Source: Dendrosporobacter quercicolus | GTDB taxonomy: Bacteria > Bacillota > Negativicutes > DSM-1736 > Dendrosporobacteraceae | Length of the DNA stretch: 64,000 nucleotides | NCBI RefSeq assembly: GCF_900104455.1 | Contig: NZ_FNHB01000001.1 | Location: forward strand, 1,257,793 to 1,321,792 | Direction of reading: 5' to 3' | Part shown: positions 1 through 64,000 of the stretch, piece after piece | Numbering within the stretch: position 1 is the first letter of the stretch | Layout of the letters: the number at the start of each line of letters is the position of its first letter | Made by a program: the position numbers and the translations under genes | The notes under the pieces: model-generated | Database searches by the model: none | Told to the model about the DNA's origin: nothing | The model's input: only the letters and a program-made list of their open reading frames with translations

Positions 1-955
1 TAAACACTGCCGGCATAGCATCGCGGGGAAACATGAACCCGGAAAGCAGTATGCTTGGCAAAAATATAAAAAATGACAGCTGCATGGCCTGCATTTGTGT
101 TTTTGTTACAGTGGAAATCAATATGCCCAGCGCCAGGGAAGCAATAATAAAAAAAGAGGTTAACGCATACAGCAGGACAAGGCTTCCCCTGATCGGCAGG
201 TCAAAGGCGGCGATTCCTACCAGAATGGCAACGGTAACCTGTACATATCCCACAATGCTGTACGGGATAATCTTCCCCAGCATAAGCTCCCAGCTTTTCA
301 TCGGCGTAACGATCAATTGCTCCAGCGTCCCCCGTTCGCGTTCCCGAACAATCGCCATTGAGGTAATCATCACCATGGTCATTGTTAAAATAACGCCCGT
401 AATACCCGGAACCATATAAAATGCGGACACAAAATCCCGGTTATACCAGGGCCGGATACGGATCTCATACGGACTTTGTTCGGCATGGCCCGTGTAGCCC
501 TTCATTTTTTGCAGCAATATTTGCTGTGATTTCAATTGGCTGACCAATTGAGCCGCACTAATGGCTGAAGAAGCAGACAGCGAATCGGAAGCATCTACAA
601 TCATTTGTACGGTCGCCGTCCGCCCATGCTTTAGCTGACTGGAAAAATCAGGAGGGATAATCACCCCCACCTTGGCTTTGCCGGAATCAACCGCCTCATT
701 GATCTCCTGGAAATTCCGGGCGGTATAGTGAATATCAAAATACCCGCTGGCGGTTAAAGAATTCAGCAGGTCGCGGCTATCCTGCTGGAGGGACTGGTCA
801 AAAACAATGGTCGGCAAATGCTTAACGTCGGTATTGATTGCATAGCCAAACAGCATAAGCTGTGCGACCGGTACCAGCAGCATCATCGCCAGCGTCAACC
901 GGTCCCGCCGCATTTGCAGGAACTCTTTGATCAGGATTGCCCGCAGCCTTTTCAT
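1..955 (-). CDS. ABC-2 type transporter permease (5' part; runs off the window start)
   Basis: Minus-strand reading from ATG at 955..953 gives MKRLRAILIKEFLQMRRDR..., typical of an ABC-2 permease N-terminus. It overlaps the stop of the upstream ATPase gene by 4 nt (operon-like). The plus-strand ORF 33..419 is a shadow of it. Confidence 0.55.
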   Translation of the reverse strand, partial: MKRLRAILIKEFLQMRRDRLTLAMMLLVPVAQLMLFGYAINTDVKHLPTIVFDQSLQQDSRDLLNSLTASGYFDIHYTARNFQEINEAVDSGKAKVGVIIPPDFSSQLKHGRTATVQMIVDASDSLSASSAISAAQLVSQLKSQQILLQKMKGYTGHAEQSPYEIRIRPWYNRDFVSAFYMVPGITGVILTMTMVMITSMAIVRERERGTLEQLIVTPMKSWELMLGKIIPYSIVGYVQVTVAILVGIAAFDLPIRGSLVLLYALTSFFIIASLALGILISTVTKTQMQAMQLSFFIFLPSILLSGFMFPRDAMPAVF

Positions 956-1857
956 GTTATTTCTCCCTCCCGCTGACACTTTACTAAATAAACGAAAACA
1001 TCTTCCAAACCGGGATTGATTCTTTTCCATTTATAAGAAGATAGCTGCTCGAGCTGGTGCGCTTCCAAAAGAATATGTACGCCGGCCCCGGATGGATAAC
1101 GGTCAAGACAGCAAATCCGCTCCTCTTCCAGTTGCTCCAGTAATTGCATGGGTTCGGCGGTATCAATGCGGACCAATACGCCCGGAATCAGCTTTTTCAA
1201 GCGCGAGGGTGCTTCATTTGCAATTAACTTACCTTCAAACATAAAGCCGATCATATCACAATGTTCAGCTTCATCCATAAAATGAGTGGTAACCATAACG
1301 GTAGTTCCTTGCCCGGCCAGTTGATAAATAATATCCCAAAACAGCCGTCTCGACTTAGGATCTACGCCTCCGGTCGGTTCATCCAAAAAGAGGATTGACG
1401 GACGGTGAATAATCGAACAGCTCAAAGCCAGCCGCTGTTTCCAGCCGCCGGACAAATTGGCGGCCAATTCATGCCGCCGGTCTTTGATCCCGGCCAGAAC
1501 CAGCATATCCTCAATTCTTTCTTTTGCCGTGCTGCGCGGCAGGCTGTACATACCGGCATAAAACTTTAAATTTTCCAAAACCGTCAGATCATCGTAAAGG
1601 CTGAACTTCTGGCTCATGTAGCCAATTTTTTGTTTAATCGCTTCGCTGTCGCGAATAATATCCAGGCCCAATATTTTCCCTTCCCCCGCAGTTGGCTGCA
1701 GCAGACCGCATAGCATCCGGATTGTCGTGGATTTACCCGATCCGTTCGGACCGAGAAAGCCATAGATAGAGCCTTGTTTGATTTTCAGTGAAATATGATT
1801 TACAGCAATAAAGCCGCCAAAACGGCGGAAAAGATTGTTGATTTCCACGGCATACAT
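952..1857 (-). CDS. ABC transporter ATP-binding protein
   Basis: Walker A GPNGSGKST, ABC signature LSGGWKQR, Walker B ILFLDEPT, H-loop. Confidence 0.9.
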   Translation of the reverse strand: MYAVEINNLFRRFGGFIAVNHISLKIKQGSIYGFLGPNGSGKSTTIRMLCGLLQPTAGEGKILGLDIIRDSEAIKQKIGYMSQKFSLYDDLTVLENLKFYAGMYSLPRSTAKERIEDMLVLAGIKDRRHELAANLSGGWKQRLALSCSIIHRPSILFLDEPTGGVDPKSRRLFWDIIYQLAGQGTTVMVTTHFMDEAEHCDMIGFMFEGKLIANEAPSRLKKLIPGVLVRIDTAEPMQLLEQLEEERICCLDRYPSGAGVHILLEAHQLEQLSSYKWKRINPGLEDVFVYLVKCQREGEIT

Positions 1858-2757
1858 TTAAGCCACCTCATTTGCCAATACCACAAACACATCTTCCAGG
1901 GTAGGCTCTATTTCTTCCAGTCCGGTAATTGCAATGCCCGCCGCCGCTAGCGCCTGACGGATCCTGGTTGCCGCATCACCGGCATTGTTTACCGCCAAAT
2001 GATAGGTCTCGCCGAAGCTATTGATGTCCAGAATGGGACAGTCTGCCAAATGCCGTTTTATGTTGCGGTCACTTGCCCGCAATTCCAGCACTTTATAGGG
2101 ATATCTTTGGCGTAAGCCCTGCGGCGAATCACAGGAAACAATGCGCCCTTGATGCATAAACGCAATCCGCGTACAAAACTCCGCTTCATCCATATAGGGA
2201 GTCGAAACAAAAATAGTTGTGCCTTCCTTATTGAGATTATACAGCATTTGCCAAAACTCGCGGCGGGAAACCGGATCGACGCCAGTGGTAGGCTCGTCGA
2301 GCAGAAAGAGGCGGGGCTGGTGCATTAAACCGGCCGCCAGTGCTAATTTTTGCTTCATACCGCCCGATAAATGATCGGCTAAACGATCCTTGAACGGCAG
2401 TATTTTGGTAAATCCTAAAATATGTTCGGCCAATACTTCGATCTGTTCTTTGTTTTGGCCGTACAGCGCCCCAAACAGACGAATGTTTTCCAAAACGGTT
2501 AAGTCGCCATACAGGCTGAATTTTTGCGGAACATAGCCAATATGCTCCCTGGCTGTTTCCAGCTTGTCGGAACCCATAACGCTAACCGTTCCGGAAGTGG
2601 GGGCCAGCAGCCCGGTCAGTATACGCATCATCGTTGTTTTACCGGCGCCGTCCGGTCCCACCAGGCCAAAGATTTCACCAGCTCTCACTTCCAGCGACAC
2701 ATTATTTACCGCCTGTATGGTCTGGTAAGCCTTCGATACATTGCTCAGGGCAATCAT
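1858..2757 (-). CDS. ABC transporter ATP-binding protein (second ATPase)
   Basis: Walker A GPDGAGKTT, signature LSGGMKQK, Walker B LFLLDEPT; adjacent tandem to the other ATPase. Confidence 0.9.
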   Translation of the reverse strand: MIALSNVSKAYQTIQAVNNVSLEVRAGEIFGLVGPDGAGKTTMMRILTGLLAPTSGTVSVMGSDKLETAREHIGYVPQKFSLYGDLTVLENIRLFGALYGQNKEQIEVLAEHILGFTKILPFKDRLADHLSGGMKQKLALAAGLMHQPRLFLLDEPTTGVDPVSRREFWQMLYNLNKEGTTIFVSTPYMDEAEFCTRIAFMHQGRIVSCDSPQGLRQRYPYKVLELRASDRNIKRHLADCPILDINSFGETYHLAVNNAGDAATRIRQALAAAGIAITGLEEIEPTLEDVFVVLANEVA

Positions 2758-3740
2758 TGAATAACCACATCCGCAGGCATTCCCGGTTTGAAAACGCCGT
2801 CAGAATTATCAAGCTTAACTTTAACATAAAACACCAAATTTGCCCGCTCCCGCTGGGTTATGCTTTGGCGGGGGGTAAATTCGGCATTTTGACTAATCTC
2901 TTTAATGGTACCGGCAAACGTCCGGTCGGAATAGGCGTCAATGTGAACATCGACCGGCTGATTTAATTGAATCCGGCCGAGCTGTTCCGAAGAAACATAG
3001 ACTTTGACCCAGCAATCACTTAAGTCGCCAATCGTAGCAACCGCCGAACCTACGCTGAGGTACTCCCCATTTTCAAAATTTTTGGTTAATACCACGCCAT
3101 TCATCGGACTGCTCACAACGGTATCGGCCAAATCCGAACGGGTTACGTCAATCACAGCCCGCAAGCGCTCCACCTCGGCCCGCTGGGCTTCAATGATATC
3201 CGGACGGGTGCCTTCTACGACAAGGCTCTTTCTGGACTGAGCTGCAAGCATGCTGTTTTCGGCAACATCATAACTTGCCTGAACAGCGTCCAGCTGCTGC
3301 GCGGAAATTGCATGATCCTGAAAGAGAACGAGATAACGTTTTAAATCATTTTTCGCTTTATGATAGGTTGCCTGCGCTGATGCCATTTCCGCCTTGGCCT
3401 GTTCAATCTCCTGCGCTCTCGCGCCTTTTTCATAATCCGCCAATTGCAATTCGGCCCTGTGTAAGGCGGCCTCATCAGCCAGCAATTGCGCCTTTAAATC
3501 CTTGCGGCTGATTCTTGCAATCACCTGGCCGGCTTGAACCGTATCACCCGCCTGAATGCTCAGCTCGGACATATAGCCGTTTGTCTTGGGCACAATATCA
3601 GCCAGCGTCACCTCTACCGTACCGGTGGCAGTGATCCCCTTTTCCCCGGGCAAATACAGCTTATAGCCACTGACCCCCGCCAAAACCAATAACACTATGC
3701 CAATTCCCATGATTTTTTTTAACCCGGCCTGATTCTTCAT
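2754..3740 (-). CDS. HlyD-family membrane fusion / secretion protein
   Basis: N-terminal TM anchor (IMGIGIVLLVLAG), long coiled-coil segment, C-terminal beta-barrel region typical of HlyD/EmrA. Start chosen at ATG 3740 with GGAGGGG RBS. Overlaps downstream ATPase start. Confidence 0.8.
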   Translation of the reverse strand: MKNQAGLKKIMGIGIVLLVLAGVSGYKLYLPGEKGITATGTVEVTLADIVPKTNGYMSELSIQAGDTVQAGQVIARISRKDLKAQLLADEAALHRAELQLADYEKGARAQEIEQAKAEMASAQATYHKAKNDLKRYLVLFQDHAISAQQLDAVQASYDVAENSMLAAQSRKSLVVEGTRPDIIEAQRAEVERLRAVIDVTRSDLADTVVSSPMNGVVLTKNFENGEYLSVGSAVATIGDLSDCWVKVYVSSEQLGRIQLNQPVDVHIDAYSDRTFAGTIKEISQNAEFTPRQSITQRERANLVFYVKVKLDNSDGVFKPGMPADVVIQ

Positions 3741-3899
3741 GTTCGCCCCTCCATATTGAATCCATAGAAATCCAAACCTCTGCCGAAAAAACTTCATTCA
3801 GAATGCCCGGAGCATTGGTTTTCTCAACTACAGTATTGCCTGACAAAACGATGGCTGAACCTTACACAAGCATTCATCACCGCAGCTCTTTCATAAATC

Positions 3900-3915
3900 A
3901 ATCAATCGATTGATT
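3900..3915. promoter_or_regulatory. 16-bp perfect palindrome AATCAATCGATTGATT in the HlyD-operon upstream region (candidate operator)
   Basis: Read directly from the sequence; lies between the hydrolase terminator and the HlyD start. Confidence 0.35.
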
Positions 3916-3960
3916 TAATCATATCACTGATTACAAAATTCTGTCAATCATTCCTCCAAT

Positions 3961-4004
3961 AAATAAAAAAGCTGAGCAAGGTTTCTTAATGAAACAGCTC
4001 AGCT
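3961..4004 (-). terminator. Rho-independent terminator ending the PKS operon
   Basis: Minus strand: AGCTGAGC-loop-GCTCAGC followed by TTTTTTATTT, immediately 3' of the hydrolase gene. Confidence 0.6.
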
Positions 4005-4039
4005 TCTATCAGCGCATTGCATAACCGGTATAAAGAAAG

Positions 4040-5113
4040 CTATTTTGCAAATAGCCTGTCAGCAAACCAGTCTACCAGATACCGCTGCACTTCCGTAGCA
4101 TCGAAGGTTGCACAATGATCAAATCCCGGGTAAATTTTTAACGTCTTATCCGTCGACGAAGCTTCCTGGAAAATTCGTTTCGCTCCGGCCACCGGGAAAA
4201 GAGGATCCTGTTCATTGTGGATAATGAGCAGCGGACAAGTTATTTTTTCGGCTATCCCGGCCAGCGTCATTTTAGACAGGAAATGCTCCTTTACATAGTC
4301 TATATCTTTGCCAAAGCGGATAGCCAGCTTCTCTAAGGCGTTGGGATAAACCGAAATCATTTCTTCCGGCTGATAGGAACCGCCGCGACATACGCAGCCG
4401 CCTAACTGACCGGACAAAAATCCTGCCGCACGGGCAACAAGATAGCCGCCGAAACTAGCGCCAAACAGTCCGATTTTTCCACCAATAGCGCTCCGGCTCA
4501 GTAGGTAATCGAAAATTACCTCATACGCTTTTTCATGCTCCACTTCATAGTAGGATTGATTAAAATATAAGGATTCGCCCTGCCCCGGCCCGTCGATGAG
4601 AAAAACGCCCAGCCCCCGCTCAACCAGCGACACCGCTATCGTATGCACTTCTTCCTTAAATCCGGTAAGACCGCCTGTGGCAACAACAACCGGAACAGCT
4701 CCCGGGGCCTGCTTGGGGAGCAGCAGCCAGCCGCTCAGCTTGGCGTTATGATAAGGAAGCGATACTTTTTCAGCCGTCATATTCTCATATAACTGAATGC
4801 CCCGCGAGTAACTGTCCAACAGCTTTCTATAGATTCTGAGCCTTTCATCCGTTATCGCAATAATATCATATTCACCGATCCGGTAGACCGCCGCAGCGTT
4901 GATGAAAAATATTTGCGCCGTCTCCCTGTGTCCGTTTTTTAATTCTTCTTCGGCAGCCGCAAACCATTTATCGCCAAGCTCCTCGCAGACTCTTACATGA
5001 TCCTCACCGCGGCCTACTCTGTCGATAATTCTGGTATAATCGGTGTGGTCAAGACCGCTGGCCATCATTCGATTAAAGTTTTGAAAAACGGGACTTTTTC
5101 TGTTTGCGCTCAT
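4040..5113 (-). CDS. alpha/beta-fold hydrolase (S9/esterase-like); possible product-release or tailoring enzyme
   Basis: GASFGG nucleophile elbow (GxSxG) and later Asp/His region. Start at ATG 5113 with GGAGGA RBS. Last gene of the PKS operon. Confidence 0.7.
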   Translation of the reverse strand: MSANRKSPVFQNFNRMMASGLDHTDYTRIIDRVGRGEDHVRVCEELGDKWFAAAEEELKNGHRETAQIFFINAAAVYRIGEYDIIAITDERLRIYRKLLDSYSRGIQLYENMTAEKVSLPYHNAKLSGWLLLPKQAPGAVPVVVATGGLTGFKEEVHTIAVSLVERGLGVFLIDGPGQGESLYFNQSYYEVEHEKAYEVIFDYLLSRSAIGGKIGLFGASFGGYLVARAAGFLSGQLGGCVCRGGSYQPEEMISVYPNALEKLAIRFGKDIDYVKEHFLSKMTLAGIAEKITCPLLIIHNEQDPLFPVAGAKRIFQEASSTDKTLKIYPGFDHCATFDATEVQRYLVDWFADRLFAK

Positions 5114-5153
5114 TATTATATCCTCCTTTTTGGCCCTGCACCTGCTGTGCATA

Positions 5154-6101
5154 TTATACCTTCTCCAAATATGCCTTTACCGTCTGCATCGTAATCATAC
5201 TGTTTTTCTCAATCGCTTGTTGAACAAGCGTCAAAGCCTCTTCCGGTTTGATCCCGCCCCATAGTTTTCGGACGCCCTCTTCCGCAAGAGCGATCCTGTG
5301 CCAGGATTCAAGATATACTCCATTCTTTTTATCGGTAATAACCCATCGACCTTCATGCCGTTGCAGAGCCGGCGGCAACGACGGCTGAAAATATTCAATC
5401 ATCCGATTGGCGTAGCCATGACGGATCGACCTCATGACCTCCAACTTTTCCCCTACGCCTACAACCGTCATCTCAAATTCCTGATTATGTCCGTCTTCAT
5501 AGAGAAGTTCAATTTTTTTACAATGCGGCAGTACCTGAGGCCATTCCTGCACCTGATACAGCAGGTCAAAGACTTGTCTGGCCGTTGACCTGATTTCAAT
5601 TCCCGACGAAAATACCGCCTCCGTCCGGCCTAAATGCTCGCTTTCCAAGAGCTTTTTTATGGCCTTCAATTCTTTGGTACTGTTATCTTCAATGGTGCGG
5701 TGCATAAACTGTATTGCATCTGTTGCGTTTTGAACCTCATCGACAACTCCTGCGACAGTGTCCTTAGGTTCAAACCTGTGTTCCAGCACCAGCAAGGCTC
5801 CTTGATTAAGGGTAAACATGTTCCAGCGGCCCTGCATGTACTTTACTAGCGGGCTTGGCTTGGACTGCTCAAAATCAATGCGATAAATATCCGGATACAA
5901 CCTTCGTTCTGACTGCCAGCTAAATTCCGTCTCATTGGACTCGGCCGTTATTGCGATAACCTGAAGATTGTCGCGCTCAGATATAATTTCGGCTTTTTTA
6001 CATGGAGGAAAATACTCAGGCCATTTTGCTACATTGGCGCATATATCGTAAACTCTGTCTACAGATGCGCTGATTTCGATCGAATGAAGGGTGATTTCCA
6101 T
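5154..6101 (-). CDS. di-domain SRPBCC aromatase/cyclase (ARO/CYC, ActVII/Gris-ORF4-like)
   Basis: Two tandem Polyketide_cyc2-like halves, each with a W-P-x-(Y/V)-(F/L)-P-x-C-K motif (WPEYFPPCKK and WPQVLPHCKK); 315 aa fits di-domain ARO/CYC. Confidence 0.7.
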   Translation of the reverse strand: MEITLHSIEISASVDRVYDICANVAKWPEYFPPCKKAEIISERDNLQVIAITAESNETEFSWQSERRLYPDIYRIDFEQSKPSPLVKYMQGRWNMFTLNQGALLVLEHRFEPKDTVAGVVDEVQNATDAIQFMHRTIEDNSTKELKAIKKLLESEHLGRTEAVFSSGIEIRSTARQVFDLLYQVQEWPQVLPHCKKIELLYEDGHNQEFEMTVVGVGEKLEVMRSIRHGYANRMIEYFQPSLPPALQRHEGRWVITDKKNGVYLESWHRIALAEEGVRKLWGGIKPEEALTLVQQAIEKNSMITMQTVKAYLEKV

Positions 6102-6143
6102 AAATTCAATACCTCCGCTTACAATTTTTTCTCTTCCCGCCCG

Positions 6144-6653
6144 CTAACTTTCAAGTGTAATTTTGCTCCGGCTGATCTGCTTGCCATCCATGAACATGTG
6201 ACTGAACAGAAAGATATTCACTCCTCCGCAAACAATTTCCAAAATTTGAAAAGCAAAAAAACTCAGATCAAACTGCGCATTTTGGGCAAAATAGTCCAGG
6301 ATAAAAGCCAATGGCGTCAGGAAAACAATCCCGTTGACACCAATCCATTTCATGCGCCTGGTTTTTGCCTCAATCAAGGGCTGACCGGGATAATAAGCCG
6401 CCAGCTTCCTCCCGGAAGCCACCAGCAAGGGCATACAAATTAGTACTATGGACAAACCATAAACAATCAATTTTTTTACTCCGGCAATTAATGCCGGTTC
6501 GCCAATCAGTTCTGCTGTTACGCTGGACAGCAGAAAGGTGCAAATAGTCAACAGCGCAATGACGGCTGTTATTTGATGAAATACTCTCACAGCAAACACT
6601 CCTTTTTTCCCTGACGGCAGCCGGGCAGGACAATCGATAGCAGAAGCCTGCAC
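6144..6653 (-). CDS. integral membrane protein (4-5 predicted TM helices), unknown function
   Basis: Hydrophobic stretches along the whole 169 aa; embedded in the PKS operon. Confidence 0.5.
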   Translation of the reverse strand: MQASAIDCPARLPSGKKGVFAVRVFHQITAVIALLTICTFLLSSVTAELIGEPALIAGVKKLIVYGLSIVLICMPLLVASGRKLAAYYPGQPLIEAKTRRMKWIGVNGIVFLTPLAFILDYFAQNAQFDLSFFAFQILEIVCGGVNIFLFSHMFMDGKQISRSKITLES

Positions 6654-6683
6654 AAGCGTTTATAGCGCTGCTTGCGGCTGGCA

Positions 6684-7137
6684 CTAAGGAAGAGCATAGG
6701 TAATTGTAACATTGGCAATGGCCGTCCCCCGGGGATCTTCAGCCGCAGCTTTTAGCTGCCTGCCGCTAAAGACCGACTCGCCCCGGATACCTGCAAAACG
6801 GCCGGTTCCTTTGACCAGTGTTCCGCATCCTTTATTGACAGGCAGTTTTCCATTTTGCCACGGCAGGGCGGACTGCCAGGAAATTATTATCAAGGATTTG
6901 TCTTCAAACTCCAGCCTGGTATACCCATTTGCCGTTCCCTCCCGGCCATTGGGGATATCGAAAGTTCCTACAAAAGAGTATTGCGCAGTTTCGCCATCCA
7001 TAAATTTCGCTGCTCCCTCCCGTTTTTGCACCCCCATCACATGCCCTTCCTCATCCTCGACCGGAAGCCATTCGGCAGAGACAATATAATTTATAACTTC
7101 GAAGCTCTTTACCTGTTGCCGCTTTTCTTTTCCCATC
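6684..7137 (-). CDS. hypothetical protein (about 150 aa) within PKS operon
   Basis: ORF with ATG at 7137 preceded by GGAGTGAG; no family recognised from sequence alone. Confidence 0.45.
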
Positions 7138-7164
7138 CGGATCTCACTCCTTTTACAAGCTGTT

Positions 7165-7932
7165 TTAAAAGCTGCCCAGCCCTCCGCAGACATTGATCGC
7201 CTGGACGGTAATACCCCTGGCCTTGTCCGAGGCCAAAAAAGAGACCATTGCGGCGACTTCATCAGGAACGATATATCTGCCGATAGGGATCATGCTTTCA
7301 AATTTCTTTTTCACCTCTTCCGGCGGAATGTTCAGCAGTTTACTGCTGGCTTCTCTGACTTTCTGCGCCATATCGCTTTCAACATAGCCAGGACATACGG
7401 CATTGACTGTTATTCCGGTTTTAGCCAGTTCCTTTCCCAGCGCCTTCGAAAACGCAATAACCCCCGCCTTAGAAGCGCTATAGGCCGAGCCAAAAGGCAC
7501 CCCCTGTTTGCCACCGGTGGACGCGATGTTGATAATCGCGCCGCCGGCGGTTAAATTGCCTTGGTTCAATACGGCTTTTGATACATAGTAAACACTGTTT
7601 AAGTTGGTGTTGATGATATCATGCCAAAGCGTATCGTCCATTTCCGCTGTTTTGCCGCCGCCGCTTCGCCCGGCGCAGTTAACCAGTACATCAATTTTCG
7701 CCACGTCTTTCATTACCTGGCCCATCATCGCCTCTACCGCTTCCTGTCTGGAAATATCACAGACAAACCAGGCCGAATGCCCGTCAAAACCAGCTATTTC
7801 CTTAGCCGCCGCTTCCAGTTGCGCTGCCGTTCTTGCCACCAAAACAACCTGAAAGCCGTCTTTCGCCAATTGTAAAGCGATTGATTTACCAATGCCTCTG
7901 CCCGCTCCTGTAACCAATGCTGTTTTTTTCAC
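7165..7932 (-). CDS. SDR-family ketoreductase (ActIII/FabG-like polyketide C9 ketoreductase candidate)
   Basis: TGAGRGIGKSIA Rossmann motif, NCAG, catalytic YSASK, 255 aa. Confidence 0.85.
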   Translation of the reverse strand: MKKTALVTGAGRGIGKSIALQLAKDGFQVVLVARTAAQLEAAAKEIAGFDGHSAWFVCDISRQEAVEAMMGQVMKDVAKIDVLVNCAGRSGGGKTAEMDDTLWHDIINTNLNSVYYVSKAVLNQGNLTAGGAIINIASTGGKQGVPFGSAYSASKAGVIAFSKALGKELAKTGITVNAVCPGYVESDMAQKVREASSKLLNIPPEEVKKKFESMIPIGRYIVPDEVAAMVSFLASDKARGITVQAINVCGGLGSF

Positions 7933-7977
7933 TGTCTCAAGCTCCTTTCCAAATCCTCTATTAACCAGTGAACCCGC

Positions 7978-8244
7978 TTACTTGGCAATATCCTGACGGA
8001 TAATTTCGAAACTGACCAAATTCTTCACATCCGGGCAGCAAGTTTCTATCTTGTCCGGATTATCCAGAGGCAAAACTCCGTCCCAGGCCAATGCCGCGAC
8101 AATCGGAAATATCGTGTGATAAGCCGCGCCGCAGAGTCCCCCTGAATCAGCGGGCGTAACTTTAAATATATCGCCTGTTTTATGCCCGGCCTTGCAGGTG
8201 CCGGTATTCGAAGTTACTTTGACCACAATCTCTTTTGTACTCAT
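7978..8244 (-). CDS. small Cys-rich conserved hypothetical protein (about 88 aa)
   Basis: ATG at 8244 with AGGAGG RBS; several Cys (TGTCKAGH..., CGAAYH..., CCPD). Confidence 0.5.
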   Translation of the reverse strand: MSTKEIVVKVTSNTGTCKAGHKTGDIFKVTPADSGGLCGAAYHTIFPIVAALAWDGVLPLDNPDKIETCCPDVKNLVSFEIIRQDIAK

Positions 8245-8266
8245 TCTCGCTCCTCCTAAACTCGAG

Positions 8267-9098
8267 TTATTCAAGCGCAACTACCCTGCACCAGCTTGCA
8301 TCGCTGCCAGTTAATTTAATCGGAAAGCAGCATACCTTAAACCCTGTCGGGTTTTGTATTTTATCTAAGTTGGCGAGACGTTCTATATGGCAATATTCTT
8401 TTTTTCGGCCTAAAAAATGAGCCGGCCATAAGTGCTTTACATCCTTGTCCCGCAGGTAATTGCCGATCATTCGCTGAAAAGGCGGATCAAACCCAAAACT
8501 GTCAATGCCGATAATCTTTACGCCACAGTCAATAAAATATTCTGTGGCTTCGGCGCTCACGCCCCGAAAACTGGCGAAATATTGCGGCGTACCTGCATAT
8601 TGATCGCCCCCGGTTTTCAGCAATACAATATCAAACGGTTGAATTTGATAATTTATTGCCTTAAGTTTTGCAATAACCTCCGCTTTTGAAACCGGCTCCT
8701 TTGCCGTCAAAGCTCCAAAATCCAACAATACACCATTTCCAAAGCACCATTCCAACGGAATATCTGTTATCGTTTTGGCTTTTTTTCCGGCAGAATCTGT
8801 ATCGCCGAAATGATAGGGAGCATCAAGATGCGTGCCTGTGTGGGTAGTAAGTTTATAAGTAAATAATGATAAGCCTTTTTCTTCCGGGAAATGCTTGTGG
8901 CTCAGTCCCCGGCCGACAACGTGTTTGAAACGTTCCACCAAGGTTAAGAACCAGTTGGTACCACGCATATAAATCAAATTTTCCCCCAGCAGGTCGGCGC
9001 CTTCTTTATGACCCACAATTTCACATTTTACCGGATTAGGCTCCCAGTCATTTACATCAATTGCGACACTTAAATCAACGATGCGGCAAGTATTCATA
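8267..9098 (-). CDS. cyclase-family protein (PF04199-like, kynurenine-formamidase fold)
   Basis: Signature HTGTHLDAPYHF (HxGTHxDxPxH) and downstream acidic residues; ATG at 9098. Confidence 0.65.
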
Positions 9099-9123
9099 GC
9101 TTTGTCCCCTGTCCTTTGTTTCT

Positions 9124-10377
9124 TTACTGCATTGCAGCGACTGACCCGATGACCAGGCTTGCACAAATTCCGCCATTGCCGCGTCCATTAATCATTACAT
9201 TATTAATTGTCCGTTCTCTTTGCGTTTCATGGACAATATTCAATTCAATTAAGGGATCGGCTACTTCATAGTTAAGTGTCGGTAAAACGGTATTATTTTC
9301 TATGGACATAGCTGCCCAAAATGCATCCAAAGCCCCGGCTGCTCCGTATAAATTGCCGGTCATCGTTTTAGGGACAGTAACCGGAACTGTGGAATACACC
9401 TTGTCCAGGCTTTTCTTAACCGCCCGGTACTCCCATAAATCGCCTAGCTCTGTTCCCAAACCGTCAGCAATGATTAAATCAATCTGCTGCTGGCTTAAAT
9501 CCGCATCAGCCAACGCCTCAGTCATCGTATAATCAAGCCCCAATTCCTGACCGGAAAGAAAACGGGGATGGCAGGCGACTGTGCTATCGCTAAACCCTTT
9601 GATCTCTCCGTATATTTTTGCTTCTCGCCGTTTTGCATGTTCGTATTCTTCCAGTACCAAAATCGCTGCTCCCTCGCCGGGAACCCATCCGTTTCTTCGC
9701 CGGTCAAAGGGCTGATAGACGCCACTTTCCGCAATTCTGTGCCGGGGTTCTTCAATGCCTTCCGTGCAAAGTGCGGCAAACGTAAAGGGATTGATTAACC
9801 CTTCAGTACCGCCCGCCAAAATAATATCCGCCCGTCCCTGCAAAACGGCTCTTGCCCCATAGCCAATCGCGGTCAGTCCGCTGGCTCTTCCGGAATCAAA
9901 GGTTTTACTGTGACCTCTCAGCTTGTTTTTGATCGTAATTTCACCTTGCGGCGCTGCCGGGAACCATGCCGTTCCTACAAAAGGGCTGAAATCGTCAATT
10001 CCATTTGTATGCAGCAGCCTCAGCTGAGGATCGTTAAAAGTCCATCCGCCAAAGCAATTTCCGATATAGACGCCGATTCGATCCGCATTCATTTGATTCA
10101 GCTTGATATCACTATCTTTGATCGCCAAATCGCTGGCGGCAATTGCGTATTTTGTGAATACGTCCAATTTGTGGGCTTGACGGGAAGAAATAAAATCCGT
10201 TTCCGCAAATCCCCTTACTTCACCGGCCATTTGCGCAGGCCAGTCCTGTACAGCAAATTTAGTGATCTGCTGTATATAATTCTTTCCGGCCACAGAATTT
10301 TCCCATACCTGATTTTTGCCAATGCCATTCGGCGCAATAACACCCAAACCGGTAATGACTACTTGTTTCGCGTTCAT
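9124..10377 (-). CDS. ketosynthase beta / chain-length factor (KS-like, no active-site Cys)
   Basis: Thiolase-fold KS N-terminus VVITGLGVIAPNGIG. Where KS-alpha has TGCAAGLDA, this protein has SGRASGLTA (Cys replaced). Start overlaps the KS-alpha stop (translational coupling). Confidence 0.75.
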   Translation of the reverse strand: MNAKQVVITGLGVIAPNGIGKNQVWENSVAGKNYIQQITKFAVQDWPAQMAGEVRGFAETDFISSRQAHKLDVFTKYAIAASDLAIKDSDIKLNQMNADRIGVYIGNCFGGWTFNDPQLRLLHTNGIDDFSPFVGTAWFPAAPQGEITIKNKLRGHSKTFDSGRASGLTAIGYGARAVLQGRADIILAGGTEGLINPFTFAALCTEGIEEPRHRIAESGVYQPFDRRRNGWVPGEGAAILVLEEYEHAKRREAKIYGEIKGFSDSTVACHPRFLSGQELGLDYTMTEALADADLSQQQIDLIIADGLGTELGDLWEYRAVKKSLDKVYSTVPVTVPKTMTGNLYGAAGALDAFWAAMSIENNTVLPTLNYEVADPLIELNIVHETQRERTINNVMINGRGNGGICASLVIGSVAAMQ

Positions 10378-11705
10378 TGTAGGCCTCCCCGGGGGGCTTC
10401 GGTTCCAAGCACCAGCGCGCTGTGTATTCCAGAAAAGCCGCTGGCATCTTTTAGAATCAAGTTCAGATTTTTAGGTTTTACGCTTTGGTTCGGTACATAA
10501 TTCAGATCGCACCGGCTGTCAGGATACTCGTAATTAATCGTCGGATGAATTTCTTTGTTGACCAGTGATTGCACACAAGCAACAACTTCCATTGCACTTG
10601 CCGCCGCCAAAGCATGCCCATGCATAGATTTCAAGGAACTGACAGGCACCTCATAGGCTCTTTTCCCCAGCACGGCTTTATATGCAGCTGTTCCATTAAC
10701 ATCATTCTGCGGAGTTGAACTGCCATGTGAATTAATGTAATCAATCTGTTCGGGCCTTACTCCCGCATCCGCCAAAGCAATTTCCAGCGCCCTTGCCAGA
10801 TCTTCTCCGTCCGGCAGCAGTTCGGTCATATGGTAGGCATTACAAGTTGAACCATATCCATAGATCTCAGCTAAAATTGGCGCTCTTCTTTTTATAGCGT
10901 GTTCCCGTTCTTCCAAAACAAGAATTCCGCCTCCTTCACCTAAAACAAAGCCGTCACGTTCTTTGTCAAAGGGCCGTGAGGCTTTTTCAGGCGTACTGTT
11001 TCTTTTGGCTGATACAGCGCCCAAAATATCAAAAGCGGCAAGCGTTACCGGACATAGAGGGGCCTCTGCTGCTCCAGTAATCATGACGTCCGCATATCCG
11101 CTTCTGATCAAATCGAAACTAAAGCCGATCGCATCCAGACCGGCGGCGCAACCTGTCGGTAAGGTCGGACACGCGCCTCTCAGTTTAAATTCAGCGGCCA
11201 CTTCAAGAGACGCCGTACTATAAGTAAATGCCTGATATAACGCCTTGCTTGTCCAAGCTACGTCAAACGCCTCGGTGCACTGTTCCGTCCTCTTTAAAAA
11301 TTCCTGTTCCATGGAGGTTGTACCGGTTATTGCATTGGCGATGCTGACGCCCGCCCGGCGGCAGTCAAGTTCATTCCTGTCAAGTTTGGAATCCTGTATG
11401 GCCATTTTAGCCGCAGCCAGGGCAAATTGAGCATAGCGGTCTAATCTCGCCAGCTGATTTTCTTTTAATTTAAATTCCCGCGGCTCAAAATCTTCAACAG
11501 CCGCACATATTTTCGATTTAAATTGCTCGACCGGAAATTGCTCAATTCCTTTCACACCTGATTTCCCTCTGACACAATTTTTCCAGAATACTTCCTTGCC
11601 AATGCCAATTGGGGAAATAATTCCTACCCCGGTGATAACAACCCGTTTGTTCTCAGCCACCCTTTTTTTCATACGCCGTCTTTCCTCCTCTGCTGACGAT
11701 ACCAT
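10374..11705 (-). CDS. ketosynthase alpha (type II PKS KS, FabF-like)
   Basis: VVITGVGIISPIGIG, active-site TGCAAGLDA, His motifs NSHGSST and KSMHGHALAAAS. The true start may be the internal ATG 11673 (MKKRV) with GAGGAGGA RBS. Confidence 0.85.
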   Translation of the reverse strand: MVSSAEEERRRMKKRVAENKRVVITGVGIISPIGIGKEVFWKNCVRGKSGVKGIEQFPVEQFKSKICAAVEDFEPREFKLKENQLARLDRYAQFALAAAKMAIQDSKLDRNELDCRRAGVSIANAITGTTSMEQEFLKRTEQCTEAFDVAWTSKALYQAFTYSTASLEVAAEFKLRGACPTLPTGCAAGLDAIGFSFDLIRSGYADVMITGAAEAPLCPVTLAAFDILGAVSAKRNSTPEKASRPFDKERDGFVLGEGGGILVLEEREHAIKRRAPILAEIYGYGSTCNAYHMTELLPDGEDLARALEIALADAGVRPEQIDYINSHGSSTPQNDVNGTAAYKAVLGKRAYEVPVSSLKSMHGHALAAASAMEVVACVQSLVNKEIHPTINYEYPDSRCDLNYVPNQSVKPKNLNLILKDASGFSGIHSALVLGTEAPRGGLQ

Positions 11706-11729
11706 TGCCCGGCTGTTACATACGATTGT

Positions 11730-11966
11730 CTAAGATGCCCGGCTCTTCTCTGACAGATGGATCAGTAGGTTTTCGATTGTATCAGCTTCCTTAACTTCGC
11801 AGAATTCCAAATCGCAGTGAAATGTTTTTCTTAAATCACGGCAGAGCTTTACCATTTCAATTGAATCAACGCCTATCTCGTTCGTCAAAGATGTAGCAGC
11901 CGTCATTTCACGACTTGATATGCCCAGAGATTTTGCAATTGCCTCAATTAATGTGTTTTCGTCCAT
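11730..11966 (-). CDS. acyl carrier protein
   Basis: 78 aa, GVDSIEMV phosphopantetheine-attachment motif (DSx); first gene of the operon. Confidence 0.8.
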   Translation of the reverse strand: MDENTLIEAIAKSLGISSREMTAATSLTNEIGVDSIEMVKLCRDLRKTFHCDLEFCEVKEADTIENLLIHLSEKSRAS

Positions 11967-12402
11967 TTTCTCACTTCCCTTTTGATTTCGTTTTCAGAGT
12001 TGATTTACCGGTTGATCCGTTGAACCGGGCCGGTTAAAACCGCCCCCGCCCCTATTTCTTCAAATTTCATTCCGTCTATTGCCAGCAGGCGCCGGATGCT
12101 TTCCATCATTCAGTCCAATGACGGCAGCCATGCCGCCTGCCGGTCTGTAAAACACTTCCACTCTCCTTTGCCCAAAATCCGTCCTTCCGGCCAATTCCAG
12201 ACAGCACGGTTATCGTCGGCGGCAAACCGGCATATTACCAGTTCCTGCCTGCTTCTTTTATAACACAGAGTTTTTACTGAATTCCATACCTTCTGTCTTA
12301 AATGGCGCTATTCTTGCCTAAAACGGCAGTTTGCTGTCTTGTCCAAGACCGGTATGCCAAGCGGTTCCAGCCTTTACAAATTCCGCCGGCCGCGTAAATT
12401 AT

Positions 12403-12431
12403 TGACATATATTGTAAAATAATATATTATT
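12403..12431 (+). promoter_or_regulatory. sigma-A-like promoter (TTGACA-N16-TATTAT) overlapped by a 24-bp perfect palindrome TGTAAAATAATATATTATTTTACA (12413..12436)
   Basis: Read from the sequence; sits about 70 nt upstream of the histidine-kinase start and in the divergent region facing the PKS operon. Confidence 0.45.
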
Positions 12432-12500
12432 TTACATGAATTAAGCTTTTCATTGCCTAAACAGCATGCTACCGTAAATATTCTGAAGGGAGGTAAAAAA

Positions 12501-13511
12501 GTGCTGCAGGGTAATGTCTTAATGATCTTTATTAATTCTTTTCTGGAAGCTATGCTGATCTTAATGATTGCGATATGTCCCTTTCCTCGGTTAGCCGAGA
12601 ACCCGGAAACGATACAAAGCAATATATTTATTCCGGTGTTCGGATTGTTGTTTTCACAAAGCGTAATCATTGTTTTTTTCTTTTGTCAGTATATTGTTCG
12701 ATTTAGAGAACTTTTTGCGCCTGATTATTTCTATTTATATTTCATCATAGTAAACATTCTTTTACCTGTTTTCACTATAACTGTGATTAACCGGCTGGTC
12801 CTTCAACTGAAACATCAAATTGAGTCACAAACCCAACTGGATACGCTGGGAAAAGTAAAAGAATTACTGCTTACCATGCGGGAACAACGCCACAATTTCA
12901 GGCAGGAACTGCAGGTCGTTTATGGATTGTTGGAAGTAGAAGAGTTCCAGGCGGCGCAAGACTATTTGAAAAAGAGCGTCTCCGAAGTAACGGCTGCCTC
13001 GGAAATGATAAAAACCGATAACCTGGGGATTACAGCCCTGTTGTACGCCAAGACCGGGTTAGCAGATGCGCGAAAAATCAATTTGCACGTTACGGTTCAG
13101 ACCAGCCTGCGAAAATTGTCTATGGACACAAGAGATATCAACCTGGTTCTCGGCAATTTAATTGACAATGCTCTTGAGGCAGCACAAGAATGCTCTGCCC
13201 CGGAGCGGATAGTTGAGGTTTTCATTCTGCAGAACGCTAAAGATTATATTTTCGAAGTTAGAAATCTCGGAGCAACCATTTTGCCCGACATATCCGGTAA
13301 AATATTCCAGGCGGGATTTTCGACTAAAGGAAAAGAAAGAGGTTTGGGGCTTTACAGCATAAAAAAACTTGTGTATAAATATCACGGCAATATCCAGGTT
13401 ACCAGTGACCGTAACGGCACTTGCTTTAGGATAACGATACCGGCGGAACAAGCCGGACTGCAAGCCGGTACCGTAAGTCATATCAAATCGGGAAAGAAAA
13501 GCAGTTATTGA
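12501..13511 (+). CDS. AgrC/LytS-like membrane sensor histidine kinase (HATPase_c, HPK10 type)
   Basis: GTG 12501 after GGGAGG RBS; 5-6 N-terminal TM helices; C-terminal GHKL motifs LGNLIDNALEA and GLGLYSIKKLVYKYHG. Confidence 0.75.
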   Translation: MLQGNVLMIFINSFLEAMLILMIAICPFPRLAENPETIQSNIFIPVFGLLFSQSVIIVFFFCQYIVRFRELFAPDYFYLYFIIVNILLPVFTITVINRLVLQLKHQIESQTQLDTLGKVKELLLTMREQRHNFRQELQVVYGLLEVEEFQAAQDYLKKSVSEVTAASEMIKTDNLGITALLYAKTGLADARKINLHVTVQTSLRKLSMDTRDINLVLGNLIDNALEAAQECSAPERIVEVFILQNAKDYIFEVRNLGATILPDISGKIFQAGFSTKGKERGLGLYSIKKLVYKYHGNIQVTSDRNGTCFRITIPAEQAGLQAGTVSHIKSGKKSSY

Positions 13512-13761
13512 AATCTTCGGGATAAAAAATAACCCTTTTAGACACTATAAACAGACTTTCGGGACAAACATGTTTACAGCCGAAAAATATTAATTTATTA
13601 TTATGTATAGAAATAAAATTGCAGCAATAAGAATACAATACCTGTCTTTACACTTTGGCTCTACAGGCAGAATGCAGAGTTGGCATTCGCTGCCCCGATT
13701 TCTCCTGTTGTCGAAACTCTGGCAAGACATAAATATGGCTGAGGATAAGAAGGTTTTTATT

Positions 13762-14511
13762 ATGTTAAAAGTCATTATTTCTGAAGATGATTCTGCAATG
13801 CGGCTCCTTTTAACACGTGTAATAGAAAGAATTGACGGCGTAGAGATTATTGGCAAGACCGAAAATGGCAGACAGTTGATTGAGCTTGTTGAACAATTGA
13901 ATCCGGAGGCTGTGTTTTTAGATATTAATATGCCGGGGATCAATGGCGTCGAAGCATCGAAAGAAATTTTCGCCTTCAATCCCAGGATATTTCTCATCTT
14001 TGTTACTGCTTATGATTGTTTTACCCATGAGGCTTTTGATGTCTATGCCTTTGATTACATTGTGAAGCCGTTTGATCTGAACCGGCTGCATCGAACAATA
14101 AAGCGGATAAAGGAATTGAAGGAAGAGCGGGAAAAAATTGAATTTTTAAAACGGGCGGAAACGCTGTATGGCCGAAAAAATCCCAAGCTTAAAATTTCAA
14201 CCAATGAGAAAAGCGTCTTTGTCAATGTGCATGATATCATCTTAATTACCCGCAACGAACGTAAAACCACAATCTATACGACCGATGGCCTGACTATTCA
14301 GACCAACGATCCTTTGCACTTGTTAGAACAACGCTTGGAAAAATACAAGTTTTTCCGCTGTCACAAAGGGTTTATCATCAATTCCGATATGGTGTTGGAA
14401 CTGGCCCCCTGGGGAGCCAAAACCTACTTAGTCAAGCTGTCCAACACAACCGAAACCGCGCTGATGACATTAGAACACGCCAGAGAATTTCAAAAACGGT
14501 ACTGCCTGTAG
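13762..14511 (+). CDS. LytTR-family response regulator (AgrA-like)
   Basis: ATG 13762 with AAGAAGG RBS; receiver domain (ISEDD...LDINMPG...), C-terminal LytTR DNA-binding domain. Its 3' 306 nt lie inside direct repeat copy 1. Confidence 0.85.
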   Translation: MLKVIISEDDSAMRLLLTRVIERIDGVEIIGKTENGRQLIELVEQLNPEAVFLDINMPGINGVEASKEIFAFNPRIFLIFVTAYDCFTHEAFDVYAFDYIVKPFDLNRLHRTIKRIKELKEEREKIEFLKRAETLYGRKNPKLKISTNEKSVFVNVHDIILITRNERKTTIYTTDGLTIQTNDPLHLLEQRLEKYKFFRCHKGFIINSDMVLELAPWGAKTYLVKLSNTTETALMTLEHAREFQKRYCL

Positions 14512-14679
14512 CGACGACCGTCGAATCTCCCTCACCTAAGCAGGTCATCGGACGCTGGAAAAGCCCGGGATTCTGTCGGCCAAGTGAGCCTACATAAAAA
14601 AACAAGTCTGTCCAAAACCATATGGTATGGTTTTGGACAGACTTGTTTTTCGAACCGGAAACCGGGTATTACAGCAGCC
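14201..14679. repeat. direct repeat copy 1 (about 479 bp): 3' end of LytTR regulator gene plus its terminator
   Basis: Near-identical to 37630..38106. The only differences are cacctaag vs cactaaag and a 7-A vs 5-A run. Confidence 0.95.
14606..14650 (+). terminator. Rho-independent terminator of the LytTR regulator gene
   Basis: Perfect 17-bp stem GTCTGTCCAAAACCATA/TGGTATGGTTTTGGACAGAC followed by TTGTTTTT. Confidence 0.8.
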
Positions 14680-14721
14680 AAAAAATCATCTAATTCCCCA
14701 GTAAGGATTGCAAAACAATCA

Positions 14722-15252
14722 TTACGACACCCCTGCCAAATAATCAGTTATTCCCCTGGCTATCGCCCGGGCAAACTCATCTCGTTTACCGGCATCGGCC
14801 AATAATACCTCATCCTCCGGGTTTGAGATAAATGCCAATTCGACCAATACCGCAGGACAATCAGTATTTTTCAGCACATAAAATCCGGCCGTTTTAACTC
14901 CCCGGTCAACAGTACCAAGGCTATTGACTATCTGCCGCTGTATGCATCCTGCCAGTTTCTCCCCTTGCCCGCCAAGCGAATAACAATAGGTTTCGGTCCC
15001 CTGCGCCGCCCGATTTACCGCTGCATTGCAATGAATGCTAACAAATAAATCAGCGCCGAACCGGTTAGATGTATCTGTGATTTGATACAGTTCGTTTTTC
15101 TGTACTTCCAGCACTACGGCACCAATATCCCTTAGATACCCGGCCACCCGCTGCATAACGCCCTTAACAACAACGGCCTCCTGCAGGCCAGTTGCCCCTA
15201 CTGCCCCGGAATCTAATCCAGGGCAGTGGCCTCCGTTAATTGTAATTTTCAT
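14722..15252 (-). CDS. N-acetylmuramoyl-L-alanine amidase (Amidase_3 family) - lysis enzyme of the tail-like element
   Basis: Amidase_3 core (SIHCNA..., GTETYCY, ELAFISNPED); overlaps the holin-like gene upstream. Confidence 0.8.
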   Translation of the reverse strand: MKITINGGHCPGLDSGAVGATGLQEAVVVKGVMQRVAGYLRDIGAVVLEVQKNELYQITDTSNRFGADLFVSIHCNAAVNRAAQGTETYCYSLGGQGEKLAGCIQRQIVNSLGTVDRGVKTAGFYVLKNTDCPAVLVELAFISNPEDEVLLADAGKRDEFARAIARGITDYLAGVS

Positions 15253-15599
15253 GATGCGCGCTCCTTTTCAGATCCAATACGATCTTCAATATCATCCACT
15301 CGCTCCTTGATTTCGCCGACATTCTGATTTAGGCAGACCATCGTATTATTGATGTTGTTTAGGGCTTCCGTCTGCTTAGCAAGCGTATTGTTCACTAAAT
15401 CGCCCAGCCGTTCTTCTCTAACTTTGGCATCATCCATTGACTTGTTAAAAAACTCCTGCTGCCGGTCAGCCTGCTTGTCCGCCTTGCGGACAACATAAGC
15501 CAGCAGCGGCAGAAAACATATGACAAATAAAATAAACCCGATTAAGTTCGGGTTTTGTATGATATATGGTATTAATGATATGACTTGTATTGCTTCCAT
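15249..15599 (-). CDS. holin-like / lysis-associated membrane protein (single N-terminal TM plus coiled coil)
   Basis: 116 aa with TM LIGFILFVICFLPLLAYVV and a charged coiled-coil tail; directly 5' of and overlapping the amidase. Confidence 0.45.
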   Translation of the reverse strand: MEAIQVISLIPYIIQNPNLIGFILFVICFLPLLAYVVRKADKQADRQQEFFNKSMDDAKVREERLGDLVNNTLAKQTEALNNINNTMVCLNQNVGEIKERVDDIEDRIGSEKERAS

Positions 15600-15664
15600 T
15601 GCCCCACCCCATAAAAAAACAACCGCCTATTAGCGGCTGTTTCACACGTCATAATCTTACGACT

Positions 15665-15691
15665 AAAATAAAAAAAGAGGCTTAATGCCTC
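15665..15691 (-). terminator. candidate rho-independent terminator inside the 720-bp AT-rich gap
   Basis: Minus strand GAGGC-ATTAA-GCCTC followed by TTTTTTTATTTT. Confidence 0.35.
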
Positions 15692-16321
15692 TAAACATTA
15701 TCCATAACGTACAAATTGTGTATCGTTAATGACGGATTTTGTCTTTGTAATATTTCTAAAACTTTATATTTGACTACGCTTTCGTCCTCTATCCCCCAAT
15801 AGTAATGGCGTTCATGTGCATTCCCATAGCTTCATCAGGCATTCTCAAACTTAATTCCCCATTTTCTGAAAAAACAAAAGTGGTTCTCTTTAAATCCTGT
15901 TTCCCTTCAGCTTCAAATTGTGCGGTTAAAAGAATTAGAGCACACTACTCAAAAACCGTTCTTCATGTTTACTAATATCATAGGTAAATACGAATGTCAA
16001 CTTTTCCAATAATTCTTAGGGAAATACAGGTCTTTAAATGCGTGTTGAATTGTATTAATTACGATCATTAATCACGTCCCCACATTAAGATACCTTTATT
16101 TCTATTAATTATCTTAAGTGGTCGGAGATATTCCTTTATCGGAATAGTCTTTTTAGTTTGTTGCGATAAACGCTATACCCCGAAAGAGAATTACTCATAA
16201 TCATGACGGTATTCCCTCCTCGCACTTGATGTGACTACTCAATATTTTTTTAATGTTTACTTTTGTTTCGGATAGATTTTGCCTAGTCATAATAATGCCC
16301 TGCTCAATTTAAATAACCGCC

Positions 16322-16567
16322 TTAGCGATTTGCTGCGTCCTTGACCTGATCAGGCGTAAATCCTCGGTGTTCGCGTACTTGCTGAAAAATTTGCTCTACC
16401 TGCCCTGACTGTCCCTGCTGTTGTTTTGTCAGTTGCTGTTCCGCTATCCACATTTCTTGCACTTTTTGCTGCCTAAGTTGCTCTAATTGATTAATTTGCT
16501 CATTTAAGCGTTCCTGTTCTCTCCTAATGTCAAACGCCTCTGATTTTAATTGCATGATTTTGTCCAT
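16322..16567 (-). CDS. small Gln-rich coiled-coil protein (fibre-cassette B accessory)
   Basis: 81 aa; about 85% identical to ORF 22357..22599; lies directly 3' of tail fibre B. Confidence 0.55.
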   Translation of the reverse strand: MDKIMQLKSEAFDIRREQERLNEQINQLEQLRQQKVQEMWIAEQQLTKQQQGQSGQVEQIFQQVREHRGFTPDQVKDAANR

Positions 16568-16601
16568 GATAAAAAATCCTCCCTTAAATTAAAATAACCG
16601 C

Positions 16602-19600
16602 TTATGCGGTTTGATTCTTTAATTCGGCTATTTCAGCCGCTTGCTGATCTACTTTGGCCGATAGCTCCTGCACTGCCTTTATCAGCGGGCCGATAAACTC
16701 TGTATAGCGCAGACCGTGTGAGCCATCTTCTCCGATCGTAAATAATCCAATATCCCTTTCGCCCAGGACTTCCTCTACTTCCTGCGCGATCAAACCGGCG
16801 TGAGGGCGCTTACCGGGAAGTGGAGTTATTACTTCTTTGTACTTAGGCTGTTCCTTAGTAACTGCCGGAATAATAACTTCTTCTGTTATTTCTTCGGATA
16901 CAAGTTTTTCTTCTGTGACAGCTTCTTTTACTAGTCGTTCTTCGGTTACAGCTTCAGTAATTACATTTCCTTCTTCGTCCAGTTCCTCCGATTGGATAAC
17001 AACAGTTTCATATTTGGCTGGTTCTATAATGACAGTCTCATATTTTGCAGGGGTGACTACTCTAGTTTCAGTACGTTCTGGTTCTACTTCTACTGTTTCA
17101 GTTCCGTCTTCAACCTGGGATAATTCGTTTTGTCTGACTTTGTACTTAAATTCTACTGGACGAAGGGAGTTAACAAAATCCAGTCCTAAATCTAAATCTT
17201 TTATGTCAGTTTTCGATCTTTCATCGGAGGTATTAATGGTTGCACTAGCGGCAAAGATTTGTGACCACCTCAAGCCTGAACCGCCAAGGGCAAAATTATT
17301 ATCAACAGATGGCGCAAAAGCACCTGAATCTATAAAACATCTGTCTATATTATTCCTTCTGAAATTTATAGGAAGGTCCAAATTATTACCAATATACATA
17401 CCATTAGAATTTGCTGATATTCTGCCAATTATAGTATTATTTTGAGTAAACCCTAAGTATCCTCCAGTGGAACCATTTAGAATTAACGTTCCGTAATCAG
17501 AAGCATTAAATGCTGGGGATAATGTTCCAACGCTTACTATGTCATAAACATATTCCTTTTGTATATGCGACTCAGACCATCTATAACTACTAGCTCCTAA
17601 AAGATATGCATTATTGTTACCAGGTCGAATGCCATTAACATCTATATAGCACCTTGTAGCAATACCTCCACCTGCATATGTCCCTATCCCAAATGCTCCA
17701 ATTTCGCTTCCTGCTGTCGCAGTTTGGGCATAAGCATTAATTGTGCCATATGCGATATTTGCAGAAGCAGAACTCGCATTCCCTCCATGAAAAGTAATCC
17801 CTGCCGCAGCCGCCCCACTGGATAGTGTACTTGTTCTCTCTAAACCTATCATATAAGGAGACCCTGCGCGATTTATCCACAGCATGTAAGTATCATTTGT
17901 TGCTGTATTAGCATTTGGCCCTAACTTGATTAATCCCGTAAATCTCCCATGATCTGTAAATAGGGTAGACCACCTAAAATTAGACTGTCCGCAACTAAAA
18001 TTATTATCACTTGCTGGCCTAATGCCTTGATGGTTTACATATAACCTATCAAGTAGATTTCCTGCGGCGTTTCTTGTTGCAACCAAAAATCCACCTACTT
18101 CTGAACCTGCTGTTGCAGTTTCGCAAAAACCTGATGCTAAAGCGTAATCTAAGTTTGCGATTTGATTTGAGCTGTTACCTCCCCTAAACAATATTGCTCC
18201 TACTCTTTGATTTCCATTTAGTATCTCTGCCCTCTCTAATGCCATAGAAGTAGTGCCTAATGTTCTCGCATAGTAGACACTTGAATATACAGAAGCCCAT
18301 CTATTAGTTACTAATCCAAGCGCATCTGTATTATTTACACTGGGATAAAACCCTTTATAATCTAGATACATTTTTGTAACAGAATTATTTCCCTCACCTA
18401 TCTCGAACAATAATCCCCCCTTTTCTGCTCCGGCAGTAGAATCAGAAGCATAACTTATTATAGTTCCGTAGGGTAGTCTTGCGTTTGCATTAGACGCGCT
18501 GCCACCTCTTAGCTGTATCCCTGTGGCACGTGGGGCGGCAGATGTTATAAGGGCATTTCTTTCACCCAAGATAGAGACAGGATTTGCTGGCCTTGAAACA
18601 TGAAAAGTAGCTAGTGGATCATTTGTGCCTAATCCCAAAAATCCTCCAACCGTAATTCTCATTTGCTCAGTGAAGGAACTCTCCCCATATATTGCATTAG
18701 TGTTGCCACCAAATATAAGTGGCCCAAAAGATGAGAGCCTGACTCCTCCGGTAATTGTTGAATCAAAATCCAAATATCCCGCAGTACCAGAACCAAAAAG
18801 ATAGCCATTTCTAACGCCTGTAACAGTTGCATGAACAGATATTCCACTATTGCCTGCTCCTCCAGTATACACCTGAAATTGACTTGGTATTGAACTACTA
18901 GGTACACCTCCCAAGCCAAGTTTTCCAGATGGAGCGCAAGCTAATCTTGTAGCATAATCAAGACCGTCTGCTGATGTGTCGTGAAAGTCCAAATATTTTC
19001 CAATGTCCAAAACCCCTGTATTCCCAACATGCGGGACATAAGGCCAAGCTTGAGTATTGCTTTTATAAAGAAGAGGTATTCCTCCAATTACTACATTCCC
19101 ATTCGGAAATGATACAGTATCAATTGTCATTCCTGAGCGGTAAACCCCCATGAAGGTGGTAGCTGAACTGTAGTTATCATTTAACACCCTAAAAGCTATA
19201 GAATTATCACCCACCACTGCTCCCCAATATTTATTATCAGTCGAGGCATTTGTTTTAACTAAGTCAAACGAGGGGCTTGTATTTGATACTCTCACGGCTC
19301 CGGTAAAAATAGCTCCGCTTGATTTAGCAATCTCGTGCCAAACTCCCCATGTCCCATTTACCCATTGTCTTTCATATATCCGATTAGAGGTATCTCTGAA
19401 TCTTAGAAAAATCCAACCAGAAGAAGCACTATTATAAACTCCAGTTACACTTAAATATCCCCAAATACCCGATGAGTATGGGGCGTTAGTTATAGCCGTG
19501 CCACTAGATACTACTATGGAAAAATTTTTTACTGCGCCCATATAACCTGGTATAAACGCAAATAGGGCAGGCAGATCGTTAAAGTCGGTAATGCTGCTAC

Positions 19601-19976
19601 CAATCCCTTGCGACATTCGGGGAAAGTTCGTAATTGGTATCGTACCAAGAGTAGTTGCATCTCCTGTGATACTTGCGGGAAGTTTAGCTTCGGAGTTAAG
19701 ACGTAATAACTTATTTGCTGTAGCTGTGGTGACAACATCAGACGCAGCTACGGCATTCGTTATACCAAAACCTGCCAGGGTACTCGGCTTAGACAGGATG
19801 TTAGTCCAGGACGTTTTAACTATGCCGTCCTCCATTATTGCGCGAAGGCACTCAGCCCAAAAATCGTACAGCCCTAAATTGCTGTTAGTCATCAGAAACG
19901 GCGTTGTCTTGCCGTATGCCCCCACTCGAATTATATTGCCGCTGCCGTCGTACTGTGTTCCAAAGTTAAATGCCAC
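16602..19976 (-). CDS. tail fibre protein B (1124 aa) with C-terminal S74-type intramolecular chaperone domain
   Basis: N-terminal 80 aa conserved with fibre A (MAFNFGTQYDGSG...). Gly/Ser-rich beta-region with three about 100-aa internal repeats (RGG(N/S)xS...YGTI...TAG(S/A)E). C-terminal ...ASATINTSDERSKTDIKDL... then coiled coil, as in T5 pb1 / K1F endosialidase chaperone domains. Confidence 0.75.
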   Translation of the reverse strand: MAFNFGTQYDGSGNIIRVGAYGKTTPFLMTNSNLGLYDFWAECLRAIMEDGIVKTSWTNILSKPSTLAGFGITNAVAASDVVTTATANKLLRLNSEAKLPASITGDATTLGTIPITNFPRMSQGIGSSITDFNDLPALFAFIPGYMGAVKNFSIVVSSGTAITNAPYSSGIWGYLSVTGVYNSASSGWIFLRFRDTSNRIYERQWVNGTWGVWHEIAKSSGAIFTGAVRVSNTSPSFDLVKTNASTDNKYWGAVVGDNSIAFRVLNDNYSSATTFMGVYRSGMTIDTVSFPNGNVVIGGIPLLYKSNTQAWPYVPHVGNTGVLDIGKYLDFHDTSADGLDYATRLACAPSGKLGLGGVPSSSIPSQFQVYTGGAGNSGISVHATVTGVRNGYLFGSGTAGYLDFDSTITGGVRLSSFGPLIFGGNTNAIYGESSFTEQMRITVGGFLGLGTNDPLATFHVSRPANPVSILGERNALITSAAPRATGIQLRGGSASNANARLPYGTIISYASDSTAGAEKGGLLFEIGEGNNSVTKMYLDYKGFYPSVNNTDALGLVTNRWASVYSSVYYARTLGTTSMALERAEILNGNQRVGAILFRGGNSSNQIANLDYALASGFCETATAGSEVGGFLVATRNAAGNLLDRLYVNHQGIRPASDNNFSCGQSNFRWSTLFTDHGRFTGLIKLGPNANTATNDTYMLWINRAGSPYMIGLERTSTLSSGAAAAGITFHGGNASSASANIAYGTINAYAQTATAGSEIGAFGIGTYAGGGIATRCYIDVNGIRPGNNNAYLLGASSYRWSESHIQKEYVYDIVSVGTLSPAFNASDYGTLILNGSTGGYLGFTQNNTIIGRISANSNGMYIGNNLDLPINFRRNNIDRCFIDSGAFAPSVDNNFALGGSGLRWSQIFAASATINTSDERSKTDIKDLDLGLDFVNSLRPVEFKYKVRQNELSQVEDGTETVEVEPERTETRVVTPAKYETVIIEPAKYETVVIQSEELDEEGNVITEAVTEERLVKEAVTEEKLVSEEITEEVIIPAVTKEQPKYKEVITPLPGKRPHAGLIAQEVEEVLGERDIGLFTIGEDGSHGLRYTEFIGPLIKAVQELSAKVDQQAAEIAELKNQTA

Positions 19977-20001
19977 GTGGTAGCCTCCTTTCCTTTCTGT
20001 G

Positions 20002-20724
20002 TTAGTAATTAGTAACGTCTAAGACTAAATAATTGTACCTTGTTTGAAAGTAATTCCTCGTGGGGATATTCATGTCGCCCAAATAGTACGAGTAAAGCAA
20101 GTAAGAACCATTCACAGATAATTTAACATTCGTTGAACTAAAATCTATTGCCGGGCCTTGAAAGTGTACGTTTACGTGCTGTATCCCCGCCCCTGTCTCA
20201 TCACCATCACTAACTACATGTGTCGCTGTGGGAGCCTTCCCAACAACAACTGCCACATTATCAGGAGATGTTGTTGCGTATTCCCCAAAAACCCATTCCT
20301 CGTTAGAACCCGGCCAACTCCAACTATGTCCATCCTTTATTGCTCCACTTCCCGATGATAATACCTTCATGAACTTCGCGGCATCAGAGAAACAAATTTC
20401 TTCGTTTTCGTTCCTCACCTCAAAATATCGTCCCGAAGGAATGTTTGCAAAATCAAAAATATAGTAAGTAACTAATAAATCCCCTAAACCATCAGCGGGA
20501 TGATAAAACCAACTCCCTTCCTTGTAAGGAAGGGTATACACCCTTCTGCCAGCAGGGATTTTAAAAGCAATAATTTTTCCCTCTCCTGTGTCTACTGAAA
20601 TAGAGTAATTGTTGGTTTGCTGCTTTAGGGTAATAGTGCCTTTACTGACAAGCTGCAAATTCTTGTATTCGGCTGTAATTTGCAAAATCCCAGAATTATT
20701 ATAAATCTCTATTCCTGCTGCCAT
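20002..20724 (-). CDS. fibre-cassette B adaptor / assembly protein (240 aa)
   Basis: N-terminal MAAGIEIYNNSGILQIT and C-terminal LVLDVTNY conserved with ORF 25502..26167; divergent middle. Confidence 0.5.
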   Translation of the reverse strand: MAAGIEIYNNSGILQITAEYKNLQLVSKGTITLKQQTNNYSISVDTGEGKIIAFKIPAGRRVYTLPYKEGSWFYHPADGLGDLLVTYYIFDFANIPSGRYFEVRNENEEICFSDAAKFMKVLSSGSGAIKDGHSWSWPGSNEEWVFGEYATTSPDNVAVVVGKAPTATHVVSDGDETGAGIQHVNVHFQGPAIDFSSTNVKLSVNGSYLLYSYYLGDMNIPTRNYFQTRYNYLVLDVTNY

Positions 20725-20726
20725 AA

Positions 20727-21035
20727 TTAATACACCCCATAAATAACATATTCTGGACGCTTACCGTCTTGATTAAAGGGGCTGCCTTCGATAAATGTCC
20801 AGCTAATTGTTGTCCCGCTAACAGTATACTGACATGCATATGAGTTATAAGGATAACTGCTGGTTGCATGTATCCAGGGAGTCCCAAACGCAAGCGCAGC
20901 ATCGGTGTGGGAGCCGTCAGTAGTGCCGGTAGAGAATGTACCTAAAACCCTGGTTAATCTGTCGGTCACATCTAAAGTTAAATTACCGTTTGCGTCCCAA
21001 ATTTGCAGCCCGCAGGGCATCTTACCACCTCCCAA
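20727..21035 (-). CDS. small tail protein (102 aa), paralogue of 26168..26482
   Basis: MGGGKMPCGLQIWDANGNLTLDVTDRLTRVLG vs MGGGNMQGLQCWDANGNLTLDLTDRLTRVLG. Confidence 0.55.
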   Translation of the reverse strand: MGGGKMPCGLQIWDANGNLTLDVTDRLTRVLGTFSTGTTDGSHTDAALAFGTPWIHATSSYPYNSYACQYTVSGTTISWTFIEGSPFNQDGKRPEYVIYGVY

Positions 21036-22327
21036 ATCTTATTCTTAATTGCCCGTTTTCGTCGTGGACTGTGGTTAACGCTCCGCTGATCGTTGTTTTG
21101 CCATTAGCTCCAGCAGAGACAAACGTACCCAAATTCGCAAACATGGCGGAAACAGTGTTAGATTCCAGATGCCCGGCTTTAACCGCTCCGGCCTGAATCA
21201 TCCCGGATGCAATAACATTTCCATCAATTTTGGTATTGGCGGCAATTCGTAAATACCCAGTGTTGATGTAAACTTCTGTCGGCGTAATAACCAGCAGCGA
21301 TTGCAAACTGCCGTCAGCGGCCCGGAAATACAGACCTTGGAGCATTTGCAAGATAGCAGTCACTTGAGTTTGAGCCAGCGGCTTGCCAATTTCTGTTACT
21401 AAACTGTTGATCCGGTCTGCCTGTTGCGTAAACTGGCTTTGCACGCCCTGTTTATCAGTTGCATAAATGCCACTGAGAAAGCGGTTCAGGCTGCTGTCGT
21501 CCGTATGTTAGTCGCTTTTTCCCAGTCGGCAGCAGCGTACGCCTGGCCTGTTGTTTTTTTGGTTTTGCAGCACATAAGTTCACCGCCAGTGCCTTGCGTC
21601 CACAAATCCCCGACATCATATGGCGGAACAGGCGCTGCTATAAATACCCTGCGCTTACTGTCGGCGGTGTCCTGTGCTTTCTGTGCAGCATCCAGCGCAG
21701 CAGTAACATCGGTATCTGATATTAAATCCCAGGAATAAACTGTGCCAGTTTTCATAAAGCGGTAGGCTTTTTTATTGTTTGTGTCGTAGTACAAATCGCC
21801 TAAATGGACATCACGAACGGCATTGGTCGTCCATGTGTTGGCCGGGGCATTGCTGAGCGTCGGCACCCCGGCGGAAAACCAGGTAGTAATGCTGCCGTCA
21901 ATTTGGGATTGCAGTTGCGCGTTTATGCTACCCTGGGCCTGTTTGTTAGCGGCGACAGTGCGGTTTTGTTTTCATTTACGGCAAAAGCGATTTGGTTACT
22001 TTTACATTTAGGGCAGCAACGCTTCCAAACTGATTCGGAGCGTCAGGAGCGGAGTTTAGTTTACCGGCCATAATGCCTACAGATTCCGCCGTCTGGCTGA
22101 TCAGCGTCCGGTTTTCAGTATCAACCTGAGCCAGCTCGTTTTTGGTTTCCGTAAACACAGTTTTGGATACCGTTGTCTCTCCCAGCGCAGCTACAGCGCC
22201 GTCGATAACTTCCATAGCGTCGCTGACGGCATCCATTGCGTTATTAAACGTTTCTTGTGCAATGCTTTTCTGAGCCTTTTCAATAGCTTATTGCGCGGCG
22301 TCTTCCAACTCACCAATTGCAATCTGG
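21036..22327 (-). pseudogene. decayed duplicate of the 3' about 1.3 kb of the J-like gene (frameshifted and stop-interrupted fragments)
   Basis: ORFs 21022..21444, 21486..21866 and 21976..22236 each match, in order, segments of the C-terminal 500 aa of the 1658-aa protein (for example TQVTAILQMLQGLYFRAADGSLQSLLVITPTEVYINTGYLRIAANTKIDGNVIASGMIQAGAVKAGHLESNTVSAMFAN) but sit in different frames. Confidence 0.8.
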
Positions 22328-22356
22328 ATTGCCCCACCCCCATAAAAATAACCGCC

Positions 22357-22599
22357 TTAGCGGTTTGCTGCGTCCTTGACCTGATCAGGCGTAATCCCCG
22401 GTGTTCGCGCTGGGGTAATTTGATCTACTCGTACCGATGGTTGCCCTTGCTGTTGGTTTGTCAGTTGCTGTTCCGCTATCCATATTTCTTGCACTTTTTG
22501 CTGCCTAAGTTGCTCTAATTGATTAATTTGCTCATTTAAGCGCTCCTGCTCTCTCCTAATGTCAAATGCCTCTGATTTTAATTGCATAATTTTATCCAT
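22357..22599 (-). CDS. small Gln-rich coiled-coil protein (fibre-cassette A accessory)
   Basis: 80 aa; paralogue of 16322..16567. Confidence 0.55.
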   Translation of the reverse strand: MDKIMQLKSEAFDIRREQERLNEQINQLEQLRQQKVQEIWIAEQQLTNQQQGQPSVRVDQITPARTPGITPDQVKDAANR

Positions 22600-22631
22600 A
22601 ATAAAATCCTCCCTTAAATTAAAATAACCGC

Positions 22632-25484
22632 TTATGCGGTTTGATTTTCTAAAGCTTCTATTCTAGCCGTGAGCTGATTCAGCATCACCTCCTGCGCTTC
22701 GATTTTTGCTGCCTGCGCCTCAACTTCGGAATCTAGTTCCTGTATGGCTAGTGCTAGGAATGGAGTTATTTCTTCGTAGCGCAGACCGTATCGGTCTGCC
22801 TCTTTGTCGTACGTCCATACCCCTATATCCCCGTAACCAAGCGCCTCAAGCGCCGCCCTTACCTCTTGTGCGATAAATCCAGCGTGGGGGCGGACACCGG
22901 GTAGCGATGTAATTACTTCTTTGTATTTCGGACGTTCTTCGGTTTTTGCGGGGATAATGATTTCTTCGGTTACTTCTGCGGATACCAAGCGTTCTTCGGT
23001 TATGGCTTCCTTTATTAATACTTCTTCTGTGACAGCTTCAGCAATTACATTCCCCTCTTCATTTGTTTCCTCCGGCTGAGTAACTACAGTTTCATATTCT
23101 GCCGGTTCGATTTCTACCGTTTCATAAACAGCGGGGGTTATTATCCGGGTTTCTGTTCGCTCCGGTTCGATCTCTACAATTTCTGTGCCATCTTCGACGG
23201 CTTCCACTTTCTTCAATCGCTCACGGTATTTAAATTTAACGGCACGAAGTGATTTTATGACTTTGCGGCCAAGCTTTAGTTCTTCAATGTCGGTTTTAGC
23301 GCGTTCATCGGAGGTATTGATCGTGGCACTGGCTGCAAATATTTGGGCTAAGCGGTGATCAGCAATGCCTATTGTAAAGGCGTTATCTACTGCGGGTATA
23401 AAACTGGCTCTATCTGTAGCTACTTTTGTCCATCCTCCCCAAACATCTGCGCCAACATCACGTTTCCCCCTAATGCACATTGATGAATACCCTTCATCTG
23501 CACCCGGCCAGGATACCCCAATTTGTATGGCTTCGACACCGTTTCTTGCATCTTTGATCGTCAGGCAAGTCCCAAAAGTAAGAGGGAAACCATTGTTATA
23601 AATTTGGGTATAGTACATCCCTGCAGCCCAAGTACTCGGCAGGTCAGTTGCCGGTTTAGCACTATTAATTTTGTGGTGGACATAACCAGCCCTCGCTGAA
23701 TTAGCAATCACAAACGCTGTGTTTGCAATCTGGGTATTGTTAGTTCCGGCGGCAGCCGTTGGTGCAGTAGGTATTCCGGTAAATGCAGGGCTAACTACTT
23801 TAGCTACTTCTACCCAAGGCTGCCATGTAGTTCCACGATCTGTCGAGTATCTAGTATACATACTTTTGTTTTGAAAACTGTCATGGGCAAATTGCACAAG
23901 AATATCGTCCCCGTTAGATATACTGATTAAATGTATCCAGCCCTTTCCGCTAGGTGAATTAGTCATATTATAGCCAGCAAAAAACCCGCAACCCCTAATA
24001 CTATTCAAATCTGTTCCAATTATTAGTTTTGCAGCAGTTCCAAGTCCATAGCCAGCAGGCGCTGCATTAGCAGTAACGTGATCGACGGTTGCAATTTTTT
24101 CACCGTTAATAAAGCTGCCGATTTCTTTACAAACATAGTTTAAGCCGCTGGTATCATCGTCGGCCAGGTCAAATAACGGTGTTTTATAGATAGATGCAAA
24201 AGTGTTTCTGGGATTTACGATAAGATTACTATCGTAAATAGGTTTAAAATAAATTTTCTTTGTCGTTCCTGTATCGACTATTTTTATTTCTAATTGCCCC
24301 GTTGTTTGCCACGAAAACACGTCATATTTAAGTAATAACCCTGTTGGCCTTGCATTAGTTGTCAACAGTTGACCACGAATATTAATAGGGTTATTGCCAG
24401 AATCGTGATAGTAGATAAAATCGCAAACAGTTCTTCCTCCACCTACAAATACACAGTTCCACTTCCCCGCTGTAAGCGGAACAGAAATGTTTGCTCTCGC
24501 ATTTGTGTAAATCGTCGGAGAACTACCAAAAGCTATCCCTTTTTCATCGGTAATTATACCCATTCCCCAGCCAGAACCAAACGCAGCAGATGCTTCTTGA
24601 CCTGCAAAGACATCACTTATAATAACTTTTGCTGTATTCCAGATTGTAGATATAGTCCCTAACAAGATGCAACATTTAGTTCCATCGTGTCCAAAACGTA
24701 TATCTGTAAATGGACATCCCTGAGATAAAGTAGCTGTAGCAAAGGCCCAATTACCCGCTACTTCTATTCTGCCGCCAAGTTCGACACTCCACATCGATCT
24801 CCCAACACCACGGTCTAAACCATCTATAACAATTTTAAGCATTGTGCCAGTCCAAGATGTCGGAAGGACTATCTTTAATGTACCTGTAATAGATACTCCC
24901 CCGTAATAATAAGCGCAAACATCACGGTAATGATATGTCGCAATCCCTGATGGAACAAGGTTACTTTTTGATAGTTTAGTATCCAAGTCTGCATACTTAG
25001 CTACTCTTTCCCACTCTGACCATGTTCCGGCCTGGCATCTGCGCTCAAACGTGAGAAAGGCAGAGCCGCCGAATCCAACAGCCTTTTGATATACATAAGA
25101 ATCGGTGTATCTAATGACAGTAACCCAATACCAGGTAGCCGCTCCACTTGTGGGAGCATTGGGTAAATTATTGCCTAGAAAAAACCCCGTTGTTTTATAG
25201 TTATTCCAGTCATTGTATGCAGTAACTGCCGCTGTACCCAGGCCATAACCCGCAGGGGCCGCATCTGTTATACCAAATCCTTCCAGGGTTGTCGGCTTAG
25301 AGAGGATGTTAGACCAGGGTGTTTTTACTATGCCGTCCTCAATTATGGAGCGGAAGTTCTCGGTAAAAAAATCATACAGCCCTAAATTGCTGTTGGTCAT
25401 CAGAAACGGTGTTGTCTTACCGTATGCTCCTGTTCGGATTATGCTGCCGCTGCCGTCGTACTGTGTGCCAAAATTGAAAGCCAT
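22632..25484 (-). CDS. tail fibre protein A (950 aa) with C-terminal S74-type intramolecular chaperone domain
   Basis: Conserved N-terminus and C-terminal ...ASATINTSDERAKTDIEEL... module shared with fibre B; divergent central receptor-binding region. Confidence 0.75.
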   Translation of the reverse strand: MAFNFGTQYDGSGSIIRTGAYGKTTPFLMTNSNLGLYDFFTENFRSIIEDGIVKTPWSNILSKPTTLEGFGITDAAPAGYGLGTAAVTAYNDWNNYKTTGFFLGNNLPNAPTSGAATWYWVTVIRYTDSYVYQKAVGFGGSAFLTFERRCQAGTWSEWERVAKYADLDTKLSKSNLVPSGIATYHYRDVCAYYYGGVSITGTLKIVLPTSWTGTMLKIVIDGLDRGVGRSMWSVELGGRIEVAGNWAFATATLSQGCPFTDIRFGHDGTKCCILLGTISTIWNTAKVIISDVFAGQEASAAFGSGWGMGIITDEKGIAFGSSPTIYTNARANISVPLTAGKWNCVFVGGGRTVCDFIYYHDSGNNPINIRGQLLTTNARPTGLLLKYDVFSWQTTGQLEIKIVDTGTTKKIYFKPIYDSNLIVNPRNTFASIYKTPLFDLADDDTSGLNYVCKEIGSFINGEKIATVDHVTANAAPAGYGLGTAAKLIIGTDLNSIRGCGFFAGYNMTNSPSGKGWIHLISISNGDDILVQFAHDSFQNKSMYTRYSTDRGTTWQPWVEVAKVVSPAFTGIPTAPTAAAGTNNTQIANTAFVIANSARAGYVHHKINSAKPATDLPSTWAAGMYYTQIYNNGFPLTFGTCLTIKDARNGVEAIQIGVSWPGADEGYSSMCIRGKRDVGADVWGGWTKVATDRASFIPAVDNAFTIGIADHRLAQIFAASATINTSDERAKTDIEELKLGRKVIKSLRAVKFKYRERLKKVEAVEDGTEIVEIEPERTETRIITPAVYETVEIEPAEYETVVTQPEETNEEGNVIAEAVTEEVLIKEAITEERLVSAEVTEEIIIPAKTEERPKYKEVITSLPGVRPHAGFIAQEVRAALEALGYGDIGVWTYDKEADRYGLRYEEITPFLALAIQELDSEVEAQAAKIEAQEVMLNQLTARIEALENQTA

Positions 25485-25501
25485 GCGTTAGCCTCCTTTC
25501 A

Positions 25502-26167
25502 TTAGTAGTTGGTAACGTCTAAGACCAGGAAACTGGAAGTTTTTCGCTCGTTAAAGTAACCGGAGTTTGTTGTTCCGCTGGTTAAACTGGAAGATAGGTT
25601 TTCCACCTTTGTCTCTATTCTGTCCTCATAAAAATTAAAGACTTGTGCGTCTGATGCTTGCCAAGTATACCAACTCCCTCCCATAATGTCTGTATTGTAC
25701 ATTTCACTATATGTATATACGGAGCCAGCTAATATAGCTGTTTTTATACTTGTATCGTGACTTAATGTTATACCACTCCCGAGATTGTTTGTATGTCTCG
25801 AATCAATAACCCGCATGTATTTGTTGTTTGAATCAAACACAATTTCGCCGTTACTGTTGAATACTTGAAAACCTCCCCCCGAAGATACGGTAGTAGAGTA
25901 ACCAAAACGAAACACCTCAACTACAGCACTTGTGGCAGGTTTGGCGAAAAAACGGATTATACTGCTACCCACATAAATTATAGCGATAGAACTGGTACCC
26001 GTTATTTCTCTAAAAGCGTAAAAACTACTCAAGTCGTTAGGTATCTCTTGTATGTCCAGTGAATTAAAGGAGGATAAAGTTATTTTCTCTATAAATTGTA
26101 AATTCCTAAACTTATCTGTGATTTGCAAAATGTTATTATTGTTATAAACCTCTATCCCTGCTGCCAT
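25502..26167 (-). CDS. fibre-cassette A adaptor / assembly protein (221 aa)
   Basis: Paralogue of 20002..20724 (conserved termini). Confidence 0.5.
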   Translation of the reverse strand: MAAGIEVYNNNNILQITDKFRNLQFIEKITLSSFNSLDIQEIPNDLSSFYAFREITGTSSIAIIYVGSSIIRFFAKPATSAVVEVFRFGYSTTVSSGGGFQVFNSNGEIVFDSNNKYMRVIDSRHTNNLGSGITLSHDTSIKTAILAGSVYTYSEMYNTDIMGGSWYTWQASDAQVFNFYEDRIETKVENLSSSLTSGTTNSGYFNERKTSSFLVLDVTNY

Positions 26168-26482
26168 TCAATACACCCCGTAGATAAATTTTCTACTAAT
26201 AGCTGTCCCTGGAAAAGAACTGCTATAATTCGTAAAGGTCCAAGAAATAGTAGAACCATTTATAAGTATGTCAAATATTTTTTCCTGTTCTGCAATATTT
26301 CTACCCATACTTAAATTCAATATCCAGGGTGTTCCATTAGCTATGTTCGCGTCCGTTATACTTCCGTTCACTGTTCCGGTTTTAAACTCGCCCAAAACCC
26401 TGGTTAACCGGTCTGTTAAATCTAAGGTTAAGTTCCCATTAGCATCCCAGCATTGTAACCCTTGCATATTACCACCGCCCAA
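26168..26482 (-). CDS. small tail protein (104 aa)
   Basis: Paralogue of 20727..21035; overlaps the J-like gene stop. Confidence 0.55.
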   Translation of the reverse strand: MGGGNMQGLQCWDANGNLTLDLTDRLTRVLGEFKTGTVNGSITDANIANGTPWILNLSMGRNIAEQEKIFDILINGSTISWTFTNYSSSFPGTAISRKFIYGVY

Positions 26483-29400
26483 AACGAGCCGCTAATTTAC
26501 CGTTTGGATGATGCACAGTAATCAGCGGCCCACTAATAGTTGTTTTGCTCCCATCTGCGCCTGCAGACACAAACGTGCCAAAATTCGCAAACATGGCGGA
26601 AACAGTGTTAGATTCCAGATGCCCGGCTTTAACCGCTCCGGCCTGAATCATCCCGGATGCAATAACATTTCCATCAATTTTGGTATTGGCGGCAATCCGT
26701 AAATACCCAGTATTGATGTAAACTTCTGTCGGCGTAATAACCAGCAGCGATTGCAAACTGCCGTCAGCGGCCCGGAAATACAGACCTTGAAGCATCTGCA
26801 GGATAGCTGTTACTTGGGTGTTTGCCAAGGTACTTGTCACGATGGAGCTAATCTGGTTGTTTTGCTGGTTAATCTGGCTTTGAATTTCCGACAAATCTAC
26901 ATCAGCCGTTATTCCTTGCCACGAGTAAGTAGCGCCTGCTTTAGAGAACACATATGCGGCTTTTCCGCTAGTATCATAGTAAATATCCCCTAGATGCTTT
27001 TCTTTTAAGGCAGCCGTGTTCCAGTTTACCGCAGGCTGATTGCTTAAAGTAGGAACCCCCGAATAAACCCAGTTTGCTGCTTTGCCGTCTACTTGCGTTT
27101 GTAAACCAGATACGGTATTTGTTATACCTTCTGTAGTTACTTCAATGGCTGCAACACGGGTAACTACAGGGGCAATTTGATTGTTAGTTATATCTTGCTT
27201 TGCTTCGGTGACAGCCGCCGTTATTTTCCCCGGCACTGCATTTATTTGCCCGGTGAGCGTCTCTATTTTGCCGTCGGCATCCTGCTTGTTGCTGGCGACG
27301 GTCTGGCTAATCTGATTAGCTTTAATATCCACGGCGGCAATAGCGTTATCAGTTGCAGTTTTATTCTCGTTTACGACAAGAGCAATTTGATTATTTTTTA
27401 CATTTAAAGCCGCAATGCTCTCGAACTGGCCCGGAGCGTCAGGAGCGGAGGCAAGCTTACCATTCATAACGCTGACGAATTCCGTGGTCTGGCTGATCAG
27501 TGTCCGGTTTTCAGTATCAACCAAGGCTAGTTCGTTTTTGGTTTCCGTAAACTCAGTCTTGGATACGGTTGTTTCTCCCAGTTCGGTTACAGCGTCGTTG
27601 ATAACTTCCATAGCGCCATCAACAGCTTCCATTGCATTGTTAAACGTTTCTTGAGCAACGCTTTTCTGAGCCTTTTCAATAGCCTCCTGTGCCGCATCTT
27701 CCAGTTCGCCAATGGCAATCTGGCTTTGTACTTCAACCAACTCAACCGGGCTTAAAGCGCCTTCGCCGAAGATATCCACAAATGCAACCTGTATTTGGAA
27801 AATGCCGCTGCGGGCTTCGTAAGTATAGGTATTGTTATTGCTAAAATACACCTGCCCGTCAACATGGACGTTGATACCGATGCAGTGCGTTGGCAGCGCC
27901 TCCGTAGTAAGCCTAAAGCCCTGGAATATGCCGGTTATCGTTACATTCTGTGGCATAGGCGGTGGCGCTTTATAGTAGCTATAGCTGGCCGGTACGGAGT
28001 ATTTGCCGACGGTCCCTGCTGTGTTATGGGCATATAAATAGAGCGTCCCCTGACGCTCAGCAAGTGTCGGTAATGCTTTTGTGGATGCTGTTCGCGCCAG
28101 CAGCCCCGCGTTTACGCCCGGGTTTTGGTCTGCTCTCAGTTCGTAAAAATCACAGTCAGTATCAGGTATCCTTGTCCATGTGCATGTGGCCACATCGGTA
28201 ATCTGCACAACAAAATTGTCCGGCGTGGACGGGATAGTTGTTTTGCCAGTGATTGTGTGAGTCTTGACCGGCGCAGTGTCAAAGTCGGCTTTCTTGCCCA
28301 GCGTATTAACGGCCACTACTTTAATGGAATAAGTTTCGCCCAGGATCAGATTTTTAATGGTAATATTATCTTTGGCAGCACCGTCAACTAATTTCCAGTT
28401 GTCCAGCATCGCGCCGATATCTTCGACCGGCACATCATAAAACGCCGGGTCTGTTAGGTCATACTCATTCACCCCCGGGTTGTGGGATTTAATGTACCAT
28501 TCGGCGTGGCTGTAATACAGGCTGTCCGGCGGCGTGCAGGCAACATAGAGTTCGTTCAAAACAACATTGTTGCCCTGATTTTGATTGTTCTCTGTAATAA
28601 AAATATTAGTAACATGCTCCGGCGCTGGCAAATCCTCATCCGTAATATAGATAGGGTCGGATACCACCCCCGCCGAAGTTAAGCCTAATTCGTTTACAGT
28701 GCAGACCTTTACCAAATATCGCTCTTGCAATTTAACCCCATTGATCTGTGCTTCGGTGGCCAGCATATCGCTCCACTTTGTCCAGGTTGCGCCGTCGTCA
28801 GCACTGTAATACACAATTACCGATTTAACGGACATCGAGGGCAGCTGCCAGGAACAATAAATTACCGGCACGACTGTACCATAGCCCTGCCAGCCCACCC
28901 GGAACGATACGCTTAAATTACTGACTTCGAGCGTTCCCGCTGCCGGCGGCGTATAGTCCACAACTGGATAGTTTAAATCACCGTCATAAACCCCTTCCAC
29001 ATATTCGGCAAGTTTCAACTGACATTTAAAATCGCCGTTCTTGGTAACACCCACCAAGCGGAACGGCTTTACTGACTTGTTCACCTCGCCGAACACATAA
29101 TTGTCATACTTTTCCGGGATAATCCCGAAGGACTCAGTAACAGTCAGCGTATCTGTTTCGGTGTCCTTGGCAACGGCTACAATATATCTTTTTACAAGCT
29201 TATCTGTCGCCAGGCTAATTATGATCTCGTAGCTTTTGCCGGGCGACAGGAGTACAGTTTTGTCAAGCGTGATGCTATCTTCCGTTGCCGCAACCAGCCG
29301 GCCGGAGGCAATGCCAATTTGGGATACAGCATGATTAAGTCCCACAATATCACCATATTGGCTAACCATAGCGTCAATGTCGGTGGAAATATCGACGAAC

Positions 29401-31445
29401 TGGGTAACCAATAAATTGTTGGCCAGCGTATAGTCGCCTTCCCGCTTAGCCTGCGAACGCCGCTTTACGCCAAACAACTGCAGCTGTGTCGGCGTGTCAT
29501 CGGCAATCGAACTGACTGCCCAATCCTCCGAACGAACCTGAAATTGAGTGTTTTTAAAATCGTTTTCGGTATCCGAAAAAATGACTTCAACAGATTTTGT
29601 CCGATCCTCGATTCCGGTAAAACTGCCCTGGAAGCTGGACATAACTGTACGTCCTTCGCCGAAAACCTGAGTCATAACCCCAGGTTTGTCACAGACAATG
29701 CTGATGTTGTTGCCCCTGAGCATTATCGTGGCGTGACCGACAGTAGCCGCCTTTTGCGCAGCAACTTGCCGTTTTAGGGCAGTATCAAAAAAGGCGTCAA
29801 ATTCAAAGCGGTTCTCCGGGCCGTCCGGGCCTTCAATCTGTCCGTCGGCATAGGCGGCGGCCTCCATCCATTCGTCCCAATACGGGTCAAGTCGGTCATG
29901 TTTGATACCAAATACAACGTATTCATCTTGACCGGTGTTGATATTTCTCAGCAGCCGGCACTGATGGTAGATGTCATAGGCCGCCCAAATTGGATTATTA
30001 GCGCGCTTGGCTTGATATTGTTTCGTATACGGGTTCCATGCATAAACGGTGTCCCGCCGCTGCCGCCAAGTAACACTGGGGATACCGCCAGACAGTTGCC
30101 CGGTTGCCAGTATCCGCAGGCCAATTAAAACTTTGTTCGGCCGGCAAAAATTGCCGTAAATCACAGTTGTAAGTCGCGTCCAGTATACAGTCGTGGAATC
30201 TCGGGTACCAGACACCGCCGAACGCGCTTTAACCCGCATCCTGACCTCATATTTCCCGGGCGCAAGATTTTCAAGGCTGTAGGAACGGCGAACTGCGGTA
30301 TTTTGCGCGGCTGTAATACGGGCTGTGCTTGCTGTGACGATGGTGTATGTGCCTATCCTCGGGACAACAAATGATATTTTACCATTATCATATAGCTCAC
30401 CAGGGCGAAGGTTGCTAGCCATTTTACCAGAAACACTGCCCTTAAGAGACATAACTCCTAAGCACAGAATTGTCCACGTTTCCGCCGGCGCATCGGCAGC
30501 GCATTTAGCGCCGGCAATCCCGCTCGATGCTACATAGGTACTGCCCAACCAATTCTGCCACTCACCACCGACAAGCCTGTACTGAGATTCTAATTCAACC
30601 CAGGCGTTTGTCAGGTTCCCCTTATCATTCAAATGGTAAAGGCCGCTGGGAAATTCCACACTAACCTGTAGGCCCTGGGCGTCCGTATTGTCGGCAACGT
30701 ATGTCGCCCAGGCGTCTTGCAGCTCATGGGAAATTTCCTGGTTGTTGGTGGTATTGCCCAAATAGGTTATGGCAGTTTGGTCGTTTGTACCTAACCGGGT
30801 TTCAATTTGCACGTCAGTGTAATTTTCGATAGGGTTATCACCGATTTTGATATTGCTGATTTCGTCAACCGGCCCCATGCCACCGCAAAACAACAGGTTA
30901 AGATATTGCTTATCGTCAACTGTGTCAAGATGGCTTTCCAATAGTTGCGGCGCTGGGATGCACTCACCATAGGTCACGCCGACCACGCCGCCTTCACCGG
31001 TGATAGGCTTTGGCAGGTCCCAGCCGTAGGTTTGGGTGGTTTCTTGCGATGATAAGCCGGACCGTTCCACTGGGACAAGCGCGTTTATGATTTTGCCACC
31101 AAGCACTGCTACAGTACCGGAGGCAAGGCAAGAGGCAATCGATCCTTTTCCAAGACCCCACAGCCCGTCCGCAACCTTCCCCGTATAAGCCGCCAATGCT
31201 ACGCTGGCAATCACGCCAAGTATCTTTTTAAAACTACCTCCGCCAACATGCGGCATAACAATGATCTGGTCACCGTCGCAGGGATAAGTCGTTTCCGGCT
31301 GCTCCACCCAATTACCGTTGAGTATAAATTCTATATTCTCATCCGGAATATACGTCCGCAGGCTTTGCCCTGGGATAAAATGAACGCGCTCAGTTTCCCG
31401 GCGCGTCCTGTCAAACGGATTTTCAATTTTTATAATTTCCAGCAC
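26469..31445 (-). CDS. lambda gpJ-like host-specificity / central tail fibre protein (1658 aa)
   Basis: Size, position after K/L/M homologues, FN3-like repeats, coiled-coil and beta-rich C-terminal part that is duplicated in the pseudogene. Confidence 0.7.
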   Translation of the reverse strand: MLEIIKIENPFDRTRRETERVHFIPGQSLRTYIPDENIEFILNGNWVEQPETTYPCDGDQIIVMPHVGGGSFKKILGVIASVALAAYTGKVADGLWGLGKGSIASCLASGTVAVLGGKIINALVPVERSGLSSQETTQTYGWDLPKPITGEGGVVGVTYGECIPAPQLLESHLDTVDDKQYLNLLFCGGMGPVDEISNIKIGDNPIENYTDVQIETRLGTNDQTAITYLGNTTNNQEISHELQDAWATYVADNTDAQGLQVSVEFPSGLYHLNDKGNLTNAWVELESQYRLVGGEWQNWLGSTYVASSGIAGAKCAADAPAETWTILCLGVMSLKGSVSGKMASNLRPGELYDNGKISFVVPRIGTYTIVTASTARITAAQNTAVRRSYSLENLAPGKYEVRMRVKARSAVSGTRDSTTVYWTRLTTVIYGNFCRPNKVLIGLRILATGQLSGGIPSVTWRQRRDTVYAWNPYTKQYQAKRANNPIWAAYDIYHQCRLLRNINTGQDEYVVFGIKHDRLDPYWDEWMEAAAYADGQIEGPDGPENRFEFDAFFDTALKRQVAAQKAATVGHATIMLRGNNISIVCDKPGVMTQVFGEGRTVMSSFQGSFTGIEDRTKSVEVIFSDTENDFKNTQFQVRSEDWAVSSIADDTPTQLQLFGVKRRSQAKREGDYTLANNLLVTQFVDISTDIDAMVSQYGDIVGLNHAVSQIGIASGRLVAATEDSITLDKTVLLSPGKSYEIIISLATDKLVKRYIVAVAKDTETDTLTVTESFGIIPEKYDNYVFGEVNKSVKPFRLVGVTKNGDFKCQLKLAEYVEGVYDGDLNYPVVDYTPPAAGTLEVSNLSVSFRVGWQGYGTVVPVIYCSWQLPSMSVKSVIVYYSADDGATWTKWSDMLATEAQINGVKLQERYLVKVCTVNELGLTSAGVVSDPIYITDEDLPAPEHVTNIFITENNQNQGNNVVLNELYVACTPPDSLYYSHAEWYIKSHNPGVNEYDLTDPAFYDVPVEDIGAMLDNWKLVDGAAKDNITIKNLILGETYSIKVVAVNTLGKKADFDTAPVKTHTITGKTTIPSTPDNFVVQITDVATCTWTRIPDTDCDFYELRADQNPGVNAGLLARTASTKALPTLAERQGTLYLYAHNTAGTVGKYSVPASYSYYKAPPPMPQNVTITGIFQGFRLTTEALPTHCIGINVHVDGQVYFSNNNTYTYEARSGIFQIQVAFVDIFGEGALSPVELVEVQSQIAIGELEDAAQEAIEKAQKSVAQETFNNAMEAVDGAMEVINDAVTELGETTVSKTEFTETKNELALVDTENRTLISQTTEFVSVMNGKLASAPDAPGQFESIAALNVKNNQIALVVNENKTATDNAIAAVDIKANQISQTVASNKQDADGKIETLTGQINAVPGKITAAVTEAKQDITNNQIAPVVTRVAAIEVTTEGITNTVSGLQTQVDGKAANWVYSGVPTLSNQPAVNWNTAALKEKHLGDIYYDTSGKAAYVFSKAGATYSWQGITADVDLSEIQSQINQQNNQISSIVTSTLANTQVTAILQMLQGLYFRAADGSLQSLLVITPTEVYINTGYLRIAANTKIDGNVIASGMIQAGAVKAGHLESNTVSAMFANFGTFVSAGADGSKTTISGPLITVHHPNGKLAARFGRW

Positions 31446-31447
31446 TA

Positions 31448-31834
31448 TTACTCACCTCGTGGCACATAAAATCCAATAATATTGCTCTGCCAGCGCTTAA
31501 TCCGGTCAATAATCACACCGGTTTTACTATAGGCGTGGATAAACTTCCCGTTACCAATATATACGCCGACATGATTGGCCCAGCTGACGCAGCTTAACTG
31601 GATGACTACCAGGCAAGGCACTGGCAAGGGTTGCTTTACTTCTACCCAGGCCGGGGCCTCTGTTGCCATTTGGTCGCCAATTTTTTGGGCGTCCATTGCA
31701 GATATTCGGTAATCGGGCAGCTCCCGGCCATAACGCCGGTAAACTTCCAGAGCCATCCCCCAGCAATCGAAGGTTTCCTGGCCTCTGCCGCCGTCTTGAA
31801 AGGGCTGGCCAATAAGATCATCAATTTTTACCAA
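31448..31834 (-). CDS. NlpC/P60-domain tail assembly protein (lambda gpK-like)
   Basis: 128 aa with a Cys-His papain-like core (FDCWGMALEVY ... H); placed between L-like and J-like genes as in lambda. Confidence 0.65.
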   Translation of the reverse strand: MVKIDDLIGQPFQDGGRGQETFDCWGMALEVYRRYGRELPDYRISAMDAQKIGDQMATEAPAWVEVKQPLPVPCLVVIQLSCVSWANHVGVYIGNGKFIHAYSKTGVIIDRIKRWQSNIIGFYVPRGE

Positions 31835-31907
31835 GGAAATAAATACCTCCTATCGAAGGTTGTCCTTAAAGGGAGGTGATGAGGAATGTTGGGATTAAAC
31901 CGCTTAT

Positions 31908-32498
31908 TTAGGCTGATTGCATCCCTTTTTCCCCATTGTAGCGCTCCCTGATTTGACAAGTTGACAGCGTATTGTCGCAGGGTTCTTCATTGCCGGCATA
32001 GCCGCACATAATATCCTTAAAATAATGCGGACAAAAATCCCTGATATACCGCCAAAACGGAAACCGGAAACTGTGATCGTTGGACGCTCCGATATTAAAC
32101 GTTACCCATTGCTCATCATAGTCAGTTTTAATTATGATATAATCCATTTCAAATTCCGGAACGGGATTATCCAAATGGGCCGCATGAACAATCATCAGCT
32201 TAACAGGAGCGTCACAGAAGCCTTTGTGCTGCTGGACATACGTCTGGACCATACCGCCAACATTACTGACCTTGAGGCTAACCGACGGGAGTTCTTTTCC
32301 ATCCTCGCTTGTAATTTTGTCTAAGTCAATCGGGAAACGTATCCACGAGTGACCGTTCCAGGCAATATCCTCATTATTGCGAACCAACCGGATGGGTTCT
32401 GCCAACCCAGGAACGTCCAATTGCACCAACAAGAGAAATGGAGCGTCATTGGCCAGCTTGTTTTTTTCAAGTATGCCCGCAAGGGACCAATTAAGCAT
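31908..32498 (-). CDS. minor tail protein L-like (C-terminal 4-Cys cluster)
   Basis: 196 aa ending CPHYFKDIMCGYAGNEEPCDNTLSTC, reminiscent of the lambda gpL Fe-S motif; synteny. Confidence 0.55.
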   Translation of the reverse strand: MLNWSLAGILEKNKLANDAPFLLLVQLDVPGLAEPIRLVRNNEDIAWNGHSWIRFPIDLDKITSEDGKELPSVSLKVSNVGGMVQTYVQQHKGFCDAPVKLMIVHAAHLDNPVPEFEMDYIIIKTDYDEQWVTFNIGASNDHSFRFPFWRYIRDFCPHYFKDIMCGYAGNEEPCDNTLSTCQIRERYNGEKGMQSA

Positions 32499-32724
32499 AA
32501 AAATGTCTCCTTTTCAAAAGACTGTCACTAAGCAGGAATAAAATAATATGATTTAGCACAACATGGTTGGCGTATCGCCGCCCAGTTCAAAAGTATTGCG
32601 GACAATCCGGATGCCGGTGTCCCGGTCAATCTGAATTTCCAGCAGAATTAGGCCATACCCCGTCTGAGGCCAGCTTGTTCTTTTCCAGGATCGCCACTTT
32701 AGATAAATCAAGGGCCATGGTCGA

Positions 32725-33093
32725 CTATACCTCCTGTAGTTTAAATTCCCCCGAATACTGACCCGGACCAACCAAATCAAACCGTATCTCTCCGCTTATA
32801 AACCGGACTGTAAACACCTTTTTACTATAGGCGTCATCCGGCACCTCAGGATAAGTCCAGTAGAATTCCCGGCTGCCGCCTAGGACGACATCCTTCCAGA
32901 ATGTGCGCAGAGCATGATAGTCCCTCGCCGGCAGAGCCTGCCATTTTAGACGAAAAGTTTCCCTGACCCTGGTAAATTTAGGTCGGGAGACAATGTAGCC
33001 GTTTTCCATTTTGGAAGTTAACGCCGGATCTTCCCACTCGCTGCTGAACGGATAACAAGGCTGCTGTATCTCAGGAAATTCCGGTAAAGTCAT
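32725..33093 (-). CDS. minor tail protein M-like
   Basis: 122 aa; position between the tape-measure-like and L-like genes. Confidence 0.45.
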   Translation of the reverse strand: MTLPEFPEIQQPCYPFSSEWEDPALTSKMENGYIVSRPKFTRVRETFRLKWQALPARDYHALRTFWKDVVLGGSREFYWTYPEVPDDAYSKKVFTVRFISGEIRFDLVGPGQYSGEFKLQEV

Positions 33094-33097
33094 AGTT

Positions 33098-34159
33098 CTA
33101 CCCCCTCGCCCCTATGATATCGCGCATACCGCTGACATTTCGCGCATATGCGTCTAAAAAAATATCGACAACATACTGCCGGCCGTCCCAGTTTATCTGT
33201 CCCTGGCGGGCGCTGGCCTGAACGCCGGTATTGTTAACCACATTAATGGTTACTGCCGGTTCAGCCAAAGAGGCGGCGGACCGGTTAAGTTGATAATTGG
33301 GAACGATTGTTCCGGACGTATGGGGCACAAACAATTCCTTACCTGATTCTCCGACAATCACCGCTTCCTGCCCGCGCACTTCCCCCCCGCTTTGTTCCTG
33401 CTTAATGCCGAAAATCTTATTAATCCATTTGGGAAATTGCTGGGTAACCCACATCTGCAGAGTGACAACCAAAAATTCCTGCGCTAGTTTTTTGATAATT
33501 CCCATAAAACTCTGCCTAAAACTTTCCGCTCCACTGAGCATATTTTGCATATGCCCCTGAATGCTGGCATTCACCCGCTCGACACCGTCTTCTATTAACT
33601 TGGCCTCATCAAGCGGGTTTTTATCTGCTTTTGCTTTGTCAGCCGCACTTTGTTTTTTCTGTACTGCAGTGGTAGTTGCGGGTGTCCCTGATGCAGCAGC
33701 CGATGATACTGCATCATCCACCTTCTGCTCGGCACCGCCCTCTTTGCCAAACCAGTTTTTTATCCTGCCCTGCCACCATTCTTTAAGCACCGGAAGAATA
33801 GTATCCTCCAGCCATACCTGCATGACTACACGTCCCAGTTCATTGCCTGTATTTTGCAGAATTTGCGTAAATCCCTGACGAACCGATTGTTTTCCGTCAA
33901 AAATTCCGCCAATGGCTTCATCAATTTTTTTCTGCAAATTTTCAAAGCCATCCTGAATATGTTTCTCCATCGCCGGAGTCAGCTTTGCACTGCTTGGCTC
34001 CTTGCTGTTATCCGGTATTACCTGAGTCATTTTTTGCAGTGTGGACGCCTGTATTTCCGCTATGTTCTGCATTTTCTCAGTTGTACTTTCCAGGGCAATA
34101 ATATGCTCTTTCTGGTATTCTTCCCATTTGTCCACTGCTGCCGAGGTATCACTGTCCAT
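33098..34159 (-). CDS. tape-measure-like protein (short, 353 aa)
   Basis: Coiled-coil/helical N-terminal half, Gly-rich C-terminus, position 5' of M/L/K/J homologues. Confidence 0.45.
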   Translation of the reverse strand: MDSDTSAAVDKWEEYQKEHIIALESTTEKMQNIAEIQASTLQKMTQVIPDNSKEPSSAKLTPAMEKHIQDGFENLQKKIDEAIGGIFDGKQSVRQGFTQILQNTGNELGRVVMQVWLEDTILPVLKEWWQGRIKNWFGKEGGAEQKVDDAVSSAAASGTPATTTAVQKKQSAADKAKADKNPLDEAKLIEDGVERVNASIQGHMQNMLSGAESFRQSFMGIIKKLAQEFLVVTLQMWVTQQFPKWINKIFGIKQEQSGGEVRGQEAVIVGESGKELFVPHTSGTIVPNYQLNRSAASLAEPAVTINVVNNTGVQASARQGQINWDGRQYVVDIFLDAYARNVSGMRDIIGARG

Positions 34160-34481
34160 TATTATCCCTCCTTATTATGCAAAAGTGCCCGTAGTTCCAA
34201 CTGCCTCAGTTTCTCAAACAAACCTGGCGTTATTTTCATTCGGTAGACGGCCGCGATCCGAAATACCGCGGTATAATCCAGGCCGATCATACCGCCTAAA
34301 CCCACGCGCCATTGGGTGTTTACCAGCCGCCAGAGTTCAAAAACCCGGCGATTGCCCGGACATATTGCCGGGCAACTGCCTTTACAGCCATGACAATTTA
34401 TGGGCTTCGCGGTCTGTTTTTGACGTACGCGGCAGGCCTCACAGTAACTGTTCCGGCCTTCCGCATACCAATCCCAGACCG

Positions 34482-34727
34482 CTATAAGTTTTTTACTTCA
34501 TCCTCTTCCGCCTTAATTGTCAGTTCATAAGTACGATACGCCAGATTGCGGCATTTAGGATAAGGCTGACCAGAGAAATCACAGTCTTGATAAATATTTT
34601 TTAACATCCAGCCGACAATATCGCGTTCACGCTGCGGCGTTATTTTTTGATCCGTAAACATTGGGTCCAGGCCAGCATCGATAAAAGCTTCTCGTTCCGC
34701 ATAAGTCATTGCTCTTGCTCCAGGCAT
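34482..34727 (-). CDS. tail assembly chaperone-like small protein (gpG position)
   Basis: 81 aa ORF between the major tail and tape-measure genes. The 320-nt uncoded gap downstream (34160..34480) could hold a frameshift-extended T part. Confidence 0.35.
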   Translation of the reverse strand: MPGARAMTYAEREAFIDAGLDPMFTDQKITPQRERDIVGWMLKNIYQDCDFSGQPYPKCRNLAYRTYELTIKAEEDEVKNL

Positions 34728-34757
34728 GATATCCTCCCTAACTAAAATTATTTACTT

Positions 34758-35708
34758 TTAAGCATAGCTTTCCACGCTATTGACCAACGTTGCCTTAACA
34801 GCGGTGTGATCCGTATTGCTCTGATAAAAAGCCTGAAAAGGCAAGGAGATCAGCACGCCTGCCGGACCGGTAATGCCTGGCGAACTGCGTTCGTAGAGTA
34901 TTTCCGGAAACAGAAACTCCAGACTATGATTGTTTGCGGCAAAATTCACTTTTAGACTGGACTTTGTTCCGTCCAATGCTTTTTGCAGCAAATCAGGACC
35001 GTCAAACAGCGCGGTAATGCTGCCGCTTATTTTGTATATCCCTGCAGGAATGTCACTGCGGCAGCCGTTATTGCCTATGGTATACTGATTGCCGTCAAGT
35101 CCGGTATTAATCGTAAATTCTCCTTTGGTAACAGTAGCCAGAACAGAGCCGCCCTCTTCCACGCGGCCATGCATGTTATTGAATGCTGCAAAGGGAATAA
35201 CTGCCGGAGTTTCCGCATAAGGAGCCGCTGAAAGCCGTTCCTGTCCGCCCATGATTTCTATGGCGGCGGTTAATTCATCTTCCCCGCCAAACGCCAGTTT
35301 GAATGAGCTGATCTTACAACCATTTAGCAGCACATATTGACCAATATCGGTAAAGCCTTTTTCCAGCACCATGGACGGCTGGGTATTTCCCACCTTAAAA
35401 ACATGTCGATACGGTGCTGCCGCGCCAGTTGTTACAGGATTGCCGAACAGACCTTTAAGCCAATATCCGACAGCACTGTCATCAAGCGGCGTTACAATAC
35501 TGCCGTCTACGCTGACATTGCCGGAAGACGGTTCTACCGGATTGCGCGTGCCGGTTATCGTAGCCGGGTCTTTCATATTCTGCTTGGATTTTACGTCAAA
35601 CGTGTTGAAGGGAAGAACTTTCGCGTTTTTCGACACCGGATTTTGGCCATATACCGTTTCAAAATCCAATAATAGCCTGCCTTGTGCTCCTACTGCCTGT
35701 TTCATCAT
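34758..35708 (-). CDS. major tail (tube) protein candidate
   Basis: 316 aa from ATG 35708 with GGAGGA RBS; first structural gene downstream of the conserved promoter motif at 35862. Confidence 0.5.
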   Translation of the reverse strand: MMKQAVGAQGRLLLDFETVYGQNPVSKNAKVLPFNTFDVKSKQNMKDPATITGTRNPVEPSSGNVSVDGSIVTPLDDSAVGYWLKGLFGNPVTTGAAAPYRHVFKVGNTQPSMVLEKGFTDIGQYVLLNGCKISSFKLAFGGEDELTAAIEIMGGQERLSAAPYAETPAVIPFAAFNNMHGRVEEGGSVLATVTKGEFTINTGLDGNQYTIGNNGCRSDIPAGIYKISGSITALFDGPDLLQKALDGTKSSLKVNFAANNHSLEFLFPEILYERSSPGITGPAGVLISLPFQAFYQSNTDHTAVKATLVNSVESYA

Positions 35709-35861
35709 TATCTTCCTCCAAAATAATTTTTCTTCACCTGCGCCTTCTTTCAGCAGGCTTCTATTCAATGAATGGGGCCAGCCTCACAACCTCCGTTTTA
35801 TCCTGTCCGACCAATATGGCAGATCCGGTTATTATGCCGCCGGGTTGCTGGTATTCAGAAT

Positions 35862-35887
35862 CTCCCTCTATTCTTTATCCGTACAAG
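35862..35887. promoter_or_regulatory. conserved about 24-nt motif copy A (CTCCCTCTATTCTTTATCCGTACAAG), upstream of the structural operon
   Basis: Same motif recurs at 37388..37411 and 37507..37530. Confidence 0.5.
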
Positions 35888-36497
35888 ACAGAGTTGATTT
35901 ATGCAATTCAATTGATGTTTTCTTTTGTTTTTTATAAAAGGATAATAACCAAAGCATACCCGGTCAGGCTGGCAAGTCATACCAATCGGTAACGGGTAAC
36001 CCTAACGGCCTCCCCGTTGAATCATAAAGGCAATAACCTGCAAAATAAACTCCAACTCCAGCCGAAATGTATCCGGCTGTACGATATACGTTGTCAATTC
36101 GTTTATGGGCTGATTTTATCGACTCATGAGCCTGAACGCGCGCCTGGCATGGCGGCACTGTGCAACTACAATATCCATCCCCCCAAGCTTATTTAACTGA
36201 TAATTGCCGCAGGCGGTGGCTGCTGACATTGGCGTCTGTATCATTCCAGTTGTGTTCTTTGGCAATCGCGTTTTTAATGTGCCGAAAGTATTGCGCATAT
36301 CAGCGCTTGACAGAGCGCTGTTGGCCGCAGGCTTATTTGAGTCAAAACCCATTTTTATGACATTCCCGTCACTTAAATCTTCTTACCGGCTTTTATTCTA
36401 TATGCCTCACCCCCTCACTGCCTGCCCTTTCAACAGGATGTTAGTACCGAGGGCCGGGTACTGCGTTCCTTACGAAACCACACACGGCTTTCTCTTT

Positions 36498-36974
36498 TTA
36501 GTGCAGACTGTTCTGGACTAATTTTGCACGTTTATTTAAATAGCTGGTCAGTCTGTTAAACGCCTGACTTGCATGTGAGGCCGCCGTAGCGGCGCTAATG
36601 CCCATAGCGGTACTAATTTCTTTATATTCATAGCCTTGCTGCAAAAGCAGAATTACCCGTTGCTGACGCGGACTTAGGTGCTTAATCCCCTGATCAATAT
36701 CCACAATAATGCACAGCAGCTCCTCTTTTGCCGTTCTGGCTCCTGTTTTCCCTACTCTATCCAGCCTGTTTGCAACATATTCCAACGAACTGCGTACTTG
36801 CTGATATCGTTTAATCGTATTAGCGATTTGCTCACTTCGATAGTCTTCAAATTTTCTTATATCTGCTTTAATCACGCTTACTCTCCTCCTCAAATCAGCC
36901 ATCTGATCAAGTTGCATTGGCTGGACTAACCGGCCTGTCAGCAGCGTTCCCTCTTCACCGAGCTCCGCTTGCAA
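36498..36974 (-). CDS. sigma-70 region-4-containing regulator (phage late sigma factor, Xpf/ECF-like)
   Basis: C-terminal RQQRVILLLQQGYEYKEISTAMGISAATAASHASQAFNRL is a sigma-70 r4 / LuxR-type HTH; 158 aa. Confidence 0.6.
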   Translation of the reverse strand: MQAELGEEGTLLTGRLVQPMQLDQMADLRRRVSVIKADIRKFEDYRSEQIANTIKRYQQVRSSLEYVANRLDRVGKTGARTAKEELLCIIVDIDQGIKHLSPRQQRVILLLQQGYEYKEISTAMGISAATAASHASQAFNRLTSYLNKRAKLVQNSLH

Positions 36975-37234
36975 TTTCCCCGCGAATAATGATAGGTCTG
37001 CGATGGTGAACCGTTAAGTAACATATCGATGAGATACGTTGAATATAAATGAATATTCATCTTATAATAGCGTTTGTTACTTCTACGCCAGTAAACATCT
37101 AATGTGTTTAACAGATTATGAATGGTTTGGGCCTTTTCTTGAATTTTATCCTCAGGCCAGTTTGGCTGCTCTCGCCGGTACATCTCCCGGAGCATATCTA
37201 TAGTGTAATATAACATAATACTCCTCCTTAACAA
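36938..37234 (-). CDS. hypothetical small regulatory protein (98 aa) upstream of the sigma-like gene
   Basis: ORF overlapping the start of the sigma-like gene; no recognisable motif. Confidence 0.35.
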   Translation of the reverse strand: MLRRSIMLYYTIDMLREMYRREQPNWPEDKIQEKAQTIHNLLNTLDVYWRRSNKRYYKMNIHLYSTYLIDMLLNGSPSQTYHYSRGNCKRSSVKRERC

Positions 37235-37387
37235 TGATCATCGCCTTCCGGGTATCCAATTAAGCAAATTGTACGAACAAATGCGAATTGCATTTGAGCA
37301 TAAAATCACCTCGATTTCCATATATCCAGTAATACTTGCTGGTGTCCTAATTCTCTCAATTTTATGCAGTGTTAGAACAAAGATTTG

Positions 37388-37411
37388 CCTCTATATTTAT
37401 ATCCGTACAAG
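37388..37411. promoter_or_regulatory. conserved motif copy B (CCTCTATATTTATATCCGTACAAG)
   Basis: Upstream (minus sense) of the regulator genes. Confidence 0.45.
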
Positions 37412-37506
37412 TTATGACAATTTCATGCAGATTTTTTAGAAATTATGGTAAAAAATATTATTTTTTCTATAATCAAGCAAGTTTATGGAATTATTCCCAT
37501 AAACTT

Positions 37507-37530
37507 CTCCCTATTCTTTATCCGTACAAG
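37507..37530. promoter_or_regulatory. conserved motif copy C (CTCCCTATTCTTTATCCGTACAAG)
   Basis: Near-identical to copy A. Confidence 0.5.
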
Positions 37531-37629
37531 TGCTCTGAATTTATTGCAGGACAATTTAATATTTCTTAATAGCACAAACCCTCATTACAACAAAAAAACT
37601 GCCTAGTGCATAGCACTAAGAATGTTCAT

Positions 37630-38106
37630 CCAATGAGAAAAGCGTCTTTGTCAATGTGCATGATATCATCTTAATTACCCGCAACGAACGTAAAACCACA
37701 ATCTATACGACCGATGGCCTGACTATTCAGACCAACGATCCTTTGCACTTGTTAGAACAACGCTTGGAAAAATACAAGTTTTTCCGCTGTCACAAAGGGT
37801 TTATCATCAATTCCGATATGGTGTTGGAACTGGCCCCCTGGGGAGCCAAAACCTACTTAGTCAAGCTGTCCAACACAACCGAAACCGCGCTGATGACATT
37901 AGAACACGCCAGAGAATTTCAAAAACGGTACTGCCTGTAGCGACGACCGTCGAATCTCCCTCACTAAAGCAGGTCATCGGACGCTGGAAAAGCCCGGGAT
38001 TCTGTCGGCCAAGTGAGCCTACATAAAAACAAGTCTGTCCAAAACCATATGGTATGGTTTTGGACAGACTTGTTTTTCGAACCGGAAACCGGGTATTACA
38101 GCAGCC
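37630..38106. repeat. direct repeat copy 2 (about 477 bp)
   Basis: See copy 1; contains a 5'-truncated LytTR-domain coding fragment and a second copy of the terminator (38044..38088). Confidence 0.95.
37656..37940 (+). pseudogene. 5'-truncated duplicate of the LytTR regulator gene (C-terminal 94 codons only)
   Basis: Protein identical to residues 209-302 of the regulator at 13603..14511; no receiver domain, no own promoter seen. Confidence 0.85.
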
Positions 38107-38127
38107 ACAGGCATCAGCTCCTTCTTG

Positions 38128-39342
38128 CTACTTAAGGATGGTTTTAATCTGTTGCTGCCTAATCCAGTCGCCTATTTCTTTCCCTTGCAGCTCACCCGGT
38201 GCATCGTTACCCTTTACCGTCTTAATTGCAGCAATATACTCCTCAAAATTCAGTAAACAATCTGGCAGACTTCCATTGTCAACGAGCAGAATATCACTAA
38301 ATCCTTTATCTCCAATAGGATTTTTCTGTAACGCAAGGATAAAATCAACAATTTTACCTTTTTGTTTTAATTTATTGACACGCATATGATGCTGGATGGT
38401 AAACTCTGCGCATGCTATCCACTTATTAGGTAATCCAATATGCTGATCGAACGCCTTTATGGCATCAAGCCCCAACACATCATGCAGATGATGTGTTGGC
38501 AATTTTTCCTTTGGCGTCAGTCCCTTGCCAAGATCATGTGCTAATGCTGCAAATCGAACCTCAACTCTGGGGTTGAGCTCCGAGACACGATCTACAACCT
38601 CCAAGGTATGATTAAAAGCGTCTCCCTCTGGATGATACCGGACGGGCTGTGTCTGTCCAATTAAAGCATGAATTTGAGGATACGTGATATCCAACAAATT
38701 AGCCTGTTGTAATGCTAAGAAAAACAGCGACGGCTTATTCGATTGTAAAGCCTTGTCCAATTCATTAAATAATCGTTCTTTAGGCTCGCTCATTAATTCT
38801 TCCCGGCATTCCTTCATCAACGCAATTGTGGATTCATCAATAAAAAAATTAAACTGCGCTGCTTGTCTCGCTGCTCGCAATGCCCGAATTGGATCATCCT
38901 TGAAATGTTGTGAAGTTGGAAATATCTTTCGTTCAGCAATGTGCTGCTTACCTTGGAATGGATCAATCAGTTCAAGCGTTTGTAAATCAAAGGCAATACT
39001 ATTCATTGTTGTATCTCTGCGATATAAATCATCCCTAATATGGATACTTTTATCAAAGGAAACCTCAACCCCCTTATAACCTGCACCCGTTTTACGTTCC
39101 TGCCTGGCAAATGCAATTTCACAAGACTCGCCATTGATTTCCAGCAAATATACAGGGAAGGAGTTGCCTACTTTAATTGCTTGTGGAAACAATTTATTAA
39201 AGCCCTCTTCGTGCAGACCAGTAATTACATAATCTTTATCTTTAGGAGAAATTCCTCTAATCCAGTCTCTGACCCATCCGCCAACAACATATGCCGCACC
39301 ATGAATACTATTGATTTTTCTTACAAACTCTTTTTCCAGCAT
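38128..39342 (-). CDS. cca: CCA-adding enzyme (tRNA nucleotidyltransferase, class II) with C-terminal HD domain
   Basis: Head motif GGWVRDWIRGISPKDKDYVI (GGxVRD...DxD), PolyA_pol body, HD motif (H...HDLGKG); 404 aa like E. coli Cca. Confidence 0.75.
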   Translation of the reverse strand: MLEKEFVRKINSIHGAAYVVGGWVRDWIRGISPKDKDYVITGLHEEGFNKLFPQAIKVGNSFPVYLLEINGESCEIAFARQERKTGAGYKGVEVSFDKSIHIRDDLYRRDTTMNSIAFDLQTLELIDPFQGKQHIAERKIFPTSQHFKDDPIRALRAARQAAQFNFFIDESTIALMKECREELMSEPKERLFNELDKALQSNKPSLFFLALQQANLLDITYPQIHALIGQTQPVRYHPEGDAFNHTLEVVDRVSELNPRVEVRFAALAHDLGKGLTPKEKLPTHHLHDVLGLDAIKAFDQHIGLPNKWIACAEFTIQHHMRVNKLKQKGKIVDFILALQKNPIGDKGFSDILLVDNGSLPDCLLNFEEYIAAIKTVKGNDAPGELQGKEIGDWIRQQQIKTILK

Positions 39343-39363
39343 ACGTATCCAAACCTTTCCTGA

Positions 39364-40413
39364 CTAATTGTTAACTGAATAGCCTTCTGCAGATGTTCTT
39401 TCATCCAGCATCGTAAGCAATTGTTTCTGTTTTGCTATGCGCCCGATCAATTGTTCTTTGAAGTGTTCGGGACCAATCACTTTAATAACAGGCCCAAAAG
39501 AAAGCAGGGTTATGAGTAGTTCCATCTCATCGACCTCATAATAATAAATTTTCATTAGACATCTTTTAGTATTTTCATCGTATTCGGAAACACGCTCAAA
39601 GTTGGATAATTGGGTAAAGATTCGTTCAAAACCGTTACGCTCATTTGTAATCTCAATCTCTACTGGTAGTGGCATACGAAGGCTTCTAACATAACTAGCA
39701 AGATTTTCTGGTCTATGATTATCCATGATTTCCACCGAACGCATCCGGGAAAGATTTAGTTTATAGAGGCTTCTCATTCTACCTTGCCTGACTCGTATCC
39801 CGCATAGTCTAAATTTGTCATCCTTAATAGAATACTCTAGCTTATAAGGAGCAAAGTATCCGGAAAGGCGGTTACCTTTGCCACTTTCATAGGTGATGAG
39901 AATAATTTTATTATCTTGTATACCCTGCATGATTGATTTAAAAATCAATCTGTATTCCTTGCTTTCGTAGTCATCACCGTCATTGGCCATATCGACCGTT
40001 ATAAAATGCCGACTATCATACAGAGGTTCAACATTGGAAAGCAGTTCTTCATAAAGCTGATATTGACTTTCATCGATAAACAGCAAAAAGCGTTTATCTT
40101 TCACAATTGCTCGCATCCACCGTTTTTGGTACTCCGTCAGTAAAAAGGGGGGATCGCCTTTTAAAACCGGCCTATATCCAGAGGACTCTTCATTCAGTAC
40201 ATAATAGCCTTCCCCATTAACATTTAGTAATTTAGCGGGCAGGGTTAGCGCGGTTTCGGCAAAACCCAACTTAGCAACTATCCCAGCAATATCCTTACTA
40301 TGCAGACTGCCTACGGAAGCGGCTTTTAGAATTTCACTTATAATATAAAAATACCGGCTATGTATTTCATTAAAAATTCCCAAAACAAAACCGTCCCTTT
40401 CGCCTAATCGCAC
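39364..40413 (-). CDS. WYL-domain protein (PafB/PafC-like)
   Basis: ...IILITYESGKGNRLSGYFAPYKLEYSIKDDKFRLCGIRVRQGRMRSLYKLNLSRMRSVEI... matches the WYL-domain core (xRxFRLDRI-type). Confidence 0.5.
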   Translation of the reverse strand: MRLGERDGFVLGIFNEIHSRYFYIISEILKAASVGSLHSKDIAGIVAKLGFAETALTLPAKLLNVNGEGYYVLNEESSGYRPVLKGDPPFLLTEYQKRWMRAIVKDKRFLLFIDESQYQLYEELLSNVEPLYDSRHFITVDMANDGDDYESKEYRLIFKSIMQGIQDNKIILITYESGKGNRLSGYFAPYKLEYSIKDDKFRLCGIRVRQGRMRSLYKLNLSRMRSVEIMDNHRPENLASYVRSLRMPLPVEIEITNERNGFERIFTQLSNFERVSEYDENTKRCLMKIYYYEVDEMELLITLLSFGPVIKVIGPEHFKEQLIGRIAKQKQLLTMLDERTSAEGYSVNN

Positions 40414-40452
40414 ATACCATACAAGTCGTTAACTAATTTGACACGCTCACCG

Positions 40453-41709
40453 CTATGCATCATACAAGCTTGCCATTCGGTCAATATCGTCAATAAACCG
40501 CTGAATGACTGGTTGATTCGATCCTTTGACAGATATAATCCGTCCGATAAAGGTTCGAAGCCAAGGAACCATTTCCATAATGTCAAACACTTCATTCCGG
40601 TAGGCAAAGGTATGATCTCCTATTTTTTCAATTGTGCCATTTTTCCCTTCTCTTTTCAGTCTTGCAAGAACATATCCTTCCCTTATCTCATCAATATGAA
40701 GAATTACTTCAACTTTCTCCATCTGCGTTTTTTTGCCAAGGGCTACTCCCCATGAAAAAGGCAGCCTGGTTTCAAGTTCTGCTGATTTTGCTTCATACAT
40801 ATCACTTACCTCTAAAATTTCAAGATTTTTAATATAGTCCAAACGATAGGAAAGCAGCCTGCGCATCCTAAGATTATAAGCCAGCAAAAATCTTCGTCCA
40901 TGCCTTACATTGGTAGCAATTTTTAGCGGAAGCACAGTTTCCACTGAATGGGTCTTAGACCGAGAACTGCAGTTCTCAAAACGTACGCTTTTTTGGCAAT
41001 CCATTGCATTCGCAATCCTAATCACTACCTCATCATCCAGTGTGTGTGACATGAAGATATGCCGAAAGGAAAACACATCTTCTCTTTTGCCTCTATCCCG
41101 TCGAATAAAGTAGCCCAAAACCCCAGCGGGAACAACATTCTCAAAAAGCTGCAAAGCAGATAGAAGGTTGTTTATTACAGAAGGACCGACTTGATCGAAC
41201 AGGTTTTGATTTATGGAATAGTGCAAAGTTTTACCTTTTTTCTCGGTTCTGAATAAACCAGCAGCAGTATATTCATTGAGCTTATTACGAATTGTCATAA
41301 CATCCAGCTCATAATCATTAAAACAAGACAGGTACTGCTCACTTAAAAAAACTGTCACATCTTTCGCTGTTAAGCCAGGATTTTCTCTTAGTATATCAGG
41401 CAGGCAAAAATGCAATAGACAATCATTCTTAGTAAAAGATTTTGCCTCCCACATGGCAAAGAGAGGATTACTGGAAATATCCGAGGTATCTGTGCTGATA
41501 TATATATTTTTCCCCCGGGGATTCATTTCCCATTTGATGTATCCAGAAAGATAGCTCTCTATTCTTCGTCTTTCATTGTCGTAGCTTCTACCGCTCTTTC
41601 TGGTGTAATCATTTCTACATTTATAACCGTACACAAAAAAATCTCTAGTATAGTCTCTTATTTTATCAAAGTTCTTGATTAATTCCGTAAATCCGGCCAT
41701 GTCTATCAC
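40453..41709 (-). CDS. WYL-domain protein (second paralogue of a PafBC-like pair)
   Basis: ...HGRRFLLAYNLRMRRLLSYRLDYIKNLEIL... WYL core; 418 aa; tandem with the previous gene and divergent from rtcB. Confidence 0.5.
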   Translation of the reverse strand: MIDMAGFTELIKNFDKIRDYTRDFFVYGYKCRNDYTRKSGRSYDNERRRIESYLSGYIKWEMNPRGKNIYISTDTSDISSNPLFAMWEAKSFTKNDCLLHFCLPDILRENPGLTAKDVTVFLSEQYLSCFNDYELDVMTIRNKLNEYTAAGLFRTEKKGKTLHYSINQNLFDQVGPSVINNLLSALQLFENVVPAGVLGYFIRRDRGKREDVFSFRHIFMSHTLDDEVVIRIANAMDCQKSVRFENCSSRSKTHSVETVLPLKIATNVRHGRRFLLAYNLRMRRLLSYRLDYIKNLEILEVSDMYEAKSAELETRLPFSWGVALGKKTQMEKVEVILHIDEIREGYVLARLKREGKNGTIEKIGDHTFAYRNEVFDIMEMVPWLRTFIGRIISVKGSNQPVIQRFIDDIDRMASLYDA

Positions 41710-41838
41710 CCTTACATTTTGGTTGTTTTAATCATATCATCCTAATAATAATTGTCAACGACGCAACGAAGTTCGCAAACTTTTTTTAATGATACCTGAT
41801 AATTTCCTATGGTAAATTATAGGCAAGGAGATGATTTC

Positions 41839-43075
41839 ATGTATACAATTTATGACAAACAAAAAAATAGCCATCCCATAAAGGTCTGGCTGAGTGATGA
41901 GGATATTATAGAAGAAGGATGCTTAGAGCAAGCTACTAACCTATCCAATCTTCCTTTTATACATAAATGGGTCGCCCTAATGCCAGATACACATACTGGA
42001 AAAGGTATGCCAATCGGCGGTGTGATTGCTACAGATGGCGTAGTCAGCCCCAATGCTGTCGGTGTGGATATCGGATGCGGCATGGCTTGTATACAAACCA
42101 ATATTGAAGCTGCATTTCTCAAAAATACCACTACACCTAACGGTTCATTGCTGCAGGGTATCATTGGCGACATCCTGCGAAATATCCCTTTAGGATTCAG
42201 ACATCATAAGAAGCAGCAAACCTCGTCGACAATAGATACAGCATTATCTAATATAGATAAATACTCTTTTGCAAAAGATCTGATTCCAGAAATAGAGCAG
42301 AGCTACTACCAAATCGGCACCTTAGGTGGCGGCAATCATTTCATTGAACTGCAGGAAGATGAAGATGGCATGGCAGCTATTATGCTGCACTCCGGCAGCA
42401 GACATCTGGGACACCAAATCTGTAAGTTTTTCCACTCGGTGGCAAGAGAACATAACCAACAATGGTTCTCTCTTGTACCCGACCAACTACCAACTTGCTT
42501 TTTTGCCTGTGGATAGTATGGAAGGTCAATCCTATATTGATTGGATGAATTTAGCATTGTCATTTGCTCGGGAAAACAGGGATCGAATGATGAGTGATAT
42601 AACAAGAATGATAGACGGCTGGGTCATCCGTTCCGGAGGTATACAACCGGAGTATTCCAGCTATATTAACTGCCATCATAATTACGCCGCTATTGAAAAT
42701 CACTACGGCAAAAATGTCTGGGTTCACAGAAAAGGCGCCATTAGAGTACGTGAAGGCGATACTGGCATTATACCTGGCGCCATGGGCTCTTACAGTTATC
42801 TTGTCGAAGGCAAAGGTAATGCGGAAAGTTTTACTTCATGCTCTCATGGCGCAGGACGCCGTATGTCAAGAACCAAAGCCAGGGAAAGTTTCTCTGTCGA
42901 AGAAGTAATAACAGATTTGAAAAGCGGTGGTGTTGTTCTTGGTAAAAACAGCAAAGCTGATATCGCAGAAGAATCACGCTATTCCTATAAGGATATTGAT
43001 ACTGTTATTGCAAATGAGCTTGATCTTATCGCACCGGTAAAAAAACTGTGTACGATCGGTGTAGTTAAAGGTTGA
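41839..43075 (+). pseudogene. rtcB: RtcB RNA 3'-phosphate ligase, interrupted by a frameshift near 42455-42490
   Basis: All RtcB hallmarks present (LMPDTHTGKG, GVDIGCGM, GGGNHFIELQ, HSGSRHLGHQ, NCHHNYA, HRKGA, CSHGAGR) but split over two frames (ORFs 41809..42516 and 42326..43075). Confidence 0.85.
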
Positions 43076-43149
43076 AGCCCTTACGATTGGAAGTATATTT
43101 TACGATATATTTTACCGTTTACTTTTCATGCTAAGGTTTCAAAAGCCTG

Positions 43150-43310
43150 GCGGTGCCCGCAGCTCTGCTGCAGGGTATACCGAAGGAACGGTCTGAACTG
43201 AAGTGTCGGAGGTTCGACTCCTCCACCGTAGCTGCTACGGTTAACTCAGCGGTAGAGTCTTCATTGGTAAATTCCCTTTGGGAATGGGGTTCGACTCCCC
43301 ACATGAAAAA
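43150..43310 (+). ncRNA. tRNA-like non-coding element(s): two T-arm consensus hairpins plus a D-arm-like hairpin; not a canonical tRNA
   Basis: GGAGG-TTCGACT-CCTCC (43209..43225) and TGGGG-TTCGACT-CCCCA (43286..43302). ACTC-AGCGGTA-GAGT D-arm-like hairpin (43242..43260). Palindrome ACCGTAGC-t-GCTACGGT (43226..43242) that could pair as an acceptor-like stem. Confidence 0.4.
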
Positions 43311-43610
43311 GACCTGTTAAGTCTTTCCTTTTTAAACACCTGGATCAAAGGAATTCCCTGCGTATTTCGCGGCTAACCGCAAAGTACGCAGCAGGCTTTG
43401 GCTCTGTGATTTTGAGGATACGCATAAGTCAGCTGCGCTCAAGACTGTCAAGAGATCAGGCGTATGCCTATACTCTTTGCATTCTTCGGTACAGTAAGCC
43501 TTGATGCTGAATCAAAGTTCCGCTAAAAAGTCTGTGGGGATTCCTGAGAGAAGGGCACAACAATGATATTCATAACTTTTCTCATATTTTTATTCAAAGG
43601 AGAATCCATT

Positions 43611-44720
43611 ATGCGAATAACAATTAGAGACCATGAACGGGGCATACTCTTTAAAGATGGTAACTATAGAGGAAAATTAAAACCCGGGAAACATTTTATA
43701 ATACCATTTTCTCAAACTAAAGTAGAAATTCTGGATATAACCAAACCATTTTACATTGCTGGTTATCATTTAGATCTGTTTTTGCAAGATGCTGATCTAT
43801 GCAGCGAGCTTATTATTATCAATGTAACAGATAAGGAAATCGCCTTTCATTATGTTGATGATAAATTTCAAGAGGTTCTTAGCACTGGAAAGCATGCTTT
43901 TTGGACATCGTTAGAAAAGCATACTTTTACAGTTGTTACAATAAGCAATCCAGAAATTAAAGATCCCATAGACAAGGACCTCCTTGCTCTGCCTCAACTT
44001 AAGCCTTACTGTGGAATATATGATATTGAACCACATATGAAGGGCATACTGTTTTTCAATAACATCCTGCAGCGTACCCTTGAACCAGGCAGACATTATT
44101 TTTGGCTTGGTTTCAACAAGATCGATATTACTAAGGTGGATATACGCAAACGCGAAATCGAAATTAACGGCCAGGAAATTATGACAGAAGACAAAGTGCC
44201 ACTGCGGTTTAATTTCGTTTGTCAATATAAAATAGCCGATGCCTTAAAAGTAGTAGTAGAAATGAAAGACTACGAGCAACAACTATACATCCTGCTGCAG
44301 CTTATTCTGCGCGAATACGTGGGAACACGTAAGCTTGACGACCTTTTAAAGATGAAACAGGAGATTGCTGCCTATGTATTAAAAGCCCTTCAAGAAAAAG
44401 GACAGGATTACGGCGTAGAATTTCTGTTTGCTGGTGTGAAAGATATTATCCTTCCTGGTGAAATTAAGGATATTTTAAATACAGTCCTGATTGCTGAAAA
44501 AAAAGCCCTTGCTAACGTGATTACACGCCGGGAGGAAACGGCATCAACCAGAAGTCTGTTAAATACCGCCAAACTGATGGAAGAAAATCAAACCCTCTTC
44601 CGTCTTAAGGAACTAGAATTCTTAGAGAAGATCTGCGATAAAATCGGTCATATTTCTTTAACTGGCAATAGCAGTCTGCTTGAACAATTGAATTCACTAC
44701 TTGCCATTAAGAATCCATGA
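43611..44720 (+). CDS. SPFH/band-7 (stomatin/flotillin-like) domain protein
   Basis: ATG 43611 after AAAGGAGAA; N-terminal ERGILFKDGNYRGKLKPGKHFIIPF (E.GVV.RFGK...L.PGLHF.IPF type), repeated at MKGILFFNN...LEPGRHYFW; SPFH core and C-terminal helical region. Confidence 0.65.
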   Translation: MRITIRDHERGILFKDGNYRGKLKPGKHFIIPFSQTKVEILDITKPFYIAGYHLDLFLQDADLCSELIIINVTDKEIAFHYVDDKFQEVLSTGKHAFWTSLEKHTFTVVTISNPEIKDPIDKDLLALPQLKPYCGIYDIEPHMKGILFFNNILQRTLEPGRHYFWLGFNKIDITKVDIRKREIEINGQEIMTEDKVPLRFNFVCQYKIADALKVVVEMKDYEQQLYILLQLILREYVGTRKLDDLLKMKQEIAAYVLKALQEKGQDYGVEFLFAGVKDIILPGEIKDILNTVLIAEKKALANVITRREETASTRSLLNTAKLMEENQTLFRLKELEFLEKICDKIGHISLTGNSSLLEQLNSLLAIKNP

Positions 44721-44823
44721 ACTACATAAACACTCATATCCACATAAACCCCCTGTAATTCAATGCGAAATGATACAGGAGGTTTCCTTATTAGATACGA
44801 TATTTATTACCCTGCTAAAATTG

Positions 44824-45822
44824 TTAAAGCATTTTTTCATAAATACAGATGAGAAGCTCCTCCGCTGCCTTGTGGTTAGGTTCATCCGGTAGAACCGTAT
44901 TTTGCGCCGCATATTTGAATTCAGCCTCTAATTTATCAACGGCAGCAAAAATCTCTTCATAGTTAAAATTCCCGCTTCTAATCTCTAAAAGATAATCCCT
45001 CTCAGCAGCTCTATAGGTATGTATCCCCTTCCCCTGAAGTATCTCTGAACCTGTAATCAGAAGCCGAATCAGATGCATCGCATGTTTATTCAATTTCAAT
45101 GCATCTTTCTTTTTATTGCGGTGATTCAATTGGGAATAATCCTTAACTACATTGCTCATCTCTGAGTAAATCGATTTGAAATCCCTCAAAGGATAGTGCT
45201 TCAAGTTGATATCCATAAAAATCTCCGCTTCATAATCCTCTTTGTTGGACTTATCGATATACAGGTGAATGTCTTCATTCATAAATTGTTGGTATTTTTG
45301 CTTAAAATGATGCATCTGTCCCTGTATACTATTTAACATATGCTGTTCCTTTACTGCTTGGGGATAACTGTCTCGGGCCAGTGCATTTTGAAGCCGTCTT
45401 AGCTGGGCAGTGGCATAATTCCCAAAGCTCTGAATCACTCTCTTTGATAGAAATAGGTCTGCATGATCGCGCAGGCATTTGCCTTCCTCGGTTAAAATCA
45501 ACAGATGATCTTCGCGAGTGCCTAGCATCTCTAAAATATTAGGGTTTCCAGCCAGAGCAAGGTTTATGGTCTTGCGGAGACCATAAATTACCGTATCAGT
45601 AACACGGTCTTCAAACTGCTCAAAGTTTGACAGACCTAAAAGTTCTTCTTTTCGTTCTGCAGCAACCCCTCGAATATCAGTGTCGCTGGTTTCCACATGA
45701 GTACCATAGGCATATGAACCTCCTGTGGTCAGTAGAATAATTCTATCACCAAGATTCTTGTTCTTTCGCAGGAAATCATATTCTGTGCTATTTATTTTAT
45801 TTCTGATGTTTTGAATATCCAT
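44824..45822 (-). CDS. Pol-beta-fold nucleotidyltransferase (COG3541/YcgL-like family), paralogue 1
   Basis: LLTTGGSYAYGTHVETSDTDIRGV = hG[GS]...[DE]hD NTase motif, followed by a helical domain. Confidence 0.6.
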   Translation of the reverse strand: MDIQNIRNKINSTEYDFLRKNKNLGDRIILLTTGGSYAYGTHVETSDTDIRGVAAERKEELLGLSNFEQFEDRVTDTVIYGLRKTINLALAGNPNILEMLGTREDHLLILTEEGKCLRDHADLFLSKRVIQSFGNYATAQLRRLQNALARDSYPQAVKEQHMLNSIQGQMHHFKQKYQQFMNEDIHLYIDKSNKEDYEAEIFMDINLKHYPLRDFKSIYSEMSNVVKDYSQLNHRNKKKDALKLNKHAMHLIRLLITGSEILQGKGIHTYRAAERDYLLEIRSGNFNYEEIFAAVDKLEAEFKYAAQNTVLPDEPNHKAAEELLICIYEKML

Positions 45823-45829
45823 AACGTCT

Positions 45830-46618
45830 TCAGCTAGATGTATTTTCTCCAGCCCAAGCCTCCTTTACCATCGTGCAAAACAATGCATCTAATGCTGCTT
45901 TTTCTGGATGATCTTTTCTGGGTAAAAAACGAATTTCATCTTCATAATAAGCAATGGTTTCGTTAAAATACTGATATAACTGATGATCGATTGGCTCAAT
46001 ATCGGATTCTGTGCTGATAAGCTTTCGCTCCATCAGACGGTCTATTTCCACCCGAATATCCGCTTCAATTTTTAGGCCAGCCAATAACTTATGAAGCTCC
46101 ATAGGTGCCATCGTTTGGTATGTATCAATCCATCTGCAGGCCATAAGAGGTCTTAACACATAAAAATACTTCTTAATTCTAACCTGCTTCGTTATAATTA
46201 TTTCCTGAAATGTCTTTTTTGCCAAGTTTAAATAATGATGGAGCGAAGGCACTGGCAAAAAATATTCCCTGCTCAATGCTCTAAGCTTCTCGGCCAAGGA
46301 GTGTTCATCTCTATACACAATAGGTGAACTCAGCCATTCCATGAGTGGTGGATTGGATTTTCGGTATAATCTTAGCGCTTTTCGAATGTCCCAGCCATTA
46401 ATATCTAAAAGACTATTGATGGGTACCTCTATATAATCCTTGTGATCCTCAATACTAAGATATCCTGATAACGGGCGAATATAAATAAAGCGCACATCAT
46501 AGTCGCTATCTTTAGAAGCAAATCCCCAACCCCGGCTGCCAGACTCAACAGCATATAAAATTTTAACCCCGTTTTCTGATTCAATCCGGGCTAATTCATC
46601 GGTTATTTCCCTAAGCAT
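45830..46618 (-). CDS. Pol-beta-fold nucleotidyltransferase (COG3541/YcgL-like family), paralogue 2
   Basis: LYAVESGSRGWGFASKDSDYDVRFIY NTase motif; 262 aa. Confidence 0.6.
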   Translation of the reverse strand: MLREITDELARIESENGVKILYAVESGSRGWGFASKDSDYDVRFIYIRPLSGYLSIEDHKDYIEVPINSLLDINGWDIRKALRLYRKSNPPLMEWLSSPIVYRDEHSLAEKLRALSREYFLPVPSLHHYLNLAKKTFQEIIITKQVRIKKYFYVLRPLMACRWIDTYQTMAPMELHKLLAGLKIEADIRVEIDRLMERKLISTESDIEPIDHQLYQYFNETIAYYEDEIRFLPRKDHPEKAALDALFCTMVKEAWAGENTSS

Positions 46619-46733
46619 CTCTTCACCTCAATTGGGTATTCTTCTATCCTGGATTCTTATTACTACAAATATTTTTCTAAATTCCCGTCTTAGGGCAACC
46701 AAGCGGATAAGGTAATCTTACACCACAAATATA

Positions 46734-47303
46734 TTAATTTGTAGCCTCTTGTATTCTCCAGCCTTCTAAACTGTAATCATAGACAATGTTTTTGCCAGCC
46801 ATGCATAGCTCCTCGATATACCGCTTTACAGCGGCCTCACTACGTTTTAACCGCTCTGCCAAATGAACTGTGGAAACACCCGGATGATCTTTAATCGCTT
46901 GCAAAATGAAGAACGAAACGGCCATGCTCTTGGCCAAATTCTCTTGTCTTCTGGCCCGGTTATAAGCCTTCTTTAGTATACCGTCTATTTTATCCAGCAA
47001 CGCTTCAAGACTGTAAAAGATTTGGGCGTTTGTAGTTTTGGTAAGAGCGTCCTGCTTATCCGTTAAGAAAATCTTGGTTGTCGAAGCGCCATCCACCTTT
47101 GAAAAAAACGCCCCTAATGCGCCACTCTCGCTTTGGGAGATCGCATCCCGGCGGATAATAGCGGCAAAATACGCTCCGTTGATCAGCTGACTGTTTGATT
47201 GCGCCATAGATATGCCGAACCCCGGTTGATGCAAAACACCAACAATTGCTTTTAGCTCCTGTTCTTCAAGGCCAAATGTTAATACAGCTTTGCTCTTTAC
47301 CAT
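46734..47303 (-). CDS. transcriptional regulator with C-terminal winged-HTH
   Basis: C-terminal ...VSTVHLAERLKRSEAAVKRYIEELCMAGKNIVY... HTH; N-terminal domain unassigned. Confidence 0.45.
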   Translation of the reverse strand: MVKSKAVLTFGLEEQELKAIVGVLHQPGFGISMAQSNSQLINGAYFAAIIRRDAISQSESGALGAFFSKVDGASTTKIFLTDKQDALTKTTNAQIFYSLEALLDKIDGILKKAYNRARRQENLAKSMAVSFFILQAIKDHPGVSTVHLAERLKRSEAAVKRYIEELCMAGKNIVYDYSLEGWRIQEATN

Positions 47304-47735
47304 TTCTTTATTACCCTCTCTTTCGCGTTTAGTACGCTTTAAGCCCCTCTGGTTTATTCAAATAATAACATACCCGTCCTTATAAAATAAAGCAGGCACA
47401 AAACAAAACTGCCGTGGCCTGTTCCACGGTCAACCTTTAACGAGGCAATCTGAAAGTCAGCTAAGAAAACTAACGCTCAGCAAAAAACAACGCTGTAAGG
47501 CCTTGATTTTACAAGGCTTTCCAGGGTTGTTTTGCCCTTTACTCCCACTCGCTCCCTTGGAGCGTAATCTAAACGATATAAAGCCTATCGCGCCACAGTT
47601 ATTTGGCATACCCGAACTGTTCATCCGTGCAGCTCGGGTATGCCATCCTAGTGTCTTGCCAAAGTTAAATCTTAGTTTATCCAGTATATCTTTTTCCGCA
47701 CTGCTGCGTTGTCGTCGCCTTACATATGGCCGGTA

Positions 47736-48749
47736 CTATTTCCAACTGGCATACACGCTGGCAATCACCTGTTCAATAGGAGCTTTTTTAATTTCGACAT
47801 CACAAACCCCATCAAATTCAGATAGGAGCCGCATAAGAGTTTTAATCGGAGTTTGGGCAAGGTCAAGCTCAAACTCATGAACACCATTTTCCGATGACAA
47901 TAGCGTCGCATTTTGAAGCTCCGGCCTAAATCCGTTTTCCGTAGTCACAACAACGCGAGTCAGATTTCCGGTGATTTTTCTTAATCCGTCAAAGTCGCCA
48001 TCATAGGCGATCTTGCCATCCGAAATCATTAGAATACGTTGCGCCATTTCCTCAAGGTCATCCATATCATGGCTTGTAACGATGATGGTAACGCCATCCT
48101 CACGATTCAGCTTTTTGAGGAAGTCAATCATCTGGCGTTTTGCGACAACGTCAAGTCCAAGTGTTGGCTCATCAAGCAAGATGATTTCAGGTGAATGCAA
48201 CAGCATCATAGCCAGATCGGCCCGCATGCGTTGTCCGAGACTGAGCTCTCTCGCAAATGTTCTGAGCAGCCCGCCGATATCCAGAAGCTCCGTCACCATG
48301 TCAAGATTTTTACGGTACAGCGGCTCTGGAATGTTCCAGACCACCTTTTTCCACTCAAAACTTTGGATTACCGGGTGGTCCCACCAAAGTTCGGTGCGAT
48401 TGCCAAACAACACGCCCAGCTTTGCCATCAACTCCCTGCGCTGTTTTTGGGGAGACATCGACAGCACAGAGATTTCGCCGGAAGTGGGCAGCAACATACC
48501 TGACAATAGTTTCATGGTCGTGCTTTTTCCCGCGCCATTCGGCCCGGCATAAGCGACAAATTCTCCTTTCCGAATACCAAATGATACATCTGAAAGTGCC
48601 GCTATCACTTTCTTTTCGGGCTTTATCAGGTTTCTCAAAATACCTTTACCCGAATTGTCTCTTTGCCATTGTGTAAAGTGTTTTGTTACATTGCATAAGC
48701 TAACGGCGGAAGCCGTAGGGAACGTATCGGTTAGAGCCTTTTCTGACAT
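47736..48749 (-). CDS. ABC transporter ATP-binding protein
   Basis: Walker A GPNGAGKST, signature LSLGQRMR, Walker B ILLDEPT; 337 aa. Confidence 0.85.
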   Translation of the reverse strand: MSEKALTDTFPTASAVSLCNVTKHFTQWQRDNSGKGILRNLIKPEKKVIAALSDVSFGIRKGEFVAYAGPNGAGKSTTMKLLSGMLLPTSGEISVLSMSPQKQRRELMAKLGVLFGNRTELWWDHPVIQSFEWKKVVWNIPEPLYRKNLDMVTELLDIGGLLRTFARELSLGQRMRADLAMMLLHSPEIILLDEPTLGLDVVAKRQMIDFLKKLNREDGVTIIVTSHDMDDLEEMAQRILMISDGKIAYDGDFDGLRKITGNLTRVVVTTENGFRPELQNATLLSSENGVHEFELDLAQTPIKTLMRLLSEFDGVCDVEIKKAPIEQVIASVYASWK

Positions 48750-49548
48750 AGTAGCTCAGTCCTCTCTTGAAAATACAACTTGCAATAAGCGACAGAATGA
48801 CCGCATACAGCAGGGGATAGTAGGCGCCGAGCCCCAGCGGGGGCCTGCCTAAGAGGCATAACGACGGGAACCATGCCATCAATCCTTCGGGGAGAATCGT
48901 TACTAGTGAAATTTGAACCAACGGCGGCATCCCAGACAACGGGAACGTGCTCATGAACCAGGTTCCCTCTATCGCCGTATAGGAGATTTCTTCAGCGGCT
49001 GCGGGCGCATAGAACGCCATGCTTGATACGAGGTAGGCCCGCGCCACAATAACTACCATTGTAATAAGCAGATATGCGGCCAGAGACAATATCCAGCCAA
49101 CTGAAACCAGCAATTCCAATCTGCTGATCGCGATCATCATCAAAATCACGCCAACAACAAAATTGCTGCCGCCTGTAAATGGCATAAAGCCGCATGTCGC
49201 CAATTGTACTTTTATCGGCAAGGGTTGGGTAAACAGGTGTTCAAGCTGTCCTCTCCCGATAATCCTTGAGATATGGATGTTGTTCCCCGAGCCGAACATC
49301 ATGAAGAGGCCGGTTGTCAACGTGGAATAAGCCATCATAAACAACACTTCATCGGCGCTCATACCGCCGATGCCGCCAAACCGTACTGAGATTAGAAATA
49401 CGCCGGACACGATAGAGAGGTTGGAAATAATATCTGCGCTAATGATGGCCAAGGCATATTTGCTGTCGCGCAGAAGCCACGCTAAATCCATTTTGGCCGA
49501 TATGCCAAGCAATTTGATAAGGCGTGCAACCGTAATTTTATCCGCCAT
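48700..49548 (-). CDS. ABC-2 family permease
   Basis: 6 TM hydrophobic profile; coupled to the ATPase. Confidence 0.6.
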   Translation of the reverse strand: MADKITVARLIKLLGISAKMDLAWLLRDSKYALAIISADIISNLSIVSGVFLISVRFGGIGGMSADEVLFMMAYSTLTTGLFMMFGSGNNIHISRIIGRGQLEHLFTQPLPIKVQLATCGFMPFTGGSNFVVGVILMMIAISRLELLVSVGWILSLAAYLLITMVVIVARAYLVSSMAFYAPAAAEEISYTAIEGTWFMSTFPLSGMPPLVQISLVTILPEGLMAWFPSLCLLGRPPLGLGAYYPLLYAVILSLIASCIFKRGLSYYVRKGSNRYVPYGFRR

Positions 49549-50389
49549 AACTCACCATTTCTTCCTGAGATTTTCGAAACGTAACTAGTGCCAGCGGCCA
49601 AAGAATGAAATTCCAGATAATCTGTAAGGCAATCGTTTCACCGGCATGAGCCGCCCCTACAAATATTGATAGCGGTGCCCCGCCGAGTGATGCAAAAGGT
49701 TGATATTTCATAGCATCTGCAAGTCCAAATGGCAATAGGCTAATCGGAATAACTGTTCCTGAAAAAATTGAAATAATTGCCATGCGTATTCGATAAATCA
49801 GCCAGTTCATATTTCTCAGCTTAATAGACAGACAAGCAAATAAAAAATCTACGGCAAAGCCAAGAGAAATACAAAGCAAAAGGCTCAATAGAAAATACGG
49901 CGAAGCAGATATTAGATTGACATCTAACAGCGGTGATAGAATAACCATCGGCAGAGAAAACAACAGCAGCATCGGCAGCCAGCCTCCTGCCGTCAAAGCT
50001 ATAAGCTGGCCGAGCACCGGGAGAGGTCTGCCGTAGAGTTTCAGCAATACTCCTTCGGAAAGCCATCCGGACGCAGGCGTTTTAACAACCAGCATATCTG
50101 CCAGAAGAGCGCTGACAACGGTATAGGTGAGCATTTGCTCAAGGGTCATATCAACTTTTGCACCTGATGACATGACCACCTTCCATAAATAGACCAGAGG
50201 AATGAGTGTGCATATCTTGATGATGATGTCCGGCAGCAGATAAATAATGCCGCCGTTTGTCTTTTCAAGCGCAGATAACTGCGCGGTTTTCCAATATTTC
50301 GTCATATAGGGTTGCTCCTTGCGAGTAGTTTGGGACGCAAAAATGCCCGGGTATCCGTCGGAATACCCGGGCAACTCAAACAGCAACAA
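49538..50389 (-). CDS. ABC-2 family permease (second membrane subunit)
   Basis: Hydrophobic 283 aa; overlaps the next gene. Confidence 0.6.
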   Translation of the reverse strand: MLLFELPGYSDGYPGIFASQTTRKEQPYMTKYWKTAQLSALEKTNGGIIYLLPDIIIKICTLIPLVYLWKVVMSSGAKVDMTLEQMLTYTVVSALLADMLVVKTPASGWLSEGVLLKLYGRPLPVLGQLIALTAGGWLPMLLLFSLPMVILSPLLDVNLISASPYFLLSLLLCISLGFAVDFLFACLSIKLRNMNWLIYRIRMAIISIFSGTVIPISLLPFGLADAMKYQPFASLGGAPLSIFVGAAHAGETIALQIIWNFILWPLALVTFRKSQEEMVSYGG

Positions 50390-50776
50390 ACCTGACTAAT
50401 CAGGCAAGACTATATGAGGCAAGAGGTATTCAACACGGCCAAAATGGGCGCAATTATTCCGTGAAAGTCCAAAACCGGCGCAAATTACCGGCAAAAGGGC
50501 GCACTTCACCCATAACGCCGCATTTTTGAATGCGAAGCCTTTGATCCATTCACAATTAGCGTACACGTTCCCTAGGCTTGCAAATAACGTAATATTCATA
50601 CCTCTCACCACCTTTCATCAACGATTAAAATTATTTTACCATGAACGATAATAAAAGTCAATTAATTCCAGTTTTCGTTCATAAACTCACTGTTGTAGTG
50701 TAGTTCCGAAGTCACAGTCCCATAGTCCGGACTACAGGATTGTCCAATTCTGCAAAATTAGTTTCGGCGTTTTTTG

Positions 50777-50964
50777 CTAAGTGACTAGTTCATAAAAGAT
50801 TTGCAGGCTTGGATGCTGTTCGCTGTTTTCAATGGGCGTAATATATCGAGGGGCAATGTGCATTTGATCTGCTAACTGATTCCTTGATATTCCCTTGGCT
50901 TTTCTTGCTGCTTTTATGTCTTGTCTAAAGCTTTAAAAGCAAATTTGTCGATTTTACGTTTCAT
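50777..50964 (-). pseudogene. XRE-family HTH regulator remnant (frameshifted/stop-interrupted)
   Basis: Minus strand: MKRKIDKFAFKALDKT-stop; then in +1 frame ...KAARKAKGISRNQLADQMHIAPRYITPIENSEQHPSLQIFYELVT. Confidence 0.35.
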
Positions 50965-51277
50965 CGTTATTTTACCCAATTACATTTTACAGTTCACCTA
51001 TGTGTTAGATATGATTATACACATCATCTAATTAATGATAATACATCATATCCATGATGTCTGCATATTGATATTGTTCGGCTGTCCGTATATAATTCAT
51101 GGTGATATCGCTTGCAAACGAAAGGACGGTCAAGTTATGGAATATATTTCTGCTCCTGAAACCGCGAAAAAGTTGGGGATTTTTTTAATTCCTACAAAAT
51201 CGTAGGATGAGTGTTATATAATAGTAGGATTATCATGATAATCTTTCAATAGCAAGAAAGAAAGTGGTGAATAATCT

Positions 51278-51973
51278 ATGAATTTACTGGAAGTAAAATC
51301 AATTTCTAAGACCTATGGTAGTGGTGAAGCTGCTGTACATGCATTAAAGGATATCAGCTTTTCTATTTCGCAAGGTGAATTTGTCGCAATTGTCGGAGAA
51401 TCCGGCTCCGGCAAGAGTACACTTTTGAATATGATAGGTGCGCTTGATACACCAACCTCTGGCAAGATATTTATTGACAGAAAAGATATTTTTTCCATGA
51501 AAGATAGTAGTTTGACGATCTTTCGACGCAGAAATATTGGATTTATTTTCCAGAGTTTTAATCTCATTCCAGAATTGAGTGTTGAACAAAATATCATATT
51601 TCCTGTACTGCTTGATTATCAAAAGCCAGATAAAAAGTATCTTGAGGAACTTCTTATGGTGCTCAATTTGAAAGGACGTCGCCATCATTTACCTAGTCAA
51701 TTATCAGGTGGTCAGCAACAGCGTGTAGCAATCGGACGTGCGCTAATTACAAGACCGTCACTTATTCTGGCTGATGAACCAACGGGGAATCTGGATACGC
51801 AAAATAGCAGTGACGTAATTACTTTGCTAAAAGAAGCGGCAAAAAAATATCAGCAGACCATTGTGATGATTACCCATAGCCGAAGTATCGCACAGACCGC
51901 AGATCGGATATTGCAAGTGTCCGATGGCGTACTGACCGATTTAGGGGGAATCACAAATGAAAAGCTATCTTAG
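51278..51973 (+). CDS. ABC transporter ATP-binding protein (MacB/BceA/FtsE type)
   Basis: [42 protein letters not shown]. Confidence 0.9.
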
Positions 51974-53768
51974 CTTAATTCCGATTTCTGCAAAAGTACA
52001 CAGAAGACAGAATCGTATGACGCTTCTTTGTATTATATTTGCCGTATTTTTGGTAACTGCTGTTTTCAGTATGGCAGAAATGGGCGTTAGGATGGAGACC
52101 ACAAGATTGTTGGACAAGCATGGCAGTTTGACGCTTCAAGAAATGAGTAGCAATGCAACAGTACAGACATTTTATTCTATTGCAGCGGTGTTATTTTTGC
52201 TGATTCTGATTGCAGGAGTGCTAATGATTTCAAGCAGCATAAACAGCAATGTCGCCCAAAGGACAAAATTTTTCGGAATGATGCGCTGTATTGGAATGAG
52301 TAGACAGCAAATTGTCCGTTTTGTAAGACTGGAAGCTCTTAACTGGTGCAAAACTGCGATTCCGATAGGTGTGATACTTGGAATTGTTATTACATGGGGA
52401 ATATGCGCTGCGTTGCGTTTTTTCGTCGGTGGAGAGTTTTCTGATATACCTCTTTTTCAAATTAGCACAATCGGTATTCTTAGCGGCATTATTATGGGTG
52501 TTGTTACCGTTCTCATTGCTGCCAGTTCTCCAGCAAAACGTGCTGCTAAGGTATCGCCCATCACCGCAGTATCGGGTAATTCAGAAGACACAAATAATAT
52601 TCAACATGCAGCGCACAGCCGTTTTTTTAAAATTGAAACGGCTCTTGGTATTCATCATGCACTATCAATAAAGAAAAACTTGATGCTTATGACTAGCTCA
52701 TTTGCACTTAGTATCATTCTTTTTTTGAGTTTTTCCGTTTTCATAGAGTTTATAGGCTACCTTATGCCTCAGTCGTCAAATACTTCTGATATAAACATTT
52801 CAAGTAATGACGGTTCAAATTCGATAGACAGTCAGTTGCTTGATGTGATTAGTGGAATGCAAGGGGTAGAGCGTGTTTTTGGTCGTAGGAGCAAATTTGA
52901 TATTCCGGCAGAATTAAATAAAGGTAATCTTCTGTCGAGTACGATTGATATTATTTCCTATGATGAATTTGATTTAAATTCTCTTATTAAAGATAAGCAA
53001 CTTAGAAAAGGCAGTGATATTTCGGAAGTTTACGGGGACAGCAATTACGTTCTTACAACTTGGGACAAAGATAGTCCTTTAAAGATAGGCGATAAAATAA
53101 GGATTGGCAATGAGGAACTTGAGATTGCAGGTATGCTGAAAAATGATCCTTTCAGTAGCGATGGTAGCACAAATGGTAAAATAACGATTATTACTTCTGG
53201 TGAAACTTTTGCCCGTCTAACTGGTCTAACTGATTATTCTCTTATTATGGTACAGACAACGAGAGATGCAACAGACGAGGACGTGGCAGCAATCCGCAAG
53301 GTAGTTAGTGAAGAATATGCGTTTAGTGATCGGCGTGACCAGCGTACTACCAGCACATATATCGCATTTTTGTTCTTCGTATATGGATTTTTAGCAATTA
53401 TTACATTGGTTACTGTGCTCAATATTGTGAACAGTCTTTCGATGAGTGTGTCCTCAAGAATAAAACAGTATGGAGTAATGCGTGCAGTCGGCATGGACGA
53501 ACACCAGCTAACAAAAATGATTGCTGCTGAAGCATTTACCTACGCCTTATCCGGGTGTATAGTCGGCTGTGTAGTGGGTTTGTCCCTTAGCAAGTTGCTA
53601 TATGACAATCTTATTACCGCTCACTTCAACTATGCCGTTTGGGATATTCCGGTTATTCCAATAATGATAATAATTCTGTTCGTTTTCGTTGCTGCTAGCG
53701 CTGCGATCTATATTCCATCAAAGCGAATTCGGAATATATCGGTATCCGAAACGATAAATCAATTGTAA
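51957..53768 (+). CDS. FtsX-family ABC permease (BceB/MacB-like, 603 aa, about 10 TM)
   Basis: Two FtsX-type 4-TM modules separated by a large extracytoplasmic loop; overlaps the ATPase gene. Confidence 0.8.
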   Translation: MKSYLSLIPISAKVHRRQNRMTLLCIIFAVFLVTAVFSMAEMGVRMETTRLLDKHGSLTLQEMSSNATVQTFYSIAAVLFLLILIAGVLMISSSINSNVAQRTKFFGMMRCIGMSRQQIVRFVRLEALNWCKTAIPIGVILGIVITWGICAALRFFVGGEFSDIPLFQISTIGILSGIIMGVVTVLIAASSPAKRAAKVSPITAVSGNSEDTNNIQHAAHSRFFKIETALGIHHALSIKKNLMLMTSSFALSIILFLSFSVFIEFIGYLMPQSSNTSDINISSNDGSNSIDSQLLDVISGMQGVERVFGRRSKFDIPAELNKGNLLSSTIDIISYDEFDLNSLIKDKQLRKGSDISEVYGDSNYVLTTWDKDSPLKIGDKIRIGNEELEIAGMLKNDPFSSDGSTNGKITIITSGETFARLTGLTDYSLIMVQTTRDATDEDVAAIRKVVSEEYAFSDRRDQRTTSTYIAFLFFVYGFLAIITLVTVLNIVNSLSMSVSSRIKQYGVMRAVGMDEHQLTKMIAAEAFTYALSGCIVGCVVGLSLSKLLYDNLITAHFNYAVWDIPVIPIMIIILFVFVAASAAIYIPSKRIRNISVSETINQL

Positions 53769-53904
53769 TGTGCTTATTAAAAGGCGCTAAAGAAAAATTA
53801 AATACTCTGTATTCTGGCGGACGACGGCAAAAAGAAAAAAGCCGTCGTGAAAATGAAAAAGAGCCGAAAACCCAGTAAACACTGGACTTTCAGCTCTCCT
53901 GCAA

Positions 53905-55446
53905 CTATTCCCACTCAATTGTGGACGGCGGTTTGGAGGTTACGTCATAAACCACCCGGTTGACATCCTTTACCTCATTGACAATCCGGCGCGAAATGGC
54001 GTCAATGACTTCATAGGGCAGTCTCACCCAGTCGGCGGTCATGCCGTCTTCGCTGGATACTACCCGTAAGCCGACGGTATAAGCATAGGTACGCTCATCA
54101 CCCATCACTCCGACGCTTTTCATGGCCGGCAGAATGGCGAAAGACTGCCATACCTTGCGGTACAGGTCGGCATTCTTGATTTCCTGATGCACAATAGCAT
54201 CCGCATCACGCAATATCTCCAGCCGTTCGGCAGTCACCTCGCCGATGATGCGAATAGCCAGTCCCGGTCCGGGAAAAGGCTGACGCCAGACAATATCTTC
54301 AGGCATATTGAGTTCACGGGCCAGCGCTCTTACTTCATCCTTAAATAAATCCCGCAGCGGCTCAACCAGCTTAAACTTCATATCCTCCGGCAGCCCGCCG
54401 ACATTATGATGGCTTTTGATTACGGCTGCGGTCGCAGTGCCGCTTTCAACCACATCCGGATACAGTGTGCCCTGAACCAAAAAGTCAATCTCGCCAAGCT
54501 TTGAGGCCTCGGCCTCAAATACCCGGATAAATTCATTGCCAATGATTTTGCGCTTTTCCTCCGGATCGGTTACTCCGGCCATTCGGTCCATAAAGCGGTC
54601 AACCACATCGGCATAAACCAGATTCATTTTAAACCCGTCCCGGAAAGTTCTCACCACTTGTTCAGGCTCGCCTTTGCGCAAAAAGCCATGGTTTACAAAA
54701 ACACAGGTCAGTTGATCGCCAATTGCCCGGTGAACCAAAACAGCGGCAACCGAGGAGTCAATGCCGCCGCTTAAAGCGCACAACACCCGCTTATCGCCCA
54801 CCTGCTCGCGGATGGCCTGAACCGCCTGATCGACAAACGATCCCATGTTCCAGTCACCGCTGCAGCCGCAGACATTAAACAGGAAATTGCGCAGCATCTT
54901 CATGCCTTCCGTTGTATGTACAACCTCCGGATGGAATTGCACGCCATAAATCCGGCGCTGTTCGTTAGCCATGGCAGCCACCGGCGCACCGGCGGTATGG
55001 GCGGTAACGGCAAAGCCGGCCGGAGGCGTATGGATATGATCGCCATGACTCATCAGAACCTGAGTTTCCCGGCCGATCTCGGCGAAAATCCCCTCATTGC
55101 GGTCTACAAACAATTTGGTGTTTCCATATTCGCGTGACTTGGCATGCGCAACCTCTCCCCCCAGCGCCAGCGCAGTCAGTTGCATGCCGTAACAGATTCC
55201 CAGCACTGGAATGCCAAGCTCAAATATCCTGACATCACATTTTGGCGCATTTTCACTGTGCACGCTGGAAGGCCCGCCCGAAAATACAATTCCCTTGGGC
55301 CCAAGAGCCTTAATTTGATCAACCGGCTTATTATACGGCACAATTTCGCAAAAAACGCCGCATTCACGGATTCTTCTGGCAATCAGCTGACTGTATTGCC
55401 CGCCAAAATCCATAATTAAAATAGTCTCATTTTGCTTGGTTTCCAT
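53905..55446 (-). CDS. guaA: GMP synthase (glutamine-hydrolysing)
   Basis: Class-I GATase domain (GICYGMQL catalytic Cys), PP-loop SGGIDSSV, conserved C-terminal dimerisation domain ending ...STIEWE. Confidence 0.95.
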
Positions 55447-55497
55447 GCAGAGATATCCCCCTTGGTAAAACTAATGTCGACACTATACCACATAATT

Positions 55498-56340
55498 CTA
55501 CTTATTGTAAATAGTTTTGAGCAGAGTTTCTTTGCGTAACTGGCGGCAGCTGCATTCGCCTGTGGCTGACAGCGACCTGATGGTATCCAAAATAATTCTG
55601 CTGATCATTGGCGCATCATCATAAAAAATATCCTTGAGCTCCTGATGAGACCATTCCTTAACAACGCCTTCGCCATAATTCACCACATAATACAATCCGG
55701 CAAAACAAGCGCCGATTTCCCGGGCTAAATAAACCTCAGGACAAATACTCTGCCCCACAATATCGGCATGGCCCTTCATCATGCTGATCTCCGCCGGACT
55801 CTCAAAATGGCGGCCCTCGGTAACTGCATAAATGCCGCGGCTAAAAATACGTCCCTGATAGTGCCTGCGCGTTGTTTCGATAAGTCCGTCCCGAACCTCG
55901 GGACACAGTGCGTCCCTCATCACCAACAGATATTTTCCTTCCAGCCCCACATCCTTACGCAGAGAAAAATCCAAATAGTCATTTGGTATAACAAAATCAC
56001 GCGTATCCAGTAGATGGTTAACCGTGCCTACACCGCCTTCGGCAATAATGCGCTTAACGCCGGCTTCCCGCAATGCCCAGAAAACCTGCCGCGAAGCATC
56101 GGCCCGGCTGACATCGCTGCGCCAGCCGTGCATCTTGCAGGTCAGCACCTGCCGGTCATCCACCGTAAACAGACGAAACGCCGGGCTGAGCCCATAGGGA
56201 GTTTCAAATTCCAGGTCATCATAGAGAATTTTAACCCCCGGATCATCAGCCCCCAGCGGAAAATCACTGGATAAGGTTCCCGAGCCGCCAATGACGGCAA
56301 ATTCTGTTTTCAGTAAATTCATTTTATCCGCCTCACTCAT
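55498..56340 (-). CDS. PNP/MTAP-family nucleoside phosphorylase (possibly the futalosine-pathway nucleosidase step)
   Basis: AVIGGSG phosphate-binding start and overall PNP_UDP_1 pattern; in an operon with the mqn genes. Confidence 0.55.
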   Translation of the reverse strand: MSEADKMNLLKTEFAVIGGSGTLSSDFPLGADDPGVKILYDDLEFETPYGLSPAFRLFTVDDRQVLTCKMHGWRSDVSRADASRQVFWALREAGVKRIIAEGGVGTVNHLLDTRDFVIPNDYLDFSLRKDVGLEGKYLLVMRDALCPEVRDGLIETTRRHYQGRIFSRGIYAVTEGRHFESPAEISMMKGHADIVGQSICPEVYLAREIGACFAGLYYVVNYGEGVVKEWSHQELKDIFYDDAPMISRIILDTIRSLSATGECSCRQLRKETLLKTIYNK

Positions 56341-57382
56341 TTTGGTTCAATCCTGCAAATCTTTTGATAATCCTGTACCGTGAATCCCGCTGCGCCGGAA
56401 TTTTGCCGGCCGCCGCTATCATTCCGGTCATTTTATCAATCGACATCCGGTAAGCTGTACCGGCTGCCCGGACAACGTTCTCCTCCAGCATAATGCTGCC
56501 CAGATCGTTGGCGCCAAAGGCCAGGGTCAGCTGCCCGACCGTTTGGCCCTGGGTTACCCAAGAGCCTTGAATGTGCCGGATGTTATCCAGATATAACCGG
56601 GTCATGGCCAAAGTTCGGAGATAATCCCAGGAAGACGTTTTCTCACCGCCCAGCTCGGTATTGCCAGGCTGAAAAGTCCAGGTGATAAAAGCCCGGAAGC
56701 CGCCGGTTTTCTCCTGCAGGTTCCGTATCTTCTCCAGATGCTCCAGCCGGTGGGCCAGCGTTTCACCCATACCGATCACCATTGTCGCTGTGCTTTCCAG
56801 TCCGACGGCATGGGCAGCTTCCATTACCGCCAGCCAGTCGCCGGCGCTGATCTTTTTCGGGCTTACCCTCTGCCGGACTTCGTCCACCAGTATTTCCGCC
56901 CCGCCGCCCGGCAGGGAATCCAGCCCGGCTGCTTTCAGCCTGATCAGGGTTTCCCGGACGGTCAGCCCGGCCTGCCGGGCCATATGCAGGACTTCCGCCG
57001 GCGAGAAAGAATGGATGGTGATCGAATAGTTCGCTTTAATTAAACGTAATAAATCCAGATAATAGTCCAGACCAAGCCCAGGGTGCAGACCGCCCTGCAG
57101 CATGACCTGCGTGCCCCCGGCGGCAATTGTTTCCTGCAGTTTGTCCAGGATAACGGCATTCGCCAAAACATAGGCCTCCCGGTCATCTTTCCGGCGAAAG
57201 AAAGCGCAAAACCGGCACTCGCTCGAGCAAATATTGGTATAGTTGATATTGCGGTCAATAACAAACGTAACCAGCCCGCCGGGATGTATTCTGGTTCGAA
57301 CCGCATCGGCCTTCCGGCCAAGTTCCAGGATATCGGCCTGTTCCAGCATGGTTAAGGCCTGCGGCGTTGACAAACGGTTCAT
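56333..57382 (-). CDS. radical SAM enzyme of the MqnC/MqnE family (futalosine pathway)
   Basis: CSSECRFCAF (CxxxCxxC); family-typical length 349 aa; adjacent mqnA. Confidence 0.7.
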   Translation of the reverse strand: MNRLSTPQALTMLEQADILELGRKADAVRTRIHPGGLVTFVIDRNINYTNICSSECRFCAFFRRKDDREAYVLANAVILDKLQETIAAGGTQVMLQGGLHPGLGLDYYLDLLRLIKANYSITIHSFSPAEVLHMARQAGLTVRETLIRLKAAGLDSLPGGGAEILVDEVRQRVSPKKISAGDWLAVMEAAHAVGLESTATMVIGMGETLAHRLEHLEKIRNLQEKTGGFRAFITWTFQPGNTELGGEKTSSWDYLRTLAMTRLYLDNIRHIQGSWVTQGQTVGQLTLAFGANDLGSIMLEENVVRAAGTAYRMSIDKMTGMIAAAGKIPAQRDSRYRIIKRFAGLNQNE

Positions 57383-58218
57383 CGTAAGACCTCCGCGAAG
57401 GCAATTTCCGGCGCCTGCTCAAGCAAGCCAATATGATAAGCCCGCTGATAGAAACTGAGCAGCGCCTGTTGATGGGCGGGGGTTAACGACCAGTTTAAGA
57501 GTTTTAAATAGGTGCTGATCTGGTCGCAGCTAAAAGGCAGCTTGTCCGCAAAAGCGGCAACGGCCTGATCGATATTCGCCAAACCATGCCGGAAACCGCC
57601 GGTCACCCGTTCATAAACAGTCTGCAAAAGCTCCGGCTGCGTCCGGGCGAAACGCCGCCTCACCACCCAAACCGCATAAACCATTGGCAAACCAGTCAGC
57701 TGCTTCCATTCAGCCCCGATATCGTAATAAAATAAACCCTGCTGCCGGTTATGGTAGTTAAACAGCGCATCGTCACCGATAAATAAAACGGCATCGGCGT
57801 CAGCCAGCGCCTCTTCAGCAGTGGAGGCTTCGGTAATATAACAGCCGGGAACAGCCTGATAAGCATCATGCAATACAATTTTAAGCAGGCAATGAGAAGT
57901 TTCCGATTTTGCCGTTAAAGCCACACTGGCCTGATTCAACTCGGCAATCGGCTTTTTTGAGACCAGCAGTATGCTCCGCAAGGCCCCCTCAGCGCTAATG
58001 GATACATCAGGCATAATCAGAAATTTCTCGCTGTGCTGGGCATACACGATGGATGACACCGGGCTGACGTCAAGCTGCCCCTGAACAATAAGCCTGTTTA
58101 ATTTTGCCGGAACATCCGCATAGATATCCAGCCCCTCGTCATATCCCCCGTAGAGCAAACTATAGGATAATGGCAAACAGTTGATGAATTTAATATGTCC
58201 TAACCGCGACTTTTCCAT
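57379..58218 (-). CDS. mqnA: chorismate dehydratase MqnA
   Basis: N-terminal RLGHIKFINCLPL motif characteristic of MqnA; 279 aa. Confidence 0.7.
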   Translation of the reverse strand: MEKSRLGHIKFINCLPLSYSLLYGGYDEGLDIYADVPAKLNRLIVQGQLDVSPVSSIVYAQHSEKFLIMPDVSISAEGALRSILLVSKKPIAELNQASVALTAKSETSHCLLKIVLHDAYQAVPGCYITEASTAEEALADADAVLFIGDDALFNYHNRQQGLFYYDIGAEWKQLTGLPMVYAVWVVRRRFARTQPELLQTVYERVTGGFRHGLANIDQAVAAFADKLPFSCDQISTYLKLLNWSLTPAHQQALLSFYQRAYHIGLLEQAPEIAFAEVLR

Positions 58219-58219
58219 G

Positions 58220-59323
58220 TTAATATTCCGCCTGTCTTGGCAGCGGGCGATAAAAGGTATCCCGCTCTACCGGAGTATAGCCTGTTTCTTCGACCAGGCT
58301 GATGATGTTGGCTTTAGTAATCCCTTTGCCGGTTTTTGCACCGGCAGCATGAATGATTTTTTCCTCAACCACAGTACCGTCCAGATCATCCACGCCAAAA
58401 GCCAAAGACAACTGGGCAACCGGTAATGTCAGCATCATCCAGAAAGCCTTGATATGATCAAAATTATCTAAAATCAGCCGGGCCAGGGCAATCATTTTTA
58501 AATCTTCCCACACGGTCACTCTGTTTAAGCCGGCAAGGCCGGTATTGGCCGGATGAAACGGGAAGGCCACGAAAGCCTGAAAGCCGCCGGTCTCGTCCTG
58601 AATGTCCCGCAAAGTCAATAAATGCCTGAGCCGCTGCTCAATTGTCTCAACATGACCGTACAGCATAGTTGCATTTGTCGGAATTCCCAAACGGTGCGCA
58701 GTGGTAATCACCTCAATCCACTGCCTGGTTGTGGCTTTATCCGGGCAAATGACCCTGCGTACTTCATCGTCTAAAATTTCAGCGCCGCCGCCTGGCAGGG
58801 AATCCAGCCCTGCATCCTTAAGCTCCGCTAATACCCGCTCAACACTCAGACCGGAAATGTTGGCAAAATGGACGATCTCCACCGGGGTAAACGCTTTGAC
58901 ATGCACCTTCGGCAGACAGGCTTTAACGGTTTTTACAATACTAAGATAATAGTCAAACGGCTTATCGGGATGTAAAGCGCTGACCATATGAATCTCCGTC
59001 AAATCGGGCGTAGTCTGAGCAATTTCCTGAACAATCCCGGCCACGTCGGCCTGTTCCAGAACATACGCCTGCTGCTGATCAGGCTGACAGCCAAAAGCAC
59101 ACAGGGGACAGCCGGAAACGCAAATATTCGTCAAATTGATGTGACGGTTGACATTAAAGTAAATATCCTGTCCGGATTTTCGCTCTTTTGCCGCTCTGGC
59201 CCACTGAGCCAATTGCAATAAATTATTGTCGTAATATAAGGCTAAGGCCTCAGCCAGGTCGATTCGTTCTCCGGCTTGCGCCTTCTTTGCCGCTGCAGCT
59301 AAAATTGACATCATTTTCGTCAC
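58220..59323 (-). CDS. radical SAM enzyme of the MqnE/MqnC family
   Basis: CVSGCPLCAF cluster motif; 367 aa; paralogous to 56333..57382. Confidence 0.7.
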   Translation of the reverse strand: MTKMMSILAAAAKKAQAGERIDLAEALALYYDNNLLQLAQWARAAKERKSGQDIYFNVNRHINLTNICVSGCPLCAFGCQPDQQQAYVLEQADVAGIVQEIAQTTPDLTEIHMVSALHPDKPFDYYLSIVKTVKACLPKVHVKAFTPVEIVHFANISGLSVERVLAELKDAGLDSLPGGGAEILDDEVRRVICPDKATTRQWIEVITTAHRLGIPTNATMLYGHVETIEQRLRHLLTLRDIQDETGGFQAFVAFPFHPANTGLAGLNRVTVWEDLKMIALARLILDNFDHIKAFWMMLTLPVAQLSLAFGVDDLDGTVVEEKIIHAAGAKTGKGITKANIISLVEETGYTPVERDTFYRPLPRQAEY

Positions 59324-59472
59324 CTCAAGTTGACAACAGAATCCTGACAGATTTCAAGATATTTTGTCACAAATTAAACTTTACTTATTTCGGTATGAGT
59401 ATTTTCTTTTCCTGCCGCAATGAAATAGAGATTACCTCATCATCACGAAGTAATCTCATCGTAAACCAAAGC

Positions 59473-60234
59473 TTAGTGCCGCTGGATGCCTTTGTCGGCA
59501 TATTTGGTTAAAAGTTCCCCGACAGTAACAATTTGATACCCTTCCGACTTGATCTTTTCAATTAAAATCGGCAGAGCTTCAGCGGTTTGCACCGGCGTGT
59601 CTGATGCATGCAGCAGAATAATTGCGCCCGGCTTAAGCCGCTTGGCCACCCGCTCCACAATAACGTCACGGCCAGGATTTTTCCAGTCAAGCGAATCCAC
59701 ATTCCAGATAATTGTTTTATAACCCAGTTCATCGGTGGTCTTTAAGGATTGCTGGCTGTAGTGGCCGTTGGGCGGACGCAGCAGCTTAGGTTCGACCCCG
59801 GTCACCTCTTTAATCTGCGCATGCGCCTTTTCGATATCGCTCTTCACCCACTCGGCCGTCTTGTCGCCGTAGTTTTCATGCCGGTAGCCGTGGCTGGCAA
59901 TTTCATGCCCGTCCTTGGCCATCCGCTGCGCCACCTCAGGATACTTCTGCGCCCACGGCCCCATAATAAAAAAGGTCACTTTCAGATTATTTGTCTGCAA
60001 TGTATCAAGAATTGACGGCGTAAACTTATTGCCCCAGGAATGATCAAAAGTCAATGCTACCACTTTCTGGTCGGTCCTAACCCCGGCAATCGCAATCGGT
60101 CCGTCGGCAATTACGTCCGCCACCTGAATATATGTTGCACTGATTGCCAACAAACCGATAACACTGTAAAACAAATTACGGTGCTGCAACAGACTGCGTA
60201 AATTGATAATCACAGCTTCATCCCCCTCCCGCAA
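59473..60234 (-). CDS. polysaccharide deacetylase (NodB homology; PdaB/PgdA-like)
   Basis: LTFDHSW, FFIMGPW, HGYRH and LLH motifs; N-terminal signal anchor. Confidence 0.8.
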   Translation of the reverse strand: MREGDEAVIINLRSLLQHRNLFYSVIGLLAISATYIQVADVIADGPIAIAGVRTDQKVVALTFDHSWGNKFTPSILDTLQTNNLKVTFFIMGPWAQKYPEVAQRMAKDGHEIASHGYRHENYGDKTAEWVKSDIEKAHAQIKEVTGVEPKLLRPPNGHYSQQSLKTTDELGYKTIIWNVDSLDWKNPGRDVIVERVAKRLKPGAIILLHASDTPVQTAEALPILIEKIKSEGYQIVTVGELLTKYADKGIQRH

Positions 60235-60268
60235 AACTACATTAGTATCTATGCGGGAAGTAAGAAAA

Positions 60269-60982
60269 TTATGAGATGCGAATGTAAGGATATTTTTTTA
60301 TTGCATAAATAATCAACTTGTCAGAAACAGTATAAGCCAGCCGAAGCGTAATAATGGTCGTTGCCGCGGTAATCCACCACAGCCACTGGGTTTTCCGCAC
60401 TTCCAAGGGAATAAGCAGTGCAGCGGTCAATACCACCAGGGCACAGGACAGCGTGAGCGGAATGCCTGTCTGAATCAGGCCAAAGCCCCAACGCGAATGC
60501 ATCATTGTCGTCCAACTGTCGCGCTTGCTTTCAAACAATTCCAGGACATCAAAATAACGGTCTTCAGCCCATTGCTGATCATCACTGTTCACAACCAGTT
60601 TGCCGCTCGGCGGGGCAAAATTACGAAAAGCCAGCGCGATCACCCCGTGATCAGGAATTTCGGCTGTAATGGTCAGGCTGTCAATACGCGGCAGAGTCTG
60701 CAGCAAACGGATCAATTCCTCCCAGTCTGTAATCGCCTGCTTGGGACGCTCTTCCTGCTTGCCCAGCAGATCACCGCCCACACCAACTTCGGCGTGCCAT
60801 AAGAATTCGCCGTCACGATGAAAAACCTCCCATAACCGGGTCAACAGCTCCCGGTCTAATTTACAAGCCGGCAGCCGCCCCTTCATTTTTGGTTCAACCT
60901 TGCCTGGCTGCTCTTTGTTCATCCCCAACACATTTAAGCCCCCTAGCTGCTCAATATTCCCCGAACCCTCAGTTGTCCACAA
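60269..60982 (-). CDS. hypothetical protein with C-terminal TM segments
   Basis: ORF only; start codon uncertain. Confidence 0.35.
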   Translation of the reverse strand: MWTTEGSGNIEQLGGLNVLGMNKEQPGKVEPKMKGRLPACKLDRELLTRLWEVFHRDGEFLWHAEVGVGGDLLGKQEERPKQAITDWEELIRLLQTLPRIDSLTITAEIPDHGVIALAFRNFAPPSGKLVVNSDDQQWAEDRYFDVLELFESKRDSWTTMMHSRWGFGLIQTGIPLTLSCALVVLTAALLIPLEVRKTQWLWWITAATTIITLRLAYTVSDKLIIYAIKKYPYIRIS

Positions 60983-61169
60983 GTCAATGCATCCCGGGGC
61001 AGCCGTTTCTCCGCGTAATTCCCCCGGAAAAAGGTATCGGATTGAACCTTGCTCAACCCCTGACTAACTTATGTCAATTCTATAGTTCGCCGCAGACTAC
61101 CAAACCCCCTGCCAGTATCCTGAATTGGTATAAGCATCCCGTCTGCCTGAATTCCAAGTGTATTCACCG

Positions 61170-62720
61170 TCAGCTGCGCGGCAATGTTACAATCACCGCT
61201 GTTCCCCGGCCAATTTCAGACCGGATTTCCACAGATCCTTTGTGGCGGTCAACAATACTTTGACAAACGGCAAGACCTAAACCGGTGCCGTTATCTTTCG
61301 TTGTGAAAAAGGGATCAAAAATTTTATTCAGATGCTGGCTGTCAATGCCGCAGCCGCTGTCGGAGGTTATTAATTCTACCTTGTCGTCATGCACATGTGT
61401 TTCAATGCCCAGCCTCCGGCAGTCTGCTTTCATCGCTTCAATGGCATTGCGCACCAGATTTAAAATCAATTGTTTAATCTCTTTTTCATTCAGCAGCAGC
61501 TCCGGCATGTCATCAGCCAGAACAAGCTTAACTTCAATGTCATTTTTGGTGGCATCCGCCATAATGAGCGGGTAAATACTGTTGATAATTTCATTTAAAT
61601 TGCTGCTTTCCTTTTCCACCAATTTATCTTTGGCTAACGATAAAAAGTCGGTAACAATGGCATTGATACGGTTCAGTTCCTCCATGATGATATCATATTT
61701 TTCCTGCAAGCCATCCTCCGCCCGCCCTGACAGCATTTGCAAATATCCCATCACCACAGTCATCGGATTTCTAATTTCATGAGCCACGCCGGCCGCCATT
61801 TCGCCAATAAGATTAAGACGGTCCAGACGCGCCAGTTCTTTACGCAGCTTCTCCACTTCAGTTATATCCTGATAAAAGGCCACCGCTCCCAAAATAACGC
61901 CGGTATCCTTCTCTCTGGTTGGAAAGGCGCTGATCAGATAATGCCGGTCATTATACTCAAACAGGCCGGACTTAATTTCTTCGCCGTTTAACGCTCTGGC
62001 GATCAAAGCCCCGCCGCAGGTATCGTTGTGCAGTTTCAGCGATGTCCGGTACAATTTCGGACCCTTAAAGCTATCGCTGATATGGGGCAGCAGTTCAATT
62101 GCCGCCTGATTGATAGCCGTAATAAACCCATCGCCGTCCACCGTCAGAATGGCCATCGGCGCGGCATCAGTTAACTGCTGGAGACGCTGATTCTCATGTA
62201 AATACTGCAAAGTAAGCTGTTGCTGAACAGTCTCGGATTCTTTATGCTGGGTCACGTCGCGAATGACGCAAAAAACCGCATCCACATTCAGGGTTTTACC
62301 CAATACCGGATTTAAATAATACTCCATATACCTGATGCCATAAGGAAACTGAACCTTAGCGACATTTGTCACTGAAGTCCCCAGTAAAAAAGCCGTCTTT
62401 AAATGAGCCTCAAATGGTACCATGACTTCACGAGGCAAGCCCAGCTCCCGCCAGTTTTTTCCGATCACATCCAATTGCTTCAATCCCAGCAATTGCGCTC
62501 CGGCTATGCTGGCATAGGTGAAGGTGGCATTCCGGTCAATGATGAACGAGCATTCATTGCTCATGGAAACGATTGCGCCAAATACGCGGGACTGTCTTTT
62601 GATGGCCTTGGTTAAAGCCGATAACTCTGTTTCAATAATCTTACGGTCAGACAGTAAAGTTTCAAGCTGCTTATCTACATTTTTTAGTTTTTCAATATAA
62701 TCCTGAATCAATTCAAGCAT
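61170..62720 (-). CDS. cytoplasmic PAS-domain sensor histidine kinase (KinA-like)
   Basis: PAS region, H-box HEIRNPMTVVMGY, N-box LVRNAIEAM, G-boxes DSGCGI and GTGLGLAVCQ. Confidence 0.85.
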   Translation of the reverse strand: MLELIQDYIEKLKNVDKQLETLLSDRKIIETELSALTKAIKRQSRVFGAIVSMSNECSFIIDRNATFTYASIAGAQLLGLKQLDVIGKNWRELGLPREVMVPFEAHLKTAFLLGTSVTNVAKVQFPYGIRYMEYYLNPVLGKTLNVDAVFCVIRDVTQHKESETVQQQLTLQYLHENQRLQQLTDAAPMAILTVDGDGFITAINQAAIELLPHISDSFKGPKLYRTSLKLHNDTCGGALIARALNGEEIKSGLFEYNDRHYLISAFPTREKDTGVILGAVAFYQDITEVEKLRKELARLDRLNLIGEMAAGVAHEIRNPMTVVMGYLQMLSGRAEDGLQEKYDIIMEELNRINAIVTDFLSLAKDKLVEKESSNLNEIINSIYPLIMADATKNDIEVKLVLADDMPELLLNEKEIKQLILNLVRNAIEAMKADCRRLGIETHVHDDKVELITSDSGCGIDSQHLNKIFDPFFTTKDNGTGLGLAVCQSIVDRHKGSVEIRSEIGRGTAVIVTLPRS

Positions 62721-63455
62721 TACTTAACCCCTCTCGGATCCACCAACCAATGAAAGAACACGGTTGTGAGCCACCGTGTTTGGATATTTGTCTATGATTA
62801 TTCAATAACTTATTCTTGTACTTTTTGGCAAAATCCTGCCCCGCCGGCTTAGAGAGCCAGGCTTAAAAACAAAAAAAGGCAAAAAAAATCCTCTTTGCAG
62901 AGGTTCCCGAAGGGTAAGAAAAACAAATAAAAGGAGTGTTTGTTTGCAAGAAAACCCAGTGGACATTAAACGTCCCGCCAGAACATTTAATGTCCTTATA
63001 CAGTATATTCGTTGTCTGTGAGCAAATTCCTGCTGAATATTCAGTTAATTTAGAAAAAATCAAAAAATTTATTTAAATATAAAAAGCAGTTGATTTTAGG
63101 CAAAAAAAAGAGCCCCAAGAGGGGGGCATAAGAAACAAATAATGATCCACAACTAGTAAAAGAGAGTTACTATGTTTAAATTTTAACATAATCTCATCGG
63201 AAATAGCCAATTTTGTTATTTGTTTTAATCATAACTTAACTTACAAAATATTTTCAACTTAATTAAGCCTGCCTAATTTCTTGCACTGCAATTTTTTTCT
63301 TCAAAACACTATCCACCCTTCTTCCTGAATGGCTGGCGTCAATTGTACGAAAAAGCCGGAACCGGGCTATCAGCTGACCTGCAATAAGCATTAACCAAAT
63401 TAGTCTAATAACATAAGATAATATGTAAACAATATGAAAAGAAAGGACTTTCGGA

Positions 63456-64000
63456 ATGAGTATATCATTACAACTAGAACGTTTAACATCCGGTATGATC
63501 GCACAAAACGCCAATGTGGTCTTTGATTCAACAACTATTTCAAACGGCACGATCAGCTATGACAGCACGACCGGGATTATCACCCTGCAGGCTGCGGGCC
63601 GATATCAATTTACCTGGTGGGTTGCTACGCAGTCCACCCTTTCCTTCATTGGAACAGGCTTTGCGCTGATTTCATCCCAGGGCGATTCCATCATCGCCAA
63701 TTCACCCATTAAAACAGGAGAAGTAGTCGGAATTGGCATCATTGAGATCACTGCAGCACCGGTTACTGTAGAATTAAGAAACAACAGCGATGCAGCGATT
63801 TCATATTCATCCATTGTGCCGGTCAAAGCCTCCTTGCTGGTGATTGGGCAAGACGATATAGATATAGCCGGCCCGACTGGCCCTACCGGAGCGCAAGGTA
63901 ACACCGGCCCGACCGGCCTACAGGGCGACACCGGGGCCACTGGCGCCCAGGGCGATGTCGGGCCTACTGGGCCTCAGGGCGACACCGGCTCCACTGGCGC
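63456..64000 (+). CDS. collagen-like triple-helix repeat protein (BclA-like), 5' part; runs off the window end
   Basis: ATG 63456 after AAAGGA; about 140-aa N-terminal domain then uninterrupted GxT/GxQ repeats ([40 protein letters not shown]...). Minus ORFs 63263..63550 and 63605..63940 are shadows of it. Confidence 0.7.

Follow-up and report, generated by a model that had tools for sequence, protein, structure and literature searches.

The locus raises the question of what kind of RNA lies on the plus strand between the RNA-ligase gene rtcB and a stomatin-like Band-7 gene of Dendrosporobacter quercicolus, and what it does there. The window, i.e., the whole stretch of DNA analysed, is 64,000 nt long. 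An earlier note on it had described two T-arms with T-loops 77 nt apart, a D-arm-like hairpin, and a 17-nt palindrome just after rtcB, and had read them as a circularly permuted, possibly YrlA-like element that is not an ordinary tRNA gene. It had seen no Ro60 gene and had proposed a tRNA finder, Rfam models, and covariation in homologous loci as checks. The rtcB gene is represented by two ORFs (41809–43075, plus strand), and Pfam RtcB matches both halves. According to the alignment with two Pelosinus loci (L001 and L002), in which rtcB is in a single frame, the frame is broken by a 1-nt insertion after 42482; given the frameshifted rtcB, the repair island in the Dendrosporobacter genome may be decaying. 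The Band-7/SPFH (slipin) gene is at 43611–44720 on the plus strand (Pfam Band_7), and its homologs start at the same ATG. Besides RtcB, two RlaP proteins, a CCA-adding/repair-like NTase-HD protein, and two WYL regulators are coded in the neighbourhood, and phage tail genes are in the window at 16.6–36 kb. WYL domains were the sole matches in PADLOC, with no known defence system identified.

The tRNA-like module 1 occupies positions 43199–43263 on the plus strand, in the order V loop, T-arm 1, closed acceptor hairpin, U8 and A9, D-arm, and C26. The V loop (43203–43207) reads GUGUC. T-arm 1 (43208–43224, GGAGG-TTCGACT-CCTCC) has a 5-bp stem and the loop UUCGACU, and it is followed by the 17-nt palindrome ACCGTAGCTGCTACGGT at 43225–43241 (ACCGUA-GCUGC-UACGGU). 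The palindrome mimics an acceptor stem and is closed by a loop, with no free 5' or 3' end, discriminator base, or CCA. The dinucleotide TA (U8-A9; 43242–43243) lies between it and the D-arm, ACUC-AGCGGUA-GAGU, at 43244–43258. All of these parts are where the earlier note had drawn them, and the permuted order (T-arm, acceptor 3' strand, acceptor 5' strand, D-arm) held as well, as all five helices covary and the nucleotides of the tertiary contacts are kept. The anticodon-like stem had been missed. It is made of the flanks, with 43199–43202 paired with 43260–43263; there are four pairs in the window and a C-U mismatch at the fifth position (4–5 bp overall), and module 1 has no anticodon loop of any kind. 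On the comparative evidence, the region 43199–43263 folds as a circularly permuted tRNA body with every nucleotide that the L shape requires. With its acceptor end closed and no CCA, such an RNA can be neither aminoacylated nor decoded. The identity and fold of the element as a permuted tRNA mimic are considered highly probable.

Comparison of homologous loci carries most of this assignment. Across the 24 pairs of the five helices in 23 sequences, 98.2% of cells are paired and both partners have changed in 15 pairs; 500 shuffles gave no result as good, and slid alignments were 42–53% paired. T-arm 1 is 100% paired with two compensatory pairs, the acceptor mimic is 97% paired with five of its six pairs compensatory, and the D-arm is 100% paired. 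The acceptor strands pair across a loop of 3–6 nt in every sequence. Nucleotides U8, A14, G18, G19, A21, T54, Psi55, C56, and A58 are invariant in the 23 sequences, and the tertiary contact G15:C48 is present in 20 of them. A Paenibacillus form, consisting of a T-arm, a closed acceptor, a D-arm, and an anticodon-like arm, was aligned from 47 sequences and is 94% paired, with compensatory changes in 14 of 19 pairs. The covariance model built from homologs (R1) has a single match in the window, at 43189–43308 (92.2 bits, E = 3e-19). The pattern GGTTCRANTCC occurs twice in the 64-kb window, both times at the element (0.25 expected); the tRNA-like features at this locus exceed chance. Two small ORFs overlie the element (43131–43304 on the minus strand, 57 aa; 43153–43320 on the plus strand, 55 aa) and were rejected as coding sequences, since compensatory substitutions in the helices favour RNA.

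Module 1 belongs to a larger structured RNA, about 470 nt long and all on the plus strand, of which the earlier note had also missed the 5' hairpin, the hairpin at 43308–43326, and the 217-nt rod. The 5' hairpin P1 (43151–43182) has conserved strands GCGGUGCC and GGUAUACCG, with 87.8% of cells paired and seven pairs changed on both sides; its motif is present in 72 of 78 loci. A linker hairpin, AUUCCC-UUU-GGGAAU, at 43271–43285 is restricted to the Negativicutes clade, being found in the window, L001, L002, and L004 and missing from the other 19 sequences. T-arm 2 (43286–43300, GGGG-TTCGACT-CCCC) has a helix 98.9% paired and a possible fifth pair, T43285:A43301. Its T-loop is identical to that of T-arm 1 and exactly 77 nt distant. 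The location of T-arm 2 had been given correctly, with its origin left unexplained: it opens a second permuted module, of which Clostridia have the full form and the window a reduced one. A second model, R2, scores 44–64 bits on module 2 of Clostridia and matches the window at module 1 only.

The hairpin at 43308–43326, AAAGAC-CUGUUAA-GUCUUU, is followed by CCUUUUU and has a folding energy of −3.7 kcal/mol. Its 7-nt loop has the anticodon-loop form C-U-NNN-A-A, which was also found in 47 anticodon-like arms; at the same position, L001 and L002 have the loop CUUUCAA. An intrinsic terminator was considered here and rejected, as the hairpin has this low stability with two G-C pairs, neither terminator scan calls it, and L004 has no U-run. 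Also rejected was a mascRNA-like mini-tRNA in which UUCAU (43260–43264) pairs with AUGAA (43303–43307), the pairing being broken in L001 and missing in L004; the Rfam mascRNA match at 43260–43307 is weak (18.5 bits, E = 0.59). The mascRNA family is eukaryotic and resembles the window RNA in having a tRNA-shaped module within a longer transcript. Domain B (43339–43555) is a rod-like imperfect hairpin of 217 nt with an MFE of −84.5 kcal/mol and z = −5.0. It is closed by helices 43339–43345/43549–43555 and 43349–43358/43536–43545 and bears a side hairpin (43361–43389) and a conserved GGAUACG box; in the form GGAUA(C/U)CG, the box is present in 71 of 78 loci. Its centroid is close to the MFE structure, its helices (10–18 of the alignment) covary, and no Rfam family matched domain B. 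Domain A folded alone has z = −2.2 and is thermodynamically unremarkable.

This RNA travels with the Band-7 gene. Among 80 related loci, 73 have it 5' of Band-7 and on the same strand (R1 or R2 match less than 900 nt upstream), at a distance of 300–550 nt; in the window, the RNA extends over 43151–43555 and the gene begins at 43611. The link is independent of the side of Band-7 on which rtcB lies, and the architecture spans Negativicutes, Clostridia, and Bacilli (Paenibacillaceae, Thermoactinomycetaceae). With the RtcB halves of the window as tblastn queries, rtcB was found at most 7 kb away in 43 of the 80 loci; the remaining 37 may have another ligase or none. A candidate sigma-70 promoter between rtcB and the RNA (TTGAAG-16-TATATT, 43072–43099, plus strand) came from a consensus scan and is weak, with 9 of 12 consensus matches and shuffles scoring as well; clostridial loci have a conserved TATACT box at a similar position. 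A phage origin of the RNA was rejected, as neither the RNA nor the Band-7 protein had a match among 50,697 phage records.

Several known kinds of RNA or tRNA remnant were weighed as explanations. In the window and the 80 homologous upstream regions alike, ARAGORN identified neither a tRNA nor a tmRNA, and the view of the earlier note that this is not an ordinary tRNA gene was thus borne out; a canonical tRNA was rejected also for its missing free acceptor ends and anticodon arm. At gathering thresholds, no Rfam family was found in the window, and in 14 related loci there were only marginal partial tRNA matches spanning the D-arm and T-arm 2; matches to the Rfam tRNA model were sub-threshold or marginal, partial, and without the anticodon arm. 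A tmRNA, including the two-piece form, was rejected, the Rfam tmRNA model scoring just 8.2 bits in L019 and ARAGORN being negative. Permuted tRNA genes of Cyanidioschyzon merolae are processed via a circular intermediate to normal tRNAs whose acceptor ends are free and carry CCA. In them the 3' half precedes the 5' half. The window RNA has the same order, which would suit a permuted or split tRNA gene, or a two-piece tmRNA, maturing to a working adaptor. Such a gene is nevertheless extremely improbable here: unlike the Cyanidioschyzon junctions, the one found here is a conserved closing loop of only 3–6 nt that offers no discriminator base, CCA, or processing signal, an anticodon loop is missing from module 1, and the finder was negative throughout. 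Debris of decayed tandem tRNA genes, or of tRNA 3' ends duplicated at a phage attachment site, would agree with the identical T-loops and the phage tail genes of the window, and patterns of this kind do pick up tandem tRNA genes falsely. It is hardly credible, given that the architecture recurs at the corresponding site upstream of Band-7 across several classes of Bacillota and shows compensatory changes and invariant tertiary-contact nucleotides; decay would not keep the acceptor strands paired over their loop in all sequences.

The resemblance to YrlA needs closer weighing. YrlA, a Y RNA of the tRNA-like type, is encoded in the rsr-yrlBA-rtcBA operon of Salmonella and in over 250 further bacteria and phages (Chen et al. 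2014; Wang et al. 2018, 10.1101/312249). Its Rfam model (RF02553) gave the best match in the window, at 43179–43285, with 40.5 bits (E = 1.9e-7) against a gathering score of 69; L019 scored 42.7 bits (E about 1e-7), and none of the 14 related loci reached the gathering score. YrlA is recognized by T and D stem-loops that hardly vary, by an acceptor-like stem-loop set between these two, and by the possibility of tRNA tertiary contacts; all of these features are present. Common to both RNAs are the permuted series of V region, T-arm, closed acceptor stem-loop, and D-arm, the position of the anticodon stem made from the flanks, the tRNA tertiary-contact nucleotides, and the location in an RtcB repair operon. 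The V region of the window RNA is a loop of 4–5 nt, whereas that of YrlA is a stem-loop, and unlike YrlA, the window RNA is joined to a second T-arm and the 217-nt rod, 5' of Band-7. A true YrlA-type RNA whose Ro60/Rsr partner has its gene elsewhere in the genome would explain the top match, the permuted topology, and the RtcB neighbourhood, but it is very improbable. Apart from the low score, no window ORF of at least 380 aa has a TROVE domain, and tblastn with four Pfam-checked or related Ro60 proteins found no match either in the window or in the 80 related loci (1.15 Mb), in accord with the absence of a Ro60 gene noted earlier; Chen et al. (2014) found YrlA at most about 4 kb from rsr and on its strand. 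The motif GNCGAAN0-1G near the 5' end is not conserved (ACCGAAG in the window, ACCAAAG in L002, ACCGGGAA or GCCUGAAA in Clostridia), and the flanks form no Ro-binding stem, the outer stems being unpaired (NC marks) in the Rfam YrlA alignment. The YrlA-like reading of the earlier note therefore stands for the permuted topology and the best Rfam match and fails for strict membership: the element is YrlA-like in form and outside the strict YrlA family. It is probably YrlA-like also in function.

A metagenome scan with an RNA-only pattern recovered mostly tandem tRNA genes and Ro60-linked YrlA. A TROVE gene adjoins 12 of its 25 closed-acceptor matches, compared with none of the window and the 80 Band-7 loci; the one Band-7 case in the scan (L174) consists of a tRNA array with a truncated tRNA behind it. 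The scan confirms the split between Ro60 and Band-7 contexts and gives no independent measure of the Band-7 link. A class that suits this context has been predicted. Burroughs and Aravind (2016, NAR), as described in Wang et al. (2018, 10.1101/312249), predicted a Band-7-associated tRNA-like RNA (b7a-tRNA) beside RtcB, and the latter account also states that YrlA occasionally adjoins Band-7. A tRNA-like RNA beside a Band-7/SPFH gene and an association with RtcB are both found here, rtcB adjoining in the window. The Band-7-associated tRNA-like RNA class is the better label for the element, matched through the description in Wang et al. (2018) only; there, the b7a-tRNA is said to resemble authentic tRNA strongly, whereas the present RNA is permuted and none of its 81 copies was called by the tRNA finder. 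The RNA is a member of a computationally predicted class of RNA-repair helpers, and hence of no new kind. The Y RNA Yrn1 of Deinococcus radiodurans, which binds Rsr and tethers PNPase, is comparable by its description to the Paenibacillus and Clostridia modules in having a T-arm together with a hairpin that resembles an anticodon arm and has a 5-bp stem; unlike module 1, it has no full D-arm.

The favoured explanation, held with moderate confidence, makes the element the tRNA-shaped part of a non-coding RNA that is encoded in the operon, always accompanies the gene of a cytoplasmic Band-7/SPFH (slipin) protein in RtcB RNA-repair islands, and would act as an RNP cofactor. The RNA would be co-transcribed with the operon rtcB-RNA-band7, in the manner of YrlA in Salmonella rsr-yrlBA-rtcBA. 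The rod and the 5' hairpin would bind a Band-7 oligomer, Band-7 taking the place that Ro60 has for Y RNAs, and the tRNA-shaped module would recruit neighbouring tRNA-recognising enzymes or compete for them, namely RtcB, the CCA-adding/repair-like NTase-HD protein, and the two RlaP nucleotidyltransferases. As an RNP cofactor, it would present a tRNA shape to the repair enzymes. This tether or cofactor mechanism is drawn by analogy and is tentative. The substrate or decoy role put forward in the earlier note is likewise conjectural. A search of the PDB for solved RNP relatives of Band-7 returned stomatins only, which are membrane proteins without RNA.

The same position would suit a cis-acting sensor in the leader of the band-7 mRNA. 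The tRNA mimic would be its bait, and cleavage of the bait by an anticodon nuclease, or its binding or repair by RtcB or a tRNA enzyme, would alter the leader and with it the expression of Band-7 (in Clostridia, also of RtcB), or cleavage would release a fragment with a 2',3'-cyclic phosphate for the WYL regulators to sense. The RNA is directly 5' of band-7 on the same strand, its sequence conservation extends to about 50 nt before the Band-7 ATG, and between RNA and gene there is neither a separate promoter nor a terminator consistent across 31 loci; because of this arrangement, a cis-acting leader fits equally well. In the anticodon-like arms, the C-U-NNN-A-A loop is constant and its triplet varies (UUU, UCC, UUC, GUU, UAA, GAA, GUC), and in one close Paenibacillus group variation touches four of the seven loop positions and 2 of the other 60 in the module (p = 6e-4), although relaxed constraint could also explain this variability. 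Salmonella provides evidence on both sides, as tRNA fragments switch on its Rtc operon, but its anticodon nuclease did not cleave YrlA (PMC7790460). Neither a terminator/antiterminator pair nor Shine-Dalgarno sequestration could be drawn, a candidate sequestration helix being only 80% paired in the alignment and not formed in the window, and a riboswitch-type leader is disfavoured because no such expression platform was found. Moreover, the window RNA is downstream of rtcB and cannot act on it in cis, and module 1 has no anticodon loop. A cis sensor is on balance rather unlikely. A still more doubtful possibility is that the RNA of about 470 nt is an undescribed structured class serving as a tripwire for tRNA-targeting toxins, in which fast-changing 'anticodons' would bait anticodon nucleases, and cleavage, or repair by RtcB and the nucleotidyltransferases, would signal via Band-7 or WYL. 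In the window, the bait would be the hairpin at 43308–43326, with CUGUUAA versus CUUUCAA in sister species.

RtcB repair operons are widespread in bacteria, and to our knowledge YrlA is the sole tRNA-like cofactor of them that has been studied. The anatomy of the present RNA is now defined, with a closed acceptor, an invariant elbow, a rod domain, and an anticodon-like arm that is optional and varies in its triplet, and the Band-7 protein is a candidate partner. The family is missing from Rfam; the alignments and models A5, A8, R1, and R2 could seed a new family there, and the models could annotate hundreds of genomes in which an 'intergenic' stretch of 0.5 kb is now blank. The locus shows a second, Ro60-independent lineage of the tRNA-mimic design, strongly conserved across several classes of Bacillota.

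The element lies within the 535 nt that separate rtcB (41809-43075) from a Band-7/SPFH "slipin" gene (43611-44720). It comprises T-arm 1 at 43208-43224 (GGAGG-TTCGACT-CCTCC), the palindrome ACCGTAGCTGCTACGGT at 43225-43241, TA and next to it a D-arm-like hairpin ACTC-AGCGGTA-GAGT at 43244-43258, and T-arm 2 at 43286-43300 (GGGG-TTCGACT-CCCC), whose loop lies exactly 77 nt after that of T-arm 1, all as described in the earlier note. The motif GGTTCRANTCC has two sites in the 64-kb window, both being these T-arms, with 0.25 expected. No tRNA or tmRNA was identified in the window by ARAGORN, and no tRNA in any of the 80 loci gathered from GTDB genomes through Band-7 alignment, in agreement with the opinion that this is not an ordinary tRNA gene. 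No Rfam family was matched in the window at gathering thresholds. Under relaxed settings the sole meaningful match was YrlA (RF02553) at 43179-43285, with 40.5 bits (gathering score 69) and E = 1.9e-7; the alignment is good over the T-arm, closed acceptor stem-loop and D-arm, and poor over the outer stems.

The covariance model R1, built from 23 sequences, has 109 positions and 24 pairs and takes in the permuted tRNA-like module (module 1) together with T-arm 2. Its single match in the window is at 43189-43308 (92.2 bits, E = 3e-19); another 23 loci score 84-121 bits. In A5, the model-guided alignment used for pair statistics, standard pairs occupy 98.2% of cells and 15 of 24 pairs changed on both sides, which is the covariation in homologous loci that the earlier note had asked about. 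The observed pairing and change values were reached in 0 of 500 shuffles, and partners slid by 1-3 columns paired in only 42-53%. These comparisons support all five helices, i.e., an anticodon-like stem made from the flanks, T-arm 1, the closed acceptor hairpin, the D-arm, and T-arm 2. The anticodon-like stem occurs as CCUUA/UAAGG, CUGAA/UUCAG, CCGAA/UUCGG, and CCGGA/UUCGG, and the acceptor hairpin as ACCGUAG/CUACGGU, AUUACU/AGUAAU, AUCACC/GGUGAU, and AUUGCC/GGCGAU. In tRNA numbering, all 23 sequences share U8, A14, G18, G19, A21, T54, Psi55, C56, and A58 without exception and have a purine at position 57, and 20 of them have the Levitt pair G15:C48. Because the helices are supported and these positions invariant, 43199-43263 is a complete tRNA body in permuted order (positions 39-43, V, T-arm, 66-72, closing loop, 1-7, 8-9, D-arm, 26, 27-31). 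The order T-arm/acceptor/D-arm had thus been read essentially right, and support for the feature as real is strong.

Downstream of T-arm 2, Clostridia have a second closed acceptor-like hairpin AUCAGAU-gaagg-AUCUGAU, a miniature D-arm GCUA-ugguu-UAGC, and an anticodon-arm-like hairpin CUCGA-N7-UCGAG. Paenibacillus has one module only, with T-arm, closed acceptor hairpin, U-A, D-arm, A, and CUCGA-N7-UCGAG, which is a tRNA permuted at the junction of anticodon stem and variable loop. R2, a covariance model of this single-module form, gave 54-91 bits in Paenibacillus and 44-64 bits for the Clostridial module 2; over 47 sequences of the form, pairing holds in 94% of cells and compensatory change is seen at 14 of 19 pairs. 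Since Clostridia carry the second module whole and R2 matched only module 1 in the window (37 bits), the window's T-arm 2 is where a second module begins, one that Negativicutes and Thermoactinomycetaceae have in reduced form. This modular view is supported by naturally occurring variants. At L008:3921-4042, T-arm 1 is fused to T-arm 2, with the acceptor hairpin and D-arm deleted; in L014:1666-1805 and L017:102-243, about 70 nt are inserted behind T-arm 1. L050 and L054 (about 6480-6850) have other sequence in place of both the T-loop hairpin and the D-loop, the latter being exchanged for a UUCG tetraloop, as expected if the T- and D-loops work as a docked pair.

The anticodon-like arms have 7-nt loops that retain the form C-U-NNN-A-A (or -A-C, -C-A) with a variable triplet (UUU 14, UCC 9, UUC 5, GUU 4, UAA 3, GAA 3, GUC 2, and others). 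In one close Paenibacillus group, four of seven loop positions vary, versus two of 60 in the rest of the module (Fisher p = 6e-4). The triplet differs even among very close relatives (GAA, UUU, UUC), the remainder of the 76-nt module being almost identical (A8 alignment columns 96-102; L021:6623-6699, L026:6622-6698, L027:6620-6696). The stem CUCGA/UCGAG of this arm is nearly invariant over several classes of Bacillota. In the window, a hairpin AAAGAC-CUGUUAA-GUCUUU with the same loop form, followed by CCUUUUU, lies at 43308-43326; P. propionicus and a Pelosinus MAG have CUUUCAA at its loop site. With this modest support, it is possibly an anticodon-arm mimic. As a terminator it is weak (-3.7 kcal/mol), was called by neither terminator scan, and its U-run is absent in locus L004. 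Metagenomic locus L174 (1-2260) has a tRNA array (Arg, Lys, Pro, Tyr, Leu) and then a truncated tRNA-Lys-like piece, with D-arm and anticodon arm CUACA-CUUUUAA-UGUAG, about 370 nt 5' of a distant Band-7 homolog (42% identity). This arrangement is either chance or a hint of how such mimics originate.

Conservation begins about 60 nt 5' of the first helix and ends about 50 nt short of the Band-7 start codon. RNAalifold and pair counting gave 120 pairs overall, 88% paired and 84 changed on both sides, the structure being derived from the same alignment. Two additional elements are supported by this analysis. The 5' hairpin at 43151-43182 has strands GCGGUGCC and GGUAUACCG, and domain B, a rod of 217 nt at 43339-43555 between the tRNA mimic and the Band-7 start, is conserved and covaries in 20 sequences. 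Domain B of the window folded alone reached -84.5 kcal/mol (z = -5.0), with a centroid nearly identical to the MFE structure, and matched no Rfam family. Of 78 loci, 71 have its GGAUA(C/U)CG box and 72 the 5' motif; in a control stretch within the gene, the counts were 3 and 2. In 31 loci, no consistent terminator was recognized between RNA and Band-7. No structure sequestering the Shine-Dalgarno sequence was found. A short box occurs in two similar copies, GGGUAUACCG at 43173-43182 in the 5' hairpin and GAGGAUACG at 43415-43422 in domain B (Clostridial versions GGUAUACCGG and GCGGAUACCGG); one protein may bind both copies, or the copies may be alternative partners in pairing.

Relatives of the Band-7 protein number in the thousands; identity of the window to P. 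propionicus is 94%. T-arm and D-arm motifs were found 300-550 nt 5' of the Band-7 start in nearly all 80 loci, and the RNA is directly 5' of Band-7 whichever side rtcB takes (upstream in Negativicutes and many Paenibacillus, downstream in Clostridia). Sporomusa acidovorans (L003, 6480-7000) has a Band-7 homolog of 78% identity that lacks both a tRNA-like RNA upstream and an rtcB within 7 kb, and the RNA is therefore not universal in this protein family. Homologs begin at 43611 (MRITIR...), with Shine-Dalgarno AGGAG 8 nt upstream; an upstream in-frame ATG (43563-43610) would lengthen the ORF by 16 codons (MIFITFLIFLFKGESI). Encoded on the minus strand are a CCA-adding/repair-like nucleotidyltransferase with HD domain (38128-39342), two WYL-domain regulators (39364-41709), and two RlaP nucleotidyltransferases (44824-46618). 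Compared with the one-frame gene of two Pelosinus relatives, rtcB has a 1-nt insertion after 42482 (42476-42490; extra C in GACCAACTAC) that splits it into ORFs 41809-42516 and 42326-43075, being either a pseudogene or an assembly error. The box GTTCGCAAACTTTTTTT at 41771-41787 is upstream of rtcB in the window; its Clostridial counterpart, within the palindrome AAGTTTGCAAC-N9-GTTGCAAACTT (L019, about 6400-6440), is upstream of the RNA, which is there the first operon element. The box may serve as a WYL-regulator operator or as a promoter element, and its positions suggest that the operon transcript includes the RNA. Directly flanking the RNA-repair island is a phage-tail-like cluster (16602-36000) with tail tube, minor tail protein L, NlpC/P60, a tip-attachment-J-like protein (1658 aa), and two fibre proteins with S74 chaperone domain. 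No capsid genes were identified among the ORFs examined, and the cluster could be a prophage remnant or a tailocin. A sigma-70-type factor is coded at 36498-36974.

The fold, closed acceptor end, strict Band-7 linkage, lack of Ro60, and tRNA-end-repair enzyme neighbours are established. RlaP adds one or two nucleotides onto damaged RNA 3' ends and was required to regain aminoacylation of repaired tRNAs after excessive damage (PMC12776372). The RNA would be produced from the operon transcript, like YrlA in rsr-yrlBA-rtcBA, its rod and 5' hairpin may bind the Band-7 oligomer, and the tRNA-shaped module may recruit tRNA-recognising enzymes or compete for them. A cis-acting or bait function, as the main rival, is rather unlikely. 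A functional permuted tRNA is very improbable: the acceptor end is shut by a 3-6-nt loop, without discriminator base and CCA, and therefore the RNA cannot be charged. Debris is hardly credible beside the paired changes in A5.

A true YrlA is also very unlikely. YrlA is next to rsr and has a GNCGAAN0-1G motif with Ro-binding stem, T and D stem-loops, and an acceptor-like stem-loop between them (Chen et al. 2014). The likeness proposed earlier holds for the permuted topology, both the T and the D stem-loop and the intervening acceptor-like stem-loop, but the rsr neighbour and the motif with Ro-binding stem are missing and the Rfam score is below threshold. As the earlier note had stated, no Rsr/Ro60 gene was recognized: window ORFs of at least 380 aa have no TROVE domain, and none of four Ro60 proteins from metagenomic YrlA loci (two Pfam-checked) gave a tblastn match in the window. 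An RNA-only pattern scan of metagenomes gave 126 matches, 25 with a closed acceptor helix; a TROVE gene was on the fetched stretch in 12 of these 25 versus none of the 81 Band-7 loci, which places the tRNA-mimic design in two separate protein contexts. In some metagenomic Ro60 (TROVE + vWA) loci, a tandem pair of YrlA-type closed-acceptor modules lies upstream of rsr (L113:1524-1840; L139, 2771-3090, reverse strand; L099:1702-3470), with rtcB nearby in L113 and L139. According to Wang et al. (10.1101/312249), YrlA occasionally adjoins Band-7, and a tRNA-like RNA with Band-7, next to RtcB, is a prediction of Burroughs and Aravind (2016) without validation. Matched through that description, the element belongs to this known, predicted class of Band-7-associated tRNA mimics; its fold, conservation, and extra domains are documented here. 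Rfam lacks this class, whose anatomy is unusually rich.
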